This document shows, in pieces, positions 1 through 64,000 of a stretch of DNA of 64,000 nucleotides (its first letter is position 1; every line of letters begins with the position of its first letter). The notes under the pieces are model-generated. The model was given only the letters and a program-made list of their open reading frames with translations. It searched no databases and was not told where the DNA came from. This DNA is from Penicillus capitatus. Taxonomy: Eukaryota; Plantae; Chlorophyta. The DNA lies in assembly GCA_965649825.1 (NCBI GenBank), contig OZ287697.1, positions 893,635 through 957,634 on the forward strand, written 5' to 3'. The position numbers and the translations under genes are program-made.

Positions 1-879
1 ACAGCACCACATTCTGCGTACGATGAAGACAGGCCCCATCTGTCAAAGCCAACAGCTAGCAGGGACTGTTTCCGTTTGTTCGTGGTCGACAGTGTGCCTA
101 CAAGGCGGACGACGTAGTGAGAATCGCGTACTCAAGGAGGCAGCTAAGCCGGCATGAAGACCTCGGGTGCATCGAAAGAATCTCTCTCGACAAACCGGCC
201 TTTCTAATCTATTGATGCCTTTGTCAAACCCGGTGAGAATAAGGTTCATGTGGTACATGGCTTCAGAGAGGTAAATGGGTGCTTTTCAACAGAGGGACGG
301 ACCCGAATTGAATGTTAAGGGAGTAATTGATCACATACCAGTTAATTAAAGGGGTTTTAATCGCAGGTTTGCAGAATGGATCCTTTTCTGTGCCCGTCGG
401 ACCTTCACTGAGACACTTGTTCGGGTTTGAATGCGAAAAAAGCAGAAGGATGGATCTACAAGAGGTTACCGAAATGATTCTCATTCTCGCCGATGTCGTC
501 TGCCGAGAGAGTTACTCCCATGATTGATAGCACATGGGCCCTTGAGTTTGCGGATGCCTTCATTTTGAGAAGATAGAATCCCGAAGATCACTGTGATCCC
601 ACTGCGATAGCTTGATGAATCCTCTGTCGACGAGCAAGAAAACGGGGTTGCTTTCGAAGAACGTCGGATACAAGAATTCAGACTACTCGTAGTATACGGA
701 CGGTCATTTTACACGTTCTTTCGTCTTAGGTTCCAAGACACCAATCAAATTAGATCTTCGTCTGTTATTGGCCTTGAAACCGTCGCAAAAGGCCGAGGCA
801 TGTGTTCAAACGCCTGCCGAATCATCGGTTGAAAGCCAACCTTACCGAAATGAAAACATTTAAGGAGGAGATCCCTTTG

Positions 880-1545
880 TGAGATACCAGTTAAAGGAGG
901 GGACGCAATAGCTGTTAGAGTATCTTGCAGAAAAGTGGGAACAGCTTAACTACAAGAAGACCAACCATGAAAGACTTCGAGGGACGCATTAAAATTTTGT
1001 CTTTCGCTCGGAGTCGTGTATCAGACACAGAAGTGAAATTAAAACGTTGAGACGACGGTGGCAAAACGTCAAGAGTGAGGGAGTGGAAGAAAATTCCCAG
1101 AGAATATCAGTCCAGCGGTGAGAAGGGTTTACCAACATAGTCTCTCGGGTCGAGAAGTATCGAGTGTGGCGAGGAACAGTTCGGAGTTATTTGCGATCCA
1201 CGCTAACTCGACTAACTGAAGCCTCAACGCGCCATACCAGGTGGAACGCTCAGTGCACGACAATCGACAGCAGCCACGGGGACGGCAAACAAAGGAAACC
1301 GGCGCGACGGAGGAAGATGGCTTGGGGTTCATCAAGCGCGGTCGGATGTCCTACCCTGCAGATGTAGGGGGCATGTTGCGAAAGATTGTCCGCAGGCGCG
1401 AGAATCTGATAGCAGAAATATGAGATCTGATGACACCAGATACGCCTATAAGATCGGAACACCACAGGATCTGATTTCGGAAGCGGCGCGTCCAGGACTG
1501 AACATTCTGTCAACCTTTTTTCGTCGGACATTCACCTTGGCCACT
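880..1545 (+). mobile_element. Decayed LTR-retrotransposon gag-like relic
   Basis: 1347-1392 reads TGT CCT ACC (c) TGC AGA TGT AGG GGG CAT GTT GCG AAA GAT TGT CCG. This is a C-x2-C-x4-H-x4-C zinc knuckle (CPTCRCRGHVAKDCP) once one inserted base is removed. Flanking reading frames are protein-like but interrupted by stops. No pol or LTRs recognised. Confidence 0.4.
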
Positions 1546-2020
1546 AAATGTCTAGGCATTCATTTTTAAAGGTTTTTTGGCCTGTTTTCGCAGGTAGGTG
1601 CAAGTGTTGTGTCGACCTTTTCTAGACGGTTGTCAATCGTGCCTCCGGATCCTTGGATATAGCACCGTTTCAATGGTTTTGAGGACACGGTTATGCGACT
1701 GCATAGACAGTCACGTCACTACGCAAGTACTAGTGGACGATCGAGCTTGTTTGCTTTGCCGGACGATAGTTTTTCGCGCTATTGTCGTGTGAGAATCGTT
1801 CGTTGTTAGATCATATTACTCCACGCGCAACATACTCACACGTTAGCGATTGCCATCAATGTCTTTGGTGCTTTTACAAAAAACGCGATAAAAAAGTGTT
1901 CTGACAATGTATAGACGTGAGCGAAAGAGATGAAAGGATAGCTGTTGCGGGTAATGGACTTAGCGAGCGTCAAATGCGGCGTCGTAGGCGAGAATCAACA
2001 AACCCTTCTCGCTACAATCT

Positions 2021-2773
2021 TCATTCCTCACAAATACCACCATTATCTTTGAATTGGCCGCCGAGTTGGTCGATGGTCTGCAGCAGAATGACATTTTGTG
2101 CGGACATTGATAACAAAAAATTGCGAGCTTACGTCTCTGACGGTTTTGTTTACAGTGACATCGTATGGAAGCTTGCCGTTTGGGTCGCTTGAATCGGGGC
2201 ATCTTTTGCAGATGTCTGCGCCAAATTCGACCAGATGTTTCACGATGCCGGCACAGTTCGGGTCGTTTTGAATCGCTGCGACACACAGCGGCGTCTCGTT
2301 ATCATTGTTCAATGTATCTGGCTCGGCATAGTTCAAGCTATTGGGGTCATCTCCAGCCGACAAAAACACCTAAACGCGCCAATTCACGACAAGAAACTCA
2401 TCAGCACACAACGTACGTATGCCATTGGTGTGTTACAGTATTCCGCCGCTTCGTGTAGAGGCGTGTTACCATTAGCGTCTCTGATATCGACATCGCATTG
2501 GAATGGTTCTGATATCATCAAGTCTGCGAAGGCGACAGCTTCTGAATTTGCCGTTTTGTGCAAAAGTTTCTTATATTCATCGTCCGGCGATTCACAGAAG
2601 CACTGGCAAATCTCTCTGTTGTTGTTTTCAATTGCTTTGAGAATAACTGATTCGTCTTTCTTTTCGGCGGCATCGCACCACTTAGACGTGCACCTGGATG
2701 CCCCCGGATGGGCGTCTGACTCGAAACTCGTCAATGTGAGTAAAGAAACCAAGAGCAAATATGAACGCGACAT
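2021..2773 (-). CDS. Secreted cysteine-rich ankyrin-repeat protein (3 exons)
   Basis: Hydrophobic N-terminus MSRSYLLLVSLLTLTSFESDA. Ankyrin motifs DANGNTPLHEAA and NETPLCVAA...LVEFGADI. A 47-nt and a 55-nt GT-AG intron join the ORF-track pieces in frame, ending ...GGICEE* at 2021. Confidence 0.8.
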
Positions 2774-2999
2774 TTGATGCCGGCGGATACTGAAATGAAT
2801 AGACTCGTCACGGAAAAAAAAGAAGACCAGGCCCAAAGTCGAATGCATCTCCGCACCGGAGCGACCGCTTAAATAGTATAGGTGGTTAGCTTCTTCGTGA
2901 CGCGGTTCGTACTGAGGTCCTTGTTCGTCTGTCATCTACGCGAGAATTTCGTCTTCTTCGTGTGCCACCTCAGCGTACGTGCTCGGAATCGATGACCGA

Positions 3000-4450
3000 G
3001 ATTGGAAAGTCTCTTGAACCGTTGCTTCAATTCTGCCTCGACCACGTCTTAGAACAGAGCAGAAAAGAATCGGTTCTTTGCTTACATGAAGTGTGACGGT
3101 CAGAATGCTTGCTATCGTCCGAAAGGAAGCTGTTGCGACTTATCCGCTTCGTAAGGCGGCAAGGTGGAGAGCGACCGGAAGTATTTGCGACGCGGCTTCG
3201 TCATTCGTTATCCGTACAAAGACGAACAGGGTTCATTTCAATTTCCATTTCGGCACGGAACTCCCATAAAGCTTTCCTATCTGCCCTCTGTTTCGCGGAT
3301 GCTCGTTCTTCAAAGAATCAGACGCTGAGACGGCACCGTGTCGCGACGCTTGTGTTCGATACGGCTGTTATCCATGCTGAACATCGATATCGTGAGAGCC
3401 GACGTTTCTCTGTCGTTTCTCTTGCTTGGATGAGGAACGAGCATCGGTAGCATTAGTCGAACCACTAGGAGACAGGAGGTCTCCGACGCGGTGCGCTACA
3501 GGCGACAGGAACGAACGACCGGAGTGTATGCGTACTCCATCCGTTACACAGGATTTCCACGATAGCACGGACCACAGTTCAAGACTCCAAACAGATCCCC
3601 TGTTCGGCTGAAGAGGCCGAAACTAAGGTGGAGTGGCCGAAGGTGAATCTGCGAATGGGCGTGTTCTGAACCGGATAGCTGCCGTACGCCAGTAGTCGAG
3701 GCCAATCCGTCATCCCTTTCTTTGCCGAGTAGAGCAGCGGAGTCACATTGAAGCAAGAAAGGCGGTGCTGGGTTGATGCTTCGAGTGGTGAGAGACCTTC
3801 GGCGAATTTCTGACGTGAACGACCTCGTGGAAGCAGGTCAAATCCGCGGTCCGCCTTTCTTCGACATGTTGCCCGATTGAAAAGGATCTCACCCACGCCA
3901 CCCTATAAGGCAATTGTTCCATCCTCGTCAGCCTTTTTCTCGCCGAAGGTGCTGTTGGTGTAAACGATTTTTCGGGTGCCATTCCCTTGTCTCCTTGCAG
4001 AAACAATGTTTCCTTCAAGATAGACGGCTCCACCTTTGCTAGTGTCAACGGCAGCGTTAAACTCGAAAAGAAAAGAGGTGAAATAAATGCCGTGCGCGTC
4101 CTGACTGCGAACACTCCCTCCCGAACCTATCGCTCGATTGTGAGAGACTTCACAGGAAGAAAAGCCAGCAGAAGACGGATATTGCAGAGAAATGGCCGAA
4201 TCATTACAGCGGCAAAAGTTTGATTGGAAACTGAAATTACTGATTATTAATGAAGATGGCGTATGGGATGTGTTGTTTGCTATGCCTGCACAATGGAAAA
4301 CAATCATCTACTGGATTCCCATGACCACTCTGTCAGCATATCCGAAATGCGCCTTCGGGTGATTTTCAAATGCAACTGATAGAGAAAGGGCGGTCTCCGT
4401 TGAAACCTCTGAAGCAATTGATATCATCAGCAGGTGTGTTGAATCCTTTC
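3000..4450 (-). pseudogene. Disrupted beta-helix (polymorphic-membrane-protein-like GGA[IV] repeat) gene
   Basis: ORF 3903-4307 has the repeats HNRAIGSGGSV, FNAAVDTSKGGAVYL and NSTFGEKKADEDGTIAL. It is bounded by in-frame stops, with frameshifted continuations on both sides. Boundaries approximate. Confidence 0.45.
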
Positions 4451-5275
4451 CGACAGAAGTGGTCAGCTCATTTCGGTCAAGCGCGTGTTTTTAATCTTCG
4501 TAGGTTGTTTGCATCGTATCGATGTTGTCCAATAATGTTAGATCTTACTTTCGATGCACTTGTAGAGATCGCACTAGCTCGTTGTTCTGCGGCAATGTCG
4601 ATCTTGTCTTTCCTTTTTCTCTAAATGTTCGACAGAATGAGAAAACTAACTTTATGGGAGCCCTAGACGCCTACGACTTGAATCTGGCTTATCAGGATTC
4701 CGTTACTCCCTTGTTACCCGGTTTACAAACAAAGGGGTCAGCTTATTAAGTTAAGGTGCCACAGACAGGGATCGATCGAACTTTTCTTTTGACCTCGGCA
4801 ACAAAGTCGAAATGCAATTTCTTAGTATTGTTAACTTATTAGTGGTCTATTCCCCATCCACTAAATACAATACACCGATCAACTGCTACGGAAAACAGTC
4901 TATTTGCAGTTAAAGGTGCGCAGAAGACACCGTAGACGAAAACTGGCGCGGGTCGATGAGATCACCATTGGATTTTGTTTCTGGTCATGGCAAGGCGCGA
5001 TAATCGCCAAGTGAGAGACGAAAACGAACACAGCGAAACTGAAAAGCTGCAAGACAAGCCGACAAACACTAAAAGCGAGAAACTATTTATCTACACAAGG
5101 CGGTGTTTAACAACTCTCCAAGTCACAGAAACCAGAAATTAAGAATCCGCGGTCCAACAAAAGCTGTGGGTGAAGTGCAATAAAAAACTGGGAAGTGAGC
5201 GATGTTGTAGGTTGTGCTCGCGGAGTGAAGTGACGTTTGACTCGTTTCTGCTGACGTCGGACTGTCGCGGGGAAA

Positions 5276-6620
5276 TGGCGCGTTCTGATTGGCCGAGAGC
5301 GGGGTCGAATTTGTTCCAGACGTCGCCTCCTCGACTACAAAACGCACTAGACCATTCCTTTTTCCGCATTTTCTGTTTTTCCGAATATGTGTAGGTTTTT
5401 GGAGTGCGCAGACAGAGACTCCTGACGACGAGCTTATTCAAGTGGCGTCCGTCTATCTCGCCGACGCTGTGCCAACGGGGGTTCTTTGTCGACTTAGGTT
5501 TCCTCCGCAGGTGTGCGCCGGACACCGACAAGTTCTCCGCAGTCTCCGACGGATTGAAGGTTTGTCCTCGCATGTTTGTAAACTCCGACGACGAATGCAA
5601 ACAGCAGCAGGTCAATCTAGAAGTGGTCCAAAAACTGCCAACGGGAGAGCAGCTGAGAGAGCAAAACGAAAGACCTGCCGAAGCCGAAGGACATCTTTGC
5701 CGAAGGTAACCTCCCGTCTGCAGTAAGACAGCGCCTAAACTCTTTTAGAAGCCTTAGGGGACGATGCGACAGCGGGGACGGACAAGTGAGAGAAGAAGCC
5801 AAGACCTCGGATACGGCAATATCAACGTAACACTCGTTTCGTTAACGCTCTGCTAATGACGTGTTTGTGCTCGACAGAATTATTGGACGTTTCAGAGGAT
5901 AATAAAGAATGGAAATGATCGAGTCGAGCTCAGTGCACCACTTCTGACGGTAAGGTCTTCTTCAAAAGTTACGATGATGTAAACGTGTACCTTGCATCAC
6001 AGGGTGATCGATGATCTGAACGGAAAGGCACGATGGCTAAGATTGAAGAAGGATCTGGACAGGTAGGACTGGGCTTTGCCGCACAAATGACATGTAGATC
6101 GTGTGCAGGTTCCTCCTGAGAAGACGCCGAATGCGATGGGGAAGGCAGGTTCTGGGAGTGTGCGCGTGCGCAGTCCACTGACGCGACACTGTTGACTCGG
6201 GGTGCGGGAGACGAAGACCGGGAATCGCCTCCCAGGGAGACACGAAGCCGTGGTCCGTCGTACGCTTTCGAAGTGACGGACAGGGACTACTAAGAGCGTC
6301 CGCGAGGACGCCGAACAGTAAGCCCTCCGCCTCGCCTATGTGTTTACTTTTAGGCGTTTCGTCTACGGACGGAATTCCTCCGGCGGGCCCAGTAGTGTGC
6401 TCCCATCATTCCTTCCTCTGTCTCGCACCTCGGACCTCGCAGATCCGCAGGATCGCGGCCGATGGGCTGCCTGTTCGACAGGCTTCTTATGGTGGTGGCC
6501 ACCGCCCCTCAATTTTTGAGATCTCCTTCCTTCCTCACTCAGGTCCCTCGACAACCGGCTTCGGTTTCGAGGGCACCCTAATTTTTGTCCGGCGATCTAT
6601 AAGCCAGATGGGCGCCACAT
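5276..6620 (+). CDS. Possible multi-exon hypothetical gene; structure unresolved, may be degenerate
   Basis: Several intron-like GT...AG segments of ~42-55 nt (e.g. 5707-5748, ~5827-5877, ~5951-6003) lie between open stretches. I could not build one uninterrupted frame or recognise a domain. Confidence 0.25.
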
Positions 6621-7399
6621 GACTGAACAGATCCTGTCCTATCATGTGACGCCCATCTGGGATATATTTCGTTAGACAATGACCCTGTTATTCTGCATTG
6701 CCCACTTCTTCTCTGTCAATTAAAGATGCCGTTAATCCAAGTCATCTCACAGTAAGTAGCTCCCGATCTCTCTAGCAAATCGTTGCCAATCATTGTGGAA
6801 CAACTTCATTTTTCCTGCGAAGGGTTTATGGACTCCAGCGTTTTAAGCGTCCTTTGCTGCGTCTGTGATGAAGCATGCGATTTGACTAAACGTGATCGAT
6901 GGCATGAAAAGCCGCAGACAAGAAGGTTTCCTGACAATAAGCAAAGAATCCGTCCATAGGTACCAGTCAAGTCAGCGAGATGATACGCTGGCGTACTCTG
7001 CGGATCGTGTACGGAATCGGCGGCCCGTCCGCCTACTTTTGAATGTATAAACTGTGTCCCATATCATTTTCTCTAAGGAGACAAGCAGCATTACATGTAC
7101 TACTGCTCGATATGTTCAATGAAAGGTGCCGATGTTATGTCAGCATTCGTTTGCAGTAGACTGCTTTCTGTCATAAACACCAGACACACTTTGTAAGAAT
7201 GAGCACTAGATCGTCATTGTTTTGTTGCCTCAGACGATTGCACTTGCATTTCCGCCTATCCACTCCGGAAGGAGATGCAGACGGACAGAGACTGGAAGAG
7301 ATGGAAACCACGTACGTATATTAAGCACCGGACGCACCGCTCGACTGCTATGAAGGCAGCACCCACATGCCTCGCACATCGACAGCGTCTCTATCGCTG

Positions 7400-8310
7400 C
7401 TTCCGTTCTCGACCGGATTTCCAGCGATCTTGGCAGCCTCGTTGATGCGAAGCAGGAAACACGACAATCTTTACTCCTCCTGGACTCAGGAAACAATGAG
7501 TTTCTTGTTGTCGACCTCTGAAGAAGAGTAAGCATACTTGGACTGTCTGGTTCTTGCCAGGAGTGCTGTAGTTTCTGCCATTGCCGAGTTTGCTTACGGA
7601 CTCGGAGGCGATTTCCAAGGCCTTCTCATCGCCGCCGTCCTCGTCGTCGCGCTCTCCGTGCACACAGACTGCAGACCCTTCAAACGCGATTTGGGTTATC
7701 TCAACATGTTAGACAGTCTATCTCACTTGGTGGGCTCTAGCACGTTTCTATGCGGCGTCATTCTTAGCGAACAACGATTCACTAGCGTTGTGCCGAAAGA
7801 AATTCCGGTTGCGGTCTCGCTGTCGGTAACATAGACTACCCGCTGCTCTGCCTTCCTTTCTAGGGAGTTTCGAGTTTGAAGCTATTTGAGTAGAGATGGA
7901 GATACTTGGAATTCGATGTTGGTGAGAGAGAGAGAGAGAGTTCCACAGAGTCGCGTTTGCATGTGCCGCGTATCAGTTCTCGCTTTTGTGCGCAAAACTC
8001 CGGGAAACGCTCACTTTCAACGGAACACGTGCTGCAACATCTGAACACTCTGTCGAACTCTGCCCTCTTCATCCGAGCCATTGAATCCTGCGAGGCTCTC
8101 ATCCAGGAAATAAGGCGAATAAACAACCCCACATTGCTGCTTCTGGTTGTTCATGTGCGAAATCTAGTGATCGGCTGTACTCGAATATTAGATGAGTGTG
8201 GGATTTGTATAGCGACTTCCAATTCTGCAGAGAATCCGCGCCTCTTACCGAGCGAGGTTCGATCGCGCCGTCTGACTGGATGCATGCGGTCATCCTCCCG
8301 GCAGATCTGA
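7400..8310 (+). pseudogene. C-terminal multi-transmembrane fragment of an algal receptor-like membrane protein, with a premature stop
   Basis: Frame reads SFLLSTSEEE*AYLDCLVLARSAVVSAIAEF...QGLLIAAVLVVALSVHTDCRPFKRDLGYLNMLDSLSHLVGSSTFLCG. This matches the GFLY..Y...YWE....RK / Q....L.LH....PF....LN.LE..S pattern of such proteins. The TAA at ~7528 lies in a GTAAGC, so an intron cannot be excluded. Confidence 0.45.
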
Positions 8311-8463
8311 TTTGGCAGCCATGCAAACGCGCTTGGCTGAAATGTTCGTGTTCATCCGTTCGTCTGCGCTGAACGGGGCGAACTGGATGACCAACGGTTG
8401 TGAGGAACAACGCGCCTTTCTTGCAGAACGGCGATATTCGCGCCGTCCCTCGCTTGGGCTCTC

Positions 8464-9000
8464 TCAGAGGTATTCAAACGACACAGACACAAGGGTCATC
8501 GCACCGAAGAGCTTTCTCGGCGAAATCGTCACTCGAAAGCGGAGATTTGATCCCAAAATCGCGAAACTCCGTCCTGCTCCCGCTGCCAAACCTAAAACGC
8601 CTAACGACCAGAGCGCGTGTCTGCTGTTCGCTTGCAAACAGATCGTCTGACGAAAGCATTCCGACAGACGCCACTGAAAGCTGTCCGTTTTGCGTTCGTG
8701 TGCACCTCGAAGCAATTATCTTTTCCGTCGAGTCTCGCCGCGTCTGCGCTACTAAAGATGCTGGTCACCAACCTCCGGCTGTTGTTTTGCTGGCAAGAGT
8801 GCCTCCACAGTCTGCAAAAGATCCCACGTTGCAGTTGACGCCGATGACGATGCTGCAGCGACAGAGAGATTTTCGCTTTCCATTCTTCTGACAGGAATCG
8901 AGTGCCGGGCGCATTGGGGCGACCGGCCCTGCAACGGGAGAACCGTTCGGCGAAGAAACTCTGGATACAGACGCAAACTTAGTGTGACGTACCTTGCGTG
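8464..9000 (-). other. ATG-less open stretch, possible exon(s) of an unidentified gene (weak PH-like motif)
   Basis: A long stop-free frame follows an AG|GTACGT...CAG intron-like segment and contains LDGKDNCFEVHTNAKRT. No complete gene model. Confidence 0.2.
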
Positions 9001-9270
9001 CAGAACCGTGACGAGTGAATGAATGGCCATACCGTGCTGCGAAGCGACGTGTTTTTCTGATGCACCAACACCATTCGCCGAGCCCTTTCGCAGAGGAGAC
9101 TGACGAATTGCACACCTCTGCCGCCGTCGCCCATCAAGAAAGAGACTCGACGAGTGATAACGCGATTCGAAGTGGAACGTCGTGAACCTCGCAAACGCTA
9201 ATTAACCCACAGATTTTAAATCTAAACAGGCAGTCGCCGTGTCCCTGCAAAAAACTGCGATGCAGGTTGC

Positions 9271-10470
9271 TTAAGAGATGGTGGTGATGAGTTCCACGAC
9301 CTTCCTGCCAGTCGAAATCAAATAACAACTGATCTTGCTGTCCGTGAGAATGACGCAGGATGGCTTATCGAAGAAGCGCGTGTCGATCGAAAATCGATTC
9401 CATCCGCTCCACTCCCATCCATCTAGAGTGTTTCCGTAGAGAAACATATCTCTACCGATGGCAAAGCAGTAGACTGTGGATGGTCCTGTCGAGACACATT
9501 CGGGAGCGGATTCGAATTTGCCTCCCAGATTGAACCATGCACTCCACTCTCCGTTGAATGTCTTGTGCATGATTTCGTTGCGCATGTCCAGAGCGAAGAG
9601 GTGCATTTGCTTCCCAGGCCATGATGTGACACTCGGTCTTTCCCTTGTCCACAGCTCGAGATCGAACCAAGGTCCCCAGACAGGTTTCGGAACTGCATTC
9701 AGAGTTCGTGCTTGAAGTTTATTGCCAGAGTTCACGGCAAAGTATGTGGTCGAGTTCTCGTCAAATGATCCATACGTCGGCCGTTTCCTAATGGAACCAG
9801 CAAGATCTTGAATTTTGAGTGAAAATGTTCCTTTCGTGGAGAGAATACGATACAAACGGGCGTTTATGTGCAAAACTACGCATTCGACCACTTCTGACGT
9901 TCTCACAACGCAGGATGGCGTTTCCTTGACAATGTCAGTTCCTTTCTGCCATTTACTCCACTCCCCATCCGCGTACTGTTTGACTATGATGTGGTTGGCT
10001 GAATCGGTACTCAGTATGTCGACGAAGTCTTCTTTTCTGCTGACACAGTCGATGTCGCCCGTAATCCAGCCGCCGAGGTTGTCCCAGTCGCTGTACACTC
10101 CGTTTTCCACGCTCATGTGCAGAACGTTCGACCAGGGTCCGCGTATGAAACAGTCCACGCGGCCCGGCTTGCTCGACACGCAGCACACGGAGCCTTCCGA
10201 CTCGATGCCGAGAACGCGCACAACGTCGCCGCTCGAATGCTTCTCGAAGAGAGCGATTTGAGGTGTCTCGGCGAACAAGGCAGGCGATTCATCTTCCTGC
10301 ACACCTTCATCCTCCAGCGGCACTTCATCTTCATTCAAGGGCGGGGTCTTGTGCGAAAAGAAGGGCTCCAGTTCGTGCATGCTATGCACTGCCTCGTTGG
10401 CGCATCCTGACCCTATGATGCTCAGCAGACAAACAAGGAACGCGCAGAGATTCGCACGACTCAGACGCAT
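9271..10470 (-). CDS. Secreted seven-bladed beta-propeller lectin-like protein, PLL/DUF346 type (copy 1, intronless, 399 aa)
   Basis: Signal peptide MRLSRANLCAFLVCLLSIIGSG. Acidic linker, then seven ~45-aa repeats of the form P.CVS....v.CF.......h......W..W..LGG (e.g. ESAPECVSTGPSTVYCFAIG, WSAWFNLGG). Confidence 0.85.
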   Translation of the reverse strand: MRLSRANLCAFLVCLLSIIGSGCANEAVHSMHELEPFFSHKTPPLNEDEVPLEDEGVQEDESPALFAETPQIALFEKHSSGDVVRVLGIESEGSVCCVSSKPGRVDCFIRGPWSNVLHMSVENGVYSDWDNLGGWITGDIDCVSRKEDFVDILSTDSANHIIVKQYADGEWSKWQKGTDIVKETPSCVVRTSEVVECVVLHINARLYRILSTKGTFSLKIQDLAGSIRKRPTYGSFDENSTTYFAVNSGNKLQARTLNAVPKPVWGPWFDLELWTRERPSVTSWPGKQMHLFALDMRNEIMHKTFNGEWSAWFNLGGKFESAPECVSTGPSTVYCFAIGRDMFLYGNTLDGWEWSGWNRFSIDTRFFDKPSCVILTDSKISCYLISTGRKVVELITTIS

Positions 10471-10829
10471 GGTGCAGGCGCAACGAGAAAAGCGAACGAC
10501 GGAGCGGCAATGAGAACGGCACCGCACCGAAACAACAGACCTAGGCTGGCTGCTAATGAATTGCAGACCCAATTGATTGTCTGTCTTTAATAATGATTCT
10601 TCGCAGCCGCGCGCTGATGCCTCTGCTTCCATGCAGCTTCCCCCGCGGACTCTCCTTTTCTCCGCGTCCTAGGCACAGGACAAAGCCATGTTTAGGACAT
10701 TGGGTCTCTTCTGCGGGGGAGGTGGACAGTCCAGCAGACTCTGCACTCCCAGAGTACCATCCAGCGTCATGTCATTGAATGGACAGATGGATGTCCACGC
10801 GCGACATTGTTCAGTCAGAAAGGCAGAGG

Positions 10830-13130
10830 TCACAAGGCGTGGTGTGCCGACGTATCGCTATGGATTCTTTCGACATCCGTGGAACCGATCAGGTACCAGC
10901 AGACCGTTCCATCCTTCCATGGTAGGTGATGGACCGAGAGCCTCCCGTCTTGGAGATGCTGGATGTGAATGCAACACTTCGCTACGTTCCGTTTTCTGTC
11001 GTCCATCGTACAACGTTCTGACTGGTTCTCCGCCAAGTCTGTGTTGTTCTTGATGAATGGCTGGATGATCGTTTGGCGCTGCACTTCCGTTGAAACAGTG
11101 ATTTTTGTCAGTCGAGATCTTCCATTCCGTTCTGCGCTTCTCGTCTTGTTCCAATGAGGCCACATGCAGACAGATTCCGACACAGTGTATGGGATGACAT
11201 GTTCTAACTTTCGATGACGTTGTTCAATGTATGACCTGTAGTTCTCTAGCACGGACCCTTTCGCTTGTTTCGTGTTGTCTTCGAGGTCGCAGTCAAATCT
11301 TTTGAGGATCCCTTTCATCCAGAACGCTCTCTAGGCGTTATGCGCTCCGTTGAATTCGTTTCGCGCAACGCCAGCCTCTTAGCAGGATCCATGTAGACGT
11401 GCACACTATCAAGAGTGAGTGTTTCTTTCAAACCCTTTGCAACTTCCGACAGCTTCACAGTCGAAGGCAGCAGTGGATACAGGCACCAGTGGCTACAGAA
11501 CAGGGAGCGATCGCATCCACGTCTATGATGTTGCGGAATCACTCATGTCACTGAGTGTTCTTTGACTGGTCGATGTCTCTGGCTTCGGCATACGAATCTC
11601 TGTTCTCTCCGGTTGGGATAGAGGAGGTCACTCATTTGCCTGCCAAAACCAAAACAACACAATCATTAGGGAAATGGACTCTGTTAGAAGAGATGGACAG
11701 GTGTATGAGCAAAGAGATAATTCTAACCGGCAGGCGCGGCACACGAAGTCCAACAGATCGTCTAATCCGATACGAGGTCGTGTGAATACGCTTGTTTATC
11801 TGATGCTCGCAACAGAGACAACGCGTCGCAGGGCCATGGAGTGCCGTCTTCTAAAGCTCCTTCACTGCGTCGGGTATCCCCAAAGAAGCACGTCATCGTG
11901 CAGACCGAAGTCTGAACTTGCAGACGCCGACTCTTCCGTTCGCATCTTCGGAGTGAAACAGACCTTCGAGAGTCGCGGATGTCAAAAGATCGGGCAGGAG
12001 AACGAATTGCCTCAGCAGTGCCACGCGTGAAGTACGAGCGCTTCAGCCCAAGGTCCCACCCACGAGGCGATGGGTCTGCTCGAACGCATTCGATTGTCTC
12101 TCATGTTTGTTTTCGTTTCCCTGCCGCATCTGCGGGATACGAGCAGAAAAGAGTGGTGACGCGTTCGATCCTTGTCGAGATTTCGGTCCACTCGAGAGCA
12201 GCCTGCCATCAACGAACGTTTCGGCAGTTCGCGTCGACAAGGACGTTTTCTTCGGCGAGGTTCGGAACAGGAAAAGACTGAACGACGTCAGCAGCACTCT
12301 TGGACGAAGGTTTGTATCGGTCTCTCTGTGGATGCGCTATGACATTCAGGCTTTCGTCCGCACGATGACGGAAGGCGAATCGGTGAAATATGGCATACCG
12401 TTCACTCGCTGAAAAAAAGCTGCACGCAGTCTTCTCGGCTGGCGGACTTGACAGTCGTTTATGCAGCATCTTATCGAGCCTAGGTCGCATCGATTTCGTT
12501 TTGAGCTTAGCAGATTGTTGAGCGCAGTACATTTAGATCCATCGAGAGAGAGAGAGGAGACGGACAATTCAGAGGCGTGTCAGAACCGGCACAATCAAGG
12601 GCGACAGTCGCGAGGTCATGTGTCCGTGACGACGCACCGTTGTTTTCATCGATTGCTTTGCTCTTCGAAAGACGGAAGAGCCGTTCCTCGAATCGGCGAC
12701 GTAGCCAGAGCAGTTGTGCGATCTTGGCTGCTTCGCGCATTTGCACGTTACGCACCACCCCACCCTCCTCCGTGTCTCTAGAGAAGATGCCGATCAGGTA
12801 ACCTCATTAATGTGCAAGACATGATTCATGCATATCGTAGGTATGCGTCGACAAGAGAATGTTAACACTCAAGTGCCGGTCGGGATTCGATAGGGTCGTC
12901 GACTTTGAAAGAGAGCTGTGTTCGTTCGCGCGGAAAGAGGAGCACGAACGAATACCTCGCCCCTCAGAGGTGTTCTGTGCGGTTAGTGTGAAAGAGTGGG
13001 ACGACAGGGATGCGTCTTTGATGTTGATCGAAATGTGTGACCGTAGAAGTTCGTAGGATATGCAAATGAAGAGCAACGGCCTTCTTTGCTTTCTCCTTCC
13101 AATAAGGCCATCGCCGCATTAGAATGCAGA
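10830..13130 (-). pseudogene. Decayed Roco (Roc-COR)-like gene
   Basis: Frameshifted, stop-containing segments occur in COR-domain order: AAFFQRVNGMPYFTD (cf. AL.FLH.lG.ilyF), ESLNVIAHPQR (cf. VIL.PQW), FVLLPDLL, RLPVRIISLLIHL, NDCVVLVLAGK. No intact frame. Confidence 0.4.
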
Positions 13131-13889
13131 CAACGAAGAGAGCACACGATTTCTCTTTCGGGAAACAGATGTACTAGCCGGTGGTCCTTGAAAGCCCATC
13201 GAGCTAGCAGTTTGTGTCACATTTCGCCGTCACCGTCAGCGAACGGCACGCACAAAGAGTGAATCATCGTTCGCTTTTCGTAGCCACCTATTCGTCGTGC
13301 TGTGGCAGGAATCGCGCTTCATACGCCGCGCCATAGAAAGAATTGCGGTTTCTACTTCATAAAGCGAAGGAAGCATGGATTGAAGTCGTTTTGCCGACTG
13401 CAACCGGACCCTAAACTATGTTATGCTAAGGGGCTGCGGACAGCAAGAGCGAGAGTGTGTCTAGAGAGCTTGAAGGTTTCGTCAATAGATGACCGCCGAC
13501 GAAACCATCCTTCCTGTTCACTCATATTCTTCGTCGCCGTAGCGGCCTTAGACACCTGAAACGTGACAGGTATTTTTGGAGATAGACGACAGCAACACGC
13601 GAACGCTTTGCCCGTGGCAGCAGCGGGATGTGTGCGTGCGTTCGCGCTGAATGTTGGATGCGAAGATTCCTTCACGGAAGAACCTACGATCGATCAAGAG
13701 GATCAATCGGAGGCGTTCATACGTACATCATGTTCGGGGCACGATCGACCAGAAACTATTCTCAGACAGCCGGACAGACAGCCAGCCGGCATACAAATAG
13801 TCTATCGCCAGTTCTTTTTTGGTATTTCTCCGTCCTCTCTTTCAGACTTTGCCGTCAGAGATCGTTCATTTCTCGCTCCTAAGAGCGTC

Positions 13890-15089
13890 ATGTTTTGTTG
13901 CCGTATGGTTTTGTTCGTCGCCGTCATTACTTTGTTGACGGCAGGTGCACCAACCTTTACCCACGTCTCTGCGGCAAAGAGTTCGGCCTATACGTTCTCA
14001 GCAAAGATCGCTCAAGAAGCATCCTTTAAGAATCGCGACTCGAAGGCGGTGGCACTCGAAGAGATACTAGCCGCTTCCAATTCCAATGCTCCGAAGAAAA
14101 TCACAGGGGAGGATATAAACCTAGGTGGGAAAGCGCAAACTCGTCCCTGTTGCGTTTCGTCCGGACTGCAACGCGTCGACTGCTTCGTTAAAGGCCCGAC
14201 GGCGGAGGTGCAGTGGATCTACGTCCATCACGGCGACTACTCAGACTGGGTGACATTGGAAGGGACGATACATGGAGACATTGAATGTGTGAGCCGCAAC
14301 GATGGCGTCATCGACGTCTTGGCTCTCGACGAAACTGGTATGCTCATGGACAAGACCTACATACATCACACGTGGAGCGAATGGAAAATTGTGGGCGGAC
14401 CCTACATGGAAGTGCCTTCGTGTGCCGCACGAATGGCTTGGATCATCGACTGCATGGGCAGAATGGCGAATGACGCTTCGTTGCAACACATTGGACATGG
14501 TTTTGATGGTTCCTGGAGGTATCATGACGATTTTCCAGGAGAATGGGCTTCGAGCCCTGTGGTATGCTCACGAAGATCCCTTGTCGACTTCGATTGCTTT
14601 GGCAGTGGAGAAAGCATGCTTCTCCATGGGAAATTCTGGATATCGGGTGAATGGTCCCCCTGGACGAGTCTCAGTGCCCGAGGACATAAACGGCCCTCTA
14701 TTGCGACTTGGGGGACGTCGCTGAGAATGCATCTGTTTGCCATGGCTGTCGAGACGACAGGCATTGTGCATATTCCCATCAATGTTAAAGCAGAAGAACC
14801 TTGGGAAGATCTGGGAGGCGTCTTCGATTCCGTGCCTGAGTGTGTGGCGTATGGACACGACCTCGTTTACTGCTTTGCAGTAGGAGAGGAATCTTATCTG
14901 TATTTCAACTCTCTCGACCTTGACGGATGGTCGGGATGGAGCCGTTCCACCTCTTTTCAATTCCTCGAAACGCCATCCTGTGTCCTGGAGAGAAAGGAGT
15001 TCGTCTTTGAGCAGTACTACATCGTTTGCACTGGAAGAGCTGTCGGCCAAGATGTCATTCAGATTACCTACGATATTTCTGTCGAATAA
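13890..15089 (+). CDS. Secreted seven-bladed beta-propeller lectin-like protein, PLL/DUF346 type (copy 2, intronless)
   Basis: Start at ATG 13890 or 13905. Signal peptide MVLFVAVITLLTAGA. Repeats paralogous to copies 1 and 3 (RPCCVSSGLQRVDCFVKGP, WEDLGGVFDSVPECV, FLETPSCV). Confidence 0.85.
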   Translation: MFCCRMVLFVAVITLLTAGAPTFTHVSAAKSSAYTFSAKIAQEASFKNRDSKAVALEEILAASNSNAPKKITGEDINLGGKAQTRPCCVSSGLQRVDCFVKGPTAEVQWIYVHHGDYSDWVTLEGTIHGDIECVSRNDGVIDVLALDETGMLMDKTYIHHTWSEWKIVGGPYMEVPSCAARMAWIIDCMGRMANDASLQHIGHGFDGSWRYHDDFPGEWASSPVVCSRRSLVDFDCFGSGESMLLHGKFWISGEWSPWTSLSARGHKRPSIATWGTSLRMHLFAMAVETTGIVHIPINVKAEEPWEDLGGVFDSVPECVAYGHDLVYCFAVGEESYLYFNSLDLDGWSGWSRSTSFQFLETPSCVLERKEFVFEQYYIVCTGRAVGQDVIQITYDISVE

Positions 15090-15145
15090 ATCTCTACCTT
15101 TCGATCTTTGTTCTTCGGAACTGAACATGTTGTGTGGATGGGGGA

Positions 15146-15170
15146 ATGGGATGGGATGGGATGGGATGGG
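15146..15170 (+). repeat. (ATGGG)5 microsatellite
   Basis: Five perfect ATGGG units, read directly, downstream of the lectin copy 2 stop codon. Confidence 0.95.
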
Positions 15171-15214
15171 TTTGAGAATCGTTTTTTGTGTCCTTAATCG
15201 CAGTTGGATGCCTT

Positions 15215-15658
15215 CTATAAACCGGATGCAATGCACACGAACACCATTTTCCCCCACATTGCCTGCCTTGGTCTGTTTGGCAGTATGATTGTGAACAGAA
15301 CCTTTTTTGCTGCAAGCTGTGTGAGATGGATTCGGTGTTTTTGGGTGGTTTGCATGATTTCCCGGTAAACAGATGTCAGCAGTTTCTTTTGGCGTGGAAT
15401 CTCTTCGACGTCGCGCGATTTTCGCGACAAACGGAACGAAAAGGTACTCAGAGATGGTGGAGGGAACGTACCGAGAAGTTTGATTTCGACTTCCTCATGC
15501 CCATTCAAACCGTCGCCCGAAAACGCATGCAGCATCTGCCGCGTCCTTCCGTTTCGGCGCCAAACGAAACCGCTTCGTCGCTGCTTGTCACTCCGACACT
15601 CCACACAGCCAAGGATCGCTCTCTGGCGGCACGCAGGGCGATTCAGAGGTGCGTGCAT
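15215..15658 (-). CDS. Small hypothetical protein
   Basis: ATG at 15658 (MHAPLNRPAC...), an open frame to 15215, and a consensus G|GTACGT donor with an in-frame intron. No recognisable domain. A competing + strand ORF (15326-15688) exists. Confidence 0.3.
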   Translation of the reverse strand: MHAPLNRPACRQRAILGCVECRSDKQRRSGFVWRRNGRTRQMLHAFSGDGLNGHEEVEIKLLGTFPPPSLSTFSFRLSRKSRDVEEIPRQKKLLTSVYREIMQTTQKHRIHLTQLAAKKVLFTIILPNRPRQAMWGKMVFVCIASGL

Positions 15659-15795
15659 CTCGATGCGAAAAGACACAAGCTACAGTAATTGCCGCCATTC
15701 GGGCATATTCTTCGTCAGAGTCAACAAGAGATCATGTTCGTTTACGAAAAAGCATAATAACTGTTCGTCGAAGCTCAAGAGCTCCTTCTTCCTCA

Positions 15796-18700
15796 TCAAA
15801 CACGTGGACGTTTCGTGGCCGGCTCCATTCCGTCACACAGAGAGACATTCTGCTGACTCTCTGCACCCGAAGAACCCTCTGTGGCTTCATGACTCGACTG
15901 CGGACGTGCACTCGTTTCAGCGCTCGCAATCTGACATCACTCAATGATCTCGCGATCACCCACACCGATGGCATACCTGTGGGAGGGATGGAGTGCCAGA
16001 CGAGAGACTAGGAACTTGTCGGCCTCTCTTGAGGAGACAGGAGAGATGCGCCGTATCCGAAATGAGCCACGGTGCAATGCGTTCACAGGACAGAGGCTCT
16101 TCATCTTTCTCCGCGAAGCTGCTGCGCGGCAGGTGCCTAAACAGAACGCGTTTGGTGTTTCTCTTTGGCGGAGAGTGTCACGCACCTGTCCTCTCCACTC
16201 TTCTCAGAGGCCTCTGGACTACAGAACTTCAGAAGGTGTGCTTGCATTTTGGTCACAAAGATGGAGTTGTAGAAATCAATGATATCACTCATGTCTTCCA
16301 CCTAAGTGTTCGATATGCGCTTGTTCGCGCTATCCATTGCATCGCTCGGAGGTTCCGTTACCTGGAATCCTGGGTTCGTTTGACGTAAGATCACGTTTCT
16401 GTAGATTTCTGGCTGATGAAGTTGCTTGTAGCGATGGGTGATTTCTTTGAACGTAATGCCTAAGTTATGTACTTTGCAGACGCCATAGAGTGCACAGAGT
16501 GTGATCTGATCCAAATGGCGATTGTAGAACAGATGCGTCTGCTCATAGAGTGCACATTTGAGGGTCCTGTACACCTGGCTCGGCAGATACCTCGCTGCAG
16601 GACCGTCGAGAGAGGAAGAGAACACACCTGAAGCATGATAGCGTTGTTGCTGACAGGTTGAAAATTGAGATGCAGCTTGAAGTCCATCAGACGGTGGGCA
16701 GCAAGCCTCAGCGTCTTTCTGAAGAAATCCTCCAGAACGATTCTAGATCGATTCGGCTTGGCATGGACAGCTTCGATCGTTCCCAGGCCTTCTGGCAGAT
16801 GCGACTCCCTCGAGGCGGATAGGGACGACGACTGTGTGCTTTCAGAAGTGCTGCCTGCGGACAGAGCTGCAGGACAGTGCCACAGGATGGAGATCTCTTG
16901 CCTGTCCTGGCCGAGGAGGCCACGACTTTGAAAGCGGAACCGGGCGATCTCTGATCCAGCGAGAGGCCGGGGATCGACAGAGCAGAAGACTTGAAGAAAG
17001 GCGCCTGTGATACTGTCTCGCCCGTTTTGGGCATCTCTGTCTCGGAGAGCGTTTCCTGAATGAGCGTGTAGATCGATGAGCCAGGCAACCAGGACAACGA
17101 TTCGATGATGCGTTCTTCGATATGTCGCAGATGTCTTTTCATTCTGGGATGCATGTCCGTCATGGCGTTCAGGAAGACGTCGATGATCTTGCAGAATTCG
17201 AAGGGTCTCAGTTTGAGGATGTTCAGAAGGGTCGGAAACGCCAAGTGCTCCTGGAGATGCGAGAACGGTGCGTGAGTGAGAACGCCGATGATGTGACAGG
17301 AGACGACCTACCAGCTTTAGCGAGACGATCACTATCTCCAAGGCACAGGTGATAAGAGAGAGCACAAAGTCTTGAGACAATAGGATAGGTGAGAAGCCCT
17401 TTCCGTGCTGCACATGCGATTCCATCTCCAGCAGCGATTCCATGGACCGATAGAAGATCTGGATGCCCTGTCAGAGACAACGCAGCAATGGGTGGGTATC
17501 TGCAAAGAGATGCCAAAGAGGGATGTTACCAGTGATGCCTCGTGGGAAATCTCTTGAGGATTGGTGCCTTTGCTTGGGAGGATTCTCTGGACAATGCCAA
17601 ACAGCTTCGACTGAATGGCTGCTGTCATTTCAGATCCGCAGGTATCGAGATAAGACTTCAGCTTCTCCGATGGCTACAGGACACAGAGTGTCGTTCTCTC
17701 TTGTCTGGCGAGTGACCCAAGTGACAGACATTGATGGGACAGTGCTGTGCGAAGCTGGCGAGCCACGTGGCCAGTGAAGTACGGGATGAGGAAGAAGAGG
17801 TCTTGTCGAGGGGGAATGTGGAAGGTGTGGGTGGAGATGGGGCGGGTGAGGGCAGTGCGGCAGGAGGGACTGGCGCATCCAGCTTCTGCATGACACGCTC
17901 GACAAGAAACAGACGTTCATCACATTCGCCTATCGTCGCTAAATATTCCTAAATCGCCACACCCCACCATCATCTCATGCATTGCGTGCGATCTGCCAAG
18001 ATGGTCACCGAATATCGCGAGTCCAGCACTTCTAAGCAATGGTCTAGTAGATGTTTTTCGGGATCCAGTACATTATTCGCACTTCCTTGAAATCTGGTTT
18101 CTCCCTAGAGAGATGATCATTTGAGTGAGTGAAGGATGTGACTGCAGAAAGAATCCTGCCTGAGTGGATATCCCTTGATTCTGCACATCGATGCGGCTGT
18201 TGAGTAAATCCAAAATCAATCCTTCGACAGATGTCATCAGATCTTCCAATCTCTTCCATTCCTCTTTCGGAATCTTGTTCAACACTGCACGTCACATCAA
18301 ATCACATCACATCACATTCGATCCATCCATGCAGAGGTATGCTCACAAGCGAGTTTATGGAGGGAAATGATGCCATTCCCTTGATCGCTCGAGTCTCGTT
18401 CAAACAAGGTTCGCAGATCCGGATGCCAAAACGAATTCGGCGTATTCACCAGGAGAAAGTTGCAAATACAAAGTAATAGATGAAAACAACTGAACACATG
18501 ACACAGATGAATAGATGATGATCAAGAGTGGAATGGACACAGCAGGGCTGAAGGGGGGAAGAGAGGACAGACGGGTGATCTCACCTGGGCAGGTCAGGAA
18601 ACTCTGGCAGCAGTTTCGACTTCTCCAGAATAAACATGAGCCAACCGAATCGAAAGACCTTATTATTTATCAAGTCGTTAATATCCACGTGAAACAAAAG

Positions 18701-19226
18701 TGTAAAAAGATCCTTTGCATGCACAAAAGAGTGAGAAATGTGTGAGAATGCAGGTGGGAGACTTTGTATTTCTTGGACAGTAGAGTGGAGTACACCAACA
18801 TTGTCCGCCACGCCTTCATGCGCATTGCCACCATTTCCACGTCGATCTCTCTGCCACAGAGTGACGCGAGCTTCGGGGCAATGAGGTCCATCGCATATGG
18901 CAACTGACGATAGAAATCAAAGAGACTATGGCATGACAAGCGTGCGTCGCTGGCAGTGGATGCCAGGTGGAATGGACGTCGTACTCGAGACGCAGATGCT
19001 TGACGATGGTCGAAACCGGCAAGGCAGCGTTGGGCGGTGCGTTTGCGGCATGGCGTTTGGCCAGACAACGTGCGAGATAAATCGCCGCGGCTTGGAGCGT
19101 TGGCAGCGTGAGTTTGGATTGAATGTCAGTCGGGGCGTCGTTCTTTGCATCACAGAGCTCGCGAAAGAGCATCTGTGCGAATTCAGCGCATTCGCTCTCC
19201 AACACCAGCTCGCCGTCGAGATTCAT
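15796..19226 (-). CDS. RBR: Retinoblastoma-related protein (RBR/MAT3), multi-exon
   Basis: N-domain: VKHLRLDLFDFYRQLP, LLSKKYKDLF, FRFGWLMFI. Pocket A: FPTLLNILKLRPFEFCKIIDVF...RHLRHIEERIIESLSW. Pocket B: LFYNRHLDQITLCALYGVCKV...TFKEI, DIIDFYNSIF. C-terminal NLS-like PATKRPRV*. Exons joined by ~46-60 nt GT-AG introns. Confidence 0.95.
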
Positions 19227-19248
19227 CGCGACCAGGAAATGGATGGGC

Positions 19249-22200
19249 TCAATAGTGCGCTAAATGTTCGACTATTTCTGTCAGTCGATGACGGGACAGG
19301 ACGGAATCGAACATCGGACTTCCGTATGTTTTCGTTTCGTTGCGGAAACTAAAAATAGTGTGAACCTTCCACATCGCTTCCGGCCGGCTCTTCAGCTGCT
19401 CCAATAGAAGGCTGCGGTCTTTGGAGGTGTAGCTTCCGTGATGACGCTGATAGCACGATTCGATATCGGGTAAGGAAAGACTGCCCCGACGATCGGCGGA
19501 GAGAGAGGCCGTTGGATCGTTCACGGTTTGCTTGTACCACATAACGAGTTGCCCCCAAATAAAATGCGCTCCATACTTTTTGCAAATCACGGGATCCCTG
19601 TCACATCATGAAAAGACGTTTGAGTGAGAAATGCGTGAGCGATGTGACAGATCGTTAGGCTTGCATTTTGTCTTTGTCGTTGTGCATTCCGGTTGGTTCG
19701 TTTGTGGAAGGTAGACAAGCGCCAGAGACGCTGCTGAGATGAAGCCTCAATGGCTCCGAAGTGAAACCTGTATACCAAGGCAGATAGACGCTCTGCTTGA
19801 TTAGCGCCTGTCACGATGAGACGTACCTTTGTAGTGGTATCCAGGTTGAAAGAAAATCTGAGTGTTGGCGTAGAGGTAGAGAACATCGGCTGCCGCTTTG
19901 TGCAGACCACCTAGATACTGATGTGACAACGCCAGATGATCATTTGACGTTGATGTGACACCTGAAGCGCTGTCGAGCACTCTGAGCAGTTTTTCGATCG
20001 AGAGAAGGTGTTGCCGAGCAGTGCTGAGGTCTTGGACGTCTTGGCAGAGAAGATGACACATTTTGGCGATTTCTGGATGTCGTCCATCGAGTTTCTGACC
20101 CAGTCTCTCCATTTCTGACGAACAGAGATCGTTCTTCTTCTTGACTTCTGCTGGCAATGTCGCTTTGAGGAAAGATTTAAAAAAACGCCGGGCGATGGAG
20201 GTCTCTCCAGACCACAGGTGCTGAAGCGTCTGTTCTTCGCTCAGAGGGATAAGCGGCGGTCCCTTCGGCTGACATTTCTGCTGCAAACACATCCGTACTT
20301 TATCAAGCGTGATTGCGATATTTTGCAGACGACTTTCTTTGACGCCTGGCAGACGACACAGGTGTGAGAAAGGGGTAAGTGATATAGGAAAACCATGATG
20401 GTACCTTTGGCTTGTTCATGAACATGAACAGTTGTCGCCGACGGTTGGGAATCTTGGGCATTGGATTGCAGGGCATCAGGTAGCAGACGGTACTCCTCCT
20501 CGATGAACTCCAAAATCAGAGCCGCCCATTTCTCCAACCAAGGAGGCACGCGATCATCATCTCTGCCGAGACATGCTTCCCTCAATCCATGACGCTTCAC
20601 AAATGATAATCCTCTGTCACAGAACAAAGGACAGAATCGGTGCTCACATCCAATCGACGTCGGTCTTCTTCTGTCAGCGGCTCCGTTGCCGTTCGGAGGA
20701 GAATGGCGTTTCTGTGGAGAAAATTATGACGACAGGACATGATCTGCATATAAGCACTGCTCCCAGCGTAATGCAGAAAGGAACCGCGGCAGAGGGGAGA
20801 TCCACAGAGGCAGATGGCCGATCGGAATTCTTTCTCGCTTTCTGTCACGGACGCATAGTCGAATGTCAGTTCCTGCCCCTTCAGTACCTCCCTTGTCGTG
20901 TACATGGCAATGGTTAACCGACCATCCACGGACAGCACGGTCACTTGGCAGTTGGGATCGCAGCTGTGGCTCATGCGACTGGCGAAGGTGCCCTTGGCAG
21001 CAGCATCCACATAGATCACCTCAAAACCGTCAGGATCCGTCCTGGGCCGTTCCAAAACAATGTTATAGAAGTCGGGGACGTCGTTTGGCGATTGCCGTTT
21101 CAAAATGTCTTGAATCTCGAACCATCTCCATGGCGCATGCAAGACGCCCAAGTACTCTTCAACAAGAGTGAAGGGTGGAATGCCATCGGTGCGTTGACAG
21201 ACGACGCCTGTTCCTTTGGGATGGATTCGGAAATAGTCATCGCCCACCCACTTGAGCCTCTTCTGTACGGCCGTGGCCATCTGAGCGCCGTGAGATGACG
21301 CATCAGAAGAGGAATGGCAGATGAGGTCGAGTGCCGAGGCAAGATTCCAACCCTTCTCTCCTTGTTCGTTGATTGTGGGGCTCAGGACTGTTTGGAACCA
21401 GCAATGCGCATCTGAGCTCTCCACTCCAGGGATAGATGCATCGACGACGGCGTCGTAGACATTCTGCCGAGAGTAGCAGTCCATTCCCCATGTATCCACC
21501 TCCCTGACGTCCACCTCAAGTTTCAAGACCTGCAGAGATTACACTTGTATTGTCACGGAGGTCGGAGCCAAAACGCACATCCCTTTGGCGGACGGATTCG
21601 ACGAGGGATGTCTCTTTCTGTCGGAGATCGGATGAGGACAAGGAGGGATTATTTTCGAAAAAATCGACGCAGCAGCCGTCCGGAATCGAACTGCGCAACT
21701 TCTTGAGCAAAATCTCACGGTTTTCCTCACACTCATAGCTCTCGATGTGGATGTACTCTCTACGCCAATGTCACTGTCCCATCAACCAGATGCAATTTTT
21801 CAATACCCACAGACCTCTTGTCAAATGGCTCTTTTCGCCACGTTCGATGAAAATAGGGCAGTTGATTGGCGCGGATGGAACGGGGAAGTGAAGATTCTTC
21901 AGAAGTAACAGTGTCATCGGCAGTGGTCGTTGTTTTCTGTGCCTTCTTAGGCGTATCATAGATTTCCTGAATGGCCTCCGTCAGTTGATCCAGAAACCCG
22001 TGCAAGGAGGATGGAGACAGGGCGGATGCTGACCCACCCTCACACATCTTCCAGTATGCAGCAGACACGTCCTGCACTACTTTTTCGCTGGAGAGGGCCG
22101 AGGCCTCTTCTCGCCATTGCTCGCACAGATCTGCATCACCACCTAAGTCCAGAAGGACGCGGACGTGATACCTTCCACGTAGCTTCCTTCCTCTATCAAT

Positions 22201-22900
22201 GCTTCTGCCACGACGTGACCTCTCAACTCAGTCGCGGCATTCCGTCCCTACAGCATCACACTTTTGGACAGGTGACGGAGTGAGAGGACATGGTGGACGC
22301 TGTCGTTGTCTACAGCGCGGGGTGCATTCGATGAGAAGATACTGTCTAGTAGTTTAACAATCTCTGGCTTTTTGTCAGAAACCTCCTCGGACGCTTCTCT
22401 TTTGGTTCCTCTCACACTTTGTTTCTCACTCATTTTACCATCGTCACCCTTTGGGTCCTCCATCGAGAAACGCGTCGCATCTTCCGACTCTTCACAAGAA
22501 TCGCAGAGCAATTGAGCTTTAGGAAAAAATCCCAATCCGACATCCGTTTCTTGTTTCCCCGTCTTCGAGCACAACTCCGGTGGATCCCATTGATGACACA
22601 CGGTCAGGAGCTTCTCTGCTGAGGTCACTGTAGTCACACATCGATTCTTGGCCTCTTTCCGTATCCGCATCAGTCTCTTGATCAACCGTGCCTGTCCTTC
22701 GTCGTCTTCGATGCTCCCCACTTTGATTTCTGCCAGCAACCGCCTGAAACGTCATCCCCGTCAACCGAGGGTCAAACAGAGGGGGAGCCGCACTTCAGCT
22801 GATCATGAAACCGCGGAATTTTGCTTTCGAGCCAACGGCATTCTTCCGATGTGCGAAGACGCTCCAATCGATGCAGAAAGCCGTCGATCGAGGACTTCAT
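19249..22900 (-). CDS. ATXR3: ATXR3/SDG2-type histone H3K4 methyltransferase, multi-exon
   Basis: SET region VEEYLGVLHAPWRWFEIQD...DFYNIVLERP...FASRMSHSCDPNC...ELTFDYASVTESEKEFRSAICLCGSPLCRGSFL. SDG2-specific C-terminus GQLVMWYKQT...RGSLSLPD...YGSPMFDSVL. Start inferred at ATG 22900 (or in-frame 22924), joined via a 50-nt intron. Confidence 0.92.
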
Positions 22901-22929
22901 CGCGTTGCCGTGTTTAATGCTCATCTTCT

Positions 22930-25754
22930 ATGGAGTTTCGTTTTGCCGACCTTCTCGGTGCGCCGTACCGTGGCGGCTCGATCGTCTTCGACGGCGCTAC
23001 GATCCTTTCACCCGTCGGCAATCGACTTCAGGCGATCCGTCAGACAGAAAGTCGAACGCTCGCTTTTGAGTGTCTACAGCCAATCCGCGTCGTATGTCTG
23101 AGTCCATGTGGCCGTTTGCTTTTGCTTTTTGATGCTGAGGGACGGCTTGTTGTCGTCAACCGCAAACGCGAGAGTGTGCTGCACCATATGAAATTCAAAG
23201 CGCCTGTGAGTTGTGCGAAGTTTCGCCCCGATGGCGAGTTCATCGCTGTGGGATGCGAAACTCGATTGCAGATCTGGAAACGACCGGCAATGGAGAAGCG
23301 ATTGGCACCGATGAGTTTGTATCGGAGTTATCAGGCGGTATCGGAGACGATCACATGTATGGATTGGACGCCAGATGGCATCGGCGTGGCGATCGGAGCG
23401 CGCGATATGACAACGAGGATCTTTACGATCGATCCGGTGCACGATTATCAACCGAGTGTTCTTGGAGGTCATCGAGGATCGATCGTCGGCGTATTTTTTA
23501 CATCTGAAAAAACGAAACGTCAAAGCGAGATCGCGACTGATGCGAAAGATCGACCGATCGACTTCATCACGATCGGATCGATGGGGAAGATTTCGGAATG
23601 GAGTTACGATCGTGACGACGACGTCGATTGCACGGAAACACTAAAAGAGATATCGCACGGCTGCTTTTCCGAACCAACTGACGAGGCACACCACGAAGAG
23701 TCGAGTCGCACATGTGACGACCCTGCTTACACAAGTGTTCCAAACGTCACATCAACCGATGAGATGCAGAGAACCGTTTTGGGCGACTGGATGTTCCATA
23801 AAGGCCGTTGGATCCGTTGTTTATATCACTCTTTTGATCTGGCGGGACAGACACGTGTGACCGATGTAGACTATCACAAAGAAACGGGATTGATGGTGGT
23901 GGGATTCTCGAACGGCGTTTTCGAATTAGTGCAGTTTCCTGGGTTTCATCGCCAACAGGTCCTGAGCGTTTCACAGGAGCGCCTCACCACCGTGCGTTTC
24001 TCCCCTCGCGGCGACTGGATTGCCGTTGGCTGTGCGAAACTGGGTCAGTTGTTAGTATGGGACTGGCGATCCGAGACACAAGTACTTAAACAACAAGGTC
24101 ATACTTTCGATGTCTCCACTGTCTGTTTCTCACCCGACGGTCGTCTCTTGGCAACGGGGGCAGAAGACACTAAAGTCAAAATCTTCTCCACAGCGACAGG
24201 ATTGTGCACAGCGACGTTCAAAGAACATCTTATGCCAGTGACTGCGATTCGATTCTTCCCCAATAACAATGCCATCGCCAGTGCCAGTTTGGATGGGACG
24301 GTTCGAGCCTTCGATCTCATTCGTCAACGGCATTTTCGTACCTTTGCTGCCCCGGATCCGGTTCAGTTTAGCTGTTTGGCACTTGATCCCAAGGGCGAAG
24401 TGCTGGCAGCCGGTTCACAAGACAGTTTCCAGATTTTTGTTTGGTCGTGTAAAACGGCCAAGCTGCTCGATATCCTGGCAGCCCACGAAGGGCCTGTCTC
24501 ATCGCTGGCATTCCATCCGATCCAACCGATCTTGGGGTCCAGTTCGTGGGATCATACTGTGAAGATATGGGATGTGTTTGGCACGTCCAAAGGCAGCATC
24601 GATACGTTCGATCATACGCACGAAACGACGACGTTTGTTTTCCGACCCGACGGAAAACAGCTCGCTGCTGCCACTTTAGACGGAACGCTGCATTTCTGGC
24701 ATCCCCTCGAAGGCGAGGAACAAGGTGTACACAATGGATCTCTACCTCTCATTTCTGCGTTTTCACAGTGATTGGTTGATTAGGGGTTATAGAGGGACGC
24801 AGGGACATTGCACGGGGTCGATGGGTCACAGATCGCCGCATTGCCACCCCTTTCTCAACAGAAGCCTTTTTCACTTCGCTTGTGTACAGCGCCGACGGTT
24901 CTCTGCTCTTTGCAGCTGGCAAGAGTAAATACATCTGCCTCTACGATGTGGACAACCGCGTTCTGCTGCAAAAGATCCAGACGTCAAGGAACAAGTCCCT
25001 CGATGGCGTCCTCGATCTGCTCAACTCGCGAAACCTCACCGAAGCAGGCGCCATCGAGTGGATCGAGGATGAAAACAGTGAAGAGGAAGAACAGGAGCTC
25101 CAACCGTCGATGATGGGACTGGAGGAGGCAGCAGAGCTGCCAGGATCCACTCAACGGAAGAAACCTATCCTCCAGACACGATGTCTTGCCCTCTGTCCAA
25201 CCGGACAGCGATTCGCAGCTGCCACCACTGAAGGCGTCCTGCTCTACCGTCTCGACGGTGGCACTCTTTTCGATCCTGTCGATCTGGACGAGGACATGAC
25301 GCCACAAGCAGCAACGGCTGCACTGCAAAACGGCCATTACCGTAACGCCCTGCTCATAGCTCTACGACTGAGAGAGACGCCGCTCGTGCAGCAGTGTCTC
25401 CTAAGCACACCGGTGGAGCAGATTTTGATAGTGCTGCGTTCGGTGCCAAGTGGTTATGCCACTCAGATACTGGACGTTCTATCCATCTCCTTACGTTCGT
25501 CACCCGATGTGGAGCTCCTACTCAACTGGGCGAAGCATTGCTGCACAGTGTACGGAGCGAAGCTCATGGAAATGCCATCGACTGCAACAACCAGTCTAAA
25601 GAAGCTGCATCAAGTGCTCCACGGATTTCAATCGGAGATCGGCACACTGGTCCAAAGCAATCTCTATTTGATGCAATACATTCAGACTGCCCATCAAAAA
25701 CGTATCCATCCCGAACACATGTCCATCGATAGCGACGTCGAATCGAGTCCTTAA
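22930..25754 (+). CDS. PWP2: Periodic tryptophan protein 2 (PWP2/UTP1), WD40 ribosome biogenesis factor, 2 exons
   Basis: N-terminus MEFRFADLLGAPYRGG. WD40 repeats: QLLVWDWRSETQVLKQQGH, DGRLLATGAEDTKVK. Utp12-like C-terminal region. A 59-nt intron (24725-24783) joins the two ORF-track pieces. Confidence 0.97.
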
Positions 25755-25770
25755 TGCCCCTTCTCTTGTC

Positions 25771-26095
25771 TCACTGTGGCATGGAATTGACGAATGCTCG
25801 CCTTGAACTCGTCAGCCTTGGATCGATTCGTCGCCCTAGTCTACTAAGTTTATCTTCCAAGGAGCGATGTGATGAAGGGGACCTCTTCCGGCGGCGTTCG
25901 CTTTTGAGACATCGATCGAGCTCGTGTTTCGCTTCGTTGCAGACACCCCAGAATTTGGCAACAGGATGACGCTTATGGCAGCTTAGCAGTCGAACAATTT
26001 CCTTAGCGCACAGTCCTCCACCTCCGACGGCTGCTGTCGACGCGTCTTACCTTACGGCAATAAGGATACGTCTGAAACGCGAGCGGTGGATGCAT
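25771..26095 (-). CDS. CMC2: COX assembly mitochondrial protein 2 (twin CX9C); not in the ORF track
   Basis: MHPPLAFQTYPYCRK | 49-nt intron 26050-26002 | EIVRLLSCHKRHPVAKFWGVCNEAKHELDRCLKSERRRKR. Two exact C-x9-C motifs plus the MHPPL start and HP..KFWG.C signature of CMC2. Confidence 0.9.
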
Positions 26096-26098
26096 GAC

Positions 26099-26191
26099 GC
26101 CGTGCAAGGATATTCGGCCACCGCCGTGCAAGGAAAGTCGAACGCCACCGCGCAAGGATATTCGGCCACCACCGTGCAAGGAAAGTCAAAC
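26099..26191 (+). repeat. Alternating two-unit tandem repeat (GTGCAAGGATATTCGGCCACC / GTGCAAGGAAAGTCGAAC)
   Basis: Four related units (24, 27, 21 and ~21 nt) sharing a GCAAGGA core, lying between the PSMA2 stop and the CMC2 ATG. Confidence 0.9.
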
Positions 26192-26233
26192 AGCGTGTCT
26201 GTCACATCGTACAAAGGACAGAAGTCCATTGCA

Positions 26234-26990
26234 TCATTCGACCTCTTCAAGGTAGTCCGAGACTTCAGAAGCAGTGAGGACTTTAAACTGCTTGTTTTCG
26301 CCGACAACCGCCACTTCGATGTTCTCCGACGTGATCTGTCCCTCAAAGCCTTCCTTCAGTGTCAGTAGGGCGGTATGGACGGCGTCCTCCAGCTCCATTT
26401 CGTCGTTGTAGCGTTTCTCTAGGAAGGTCTTGGCGTTGATCATGTTTTTACCGATGGCTGAGGCTTTCCATGCAAAATAGGATCCAGAGGGGTCGATCTG
26501 GTAAAGCTGCGGTCCGTGTTCATCGAATCCGGCCATCATAAGCGAAATCCCAAAGGGACGGACACCTCCCCGCTCTGCACGAACATACACACCTCATCAA
26601 GCCGTCCGTCAAAAACGACGTACGCGTGAATTCCTGCATGACCATAGCGGTCTCCCGAACGAGCTGAGCGACCGGAATGTTCTCTTTGTACAACATAAAG
26701 TACTGCTGCGCTTTCTTTCGAGCCTTGCCAACAAGGACGCGAAAATCCGGACCCATTCCCGAATAGAGGACGCCGACATTCGGCGTGAGCAGTTGGATCT
26801 TCTGCACTGTGCTCTTGTCAATGAGCTCCGTCGGGAGTTTCTTCTCCGTCGCAATCACGACACCATTGCTCGCCTTGATCCCTAACGACGTCGCCCCTTG
26901 CGACACGGCATTCAGCGCATGTTCGATCTGCACGAGCTTTCCGCTGGGACTGAACGTCGTCAGCGAAAAGGAGTAAGCCGATTCTCCCAT
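26234..26990 (-). CDS. PSMA2: 20S proteasome subunit alpha type-2, 2 exons
   Basis: [26 protein letters not shown]...VMQEFTQ | 49-nt GT-AG intron | [15 protein letters not shown]...[20 protein letters not shown]. Confidence 0.98.
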
Positions 26991-27070
26991 ATCGTCGGCG
27001 GTGTCGTTTTCGCACAAGGCTCGCGAAACGCACGAAATGCATCATTATTCTTCCGAATCCACGAATTCAG

Positions 27071-27678
27071 ATGTTGAGGTGCGTTGAGTACCGCGAAGAC
27101 AACGAAAACCCCGACAGTGGCGAGCAACATCAAGATTGTCTTCCATGGATATTCGCAATGGAAGTCTTGGTGACGATTCTTATTTTTGCCGCTCTCGCAG
27201 TATTCTGCTGTTACTTCTGCCTGGTTGAGAGTGTGAGGTACGCAATGGCATGAACGTTCTCGATATTGAGCGGCGTCATGGTGACAGCATGCAACGCATG
27301 GTGCTTCCGCTGTCTCCACGTCCTTCAGCAACGTACGAACCTCTGCGAGAAAGCGAGCCACGCGAAGACCAACCGCCTCTCATCGAACGTATACGTATTG
27401 TCTATAATCCAGGCAATTTTCTCACACATTGTGAAGAGTGAGATTCGCTGAGGTGGTAACAATGTAGACGATGAAGCATGTCTGGCGACAGAAGACCACA
27501 GAAGATAGCGCCCGTCCATCGTGAGCGACTTATGGGAGGGGTCGAATTCAAGGCGTCGTGTAGAGTTACACCAGCAGGGGCGTTTTCATCTTCATCGCTT
27601 GTGTCACACAAAAGGAATGGGTTTTATTGTGGAGAACAATTCTCCCGAGGGAAGATGATCTGTGCTAAGATCCCATAG
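27071..27678 (+). CDS. Small single-pass membrane protein of unknown family
   Basis: Hydrophobic segment VLVTILIFAALAVFCCYFCLV. A 50-nt AG|GTACGC...CAG intron keeps the frame to ...IRIVYNPGNFLTHCEE* (27441). An optional 39-nt GA|GTGAGA...GAAG intron would extend it to 27678. Confidence 0.55.
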
Positions 27679-30111
27679 AATGATTCTTCCTCGGCCCTGA
27701 CGATCATGGATGAACGGATTGATTGGAATCGATGCATCATACGCACTGAATTTTTTGTTTATTGCGAAATCTGATCAGCAAACTCCAAATCGAGTTGGAT
27801 TGGATACGACGAACCATTGCATCCCTATCTCACCCTGAGGCAGATAACGCGGAAAGCTTCTCTTACGTAGCAGTAGTGCCTGATGGTCGTATAAAGGACG
27901 TCTATTCATTCATTAAGTCACACAATTCAGGGCGTTTGACACGTGCTGCATTGCCGAGGGTTTTATCGATCCCATTTCGCACATAATGGTGGAGTGGCGA
28001 TGTTGCTTACGACGCATGTTGACATCACTTGTTAGTGTATGGGCTATCGATCGATCGATCATGGTTTGAGCAGACCGAGAAACGACATCGGCAGAATCTA
28101 GTTTAGCGTCCTTTATCGAGCACACCAGTCTTTCTCTTCTGTAGGCTGCAGATCAGCGTAGCGATTTTTTGGGTAATGTGAGATCGGCAGCATGGCACGA
28201 TGAGGAAACGTTTTCAGTGAATTCCAGGTTAGGCGTCCGTCTGGCTGCGCTTCTTCTCTTTTCTAAACTAGAATCTGTCCCATCTCTCCGTCTTAGCGAC
28301 GCGTATTCTGTCAGTGCCAGATTCACCAATAGAATTCAAACAGCTTGCTAAAGATTGGTAAGAAGTCCCAAGTCTCATCTAACGCGCGATCGTTGGTTGG
28401 TACTTCTTGGATCGGATGCAGAAATCTGCCAGGTAGATGGCATAATATCTAGTTCTTCATGGCATGTGACAAGATTGTTGAGTTTGTTTGGGAACCTGAT
28501 CGATCATGCAAGAGGCCCACGTCTGGGATATACGAGACGCTCTAGTCGCACAATGTCACTGGTGGAGTATCATATGACAGCAGAAAAGACAGCGCACTCG
28601 TTCTACCGAATAGTCAGTCGTATGTGTACGTGCAGTCTTAGCACATTTCACTGTTTGTGATAGGGAGAAATAGACATCGTCTCCGGACAGGCGTGACACA
28701 AGTCAAAAGACAATTCGGGAGTGGGTATTGAAAAACTTAACCACGTCTAAACACACCTTCTTCTAGGCAGGTTAATGAATACGCGTTCCTGTGAGGCAGT
28801 ATTGCTGATATCGAATCTGTGCACAAAGAATTCAGAACTCGCAACGGCCGATCGAATCTGTTAGGATTTCGCTCTTCTAGTCATGCAATATCGGTACGTA
28901 CGGTGTTGCGTTTTCTATCAAGTCATCTTCTCTATCGTGATGATATCAACACCTAAATCGAAGTGACTTCTACGACTCCGGGTTTCGTCATCAACGACAC
29001 TTCGATGAGTAGCGATGTCGCCAAAAAGAGAACGTGGTTGATGATCATTGACGATGACGTCCGATACAAAATCCCCGCATTGATTTCGCTTCGAATTTTG
29101 AATAGATTTGTTAAAACCCCGTTAAAATCTGAACACGGGAACGATCAAGTACGCGATGCAGCCCATCAGACATTCTCTATGTCACAGGATCACATCATCT
29201 GCCTTATCATAGACCATCGTCGTCCCGAAATCACTTGGTGTCATCTCGCGATCCAACACTTCGATCTCTCTCTCTCTCTTCGATCGAAATCGGTTTTGTT
29301 AGAGAATGCATTGCCACTGAGCATTCTGAAGTGACGATGTTTTATGAAAGGGTTAATGATGTGACCTTGTGATCGCAAAAAGACCGATCGGCTCCCTCGT
29401 GTGTTCTGGTTTTAACGGTCCTCAACAGTTTTTGTGCAATTTGTCGACTTGCGAATTCAGACTTTCGGTGATGTAGGGTTTATGAAAACACTAGATGAAT
29501 TTTTCCTGTCGATTGATAAACAATCAAAAATAAGAATACGAATACGAAAGCCGTCTAAACACTTCTCATCGAACATGATTTTAACCGCTGAAATATCGGA
29601 GAATGAACAGCGATCTGCATCTTTAAGATCGCATCGCATCGATCATTTCGATAGATCTATGATCGTCGATCTTCAATCGGAATCGACCTTCGGTGTTTCA
29701 TTGTCGACTGATGAAAGATCGGCGTCTCGATATTCTCGTCGAAGTGTAAAGTAAATCGATCATCAATTTGCAATCGAACATCTAATTTTTCGCGAGTTAA
29801 CATTCGCACACATCGGTCGACGTTACTCATGTCGGCGACATGATCTATTGACAAATCGCATAGATCCGGACGATGATTCTTAAAACGAGATGGATGGGTT
29901 CTGTTTTCTTAGAGTACCCATCCCGGGCATGAAGGCTAAAGTATACCTTCACACCGCGTGTTCTCTTTCAAATGCAGAGTCAGATGAGAAACTTGTCTGG
30001 TCTCGAGATCAGTCTTGCTAAATATCTTACTTTGTAAAGGCTTTTCTACTGAACCATAAACAAGTCCGAATCGTCGACTGACGTTAAAGTCAAGAGTTCA
30101 TTAAGACATGT

Positions 30112-30245
30112 ATGTGTCGCGTTGTCGATGAACGGCACGAATACGACGAAGGCGTATCGTTAACAAAGACTGTTCAAACAAAATTTTTCTGAATTTATAC
30201 AATTCTTTGGTCAGCTGCACGTAGGTGGACAGCTGTCCACTGACA
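30112..30245. repeat. Dispersed non-coding element, copy 1, with the perfect palindrome GTGGACAGCTGTCCAC (30225-30240)
   Basis: Aligns with 50742-50907: TGTCGATGAACG...ACAAAGACTGTT block, then GGTCAGCTG.AC..AGGTGGACAGCTGTCCAC.GACA. Confidence 0.8.
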
Positions 30246-30439
30246 GTTTGTCGCCTTCATTTCGTACGTTGATTCGTCAGTCACATCATATCTCCAAAGG
30301 AACGTTTGTTTTGAACGTTTTTCGCGACGCACAAAGTCTTGCTTAAGATCTCTGTAAGTTTCGAGCGTTTTTAAGTCAGATATCGGAAAGCGTTCCCTAT
30401 GGCGAATTGAACGAATACAACAACGATATTGCCAACATC

Positions 30440-31020
30440 GCGCACAACATACGAGTCAGTCCTGTATCATTCAGCTGGGTGCTTTCTTCTTCGCCCTGTA
30501 TCCCTTCCGGTCCCGTCGCTGCGACCAGATAAAAGACGAGAGATAAGGAACAGGTTGTCTATCCATTTTATCTGTCGAGTGCCGCCTTGGTCACACGCCG
30601 CTGATCATGATTCTTTCACAGCGGCAATACCTTGCAGCGATGTACCAACCTTTGCGACGAAACGATCGACGCGTAAGTCCGCCACCAATGATCGAACGCG
30701 CAACGTACTAGACACAGTCCAGGCAAGTTCCTTCGCGCATTTTCAAGAGTGTATTCGTCGTCACTGAGATAATGGACGGTTCAGATGATGATGGATGAAG
30801 CATATCTAATGACAGGAGACCGCTAGGGTCGTATCATGCACGAAACGTGAGAAAGATCAAATTCAAGGCATCGTGTAGAGTTACAACAGAACGCGCGTTT
30901 TCGTCTTCATCGTATATGTCACACAAAAGGAACGGGTTTTATTTTGGAGGACATGTTTGCCGAGGGAAAGATTTATTATGGCAACATCACACAGAAAGAA
31001 TTCCCGCATGATTCTTCCCC
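30440..31020 (+). pseudogene. Diverged tandem copy of the 27071-27678 gene region, frame-disrupted
   Basis: AMYQPLRRNDRRVSPPPMIER matches ATYEPLRESEPREDQPPLIER. Clear DNA similarity between 27328-27690 and 30637-31020. Indels and an in-frame TAG break the copy. Confidence 0.6.
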
Positions 31021-31224
31021 GATTGTATATCCATTTGCCAAACTTCCCGAGCTGACGCGGTTGGAAAAGGAACGAGCATACGATATATGTGAAACAACAA
31101 CGTATATCTGTATGTGGTGTACTTGTTCACGGGATGTAGGTCATAGGATAGATCTTGAAAAATGACAGCTCCAAAAAAATAAACGAATCGCCCAGCGGTG
31201 TACTAGATGGTCTTCACGTGCAAG

Positions 31225-32695
31225 CTAAGGCATCGAGGCGCCGCTGCCGATGATATGTACTCGAACGCCAAGGACTTTGATACACATGGTACGTTCGTCG
31301 TGGTGTCCGCCGCCGATGTGCAATGTCAAATCCGTCAGGTGTTTCAGATCACTCAACTGAGATAGCTGCTCGTCTTGCGTCGAGCGACAAGTGATCTCCA
31401 GATGACGCAGCTGAGCAAAAGGTAAGACTCCACGGCAGTCGAGATCCGACACGCCGCCGAGATGCAAAGCTCGGAGCTCGGACAGAGAGGAGAGAAGGGT
31501 AAGAGCATCCTTCGTTATGCCTGCCAATCCATCCACCAGTCCATAACAGAAAACGCGTGCGTGGTATATCTTACCTGAACACGCATTGGCATGAAGGTCT
31601 GTGAGCGTTCGGATCTTAGCAATGTACTGGAATGCTCTGTTCGTGATCTCGTGGCATCCAGAGACGTTCAAGTGCGTCAGCGAGAAGTTTTTGGCGATAG
31701 TATGAATGAAAGTGTCGGTCACCCATGGTGAGTGCGATACATTCAGACACTTCAGTTTGTTGGCGTGCTTGAGTTGTTGGGACATCTCTGCTTCTGGGAT
31801 CTGACATCCGCTGATGTTGAGAGAGGCGAGTTCTGGAAGGCATCGCAAAATCTTTAATCCATGTTCAGTGACGTGCGTCCTGGCGAGATTCAAACGCGTC
31901 AGATGACGCAGCGTCGCGAGATGCAGCAGTCCTTCGTCGGTGATGGTGGTGCATCCTTCCAACTGAAGCGTCTCCAACTGCGTCATGCGAGACAGAGTGT
32001 GCAAAGCGGCGTCAGTAATCGTAGGACTCTCCCATTGCTGACTCAGTTTCGCTGCCTGTGCCGTTGCGCAGAGCGAGATGTCCAGATGACGCAGATGCTT
32101 TAAGACGCGCAGCGCCGCGATACCGTCGTCCGAGATTCGAAAGCAGCCACGCAGCTTCAGCTGCTCCAGTCGCGAAAAATGAACGATGTGGCTAAAGAAT
32201 TGGTTGCTAATCCGTGCGCAGTCGTCCAAAACGAGGCACTTGATTCTATGAGGCTCCAATGAGAAATGCGTCAGGCCATTCCTCGTAATCTCGCTGCATC
32301 CTGTCAAGTCCAGTGAAGTCAACGATCTCAGGGCCGTCAGCTGAACCAGATCGCTGTCGGTCGGTATCCAGCTCGGGTGTTGGTCGTGTTTTTCCCCGAC
32401 GCCGAAGCGGACATGCGTAATGTGCGGCTGACGTTGCATCAGCTCTTTCAAGTTGGATCCCTGAAAATCCTGCTCGCCCAGAACGACAACTTCGAAACTG
32501 GACTTCTCCTACAGACAGACCACGTCACCACTACATTGCCACCCACTATCGCCGCAGCAAACGAGGCACCTCTGAATTCTGCTGCAGCTTGAAGATGTCG
32601 GTCAATGAACGCGAAGAGCGATGCGTTCGACCATGAACACGCATCGTTTTGTTTGGAGGAAAGCAATTGGCCCTCGAAGGATGGACTGCTCCCAT
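31225..32695 (-). CDS. Leucine-rich-repeat protein (FBXL14/AMN1-like LRRs)
   Basis: Tandem LRRs: LTSLDLTGCSEITRNGL, LEQLKLRGCFRISDDGI, LETLQLEGCTTITDEGL, LTHLNVSGCHEITNRAF. Start inferred at ATG 32695 (MGAVHPSRANC) via one intron. 3' end approximate. Confidence 0.85.
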
Positions 32696-35600
32696 GGTGC
32701 GTACGTACTGCCTTACTCACGATTCTTCAATATCCGCCAGCGGCTTCTGTCCACAGAACTGTCAATTGTCGGCAAGTAAGCTCTCTTGACTACGCAGCAA
32801 AATCGTCGTGGTGTCCTTATACGTCAGGTAACGTCCGTCAAGACTGTCCGAAGAAAAACGACTGGAAAAGTTATGGAGCGGTGCGTCCTACTAGAGTACA
32901 ATGCAATGTCGTAACTCGTACGCGTGTGGACATGGTTTACGAGGCAACGGTGGTTGTCTATTCTTGTACAAGATGGGTCTGAAGTTCACAAGATGGACAG
33001 GTGGGTAGACAGGCACCGACGAACAAACGAACGAACGAACGGGTACGGTTTGCTGCGCTTTCAGGACAACCATTCCGAAGAACCGTTTTGAGCATTGGAG
33101 AGATTCGTAACGTTCCGACGTGGCATGGAATCCACTGGACTGCACGATCTCGCAGAATTCGCAACGACGGAACTGGCAAGGATCGAAGACGTGCTGACGG
33201 ATGCCTCACCGAATTCCTTCTATGCCAACTTGGACCGTGCGCAGCAACGATTCGCTGCGTTCGTCGTTGTCGGATCACGCTGCCCATGTTATCAGATGTG
33301 CACCGACAGAGGAATGTCGCTTCAGGCACGAAGGCAAAACCGACGTCGCAGCACGACCGGAGAGGGCAATGGAGTGAAGACCATGACGAAAAGTCTGGAG
33401 TCTCGGATCGATGCTTCGAACGTAATCGAGGCGATGGAGTGGGTGGCTTCGGAGAGGACGCTCGCTCTGTTTATTGTACGGTTAATGGCGTCCAGGTGTT
33501 ATCTCTCTTTGAAGAATGCATGTTGGGAAGAGAGCATCGAGCGTGAAGAGAGACCGCATTGGATGCGTCGTTTTCAGGCAGGGATCAGGCTGCCTGTCGG
33601 AATGATGCCAGTCATCGTCGTGTCTAGGCTGCCGTCGAGCGTCTGGAGTATTTGGTGGGCACCGCCATGCGAAATGCCTTGCGGCCGAACGGCGATCTCA
33701 TCATTCTGCACGATTCTCCCAGCGCTCGAGCGCAATCAGAGATTCCGGATATCAGAATGATGAATCGATCGGCTACTCGACGTGCCATGAGAGGCAAACG
33801 ACGTTGGTACCGAATCGATATCGCTGACGGTTCGCAAGGGGTCGCTGAGCTGACAGCGGCTCTATGGAAAATCGGTACCGATGAGGCAGACGCCTGGATC
33901 AAGATCGTGCGCCATATGCGGTAATCTGATCACAGATCTCGCCGAAGCGTGTTCGTGCATCGATTTCGGGATCTGCTGGATCAGGGATGACGCATTGGCA
34001 TTGCTGAGGCAGGAGCATTTTGTCAAGTGGTCTGCTCGGCCATTGCCAAACATCCGACTCACTTGGCGCGATCACAAATCGTCGTCGCCTCGTGTGAAGC
34101 TCACGTGGAGTGGAGCATCCACCCTTCCATTACCCCGAAGCATACGCCCCGAAACGTACATCCAATTCGGCGGCAGAGCCATACTCGAGCAGCTCACACG
34201 AAAACTGCCAGCACTCATGACCCTGCCCAGTCGCCTTCCGCCCTCGGCTTTAGAGGCATTGTGTTGGCGTCCTTTCTGTCAGATTCTCGACCACGTGCGT
34301 GCGCTTTGGATGTCCGACGTCATTGCCAGGCCTTTCGTCTGCAGGCGCTTGAGTGCGTCGCCCGGGGACAGGCGCAACTCGCATCGTTCTATCCATTCAT
34401 TCGAATACAGTCGGCCATCCGACGCTTCAAACCATTGCGAAAAATTCAACAGAATGGCGTTGTCCGGAGGACTGGAACGGTTGCCAAGAAATCCATATTC
34501 GGCATGGTGGATGATCGATCTCTTACGCGTCGTCTGCGGATAGCGATGGCATTGGCAGGTGATGAATGTCCACAAGGATGCCACGGATTTCCTCAGCGGC
34601 GTTGAGTTTCTCTTCACCGAGCACGGATGTGAACTGTCCGACCGATACAGAACAGATTTCTTGACAGCCGCCAACGAAACGTGGCAGAAATGCGCTCGCC
34701 GTCTCACAAGACTCCTACGCAAAGAAGCGCGCACAGAGACGAAAGTTGGCCTTTGCGCATCCACCGAACCTCTTCCCTGAACGACATGGATTCAGAGACT
34801 GCGTGACGGCTTTCTCGCAGGATCCAATTCCATTCTGCTCGAGGTGCAGACGGATTGCTGGCCACGATGCAACGCCGTCGTCGAGGACAACACCGAGAAC
34901 AAGCCAAAACTCCTGCCATCTTCGCTCTATCGGATCGTCGAGTTGATGACGACCAACCTCAACCGCATCCACAAACTTCCTCGATCGCTGATGACAGCAC
35001 CCTGTGCATATCGCCTTGCTCTGAATCGAAGACGAGACATGGAATGGCAGGTTGGATGACACTCGACTGCGTGGATGTGTGTCTGGAATCGATGCGTGAT
35101 CTCCTGATGCCGACAGAGACCTTCGAATCGCACAAAAGCTATGGACTGCTGAATTGCCTCGTCTTGGTGCAGCGCAGAATGGAGCACGTTGAACAGCTCT
35201 ATGACGTCGAGCCGAGAGAGGACGAAATGTGGAAGATTCTTCGATGCTTTGCCCAGAAGCTCACCTCTGTATGCACGAATAGCCCTCGAGCCATCCATAT
35301 CAAGTGGCTGGGTGTATGGACGTCTGTTTAGATCCGCAAGGCCATTTCGCGTTTTCAGCGATACATTGTGGAGGCACATGTCCAACGCCTTTCTAAATTT
35401 TGCGCACGGGTGGCAATGGCAGAAGATTGGTCGTCGTCGCGGCAATCCGATGCAAGAAAAGCTGTACATCCAAGACTGAACGTCTGCTATGCGATGCTCT
35501 CGACAGTCCATGACGAGATGCATCAGATGCTCTCCATCTCGATGGCCGAAATCCTTTTCTCCGAGGTTCTGCCGCAACGAGCTGCTGTTGTCTCCCATCG

Positions 35601-36166
35601 AGACGATTCTATGGCCGTCAAGGTAATGGAGCAGTTTCTTACACTGCTCGCAGCGTCATACCTGGACGTTCTTCCATCGGAGACACTTGTTGAGACATAT
35701 GCTATCGACATTGCCTCTGTGCTGAGAATGACGTTGACATTTGTCGAAGAGAGGCATCCTCTGATGACAAGAAACTCCCGTCGCTGTTGGGAGAACATCG
35801 AGGACATCTGCTTCACCTTGGCGACGCAAGCAGGTGCGTCTTTGGCAACGGTAAACATAGAATCACCTTTCTGGCTGTTCAGCTCTGATGATCCATCCGA
35901 TCGAAGACATCGAGAGATTCGCAGAGAAGCAGTCGATGGCTAAAGAGGAACGCGTGCCATGGGATTGGATCCCGAATGCCTTGAAGTCGTGGATGCAGCT
36001 CGTCGATGTCGACAAGGAAGCGGATGTCGAGCCAAACGATTTCCGCCGTTTCTTCAGCCGTCTTGCCGAAAACGCTTCGCACGAAGCCATCCAATGGTCC
36101 TTACAGCATCGACACAAGAAAACCAGCACGAGCGTTTCCCAAGAGTCACCACGCCTAGATCTTTAA
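32681..36166 (+). CDS. Large multi-exon hypothetical protein, probably alpha-helical
   Basis: A chain of short exons separated by 44-64 nt GT-AG introns keeps one frame from 32681 (alternative start ATG 32873). Protein-like segments run through to ...HEAIQWSLQHRHKKTSTSVSQESPRLDL*. Family not recognised. Confidence 0.65.
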
Positions 36167-36300
36167 ATACGATGCTCTTCGATGCACATCGCACATCGAC
36201 AGAACAGATAGACCGATTGCAAAACAGAAGGTTGTGCAGTACTGCCTGACAGGGTTGGATATCGACCGCCCTCGTTCGTGGATACTTTCATCGACTGCCT

Positions 36301-38965
36301 TTAGACACCCGTCGCACGGCTGCCCAGATGGTACACCATGATTCTTTGATCCGATACGACGATGGCCAATCCAGAATCGCTGACGGCCAAGGGTCGTGTC
36401 ACACTAGCATACTCGTGTGTGATCTTCTGTTTTTCGACACTGTTCAGCGTCACGAAGTGACTCTTGCACACCTTCTCAAAGTTCTGCACGCAAAAGCTCC
36501 CGACAGATAACGCACGCCAGGAGTGCCGTCCGCACCTCGAGATCCGTCGGCGGATCGCACGTCATTCGATCGGAGCTGTGCTGTTGGACCGTTTCCATCT
36601 TAATAGCAACGAGGTCTGTCAGTCCTGTCTTCTTGGCTTCGATCAATGCCAAGACGTGGGAATCTCGAAAGAGGCAGTGATCGATGAGCTTCAAATCGTT
36701 TGGAACGGAAAAGGCCGTCGGTGTGAGGACCTGCATACCCAACACGCATCGACAGAGAGAGGCAGCATCGAACGCCATCGCACAGGAGAGTGGCCTTGTT
36801 CGGATCGTTTCAGCATCCCACGCACGATGATGATCTTCTGACTCTCGCTTCGCAATCTTCCTGCCTGACTGTTGAACACCAACGAGAACTGTCTTGTCTC
36901 CGAACCCATTCCGTAGCATGACAAACTGGTCATGACATCGAACTTTACAGAAAACGAACACAGAGTGATCTGCAGAACAGAATGCCGCCGTCGAAAGGAA
37001 AGGAGACATGGACGTACGACAGAAGTGCAATGGATCGTGCCGCCAAGATACTTCTTGAGATCTTGGAGACATCTCTTGGTGGATGTTATGATGCGACCCA
37101 GCAGACATCGCATGCCCATCGACTCCTCCTCGCTCCGCATCTTTTCGACAACCTCTGTGGCAATCTTGTGCAGAGATGGTCGCTTTTTCAGCTCGGTACG
37201 AAAATGGGAAGGACGTGCATCTAGCGCCTGTATTCAAAGCAGACGGCCGTTGTGGCCCACACTGCCTAGAGGGCAGACCTCGAATTCGGTCATCAAAGAC
37301 TCCTGCTGAAGCTCTCCGTGCATAAACTCGAGCAGGAGGTCGGTGTTCTGTGCCAGGACGGTATCTTTGGCGTTTTCTTCCTGCGAGACCTGACGGACGA
37401 ACTGCAGAAGGCAGAGGAACAGTCGATAGCCCTTGCCGATCGCATGCAACCTACTCGTCAAAGTCTACCGATGCACGCCTACCGTGTGCTCCCCTAACCT
37501 TTCGTGGATCTGATCCAATCGGAGCAGCAGCCACATAGTTCTGCTCCTTATCTCATGCAACTGCTTCTCCTGGGGATTCTTTGCATCAGGGAGGGCAGTC
37601 GGAAGATCGTTACGGACTTTGAGGCCGAAGGCGGTTTCCCTCAAGATATCTTGGCATTCAGCAAAGCTGCAGAGCTCCTCCACGATGACCAGCACTTTCT
37701 GAAACTGCAGTCGCAGGCGGCCGTTGAGCAGAGACGTCATATTGTGCAATGCCCCATCGAGCACATGTGCGTTTCTTTGTAGCACGATACTCGTCCAGCG
37801 CTTCTCCAAGAAGTACTTGAGATTTTCCGTGACGATATGCATTCCCATGAAAATGGTCAGCTCATCCACCAGTTGCTCCAGAGAGATGTCCGGGCCATTG
37901 AGTATGGCATGATAATGCTTCAACATATTTAACCACGTCGTACGCAACTGCTCCAAGCATTCCTCGCAGTCTAAACACGCGATACCGTCGTCAGGATGCT
38001 CAGAGAAGCAGCTCCGGTCATACCTTCTAGGAGAGATCCCATTCGAGACACTTTGAGCGCCACGGATGAGACGCTTTCCATGTTCGATCCAATCTCGCGA
38101 CAATCGCAGATCATGAGCTTCAAAGAACCCAACACTAGAGAACAGATGCCATCTCTGTAGCTGGTGACAGAAGGCGGGCAGCAACGGACCGTTGGTGCCT
38201 TGATGCGAGAACTGCATCAGGATCAGTGCGGAGCCATCCTTGATCATTGCCACCTGTCACATCACTCCATAGCTACCCACATCGGCGAATGGGCCAACCC
38301 ACCTCACGCAGTTCGACTTCCGTAACGTTGCCTTCAACGAAAGCCGATGTCTGAACTTGTGCGATGGCGACATTGGCTTCGAGGAAGAGAGTGACCTCTC
38401 CGTTACGATGCCCCACGGACAGAATGGTTCCGTGATAGGAAGAGGGCGGTGCGCTTGGCAATGGACCCGTCGATGTCGCAGAGAGTTTGTCAAATTCTCG
38501 ATAGACGGAGGCGGCGTCGGTCGGGCGTTTGGATAGCGATGATGTGACTTCTGGGACGAGATTCTGTCGATTGTGTGATGCATCCAATGGCCGCGTCATT
38601 CCATCGACATCCCGCGTTGTCCAGTCCATACAGACGATCTCACGATCCTCCGTGTTGCCCGCCATATCGACTTTGACTGTGAACTCCACGACGCCCGTCT
38701 CTTTGGAGAGGCACTGAACAGAGCCATCCTCGTATCCGACCAACAACGATCGTCCATCTGGCGACCAGCATAGCGCCGTCGGCTGAAGCGCCGTATGCGA
38801 TGACCACACGCGTTTCCAGGGTAGACGATAGAGCGTCAGCGGCGCATCTTCGAAGATGACGGCGATGAGTTCGTGAATCGGCGACCAGCGCAGCAACTGT
38901 ACGCGACTTGTCGTCGCCTTGGTGGCATAGACAGAAAACGGCCGTCCTTCCTGTTGCGGTTCCAT
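36301..38965 (-). CDS. APC4: Anaphase-promoting complex subunit 4
   Basis: N-terminal WD40 WSPIHELIAV...LYRLPWKRVW...TALCWSPDGRSLLVGYEDGSV. A helical middle region and a C-terminal propeller region follow in the order typical of APC4. Confidence 0.85.
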
Positions 38966-39135
38966 CTCGCCTACGATTCCGTCATTAAACGTCGCATTTA
39001 CATCTCATCGTGCGGTTGCCGCGTCCTTCGGTAGGCAGTGCGTCAGCTTTGCTCCTCTTCGATACAGCACGTCGTTGTTTAGGTGGATCTTTTCGCTGAC
39101 TTGTTTTTATTCTTTTAATGCAAGCGAGCTCGACG

Positions 39136-40260
39136 ATGGAGAAGGACTTAGTGCACGACGAAAGCCTTCTCGACCTTCTAACGAAGCAACAGACGGAAGG
39201 GGCGTCGGGTGTCAGGTAATGTGACGTCGTTGGGGTGCCTCGGATGACATTGGGCGTGACGCCGACGACAGCGCCATGCATTGGTGGGTGTGCTGTTCGT
39301 AGGTTGAGTTTCCATCAGGACTTGCTCTCTCCTTTGAGCTTTTTTCTATCCCCTCTGCACTATGCTGCCGCTACTGGAAACACGGCACTCGTCTGTTATC
39401 TCTATAGCGAAGCATCGTGTCCATCGAAACAAGGAAAGAACATCACGGTGGCTTCGTTTTCTGCTGGGGGACGAAATGGACGTACTTCCTGGAGAATACC
39501 GGTCGCTGTCTCTCCCTCCCAGACAGCTTCTTTGGCTGGTCATGCTGTGACAGCCAAGGCACTGAAGCAACTCGAGAATGGAGTGCCGTTGCATTGGAAT
39601 CGAAAAGTGCATAGCAAGTTTGCCAGCAATGAATTCAAGCTTAAGGCACGTAACCATCCTCCCTTGTCCACACCATCATCCCACGAAATGCTGACTGAGT
39701 CCATCCCTGTGCAGAGTCGTAAGCTCATGAAGACATTGCTCGACGCGGATTGGTTCTATGCGTTACCCGGACCTGCACGTGTGATGTTGACGGACAAGCT
39801 GATGACGCAGCTGGCACGTGATCACGTTTGGGGCTTCCTCGATAAATGCATCTGGGAAGGAGACTGGCATTCTCTGTTGGGGGATCATATGATGATGGCT
39901 ATTGAAAAGTACAGTACTCTTGCCGCAGAACACGCTTCTTCACAATCTCGTAACCGCCACTATCCACCTCAATATCAATTCAGTGTGGGACAAGGTATGC
40001 CATCGCCTCCTTGGTCTGCCTGACACCTCTGCTCGGCAGTCGATGATCAAGTGCGCCGACGCCAGTATTTCCGCAAGGCTCTTAGGGTTCTGCGACGCGG
40101 TATCTGTGGCGGATTCTGGTGGTTGTTACACAGGAGTGAGAAAGGAGGCCCGTCGTTTACATTCTTCGTGGGTGTATTTGTTGCCACCGGATATAATGAG
40201 TGGCTCCAATCGTTTCTGCCTTTACTTCTGCGCATCTTCCGAGATCCAGCAAACAGCTAA
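39136..40260 (+). CDS. Ankyrin-repeat protein with a hydrophobic C-terminus
   Basis: SPLHYAAATGNTALVCYLY and SPSQTASLAGHAVTAKAL ankyrin-like motifs. A G|GTATGC intron leads to a last exon ending ...FTFFVGVFVATGYNEWLQSFLPLLLRIFRDPANS*. Start approximate. Confidence 0.6.
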
Positions 40261-40613
40261 GCTGGTCTACGGTTGCATTCTTTGATGCTTCTTCCGTGTG
40301 CCCTCCCCTGTCTCGACCAGATGTCAATCAATGGATCTGACGCTTCCATAATGATGAAAGTTGACCATACTTCTCTCACACCTGCCTCTTGGATTCTTCA
40401 CATTTTTTGTGCAGCACGAGACAATAAACTGTTTAAACATTGATCGTTTCTAATGGAACGCTATAAAGCAAGCAAACTTTTGAAAAACATCTGGATTTGA
40501 TTCTCCAGGATTATGACGTTGGGAAGGTGCATGTGTGGTACTGAAGAAGATGTAATGTTGAAGTGGCAGAAGTGCAGTTCAAATTCAAAACGTCCAATCC
40601 GCTCTGTCAATGT

Positions 40614-43090
<2,477 letters not shown>

Positions 43091-44477
43091 CTGCGAGACG
43101 CAAACCATCATCCTTCGCAGAGAACGGATAGAAATAGAGTCGCATTTCCGCGCCGAGACGAAAACCGCCGGAGAGACGCGTCGGTCGGAAAAGAACGGAA
43201 ATAGAGGTACTGTGCGAGGTTGGCTGCCAGGGTCGTCGCTGGTCTGATTCGAGAGCGCCGATGGATCGAGATATCGAGTCTGGGGACCGGTCAAGAAATT
43301 AAGAACGAGCGGAAGGGGCGTTAGCTTCCTCGTCGGTGTTTATCGCACGTTACCTTTTTTCTTGCGCCGAGGGAGATGGTGTGTCTTTGAGGACTGCTGA
43401 TTGGGGATGGTGCTTCTCTTTGAGGGTCACTGTATCAATGGTGCCAATTCAGCAGCATCGTATGGCGTCATCTTGAAAAGACAGCTATCACCGCTGGCGA
43501 CGGAGATCGCGTGACGTAACGCTCCGGTCACCTGACGGAAGCGCCGGGAGGATATGCAAACGATTCCGACAGAAATGTCCCTGAACAACAAATAGGAGAG
43601 AGAAGAGGTACATGCGTGCATGTCATCATACTATGAGAGTACAGTATAGATGATGTGTTGATGGACTTAAACAATGCATGCATACATGGCTCGAGGCCTA
43701 AAGCAAGAATGACAGATACGTTTCGTTAGGGAGTGCATGAGCGTCACCCAAAAGATTTGTACTGTCGAATGACGTTCGCATCTGTGGCGGCTGTCGTACT
43801 GGGTTGTGAAGGATAGATGACTGGCCTGTGTCTTCGATATCGAGTTTTGTGTATTTTTGGACGCTGCCGATTGCGGGAAGATGCGGAGACAGTGAGGAAT
43901 ACGTTCTGTCGGACTTTTGCGTGGGAGAGATGGAGCTGAACGAGAAGGAGGGTATCAGATGGTTTAGTTGTAAGATCGTCTGACACCGTTACACGTGTGC
44001 ACCAACAACGAAGCTTCCGATATGTTTTTCCGACATGAATCTTTGGGCCGCGATATAGTTAACGAGGCCATCTTCGATGCTTGCATAGGTATTGCGCAAA
44101 GACCGGTTGTGAAGTAAGCGCTAATGACCACGGATGTTTTTTTCGATATGCACAACAGCCCCGCGACCAAAGAAAGATCCCGGCACCAAAAAGGCTCCAC
44201 GAAAACGACGGCGATTCTTTGTATGAATGTATGAAAACAGAAAGTGACGGACAACAATACGCGACAGGTTATCAACGGCCGCGTTTCGACCAAACGTTCG
44301 TGCGTCGTCACCTGCAGTTACGGACAGCTCCCTCGACGATGTCTCCGGCAACTATCTGGTAGTCGCCAACGCGACAAAGAACCAGAGATGCACGGTAGGA
44401 CAGTACAAAACGCATTAGGGATGACCTACTGCTCATCTGACCGAGTCGACGACAAAACCATTCACTAAACCGCCGAC

Positions 44478-45496
44478 ATGTTTCGAATAGAAGGATATTA
44501 TATTATCGTCGACTTTGCGCTCTCTTTTCTCAAACTGTCGGCCCTCTACTATGTCGGCGGCTGTGTCCTGCAGTTTTTCGTACCGACGCTTGTCCGCGTC
44601 AAAAGACTCCAAAGGGGCAAACGGCCCAAGGCACAGATCTTTCGCGACGCCTGGCGAAGCGTCGGTATGCACCCGATCCGCCTCTTCGCGCGTCCATCCT
44701 TCTCTTTCTCAGGTCCTCTAGCCGTCAAGGCCTTGATCTGGACAGTCGTGAAGATTCTACACGATAAGGGTATCGGTCAGCTTTACCAAGCCACGCACTT
44801 ATCGTTCGCTGAAGTCCACCTCACACAAACGAGCTTCTGGAGCTCACTCACACCTGTATCCTGTCAGATCGCATACAGTTTGTGGACAGTGGTGGTGTTG
44901 GACGTGTTGCACGATGCTTGGTTCTACTTAACACATCGATGGCTGCACAGCAAGCCTCTCTATCGACTCGTCCACTATCTACATCACCAGTCCGTCATAC
45001 CGCTCTGTCTGATGTCAGATGGACATGGATAGCGTTTCTGCTGGTGGTGTAGGTCCCGTGTGCCATCGGCGTTCACAGCTTACAGCTTTCATATATCGGA
45101 GGCATTTTTGGTGTTTGCAAACGAAGTGCTCGTCTGCTTTGTTTTCCCGATCGATCTCCGTCTGCACAGAATCTATCATCTCCTTAGCACGCTCATACAC
45201 CAAGGTTTGTGCTCTGTCCCTAAAGAGTGTCTTCAGGTACGCTAGTAGGTGGTCATGTCGGTTATGAAATCAGCCCGTATTCGCCTATGTTGTCGAATAT
45301 CCTGTTTGCTACCTTATTACCCAGGAACGTGTGGATATGGTTGACGACGTATTGGATGAATACAGTTCAACACCATGACATGCATCACACCCACGTCGGT
45401 TGGCATTTCTCACTTTACTATACGCATTGGGACCGACTTTTGAAAACGTTGCACCCTAACTACGATCGCATTGTTAACCACTATCTCGAATGCTGA
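44478..45496 (+). CDS. Sterol desaturase / fatty acid hydroxylase family protein
   Basis: His boxes HDAWFYLTHRWLH, VHYLHH and HHDMHH, plus FSLYYTHWDRL. Several short GT-AG introns restore the frame. Confidence 0.93.
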
Positions 45497-45500
45497 AGAC

Positions 45501-46706
45501 ATGCCACAGACAACGTTGCGGTGTTCTCATCGATGGTCACAAAACGCACGGCACCGAGATCGCGTGAATCACACAGAGATCCATCCTCGACTGGCAAAAG
45601 AGTTTTGACGGCGTCCTCTAGGAACTAGAGAATCGGCTGACGGTACTCAGCAGCCGCCACCTTGACGAACAAGACTTTGTCGTGGAGTATCGTCTCTTTG
45701 TCGTACATTCAACGACATGCAGCCGGGCAGGTACGACTTGACTCGTCCGAGGAGCAAACTGAGCTTGGTTGCCTTGCAGAGACGGAAACGGTGAGAAGTC
45801 GCTGTTTTCGGGTCCACCTGGGCGCCCAATCAATGCTCCTCCTGTCCCAGGTCTGGCTCCATTCTTGGACCTGGATGCGAGCGCTGTGTCTAAACAGGTG
45901 TCCTCACGAGTGCGTCTCCGCATCCGGCACCGACGCCTGCTCCGGCGCTTCGTGGTCCGAGCGAGATACAAACACGTGTCAAAGACCCTTACGAGGTACG
46001 AACGACGGCGCCAGCGGACTACAGCTTTCATACATGGGCCCCACCGAGAGACCTCCCTAGGCCATATCCTGAGCACTATGGCATGAACATCGCGTCCTCT
46101 TGAACTGCTGCATAAAAGGCGGTCTGTTTCTCAGGCGGACGTCCTCCACCTTACTTCCACGATCCGTATGAACGCTATCAGCCTCTACGACATTTTTCGG
46201 ACAGCACTTGGCGTCCAAGAGGGCGAAAGGTAAAAGGCAGAGGTTTCTTGCGAGTGATCGAGGGTGGTTGCGTGTTCAGCGTCGTCCCTCCAGTATAGAG
46301 CGACCGAGGAGAGTGCATCCTGAAGATCACCAGCGCGAAGCGGCAGAGAATCGAGTGCGGCAACAGCTCCAGGGTGTTCATGTTATGGAAGAACTTTGCA
46401 GCAAAGATTCCTACCAACGATATCTCAAGCTCTCCGGTAGGCGCGGTTCGAACGGACTCTGTCAGACGATATGTCTCGATAGAAGCGAAGCAAGAGGATT
46501 CACCAAGACAGCAAGATCCACCATTCAAGCTGACAAAGCTTCGCGACGGAGAGACGCGAGATGCCGTTAAAGATTTCCAGAAGGCCCTTCAGGAGGTGGA
46601 GGAAAAGAGGACGAAGGCCGATTGCGTTCAGACCTGGAACTCGACGATCTATCTAACTGCTGTCCAAGCAGATGTGTTGAGAAGCTACTGCCGTCCAGGA
46701 AGTTGA
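45501..46706 (+). CDS. Unannotated multi-exon hypothetical gene (possibly two genes)
   Basis: ATG 45501 MPQTTLRCSHRWSQNARHRDR | 58-nt intron | ELENRLTVLSSRHLDEQDFVVEYRLF... | 49-nt intron | ... | 47-nt intron | VSSRVRLRIRHRR... stays in one frame. The link to the charged exons at 46270-46706 is unresolved. Confidence 0.5.
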
Positions 46707-46964
46707 AAGACATCTGTCATGCGAAGCCCCGTCAATCAGCAGATAGGCCACATCACTCCTGACGTTCTCCCATACCGTGTTTATTCTCTGATTGAATCGC
46801 AATGTGGCGTACGTACTATGTTAACCGTAACACATGCTTCGGAAGCACCAGAAGCGACAGGATTCGACGTTGATCCCAAACGATAGAACCAAAAAAATAA
46901 CGGTACCTTGTGATCGCGTGCGCCTGAATACGTGTTCGCATACGGTGCATTTCGTGTACGAAGA

Positions 46965-49919
46965 ATGCAGGCGTCGACATTCCTGGTGGCGTTTCTATTC
47001 GTCGCCTCTCTGGCGGCGGAGAAAGAGAATCCACACCACAGTGCAGACTGGATAGAACAGGAGATAAAGAGGAGTGCTAAGAAACTGCTTCATATAAGAG
47101 GAGCGGTAAACCCCATCCATATCTCTTGCTCGACGCGGATGGATCCGGCGGCTGCAGGAACCACTGGATGTCCCCATCGAAGTGGACTTGATTCTGATCG
47201 GATTTGAAGGCGATGGCGCCTTTCAGTACAAATTGAATCCGGAAAGACTGGAGGATTTGCTCATCGAAAACCACGAGGTTCGAGTACCCGTCGCCAGAGA
47301 GACAGGAGAGCCGCTTTCGACACGGTACCTTGTTGACTACTCCGTTACCGAGGTTGGCGAACTGGCAGAGGCAAGTCATCTATCTGCTGGGCAGCGGCAG
47401 AACACGACCATCTTCATCATAGGGGGGAGATCACACGAGCGATGTGACCCAGTTAGAACAACTTGTGCAGAAGAACCTATATCCAGTTTTTCAGCCGTCG
47501 TTACTGGCAGATACCGTATATGGCTCTAACGGTTTTCCAGAATGGGAGACATTTGCTGTGGATGCCGTTTATGTGGAGCCGAAGCTGGATGAAGTGAGAT
47601 CGATCTTCCAGATGTCATTCATCGCTCTATCGCGATTCTTCTGTGACCTAGATTGTCGAGAAGACATTTGCTCGAAAGGAGAAAATCGCAGGCGCGCCAC
47701 ATTGGTTTGATCGGAACGTTGTTGTTGTCATGAATCTGTGCAAGCGCAACATGCAACCACGCTTGAAACAAGAAGACGTTTACACCAATGCTTCTGTTTT
47801 CGATTTGGAACAATGGGACAGGTATTTGGTCGCAAATATGTTCAGCACTGGAGGCGTTGCACTGAAGGCTACGGTTCGATGTTCACTCCGTTATGAAAGA
47901 GGAATCAGGATTCGGGTATTACTACTCTTACAACGGCAGCGGAAGAAGCGCGACGTGGATCTCGCACAAAAACTACGTCGTGATCGACATCTCGGCAGGG
48001 CCTGTGAAGTTTGGACAAGAGTTAGCGCCTTCAGGGGCCGTGTCTCCGCACACCTTGCCAAGACTGCTGGTAGAGGGAGGGCCATTGCACGTCTATGCAA
48101 AACAAGCAATGTTCGATGTAGGATGTCCTGTATGAAGGAACAACGCCGATTGCGCTTCACGGTGCAAAGGAATCTACGGAGGAGTTTGCGAAGCACGTGG
48201 CCGAAGTGAGGGACGCGATGTTCCGCGGCAAACTTTCGGCGATGGTGGTCTCAGCTGTGAACCATCTCTTTCTCAATGATGTGTGGATTGACAACACCTT
48301 GGATATGCGCCGCATCATGGTAAGATCTTTGCGCTTGGGTCGACCCCCGTTGACTCCTGGCCTCTCAGATACCGTTGATTGTCTTGCGCAATCACGCCGA
48401 CTTCAATCCGTTTGGACTGCAAGAGAAGCGAGGCATCAATGGAACGGTAATTCAGAGCGAAGTCCAGAATCTCGCGAATCGCAAGACGGTTATCGTCACG
48501 GAGTCGCTCCACTCGCTTCATCAGCACAAGGCACTGGCCGTCGCTCTTTACAAAGTAAACAGACACGATGCTCCCGGAACTGGCTGATGGTTTGTGGTCA
48601 ACAGTCTATCGTTGCTCGGTCCGAGGCAGTGATGGCCGCCGCCTACGGAGAAGAGATGTACACACGTCTAAAGTACTACGTGGATTCCGAGATTCTCTTA
48701 AAAGAGTTCTCTATGGCCGCTGATATGCTCTCGCTTGCATGGATCGGTAATCTGTGCCTCCACTTTCCTGTCTTCAGTTCTGCTTGGCATTAGGAGAGGA
48801 AGAGACAAGACAGAACGTCTGGGAAGCAAGGAACTCCGCAAAGAACTCGCCTTCCATCATGCGAACGATTCCTGTCTTTATACTGTCGCTGAAGGACGTT
48901 TCCTTCGATCTTGCTTTCGAGAACAACGGTATATTCTACGCTCTCTCCGTACACGCAGAGAAAACAGCTGTGCAGAACTGGTGGTTTCGAATGGCAACGT
49001 TGTGATCGTTTTGCAGACAGTAAACGTGTACGAGGATCGACGCATCGAAGAAAAGTATTCTGGACACTTTGAAGGGAAAGATCCCGTGAGGCAGCGATTC
49101 GTTGTCCGTGGATACCCACCCTTGTGGCTTTGCCTAGGTCATCATAAGCACAGTGGATATCCAGAGACACATCGTGGCTGGATTGACGACGGCGTTGACT
49201 GGACTGCCACCTCCTCACGAGCTCTATCGACCTGAACGTAAAGAGGTCTTCAACAATTGGCTCTGGTCGATGGGACACACTCCCTTCGGACCGTATTCTA
49301 CTTGCAGGACCCTCAGTCTGCTGGCGAAGCAAGCAGCACTGCGAAACGCATTGCTTGGCAGACTGGAGAAACATCTGCGCCGGATAAAGGAGTCCGTCGG
49401 GGAATTGGATGCGTTCATCGAAGAGTATGCCTCTGTTTTCCCCGTCAGTGGCAATCAATCGCAGGAAGTCCAGAGGGACAGCAATCTGATCGATCTTCTC
49501 TACACGTAATACAAGGCATTGTTAGACCGACGGTTAACGATTGCTGCAGGCGATCAGACGCGTTTGTGGAGCCTCCTTTGCCAACAGATGTTGTTCGCGA
49601 TGTTGAAGATCTTATGTCGAAGCTGGAGGAGAAGCTAATCGACTTATCGCAGAGGCTATTCGGTGCAGACTTCAATGAAGCGGATGAACTGCTGCGAAGA
49701 CTTGGTCCTGCCGTGCAGAGCTTCGGCAACAGGATTCGAACAGAACTGAGGAGAGCACGAAAAAAGCTGAACTGCTGCCGTCTTGAATACAAGCAGCAGC
49801 CGATGCAGCGGGGAGGTTGGGGAGTATACTTCCTGACGGCGGGGATTATACTTTTCCTCGTGTTTGTTTACGTTTCCATACCTGTGGCAGACGAAGAGGG
49901 ACCACTGCTTCGACGTTGA
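46965..49919 (+). CDS. KNS3/SPOT1-family membrane protein (At5g58100/At4g16180/At3g28720 family)
   Basis: Signal peptide MQASTFLVAFLFVASLA. Family motifs YVVIDISAGPVKFG...GAVSPHTLPRL, IPVFILSL and NWLWSMGHTPFGPYS...ALRNALLGRL. C-terminal TM GVYFLTAGIILFLVFVYVSI. Confidence 0.8.
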
Positions 49920-50741
49920 CTTGAACAAAGACAAAGAGTGTTAAACGTTCTGTCTTACATTCGAACACAGCGATCGTAGAACAGATCACCATCGCTCAAA
50001 CACAGAGGCATCTCTCCATCGGCAAATATGCTTGTTATCGAGATTTCTTCGAATAACCACTAGTGCCGTCTTTGTCGTATGTGCATTCCTTTTCAAAAGT
50101 GATGCAATCGATACACAGCAACGCATTTGTCGTCGTTGTCGAACGCGTGCTGCCCAACGTTCTTGTCTTCTCCGCTTAGAGTGCGTAATCTAATCGAGTG
50201 TGGCAGGGGAAGAGAATGAAAATGCATTCGGGGTCCTATTACAATATTCTCCGTCTCCTGCTGTAGTTGCCACCTTAAAAAAGATCATTCGAACAATACG
50301 GTCGGCGAAGAGTGTATAACACTTTTCAAAGGAGTGGTTTCACGAATAGCTTTTATAGTTTTGGTAAGTGGGCTCAGATTGATTGTAACTAAACTTGTGG
50401 AATTTGTTGTTGTCCAATAAAGTTTGAAAAGTATTCTTTCCGTTTTGAATTCAACTCGCACTCTTTGAACTAAGTCCTATTCTATTGTTAATCAAACTTG
50501 CCAGATTTGTAACAGATGCACAGGTTTAGTAATGCATCTCACCGTTGACCTTTACTAGTGATTAAGAGCGGGCCTCGTTAGTGCATAGGAATGGATGGTC
50601 TCTTAGTCGTTGAAGGGCGTGCCTCTTATTCTGGTTCGGGCAGTGCTGTGGGATTCACGCGGAAAGTTGAAGCAGTGCGCGTTCGCGGTATGCTGTCCCT
50701 TCATAAAAACGTGCAGATAACAGTTACAATTCTGTGATCGT

Positions 50742-50907
50742 GCTGTCGTGCTGTCGATGAACGACGCGGTTAACGACAAAGGTTTATAGGTTACAAAGAC
50801 TGTTGCTTCGTTAAATGTTCGGATACATACACGTAGAACGTACATACGCGTCAAAGCTATGCGTCACCGCGGTCAGCTGTACAAAGGTGGACAGCTGTCC
50901 ACCGACA
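50742..50907. repeat. Dispersed non-coding element, copy 2, with the palindrome GGTGGACAGCTGTCCACC (50886-50903)
   Basis: Same orientation and block order as the copy at 30112-30245. Confidence 0.8.
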
Positions 50908-52049
50908 CGTGCGCGTCTGTTTGTCAGAAGAACAGGGCCGTCATAATGTGACTGTCTTGTTGTCCAAGGGTTCTGTCTCTGAAGGGGCGCTTACACGGCG
51001 TGTCATGTCACCTGTAGCATACAAAGACATGACCGTGGACACATGTGAACCTTTTGCTCTGTAATACGTGAAGCCTTCCGCTAACACTGTTTTAACGTTC
51101 ATTTTTTTTCTAGATGATTATGATCGTAATTCATCGGAACTGGTCTGCTGACTCGACTGCCCAGTGAAGTCACGTCATCTGAGGGTATAAAAGGCTAATT
51201 TTTCACAAGACATCACCTTGCTCCGAACAGTGTAAGGCATTCCACTGATTGTTCTCGCTGCGCTGCCTGACCGGCAATAGAAACTTCTTATAAATCGTAA
51301 CTAATCAATAATCCTACGGCGTTTATCGATAGTTGGGAGCGATCGGTCACATCATCAATCGACGATCACAGTGATCGCGCATTTGACCAGTCCATCTTTT
51401 TTGCTTCGTCGTTCGCCACAGAAACAAATCAGCTAATTGATTCGACCGTATGGTATTTCACGTAGACCACATCTTCGCGCACAACATCGTTTCGACAGTG
51501 AAAGATTCTGTCAATCAAGAAGAAAGCAATCTCTATGCACTTTCAGCTACTTCTCAGAGTATTTATTGTTCTTCATGCACTATTGGAAAGACAAACAACA
51601 AGCAGAGGCGATCTGTTGTGAAGCATCTTCATTCACGTACTAGGCAACTCTAGAACGCCCAATTGTTGGGTCTTCCAATAAAAACCTTCAGTTTGTAAAA
51701 ACAGCTTTCAATAAAGTAAAAAGAGATAGAATAAGCAGAAAGAAACTTTACGTTCATGTTTTCCTTCTCCTCGATCGTATCACGAATGCCTCCTCGCCGA
51801 TAGATGCATTATTCATAACAAGATGTGTATCACCGCCAACGATTGTCAACAATCTCTCTCTTAGTCTATAACCGTGGAAGGTCATTCAAGTAGTTTTTAA
51901 AGATATCTGCATTGCGTGTCGTCAAGGTAGATTGCAACAGGCGAGGTGGAGTCGAACAAGAGACGCGTTTGAATATCTTGATTGTGATCCGGCCGGAAGC
52001 GGACAGGAGTCTTAATGATCGGACGGCAAAGGTAACAGATGTTCCTGTG

Positions 52050-52380
52050 AGTGCCATTCAGGGAGACACGCATGTCAAAGAAAAAGCGAAAAAACAGAGT
52101 TCTCGTTCTCTTACAACAAGTTGAGCATTTTAATGTCGCCTTATCTACTCGTGCGTCCTATCGCGGCCGCGTCGTTTGGACGCACGAAAACGCGAACAAC
52201 GACGAAGGCGCGTCGATTACAAAAGTTCTGCCTCAGATGCGAATGCCTGACTCGGCACATCAAATCTGGCAGTACTCCACGAATAATTTCCTATCAAAGA
52301 TCGACAAGTAGTACAAGGAGGACATCGCGCGGTTTGGATTTAACATTGAGAAGACTAGTAAAGAAGTCAAACAGGACTGT
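52050..52380 (+). pseudogene. Remnant paralogue of the carbohydrate sulfotransferase 3' end
   Basis: DSAHQIWQYSTNNFLSKIDK*YKEDIARFGF versus DSANQIWQYYTEDLMMKAYHYYKEDFDRFGF of the intact gene. TAG at 52309-52311. The 16-mer CAAATCTGGCAGTACT is identical in both. Confidence 0.7.
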
Positions 52381-53049
52381 GAAAGACAATTTAGAGGGCT
52401 TGCAGATTCGATATCAATGCTATCCATTCAATCTAGCCGCGTCTTGCGCATAAGAGGTATCGTTTCCCATTGCGCGACAGTTCAAACAAAGAAGCGCACG
52501 AAGAGCAAGATCAAAGAGCAGAGCGGTCGATCGGGCAAGTGACGACATCAAAATAACGGACGTCCGATTCTTCTTGTCTCATCGAACGCGTGGGGAATCC
52601 CTCCCATAATACTCAAAAAAGTTCCCGAATCTGAGTTCAAGCATTGTGTACTCCTTTATTTCAAACAGAATACTGAAATGGCTGTCTCCGCGAAGGGGGA
52701 AAGACTTGGTTCGAGCTCTGTCTTTGTGAAAGGCGAAAGCACCGTGGTTTGGAGACGAAGAACCAACGCGACGCTTCCGATGACATCGCCGTTAGAGTTC
52801 GGCGAGACTTCCATCGTCGAAGCAAAAGAGACGAACTGCGCGGCTTTCTCTGACCGGCACGACAGTAATCGTCATGCTCGATCGTCGGCGCACCGCATCT
52901 GCAGCGAATGTCGCAAAAAATGGCACATTAAACTGTTCCACAGTTGTTGGACTGTTGAGTATTTGATGGATTTGGCAGACAGAACTCGGCACAGATAAAA
53001 ATGAATTGCCGACTCATTCGTTTGGCAGATCAATCAAACAGGCAAAACT

Positions 53050-54315
53050 TCAGGCATACTTGTAGACGACCTCGATCAGCTCTTTGTTGAATCCGCGCAT
53101 GTAACAGGACACTTCGTTTGCATTGGAAACAACACAGGACGGTGTCTCGAGGAACGGCACGTACGTGTTGACCCAGCCACCCCACTTTCCATCTGCGTAG
53201 TCGTTCTTGTAGAGATAGGAATCGTCACCAATGGCAAAACAGTGGATCTTGCCGACACCGGTGGTCACACATTCGGGTGCCGAGTCGAAGACGCCTCCCA
53301 GATCGACCCACTCCTGCCACGTTCCGTCCCACGTCTTCTGCATGACGCTGTTCGTACTAACGCCCAAGGAGAAAACGTCGATCCTGTTAGCGTCCCACGT
53401 CGTCACTGATGGCCGGTCTTTCACCAGCCCTCCGAGTTTTTTATAACCTCCCCATCCTGATCCCTGGATCCAGTATCTGTGATAAAGGTTCAAGTCCATT
53501 CCGATGCCGAAGCAATTGAAGTGCGTTTCATCTCTCGCCGAACATCCGAAAGGGCTGAACAAACTGCCTTTCAGGTCATAATACGGCGTCCATTTGCCAT
53601 CGACTGCTCCAATGTGATTGCCTTTGGTGGACGCTGCTCTCAACATGCAGTTGACGACTTTGGGCGTTCGAGCAACGCAGGAAGGCACCTCCATCAATCT
53701 CCCCCCTTTTGACTGCCAGCCGCTCCATTTTCCGCCAGAAAACGTGTTGATGTTGAGTCCAATTGCGACGTCCAGCACCAGGACGTCGATGAAGCCGACG
53801 TCACGACTGACGCATTCGATCTCGTCGACGATCACACCGCCGAGATCCTCCCATTCGCTGTAGACTCCGTTGTCAATGGAAATGTGCATGACGTTCGATT
53901 TCGGTGCTCGGATGAAGCAGTCGACGCGGCCAGGTCCCCATGACGTGCAGCATGGGCGGCTCTGTGCATTGCCGCCGAGCATCTTGAACACATCGGTGAC
54001 GCCTTTTTCCACGTCGCCGTTGGCGTCCTTTAACACACAACGCGGTCAGAAGAAAACTTTTGGAACAGCGCAACGTGCCTTTGTCTTCGCAGCGGCGTAC
54101 GGCAGAATGATGTCGTTGCGGCGTGTCTGTGCAGTTGCAACGTCAACGTTGTGCGGAGCTGCGTCCCGCAGAGCAGACAGGCGATCGGCTTCCGCTCCGT
54201 AAAGATCTGACTGCGCCGCCATCTTGGAAGTCGGAAACCAGTACCCGAAAACGCCGTTGCAGGCGCACAAAAGTGTCCCTGCGAGGATGAGCATCGAGAG
54301 GCTTGTCGTCTGCAT
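53050..54315 (-). CDS. Secreted seven-bladed beta-propeller lectin-like protein, PLL/DUF346 type (copy 3, one intron)
   Basis: Signal peptide MQTTSLSMLILAGTLLCACNG. The two ORF-track pieces are in the same frame, separated by a stop-containing intron (54078-54028). Seven blades, e.g. RPCCTSWGPGRVDCF, DRPSVTTWDANRIDVF, WVDLGGVFDSAPECV. Confidence 0.88.
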
Positions 54316-55174
54316 CTTGACGAGTGCAGAGAAAAAACCGCGACTCGTCGTCGAAACTGCGCTATGCAACGAATGTCAAATACCGATACGTTACCCGCTT
54401 TAATAGCTCCTGCATCTAGCGCATTAGACGTTCATTAATTCCAGTCAAAGCGGTCTCTGATTGCTCTGAACTTCTCTTCCTGAGAGGCTGCGTTGGCATT
54501 GACACATAAACAGCACGCTCCCGATGTCTGCTTCTCAGCAGCTGCGCAGCGGCGCTGCAGAAAGGAAGATTGCTATCAGAGGAGAGTCATACCGACGTCA
54601 CTGTGAATCTCGCACTGACGTGTTTTCTTGGGGCAGCTCACGGTTCGGCGCTTTGGACACACGGATTCAAGAACACAACTTATTTATTCGACGTTCGTCT
54701 GCCTTCCTCGCCGACCAAACCTCTTTCATTGCGTCGCTATGACGATCTAACAAGTCTATTCGACACTGCTGCGATGATCATTCTGACAGCGCATTATGAC
54801 AAGTAACGACAGGCGAAACGATCTTTTGGAGGCGATGGTTTTCGTTGAAGATACCAACCAACACGTTGTGGTCGTTCTGCCGTGCTCTCTTCGAACCACT
54901 TTCTCTCTATCACAGTGTTATTATGTCTCAGATGTGCTGTCATGTCACATCATTGACGTGTAACAGGCTCCATGCTGTCGCGTCAAAAACAGAGCTGCGA
55001 CAGCGCAGAAGCAAACGAAACGATCCTGTTCAACTTCACGAATACCGCAGAGCTACGATGGCGAGTTTGTCGCGCTGAGATCGTTCAGAAGAAAAAAATG
55101 ACACATTAAATGAATGAACGAATCAGTTCGAACAGGAGCGCGTTTGGTTCGGAACGCCTGGAGCAGATCCGTTT

Positions 55175-57110
55175 TCACAGTACCCTGGACGGAAACGACA
55201 CACCTGCGACGACGAGGAGATTGCTGATCGTCCAGAAGGTGTTCATGATCCTGCACGAACGCGTGTTGTACGTCTTGATCCACTTTCGATCCGGCAGGCT
55301 CCACAGCTTCACACTTCCGTCATCTCCACCTGATGCGACAGCGCTCGCCGTCGGCAGTCCGTTGTCCGAAGGCGGAACCTGTGGTGATGAGATTGCCGTT
55401 CCCTCGCGAACAGTCGATGCTCCAGATGGGTCCCTTGTGCGCCTCCGTCACCGACATGATCTCGGAGCTCTGTCTCAGATCCCGGATCTCCATCTTTCCG
55501 TCGTCGAATCCGCACACGATGCTGTTCCCGTCCGGTCCGAAACGAAAGCAGCTCATTGCCCTGGTCCCCGTCAGCGACGGCGACTGTTTGAAGAGACGCA
55601 CGCATTTGGGTGTCGCCACGTCCCACAGGCGAAACTGCCCGTCCGCCGTGGCCGCGCCGAAGTAACTGCAGCCGGGATGCCAACGGACGATGTCCACGCT
55701 CTCAGCATGATCTGCGAGCAGCCGCGCTCGCATCGCGACGCGCCGATCGGAATGCGAATGGCGTGCCTGCGCAGATGCGGATGGGTTCCATGCTCTCCGT
55801 GCACCAGAGCCGCGCGGAGTGATCCATGGAGGCGCTCAGGAAGTAGTAGCCGACGGGGCAGGCCGCCACATCCAGCACTGGATACAGGTGGCCCCTGGGT
55901 CCGCGGCCGTAAGCGGTCGACGAACGAGGACGGCGGCCTTTACTTGAAGACGCAGATGTTGGCCTTGAGGTTCTCGCTCCAGAGACGAATCGTCCCGTCG
56001 ACGGATCCGCTCAGGAAGATCCCGTCGTCTTCGAACCACGACATGGATGTGACGCTCTTCGTATGGCCACGGAAACGGACAGTGGGAAAGGGTCCGGCCT
56101 TGGACGCCGTGTCCAGTTCGCCGTCCAACGCACCGCTGCTGCGCACCTCGAGATCCGACTTCCTGCCGGAGTGCGCCCCGCAGGCGTCGGACTCCTCGAA
56201 CCTCCGCCTCCTGTGTCGCACGGCGTCCGAGCGGCTCGGCGGCGTGGTCATGTCGAAGACGTGGATCAGTGCATCCGAGAATCCCACTGGCACAGGCGAA
56301 GCAGATGCTCAGCGCGAGAGAGATCGCACGTCGGGGGACGCACCCGCCATCTTCTCGCCGTCGTGCACCATCGACACGCACGTCGCACTGGACTCGCCGT
56401 TGAGCAAGGTGTACATGACGGAGGAAGGCAGTTTCTGCGCAGAAACGGGAACGCGGTGCCGCATCTTCTCGAGGATCTCGTCGTGCCGCTCGCTGCTGTG
56501 ATCCGGCAGCGGAATCTGTTGCCCGAAAGAGTGAGCGAGACCCAAACGCCGCGTCCGTCGCTCACCGTGGCCTCCACGAACTCCGTGAAGTCATGCTTCC
56601 ATTCGAGCAGATCCGCAAGCTGCTTGTTCTCGGCGGCGTCTTCGTTGGCCTCGTGGTCGCGCATCTCGATGTCGCGCAGCTCGTCCTCCAGATACGAGGC
56701 GCACATGTACTCTAAATCATCCTTCGCAATGATCAGAGACACCGTGGCGCCGCTTCGGCGGTACCCCGAGGAATCCCAGTGCGATGCGCTGCTGGTTGAC
56801 GTCGTTGGCGCCGGTCTCGACATTCGTGGCTGCGGAGAACAGAAACCGCGTTTCCGTGTCGCTCCCCGCTGCCGAGTGGCGTACGCTGCAGCGACGGGTG
56901 CGGTTTGGCGCTGGCCGGTCTGCTCGCCAACTCGACCAGGCGGTGCTTCAGTCTCTCCCGCAGACGCGCCGTTTCTTCGGAAGGTTCCTGCGTCGAGGAC
57001 GGGACATACCTGCACGCACGGCGCCCGTCGTCCAGAGCGCGGTGAACAGAGAGGGCTGGCCACCCGCTGAGGCGCAGGTACTCCGAGAGGATTGCGTCGA
57101 AGTCGGACAT
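55175..57110 (-). CDS. TAF5: TAF5/TAF5L-like LisH + WD40 protein
   Basis: LisH-like FDAILSEYLRLSGW. The TAF5-typical LPSSVMYTLLNG precedes the propeller. WD repeats FRGHTKSVTSMSW...SGSVDGTIRLWS, RLWDVATPKCVRLF and HKGPIWSIDCS. Confidence 0.8.
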
Positions 57111-57217
57111 GGAGAGTCGGTCCGTCGTACAGCGAATGAAGGTCGTGCGGAGGTCCGTCCGTACGAACACCGCCTTCGCGTCGACGGTCCTGCATTCTTT
57201 AAGGCAGACTAGACGTC

Positions 57218-58769
57218 ATGGGCCTCGACTTTTCTTCGACCGTTTCCCTGACGGCCGTCTACGTTGTTCTGTCGACCGGCTACACCTGGAGAATCGTTGC
57301 CCGACAGAGAGAGGGGCTCGCTCGCTTCGTCTGCTTCCTTCCCGTCCTTCTCGTGAACGCTTTGCTGCCGTTTCTTTACGAGGCGCAGGGGATACACATA
57401 TACGGTCGCCTTATCTGTGCATACCACCTTGCCTGGCTCTCCTCCTACAAGGTCGTCTGCCTTGTTTCTGCATGTGTACCGAGCGTCGAACGCTTGGCAG
57501 GCGCTGGCGCTGTGTCTGAATCGCGGGCCACTGGCGAACAGCGAACAACGGCATGGCCTCGCGCGCTTCTCCGCCGTCTACCTGCTGCACGTCCTTCCGG
57601 CCAAGAGTAAGCCGCATCTTCTGGAAACGCACATCGTCTGATGGTTCATGCACGTCGGTCGAGATCAACTCAAAGGAGTGGCCAAGCTCAAGCAAGCGAT
57701 CCTTCTATTCCTTCGCGCCGCCTTGAAAGCAGGTCAGCTTTCCCATCGTCCGTCCAGGCCACTCATCGGAACGTGCAGTCTGCCTGATCCTGTGCCAGAT
57801 GGCGCTGTCTCCGGATGTCAACGACATGTCGTACTTCAACTCCATCGTCGCCGGTGCGTCCCTCCGTGGTAATATGCACGATGTGACTTTTGAGTGTGCA
57901 GGATCTGCCTGCTACTTCTTTACGTCTTTCTTTGCGGACGCCTCTTCGTTCATCGCTCTTGTTTTCTTCGACATCACGTCCATCGACGGATTCGACTACC
58001 CGTACTTGGTAACGCCCTCTCAAGCAGTCACGTCGTGGCGAACGAGAATTCTGCCAGTCGACGTCGGTGCGCGACTTCTGGGGGCGCAGGTGGAACGTCA
58101 CGACCGGCAAAGTCCTTCGCACTCTGTCCTATGACATCATCATGGACGGTACGGCTCTCCTGTCCTGTATGCCTTCGGCGAGGCACTGGGAGCCTTCCAG
58201 GCAAATGGGTCCGCAACAGCCACGGCGGCTCGGGGGACAGGAAGAGCGTCTCGGACCTGCGCCGATCGATGGCGATATCCGCGACCTTTGCCTTGAGCGC
58301 GGTGACGCATCTGCTGTTGGGCTGGTAAAGAGACGCGACGTCTCTTGGATGTCTCCTCTGACGGATCCTTCCTTCTTAGGTGCCTCTGGGATGTGGTCTT
58401 GTATTCCTACGTGTACTACTTCATGCTGCAGCCGATATTTATCATCGGGGAAAGCAAGCTCGCCGATCTCTTCTCCCGCAGCGATGTTCATTCCTTGCCT
58501 TCGTGACTGTCCGTTCCGATCGCTTTCCACGTGAATCTCTTCATCGCCCAGAGGCTTTTCGTGGCGCCGGGCATGAAGAGTGGACTGGTGAGGGATGCCT
58601 TCGAACTGAGGGACACGGTCCTCCAAGCTGGTGGCTATTGACGACGATCGCATGCAGAGGCACGGGAGGGGTTGCAAAGAAGCTGACCTCCGCCTCTCTT
58701 GCGGTCGGTCTGGCACGCACCAGTCCGTCCCTAACTATCTCGACCCGTAACGGCTTCCACTTTGGCTGA
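57218..58769 (+). CDS. MBOAT acyltransferase (wax synthase / long-chain-alcohol O-acyltransferase-like)
   Basis: Multi-TM N-terminus, LAWLSSYK, LNRGPL, RDFWGRRWNVTTGKVLR, ATFALSAVTHLLL (catalytic His region). 3' end approximate. Confidence 0.85.
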
Positions 58770-58864
58770 ACGCTTAACATGTCGGTTCTTTTGATGTGAC
58801 GTACGGTTCTGTCGGTCGTCCACTCGACTTTCGCAAAAGACAAGCTGAACAACAGCCCGCCGAG

Positions 58865-60770
58865 ATGATGAGCGCGACCCCGTGCGAAGACGCCTCGCGC
58901 AGCAGAAGCCTCGAGGAGCGCTTCGAGGAGAGCTACCAGGAGTCGCGTGCCGTCTTCGAGAAAACCCGTGCGTCGCAGGCCGCTGCCGAACTCAGACGCA
59001 ACCGACAGTCGCTGGAGGCCGCGCTCGCTCCGCTCCGTCTCCTGCAGTCGGACAGGGTCGCGTCCGAGGCGACCGACGTCGAGACGGACACCCTCGCCCA
59101 CGAGCGACCGCGACGCAAGCGAAGGCAGAAGGGGCCATCCGAACGACTCGAGGCGGGAAGGAGCATCGGGGTCAGGCTCGACAGCCTTTCATCCGACGCG
59201 CCTCAGTACCGCAAGGCGCGCATCCTGCCTGCTGGTCAGACCATTCCGGTCTACACCAGCTGGAGTTTCGTGTCGGCCAATCAGCAGCAGCGGAAGGTGC
59301 ACAACCACAAGCGCCTCTTCTACACCGACGACGACACGGGCGAGACGCTGCCGGCGAGCGAAGACGAAGACGAGGTGCAGTCGGAGAGCCATCGCCGATG
59401 GGACTCCAGAGACGTCGAGTGGAGGGAGTTCTGCCTGGCCCGATTGCGGGAGGAGGGATGGGAGGCGGCGACGTTCGTCCCTCTGCTCTCGGAGAGGCTC
59501 GGCGTCGAGACGTCTTCGCTGGAGGAGAGGCTCCGTCGGGAGAGTGCTCCGCGGCCGGCGCAGGACGCCGTCGTGCAGCTCTGTCGGAGGTGTGTGCGCT
59601 ACAACTGCTCGCTGCATCCGGAATCGAACGTCCTGCCGGCACTGCAGCCGCCGCCGCCGCGTGCCGAGGCGCCCGAACAGCCATGCGGTCCCAGGTGCTA
59701 CCTGAACGACGCCGTGGAGACGTCGACGCTGTGGGGAGAGGGAGGCTGGGACAGCGACGAGATCGACCTTCTGGAGAAGGTGAGCGTCGACGGGCGTTTC
59801 ATTCGAGGAGAGATCGTGTGAAGGGACTGGATGTCTACGGCGAGCGTCCGTGCGAGCTGCAGAAGTTCGTCTTCACGAAGACCTGCTCGCAGATCCGGCG
59901 ACACTTGCAGAGACATCCCGGACTGGGGACAAAACGCATGGCGAGTCTGCCGAGGAGACGCAGGGTGTCGAAGAAGGTCTCGGTCGGGTGCCGAAAGGGC
60001 GCGCCTGTCGTGGCCAAGCGTCTGCGTCACCAGGAGTCCGAGCTCTGGCACCAGTACCTGCCCTGCGCCTGCCGCGCCAACTGCTCAGCGACCTGCCCCT
60101 GCGTCAAGTCCAAGAACTTCTGCGACAAGTACTGCGCCTGCTGGAACGGACACCGGACGTTCAAGAGAGTGTGCGGCAATGCCTGGAAAGGCTGCAAGTG
60201 CGTGCAGCGCTGCGAGACGCAACGGTGTCCGTGCGTGGCGGCGTCGAGGGAATGCGATCCAGACGTGTGCGTCTCGTGCCGTTCCGACGGGACGTCCTGC
60301 TGCCGCAACATGAGCATTCGGATGCGACGGAACAAGCGAGTGGCGATGGGGCTGTCCGAGATCGTCGGATGGGGAACGTTCATGCTCGAGAGCGTCAAAA
60401 AGGACGAGCTCATCGGTAAGCACGCCAATCGGAGAGAGGGGACGAGACAGTGGACTGCCTAGGCGAGTACACGGGCGAGCTGATCAGCGACGAAGAGGCT
60501 GAGAGAAGGGGGAGGGTCTACGACATCGAGGACCGATCCTATCTCTTCAGTGCGACGGCCGAGACGGTGATCGATGCAAATCATCGAGGAAACACGCTGC
60601 GCTTTGCCAATCACTCTTCGGAGCCCAATTGCTATGTTAAGTACCTGCTGGTTGACGGAGACTATCGCGTGGGTATCTTTGCCGGGAGGGACATCCGAGC
60701 CGGAGAGGAGCTCCTTTACGATTACGGGAGCTCTTTTCTGTCTCACTGGAACACGGAAAGAGGGACTTAA
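58865..60770 (+). CDS. EZH: Enhancer of zeste / CURLY LEAF-like H3K27 methyltransferase (PRC2 catalytic subunit), 3 exons
   Basis: IPVYTSWSFV, LCRRCVRYNCSLH, CXC domain (PCACRANCSATCPC...CPCVAASRECDPDVC), SET GEYTGELIS...RFANHSSEPNC...GEELLYDY. Confidence 0.97.
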
Positions 60771-60872
60771 AGAATGATCGCGTCGAGCTAACTGTCGCGA
60801 ACAGCTTTGCCATTACCTACATCTGGCACATGTAGAAGCATTACTGATTGTTTTCCGTCAGAGCAATTTGAA

Positions 60873-62848
60873 ATGTCTTTGCTTGCGCGATTCGGCCTAG
60901 GAAGGAAGGTGATTGGCACGTGCGTCGTCGTTTTCATTATTATCTTCCTGGCGTCCATCACCCTGTTGCCAAGCAGTACTCTGTTCATTGACGGGAAATC
61001 CTCGGTGAAAATCGTTTGGACGGGTACAGGTCCCACAGCAAGGTATCAAGAGACGGCGTTTATTCGACACATTGGGGCGTTTAAAGTCTTGACGGAAAAC
61101 AGGAACATTTCGAATCGGTTAAACAAACCTAAAATCGAAAACTTGCGGGACAACAAAACTCAAGAAAGCCTAATAACCGGGACATCTTCTGACGTGCTCA
61201 GGACGGCTGCGAGAGGATATGGAACGACACAGAATGGCTTGAATGGCTTCATAAAGGTGCCTATGAACGCCATCATGTTTATCGAAACTCGACAGTTGTT
61301 GAGAAATATGCATGTATAGACTGCAGAGGGAGTAAAAGTGGAAAATTTGACCCGCAGAGAGAACACATTTGTCAGTGGCGCAAATTCGACACCAGCATCG
61401 TTTCATCTTTTTTCTCCAGAATCAATCCACCGGGCAAATGATGAAATCTGTGCCCAATGCCCAGACAGTGACTGCAATCTCGGATGCCAGAAGTACCAGG
61501 AGTTGCTGAGTCACCTAAATGGGACGAGCGTCGAGAGTGGAGATGCCCGACTCCATGTCATTCCTGTGGATCCCTTGTCGTGGTTTCGCAAGACAGAGGG
61601 AAATACGACACAGTACCGAGCACTGCTTACAGAGATGGCCAGATCGGTCAAGTCTGCTTACGCGTACCGCACGTTCAAGGGATCCGATCACGTCTTCGTC
61701 TGTCTGGACGGTGATGGATGCGTGGAGTTTGCTAATGATCTGTCCAAGACGCTGACGGAAGGGTTGGGATCGAGGGCCATCTTTGCCGCAAAGGGTGCTC
61801 GTGGCAGCAGCAGCCTTCAATGGCCATGTCCTCTGAGGGTCATCGACTTGGACAGAGAGGGTGTCGATGATGTGACGGCTGATGTGGATCATATTGTTCA
61901 ACGAGCAAGTATCATGATCGACCGGCGAAATCGCTGGATCTGTGCCGACAAAGATCACCCTGCTGTGCACTGGGAAAGAATGATGAAGGAAAAAGCCAAT
62001 GGAGTCATCATGAAACAGTAAACAAGCACAATTGCATATCTGCTTTCGATGGAGATTCTGTGCAGATATGGCTTTGTTATATGCTCCATACCCAAGAGCG
62101 GGTGCACGATGACAAGAGTCCTCATGCATAAAATGAGCGGGCACAAGGACTGGAATAACACCCGAAATGCGGAATTTGGATTGCATTACTTCAGATCCCT
62201 TGAACAAGATGAGAAAACGGTAGGTCGTACACAAGACCCAATTTGACAAGCAGAAGATCTGTATCTTTCTTCTAGGCTTTCCTGAAAAACGCGAGTTTCG
62301 TCAGGGCAGCGATTGTCCGTCACCCAATTTCACGCTTGCTGTCAGGTTATCTCGACAAGATTCGCGATAGGAGCGAATATGGCAGAGTCCCAGGGGTACA
62401 GGCCTGTATGAAAGGCTGGGAAATAAAAGTGTCGCCTTTCCACAAATTCGTACACTGTCTCACCAAGCTGCATCCGAATCCGGACAAACTCGACTTCCAC
62501 TTCCGAATCCAATCAGCTTTCTGCAATTTCCGACGCTCCGAGCTTGACTTCGTTGGCAAGCAAGGCCATCTTCTGCCAGAGATGAAAGAATTTGGAATGT
62601 CCCTCAACTTCTGGGAAGAATACGGCGCCGATGGATGGGGAGATGGACACCATGCATTCGGTGAAAAGTCTTACCAGACACGGACCCATGACTCAGCAAA
62701 TCAAATCTGGCAGTACTACACTGAAGATCTGATGATGAAAGCCTATCACTACTACAAAGAGGACTTCGATCGATTTGGATTTACCGTAGAGGAGATTCTG
62801 GCCACGAAGCCAAAAAAGACTGCAATGAACAATTCGATCAGCTTGTAA
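60873..62848 (+). CDS. Type II membrane protein: exostosin (GT47)-like N-half fused to a Sulfotransfer_2 carbohydrate sulfotransferase
   Basis: TM VIGTCVVVFIIIFLASITLL. GT47-like ARLHVIPVD...GSDHVFVC. 5'-PSB-like ICSIPKSGCT, 3'-PB-like IVRHPISRLLSGYLDK, DFHFRIQS, YKEDFDRFGF. Introns at 61257-61319 and near 62019 and 62222. Confidence 0.85.
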
Positions 62849-62962
62849 ACTTGTATTGATGTGCTACATCTTCCTAGTAGAGTCCTGCTAAGCAAGGGGC
62901 GTATCGTCCAATGTCGCGCAGATGATGATGTCGACAGAAAAAAACCGTGGTTCAACAAAGAG

Positions 62963-64000
62963 CTAGAAGTGGAACTCCGCGACGGCAGATTTCTGCGTTT
63001 GCACACGACTGGTATACAATCTGGGAACATAGAAAGCCTGCTTTTTCTACACGAGCCTTGCTTCCCGTTCGTACTTCCAAGTGTGTGCACCTGATCCTCG
63101 TCCTTCGACAGGTTCTTGCGGCCTTGTCCGTGATCCAAAAGAATCACAACACGTGAGGACTGGGGTCCAATTCATTTCCAAAGTCGGACAGTTCTCTTTC
63201 ATACTGTTCCCCATCGGAATGACTTTTTGAGGTTATCGTCTTTGAGCTTCAAAGACCTACAAGCTTAGAGTGCACATAATATGAAAAACCAGGTGTCCGG
63301 CCTTCCTTGTGCAGGTGGAACGTAACAGCGCACTTGGGACATTCTCTTCTTCGGATCCTTGTTCAATTGACTTCTTCTCAGCGGACCTTTTTCGAAGACA
63401 ATCTCTCGCCCGGTAAAAGGTGTGTTATTAGCTAATGATGCTGTTTTAAAGGCCTTTCCTTTACGTATCATAAAAACGACACAGGGTCAACGTCATGGCC
63501 ACACGAAGAGTGGATGTTTGCTGGCTGCTCTGTCGTTCTCCTGTAGAACAGCGCAGCGACTCTCTCCTACAAGAAACGCGCCGGCATAGGAATCCGTGTT
63601 TATCAAAAGGGATCGAATGGTGGCGGCAGACTGAACAAACAGGTGAATGCGACAAGAACGGACTGACCGACTGCCAACAGCGTGCAAAACATGTTCAGGA
63701 GAAATTGCGAACGCGTTTCTTCGAAGAGCGCCCGTCGCATACTCAAGAATTGTCGATCCGGCCGACAGCACTGATTGTGCAGTATACCGCCGTCATTTTC
63801 AGATGTTCTCGCTGATAGATTTAGAACGCGAACGACGAGCAGACAGCATGGATCTCATCAGATTTGCTTTCCGTCCTCGGACAGTATTCCGTGAACTGTT
63901 TGTTTGGTCCATACGTGAGGGTGACGAAGTCCAGCGCTCTGTCAGTATCAGTATCCTTGAACATGACGTCGACCGAGATTGGACGATGCAGTACAACGAT
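62963..64000 (-). CDS. Partial multi-exon hypothetical gene running off the window edge
   Basis: Minus-strand exons joined by 44-45 nt GT-AG introns give ...KSFRWGT|SSRVVILLDHGQG...EDQ|KKQAFYVPRLY...EFHF*. The upstream part and even the strand near 63500-64000 are uncertain. Confidence 0.35.

Follow-up and report, generated by a model that had tools for sequence, protein, structure and literature searches.

Reinitiation of translation after a long open reading frame (ORF) requires special cis elements. Termination-reinitiation of this kind is found in the calicivirus VP1/VP2 TURBS and in influenza B M1/BM2, and in these viral cases the stop and start codons overlap, or almost do, and come with structure and an upstream UGGGA complementary to 18S rRNA. 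In the GCN4/ATF4 type, reinitiation is mediated by short upstream ORFs (uORFs). In overlapping tandem units, the 3' UTR of the first gene covers the start of the second, whose promoter sits within the first gene, and the two transcripts are merged in short-read assemblies. Green algae are, to our knowledge, the one eukaryotic group with common nuclear polycistronic mRNAs, and all the characterised algal polycistrons that we know of have a short first ORF and use leaky scanning.

Polycistronic loci of green algae are known in Chlamydomonas, Chromochloris, Dunaliella and Auxenochlorella (Gallaher et al. 2021, PMC7896298; 2024 preprint PMC11291117). The medians of the inter-ORF distance are 40-260 nt, with some Auxenochlorella pairs overlapping, and ORF 1 shows medians of 291-600 nt, a weak Kozak context and a depletion of AUGs, which makes leaky scanning possible (PMC7896298, PMC11291117). 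A locus that gives rise to monocistronic as well as polycistronic transcripts is called 'incompletely polycistronic' (PMC7896298). For reinitiation after long ORFs in RNA viruses, PMC11291117 cites the review PMC10275272.

In this study we analysed a window of 64,000 nt (the whole stretch of DNA considered here) from Penicillus capitatus, in which an SDG2/ATXR3-like H3K4 methyltransferase gene (SDG2) is followed on the minus strand by the retinoblastoma-related gene RBR. The pair is like the loci of Gallaher et al. in having same-strand, non-overlapping ORFs in different frames with a short gap (22-25 nt) in a green-algal host, and its colinearity is kept across species (four lineages). It is unlike them in that the SDG2 ORF is ~3 kb long with at least 49 AUGs and so lacks the architecture of leaky scanning, that SDG2 and RBR are large known regulators rather than small 'pioneer' proteins, and that the transcript at hand, L002, is a partial contig only. 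With the viral TURBS it shares a long ORF 1, a stop codon only some tens of nt from the next AUG and a constrained distance, whereas its gap of 22-25 nt is wider, UGGGA and a conserved structure are missing, and it is a cellular nuclear gene pair. A likeness to GCN4/ATF4 would arise, hypothetically, if RBR transcription started inside the last SDG2 exon, with 21 or 41 SDG2 codons acting as the uORF; unlike there, this 'uORF' would be the tail of the CDS of another protein, and 22 nt is little distance in which to regain initiation factors efficiently.

Results

Relatives that share the junction

The junction between SDG2 and RBR was found in five other records (L016, L001, L015, L005 and L002), which together with the window make up four lineages, namely window/L016, L001/L015, L002 and L005. 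Identity to the window is 100% for L016 and ~88% for L001 and L015, both of which have a spacer of 22 nt; in L005, a diverged genome, the spacer is 25 nt long, and L002 has a spacer of 23 nt. A metagenome scan for further relatives returned L002 again and nothing else. RBR was absent downstream of SDG2 at six other green-algal loci (L003, L004, L006, L008, L012 and L013). The SDG2-RBR adjacency is clade-specific.

The SDG2 gene

SDG2 occupies 19249..22924 on the minus strand, with SET and SDG2_C Pfam matches and many introns of 50-67 nt. In the window its model spans ~22924 to 19249; the first-exon ATG at 22924 is putative, and a GT-AG intron of 50 nt joins exon 1 (22924-22794) to the ORF that follows. 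P0002, the protein of a relative's mRNA, covers 21996-19252 of the window by tblastn, and substitutions relative to L001 fall mostly at third codon positions. The SET domain was recovered with PF00856 (E=8e-13 and 5e-12); the exon at 20648..21526 (minus strand), which holds it (E=8e-13) together with the start of SDG2_C (PF19633), has an amino acid identity of 95% to L001 and of 69-73% to L005 and L002.

The 3' end of the gene consists of the penultimate exon at 19665..19767 (GFTSEPLRLHLSSVSG...), whose frame follows from P0002 homology and whose spliced translation was verified, the last intron at 19598..19664 and the last exon at 19249..19597, which includes the TGA and matches SDG2_C profile positions 294-407 of 420 (all minus strand). 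The intron, 67 nt long, uses a GC-AG donor (GCAAGC), the sole phase-compatible junction, and this GC donor is kept in L001. After splicing, the C-terminus forms one SDG2_C stretch (PF19633, profile 2-407 of 420, E=1.6e-70) directly following SET, and the protein ends 3 aa past the match. In the relatives the protein stops at the same residue (HLAHY*, HLSQY*, HLRDC*), so that the initial annotation was right to read the TGA as closing a genuine SDG2 C-terminus. Beyond YGSPM the tail measures 20 aa in all clade members, compared with 25-73 aa in the other homologues examined. SDG2 homologues occur in Trebouxia, Picochlorum, Ostreococcus, Caulerpa and Ostreobium, and the named SDG2 matches (Picochlorum, Enallax, Trebouxia, Caulerpa and Ostreobium) show 44-62% identity. 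To judge from family membership only, the protein would trimethylate H3K4. An upstream ORF of ~1000 aa with many ATGs, as first estimated, is a fair description, the partial mRNA L002 having 817 aa and 49 ATGs.

The RBR gene

RBR exon 1 (18985..19226, minus strand) comprises 242 nt, i.e. 80 codons plus 2 nt. Its substitutions relative to L001 are of coding type (3/0/11 by codon position), and tblastn against L005 gives 46% amino acid identity. Intron 1 (18926..18984, minus strand; 59 nt, GT-AG) is marked by an indel and a burst of divergence relative to L001, and splicing it out restores the conserved DLFDFYRQLP frame. Exons 2-4 with introns 2 and 3 (18347..18925, minus strand) carry the RB N-domain; exon 2 runs from 18925 to 18763, exon 3 from 18712 to 18585 and exon 4 from 18489 to 18347, their spliced translation was verified, and they strongly match the Caulerpa RBR P0099. 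DUF3452 was detected at residues 71-176 of spliced exons 1-3, marginally, with 26.8 bits against a cutoff of 26.3 (E=4.5e-6), and weak matches to the human RB N-domain (4ELJ, 2QDJ) lie at a comparable position. The Caulerpa RBR carries a near-identical FRFGWLMFILEKS motif. It had been proposed that the ATG opens a frame whose first ~150 aa match the RBR N-domain. The ATG does open RBR, but the unspliced frame amounts to the 80 codons of exon 1 rather than ~150 aa, and the N-domain match appears only once exons 1-3 are spliced.

Further downstream on the minus strand lies the pocket (16218..17467), supported by P0099 tblastn, with RB_A at ~17467-16891 (PF01858, E=8e-18) and RB_B at ~16798-16218 (PF01857, E=3e-20). 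The C-terminal exons (15796..16217, minus strand) come from the ORF listing, with P0099 matches at 16105-15971; the stop candidate ...KRPRV* at 15798-15796 is uncertain. In the word-filtered protein search Caulerpa was the closest among the few matches listed, the others being distant animal RBL2/RB1 pocket proteins, and a search with the RBR N-terminus matched the L001 ORF only. The Caulerpa RBR model in EukProt has no N-terminus. Both SDG2 and RBR are intact by their Pfam matches and spliced models, and neither spliced model has an internal stop.

The junction

On the minus strand the junction reads ...GCG CAC TAT TGA gcccatccatttcctggtcgcg ATG AAT CTC. The SDG2 stop codon TGA (19251-19249) has the same position in L001, L015, L002 and L005; it is followed by the inter-ORF spacer gcccatccatttcctggtcgcg (19248-19227), 22 nt by direct reading of the sequence, and by the RBR start codon ATG (19226-19224), where ATGAAT(C/T)TCGAC is kept in all relatives. 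The distance given in the initial annotation is thereby confirmed, as is its exclusion of an earlier unspliced RBR start, because an in-frame TAG (19262-19260) stands 12 codons upstream with no ATG between. In-frame stops 12-13 codons 5' of the RBR ATG occur in the window, L001 and L005 (in the last a TAA, 13 codons), and the N-terminus begins with MNLDG or MNFDW throughout the clade. The spacer has no AUG and, as had been argued, is too small for a conventional 3' UTR plus promoter. An error of assembly, named beforehand as a possible refutation, does not account for a junction that is the same in six assemblies of four lineages.

The check on spacing in related algae returned a gap kept at 22-25 nt in the four lineages (window, 22 nt; L001, 22 nt; L002, 23 nt; L005, 25 nt), while the flanking synonymous sites are saturated. 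The spacer sequence itself has turned over except for a TTTC(C)TG(G/T) motif, which is ATTTCCTGG in the window (19232..19240, minus strand), GTTTCTGG in L002 and ATTTCTGT in L005 and is the sole shared spacer element; a loosened pattern of it gave 5 matches in the window against 2.3 expected, with no significant enrichment. On the sequences compared, the abutment of SDG2 and RBR is an old, conserved trait of one green-algal clade. Unlike that of typical overlapping units, the genome around the pair is not generally compact: at least ~700 nt of poorly conserved sequence lie 3' of RBR, where L001 conservation collapses below ~15660, and ~480 nt lie between the proteasome and PWP2 genes, which are oriented tail to tail. 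Against this background the gap of 22 nt is a local exception, and a conserved one.

RNA across the junction

L002 is the only RNA-derived sequence, a status that follows from its lack of introns that are present in the window and L005 and from its fusion to antisense bacterial LSU rRNA. This short-read contig of a relative runs through the SDG2 CDS, the TGA and 23 nt into ATGAATTTCGACTGGGAATTT, is unspliced at the junction, and enters RBR by ~21 nt (~seven codons) before the chimeric rRNA join. It shows that SDG2 RNA runs past the stop codon and the spacer into the RBR CDS, and the two transcription units are therefore physically joined or overlapping. The contig could equally derive from a true bicistronic mRNA.

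Signals for translation

At least 49 AUGs precede the RBR AUG, as counted on the partial mRNA L002; cap-dependent scanning from the SDG2 5' end therefore cannot reach RBR, and the earlier judgement that leaky scanning is implausible holds. The offsets from stop to ATG (25, 26 and 28 nt) include no multiple of 3 and share no common frame, and together with the upstream stops they rule out an in-frame readthrough or frameshift fusion. All four sequences lack UGGGA, the TURBS motif 1 (TGGGA in DNA), in the 150 nt 5' of the stop, so that a calicivirus-type TURBS motif is absent. The context of the RBR AUG varies, with G, T or T at -3. Methionines in the SDG2 frame at -148 and -88 give upstream ORFs of 41 and 21 codons ending 22 nt before the RBR AUG.

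Folding of the junction gave z-scores of +0.37 for the window, +0.34 for L001, -1.0 for L002 and -2.56 for L005. A hairpin in which ACAGAAAT (SDG2 codons T-E-I) would pair with a spacer motif resembling ATTTCTGT was considered as a common element and rejected: its perfect 11-bp stem is present in L005 only, is neither formed nor stable in the window and L001, and differs in L002. For the conserved segment 19735-19598, Rfam gave no match, either at the gathering threshold or with E<=5, and a known RNA family or intronic snoRNA there was dismissed on this result, the segment being mostly coding exon. As to the SDG2 3' end, TGTAA occurs once on the minus strand in 23400-14900, nowhere from 21543 down to 7095 and nowhere 3' of RBR; the frequency of the pentamer is not unusual overall, and UGUAA is uninformative as a poly(A) signal here.

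Discussion

The best explanation of the locus is that SDG2 and RBR are two complete, separately translated genes arranged head to tail on the minus strand. It is very improbable that the gene models are wrong, with another RBR start or SDG2 end, a fusion protein or a pseudogene behind a meaningless 22-nt gap. The marginal DUF3452 score and the missing N-terminus of the Caulerpa model, which leaves no annotated reference start, would speak for such an error; against it stand the ATG with MNLDG/MNFDW in every clade sequence examined and the stops 12-13 codons upstream, the coding-type evolution of RBR exon 1, the clade-wide SDG2 end residue with the Pfam profile covered to 407 of 420, the offsets that exclude a readthrough or common frameshift fusion, and the absence of internal stops from either spliced gene.

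As to how RBR is expressed from this arrangement, our best guess, a tentative one, is that the transcription units overlap and that the 3' end of SDG2 contains an RBR promoter, and a promoter so placed fits the data at least as well as a bicistron. RBR would then be translated mostly from its own shorter capped mRNA starting within the SDG2 3' end, the promoter being embedded, by pure inference, in the final intron or exon of SDG2; or the RBR mRNA might have a very short leader that begins at the spacer or close to it. Polyadenylation of the SDG2 mRNA would take place at some point within RBR, and the locus would be an overlapping tandem pair or 'incompletely polycistronic'. Were the RBR transcript to start more than 88 nt before the AUG, the last 21 SDG2 codons (MFDSV...LAHY*) would form a short upstream ORF separated by 22 nt from the RBR AUG, with which ordinary reinitiation could cope. 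Relative to L001, third-position divergence is 4.3% in the last SDG2 exon and 19.7% across the remaining exons of the gene (binomial P=2e-6), and identity reaches 94% in the last SDG2 intron and 95% in the spacer, a pattern that is like that of the promoter region between PWP2 and SDG2 (98%), is unlike that of the sequence 3' of RBR (61%) and counts for an embedded RBR promoter. At its 5' end, SDG2 has its putative ATG (22924) at a distance of 5 nt from the divergent PWP2-like ATG (22930), so that promoters or leaders overlapping the CDS of a neighbour seem tolerated here. Comparable islands of conservation elsewhere, e.g. RBR exon 4, count against the embedded promoter, which moreover does not explain the constant spacer of 22-25 nt in three deeply diverged lineages. 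A deep synonymous constraint on the last SDG2 exon was discarded, a further point against the embedded promoter, as the signal is seen against L001 only and is gone against L005 and L002, where the same-codon fraction is 0.36-0.37 in this exon and 0.41-0.50 in the other exons.

The main rival, a true obligate bicistron in which one capped and polyadenylated mRNA carries SDG2 (~1000 codons) and RBR, is on balance somewhat unlikely. The 40S subunit would be kept after the SDG2 TGA and restart at the AUG 22-25 nt on, tying RBR output to SDG2 translation. Such a mechanism has in its favour the continuity of the L002 RNA over the junction, the spacer lengths held in spite of saturated sequence, as a constraint on the distance from stop to restart would lead one to expect, the spacer free of AUGs, and an SDG2 tail cut in the whole clade to a length that is the shortest among the homologues examined. 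It fits less well with what reinitiation after a long ORF is known to need; the junction does not offer UGGGA, a conserved or unusually stable structure (the window's z-score is positive), an Rfam match or a kept AUG context. Green algae do have hundreds of validated polycistronic mRNAs (PMC7896298, PMC11291117), but ORF 1 here is ~10 times as long as the algal medians, and the known algal cases use leaky scanning, published tests arguing against reinitiation (PMC11291117). The stricter proposition, that RBR is made solely from a bicistronic SDG2-RBR mRNA through reinitiation across the length-constrained spacer with no known viral-type element, is unlikely. Quite improbable is a shared promoter whose common precursor is resolved into two mRNAs by alternative splicing, with a 5' exon joined to an acceptor immediately 5' of the RBR start codon, or by cleavage and processing within the spacer. 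A precursor crossing the junction is consistent with L002, and AG does occur at or in the spacer, as TTGAG/C at the stop codon (window, L001, L002) and as TTTTTTAG/C in L005; these putative acceptors, however, are not positionally conserved and are poor in the window (GAG), L002 is unspliced there, and we know of no spliced-leader trans-splicing or operon processing in green algae, which also counts against such a precursor.

The significance of the locus is that two large central regulators are paired across a conserved 22-25-nt gap. If the bicistron is true, it would be a natural test case of efficient reinitiation where a cellular mRNA has a long first ORF, and if RBR came from the bicistron only, it would represent a new cellular translational coupling, in which the dose of the G1/S repressor is tied to the translation of an H3K4 methyltransferase. 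A functional link between H3K4 methylation and RBR is speculation. If the overlapping units are true, a promoter and leader would have been kept in the coding exon of a neighbour over a long evolutionary time. Either outcome bears on the handling of abutting genes by gene finders, as the Caulerpa model illustrates, on the design of bicistronic cassettes for algal engineering, and on the setting of RBR dosage in this group of algae.

Gene structure at the SDG2-RBR junction

The minus-strand junction between SDG2, an SDG2/ATXR3-type H3K4 methyltransferase gene, and the retinoblastoma-related gene RBR directly downstream reads GCG CAC TAT TGA, gcccatccatttcctggtcgcg, ATG AAT CTC. The SDG2 stop TGA (19251-19249) and the RBR start ATG (19226-19224), both read directly, are separated by a spacer of 22 nt (19248-19227). 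An in-frame TAG lies 12 codons 5' of the RBR start with no ATG in between. Both features were described in the initial annotation, and the spacing is strengthened here by its recurrence in relatives.

The SET and SDG2_C domains were found with Pfam in minus-strand ORF pieces. Once the SDG2 C-terminal part is spliced at a single GC-AG intron and at GT-AG introns 50-67 nt long, it matches PF19633 without a break from profile position 2 to 407 of 420 (E=1.6e-70). Three residues later the protein stops, in agreement with the annotated closure of the conserved C-terminus by the TGA. P0002, the protein of the related mRNA contig L002, set the frame of the penultimate exon (19767-19665, minus strand) and defined the last intron, of GC-AG type (19664-19598), and the last exon (19597-19249). 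The GCAAGC donor of this intron is kept in the related record L001, and a GT donor occupies the equivalent junction in L005, a Logan genomic contig. The start of SDG2 is probably ATG 22924, from which the protein counts about 1000 aa; the first exon is joined to the next ORF by a 50-nt intron, and both evolve in a coding manner. Relatives of the protein were found in Picochlorum, Enallax, Trebouxia, Caulerpa and Ostreobium with 44-62% identity. The genome is that of a chlorophyte green alga, with GC of about 51% and short introns.

For RBR, the claim that the first ~150 aa represent the N-domain holds only after splicing, because exon 1 (19226-18985, minus strand; 242 nt) has 80 codons and is then followed by introns (59, 50 and 95 nt for the first three). 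Spliced exons 1-3 match DUF3452, the RB N-domain, just over threshold, and a weak alignment to the human RB N-domain falls about as far from the N-terminus. Exons 3-4 show near identity to Caulerpa lentillifera RBR, and RB_A and RB_B lie downstream. The Caulerpa protein model P0099 (EukProt g3931.t1) begins at MFRFGWLMFILEKS, within the N-domain, and therefore its annotation lacks the N-terminal exons. In addition, a segment of ~207 nt with an RBR exon (…NKIPKEEWKRLEDLMTSVEGLILDLLNS…; 18107-18313) is present in the window, L005 and L015 and absent from L001 (about 10900), which is from the same ENA sample as L015; it has the look of an exon deleted in one haplotype or strain, or of a difference between assemblies.

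Conservation of the junction

The SDG2-RBR junction is real and conserved. The metagenome contig L016 (ENA ERZ25074695, ctg340516_41x; 1.46 Mb) shows no difference from the window across 10.9 kb (14900-25800), spacer included, and therefore the window's genome is present in a public metagenome assembly. The spacer is 22 nt with one C>T change in L001 and L015 (~88% nucleotide identity to the window), 25 nt in the intron-containing L005 (SET exon 69% identical in amino acids), and 23 nt in the RNA-derived JGI contig L002 (SDG2 66% identical). With these five records, an assembly error, which the initial annotation had raised against the junction, is excluded. Throughout the clade, SDG2 proteins end at a common residue 20 aa past the YGSPM motif, a shorter tail than in any other homologue examined (range of 25-73 aa), and RBR begins with MNLDG or MNFDW. 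The spacer sequence turns over except for a TTTC(C)TG(G/T) motif adjoining the ATG.

The spacing proposed for comparison in related algae is thus kept within the clade, but adjacency is missing from six further SDG2 loci or mRNAs of green algae (L003, L004, L006, L008, L012 and L013). Because of this absence, and because the two genes are far apart in Caulerpa by gene numbering, the arrangement is clade-specific; and since same-codon use at residues identical between lineages falls to about 0.4, it is old.

Surroundings and nucleotide constraint

The stretch is not generally compact: RBR is followed by ~700 nt of poorly conserved sequence, and ~480 nt separate the proteasome gene from the PWP2 gene, which stand tail to tail. 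At the 5' end of SDG2, its putative ATG (minus strand, 22924-22922) lies 5 nt from that of the divergently oriented PWP2/Utp12-like WD40 gene (plus strand, 22930-22932), and over the 130 nt around them identity to L001 is 98%. Given this gap, overlap of a transcription unit with a neighbour's coding sequence seems to be tolerated at the locus. Other chromatin genes occur nearby, namely a JmjN-containing, KDM5-like ORF (41730-42998, minus strand) and an E(z)-like gene with preSET_CXC and SET (58882-60731, plus strand); L005 carries a JmjN/JmjC KDM5 gene (132-2030) 8-10 kb upstream of SDG2.

Compared with L001, the window has diverged at 4.3% of third positions in the last SDG2 exon, against 19.7% over the remaining SDG2 (binomial P=2e-6). 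Identity is 94% in the intron before that exon, 95% in the spacer, 44-90% in other introns, 98% in the PWP2-SDG2 promoter region and 61% downstream of RBR. This pattern fits regulatory DNA, for example an RBR promoter or leader, that may overlap the SDG2 3' end. Caution is needed, however: RBR exon 4 (18347-18489, SCFHLLLCICNFLLVNTPNSFW…) is equally conserved, with 1 of 141 nt changed and a third-position divergence of 2.1%, where the other exons of RBR reach ~19% (Fisher P=0.001), and the signal of the last SDG2 exon is lost in deeper comparisons.

RNA across the junction

In L002 (JGI Ga0099817_1124356) the SDG2 exons are contiguous, without the introns present in the window and L005, and the last 257 nt (2514-2770) are antisense bacterial LSU/23S rRNA (Rfam RF02541, 239 bits), so that it is a chimeric contig of an RNA library. 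Up to the chimeric join it runs SDG2 CDS, TGA, 23 nt and ATGAATTTCGACTGGGAATTT, which encodes MNFDWEF against MNLDGEL in the window. It shows that RNA with spliced SDG2 runs at least ~44 nt beyond the stop, into RBR. A short-read assembler would also produce such a contig by joining the 3' UTR of SDG2 to a 5' leader of RBR that overlaps it, and for this reason the contig falls short of proving a full bicistronic molecule.

Expression of the gene pair

Leaky scanning, held implausible in the initial annotation on account of a ~1000-aa upstream ORF with many ATGs, is excluded by 49 ATGs ahead of the RBR ATG in the partial L002 mRNA. In characterised algal bicistrons the median lengths of ORF 1 are 291-600 nt, its Kozak contexts are weak and AUGs are depleted (PMC7896298, PMC11291117); SDG2 differs from such first ORFs in both length and ATG number. 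Readthrough or frameshift fusion is excluded by offsets of 25, 26 and 28 nt together with in-frame stops upstream. The viral-type reinitiation signal UGGGA was not found within 150 nt, and an Rfam search gave no match. L005 contains a perfect inverted repeat of 11 bp (ACAGAAATTGT ... ACAATTTCTGT; 12196-12253). The hairpin predicted from it is strong (z=-2.56), has the SDG2 stop inside it and reaches as far as the RBR ATG; it is not formed in the window and is rejected as a shared element. UGUAA is unusable for placing poly(A) sites; TGTAA is absent over 14.4 kb of the minus strand (7095-21543; SDG2 3' part, RBR and sequence beyond), with no global depletion of the pentamer.

On standard translation biology and the conservation between the window and L001, we tentatively favour overlapping transcription units with an embedded RBR promoter, a reading that still stands somewhat short of even chances. 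With such units, the 3' end of SDG2 could serve RBR as a short upstream ORF of 21 or 41 codons, with 22 nt between its stop and the RBR AUG. The bicistron of the initial annotation, translated by termination-reinitiation, is the main rival and somewhat less likely; it draws mainly on a spacer length fixed at 22-25 nt while its sequence changes, and also on the minimal tail of SDG2 and on how often polycistrons are known to occur in green algae. Processing of a shared precursor is improbable, and mis-modelling of the genes more improbable still. The interpretation in the initial annotation is thus supported in part. As a case of gene abutment in algae, the SDG2-RBR pair is an unusual variant, and a conserved one.
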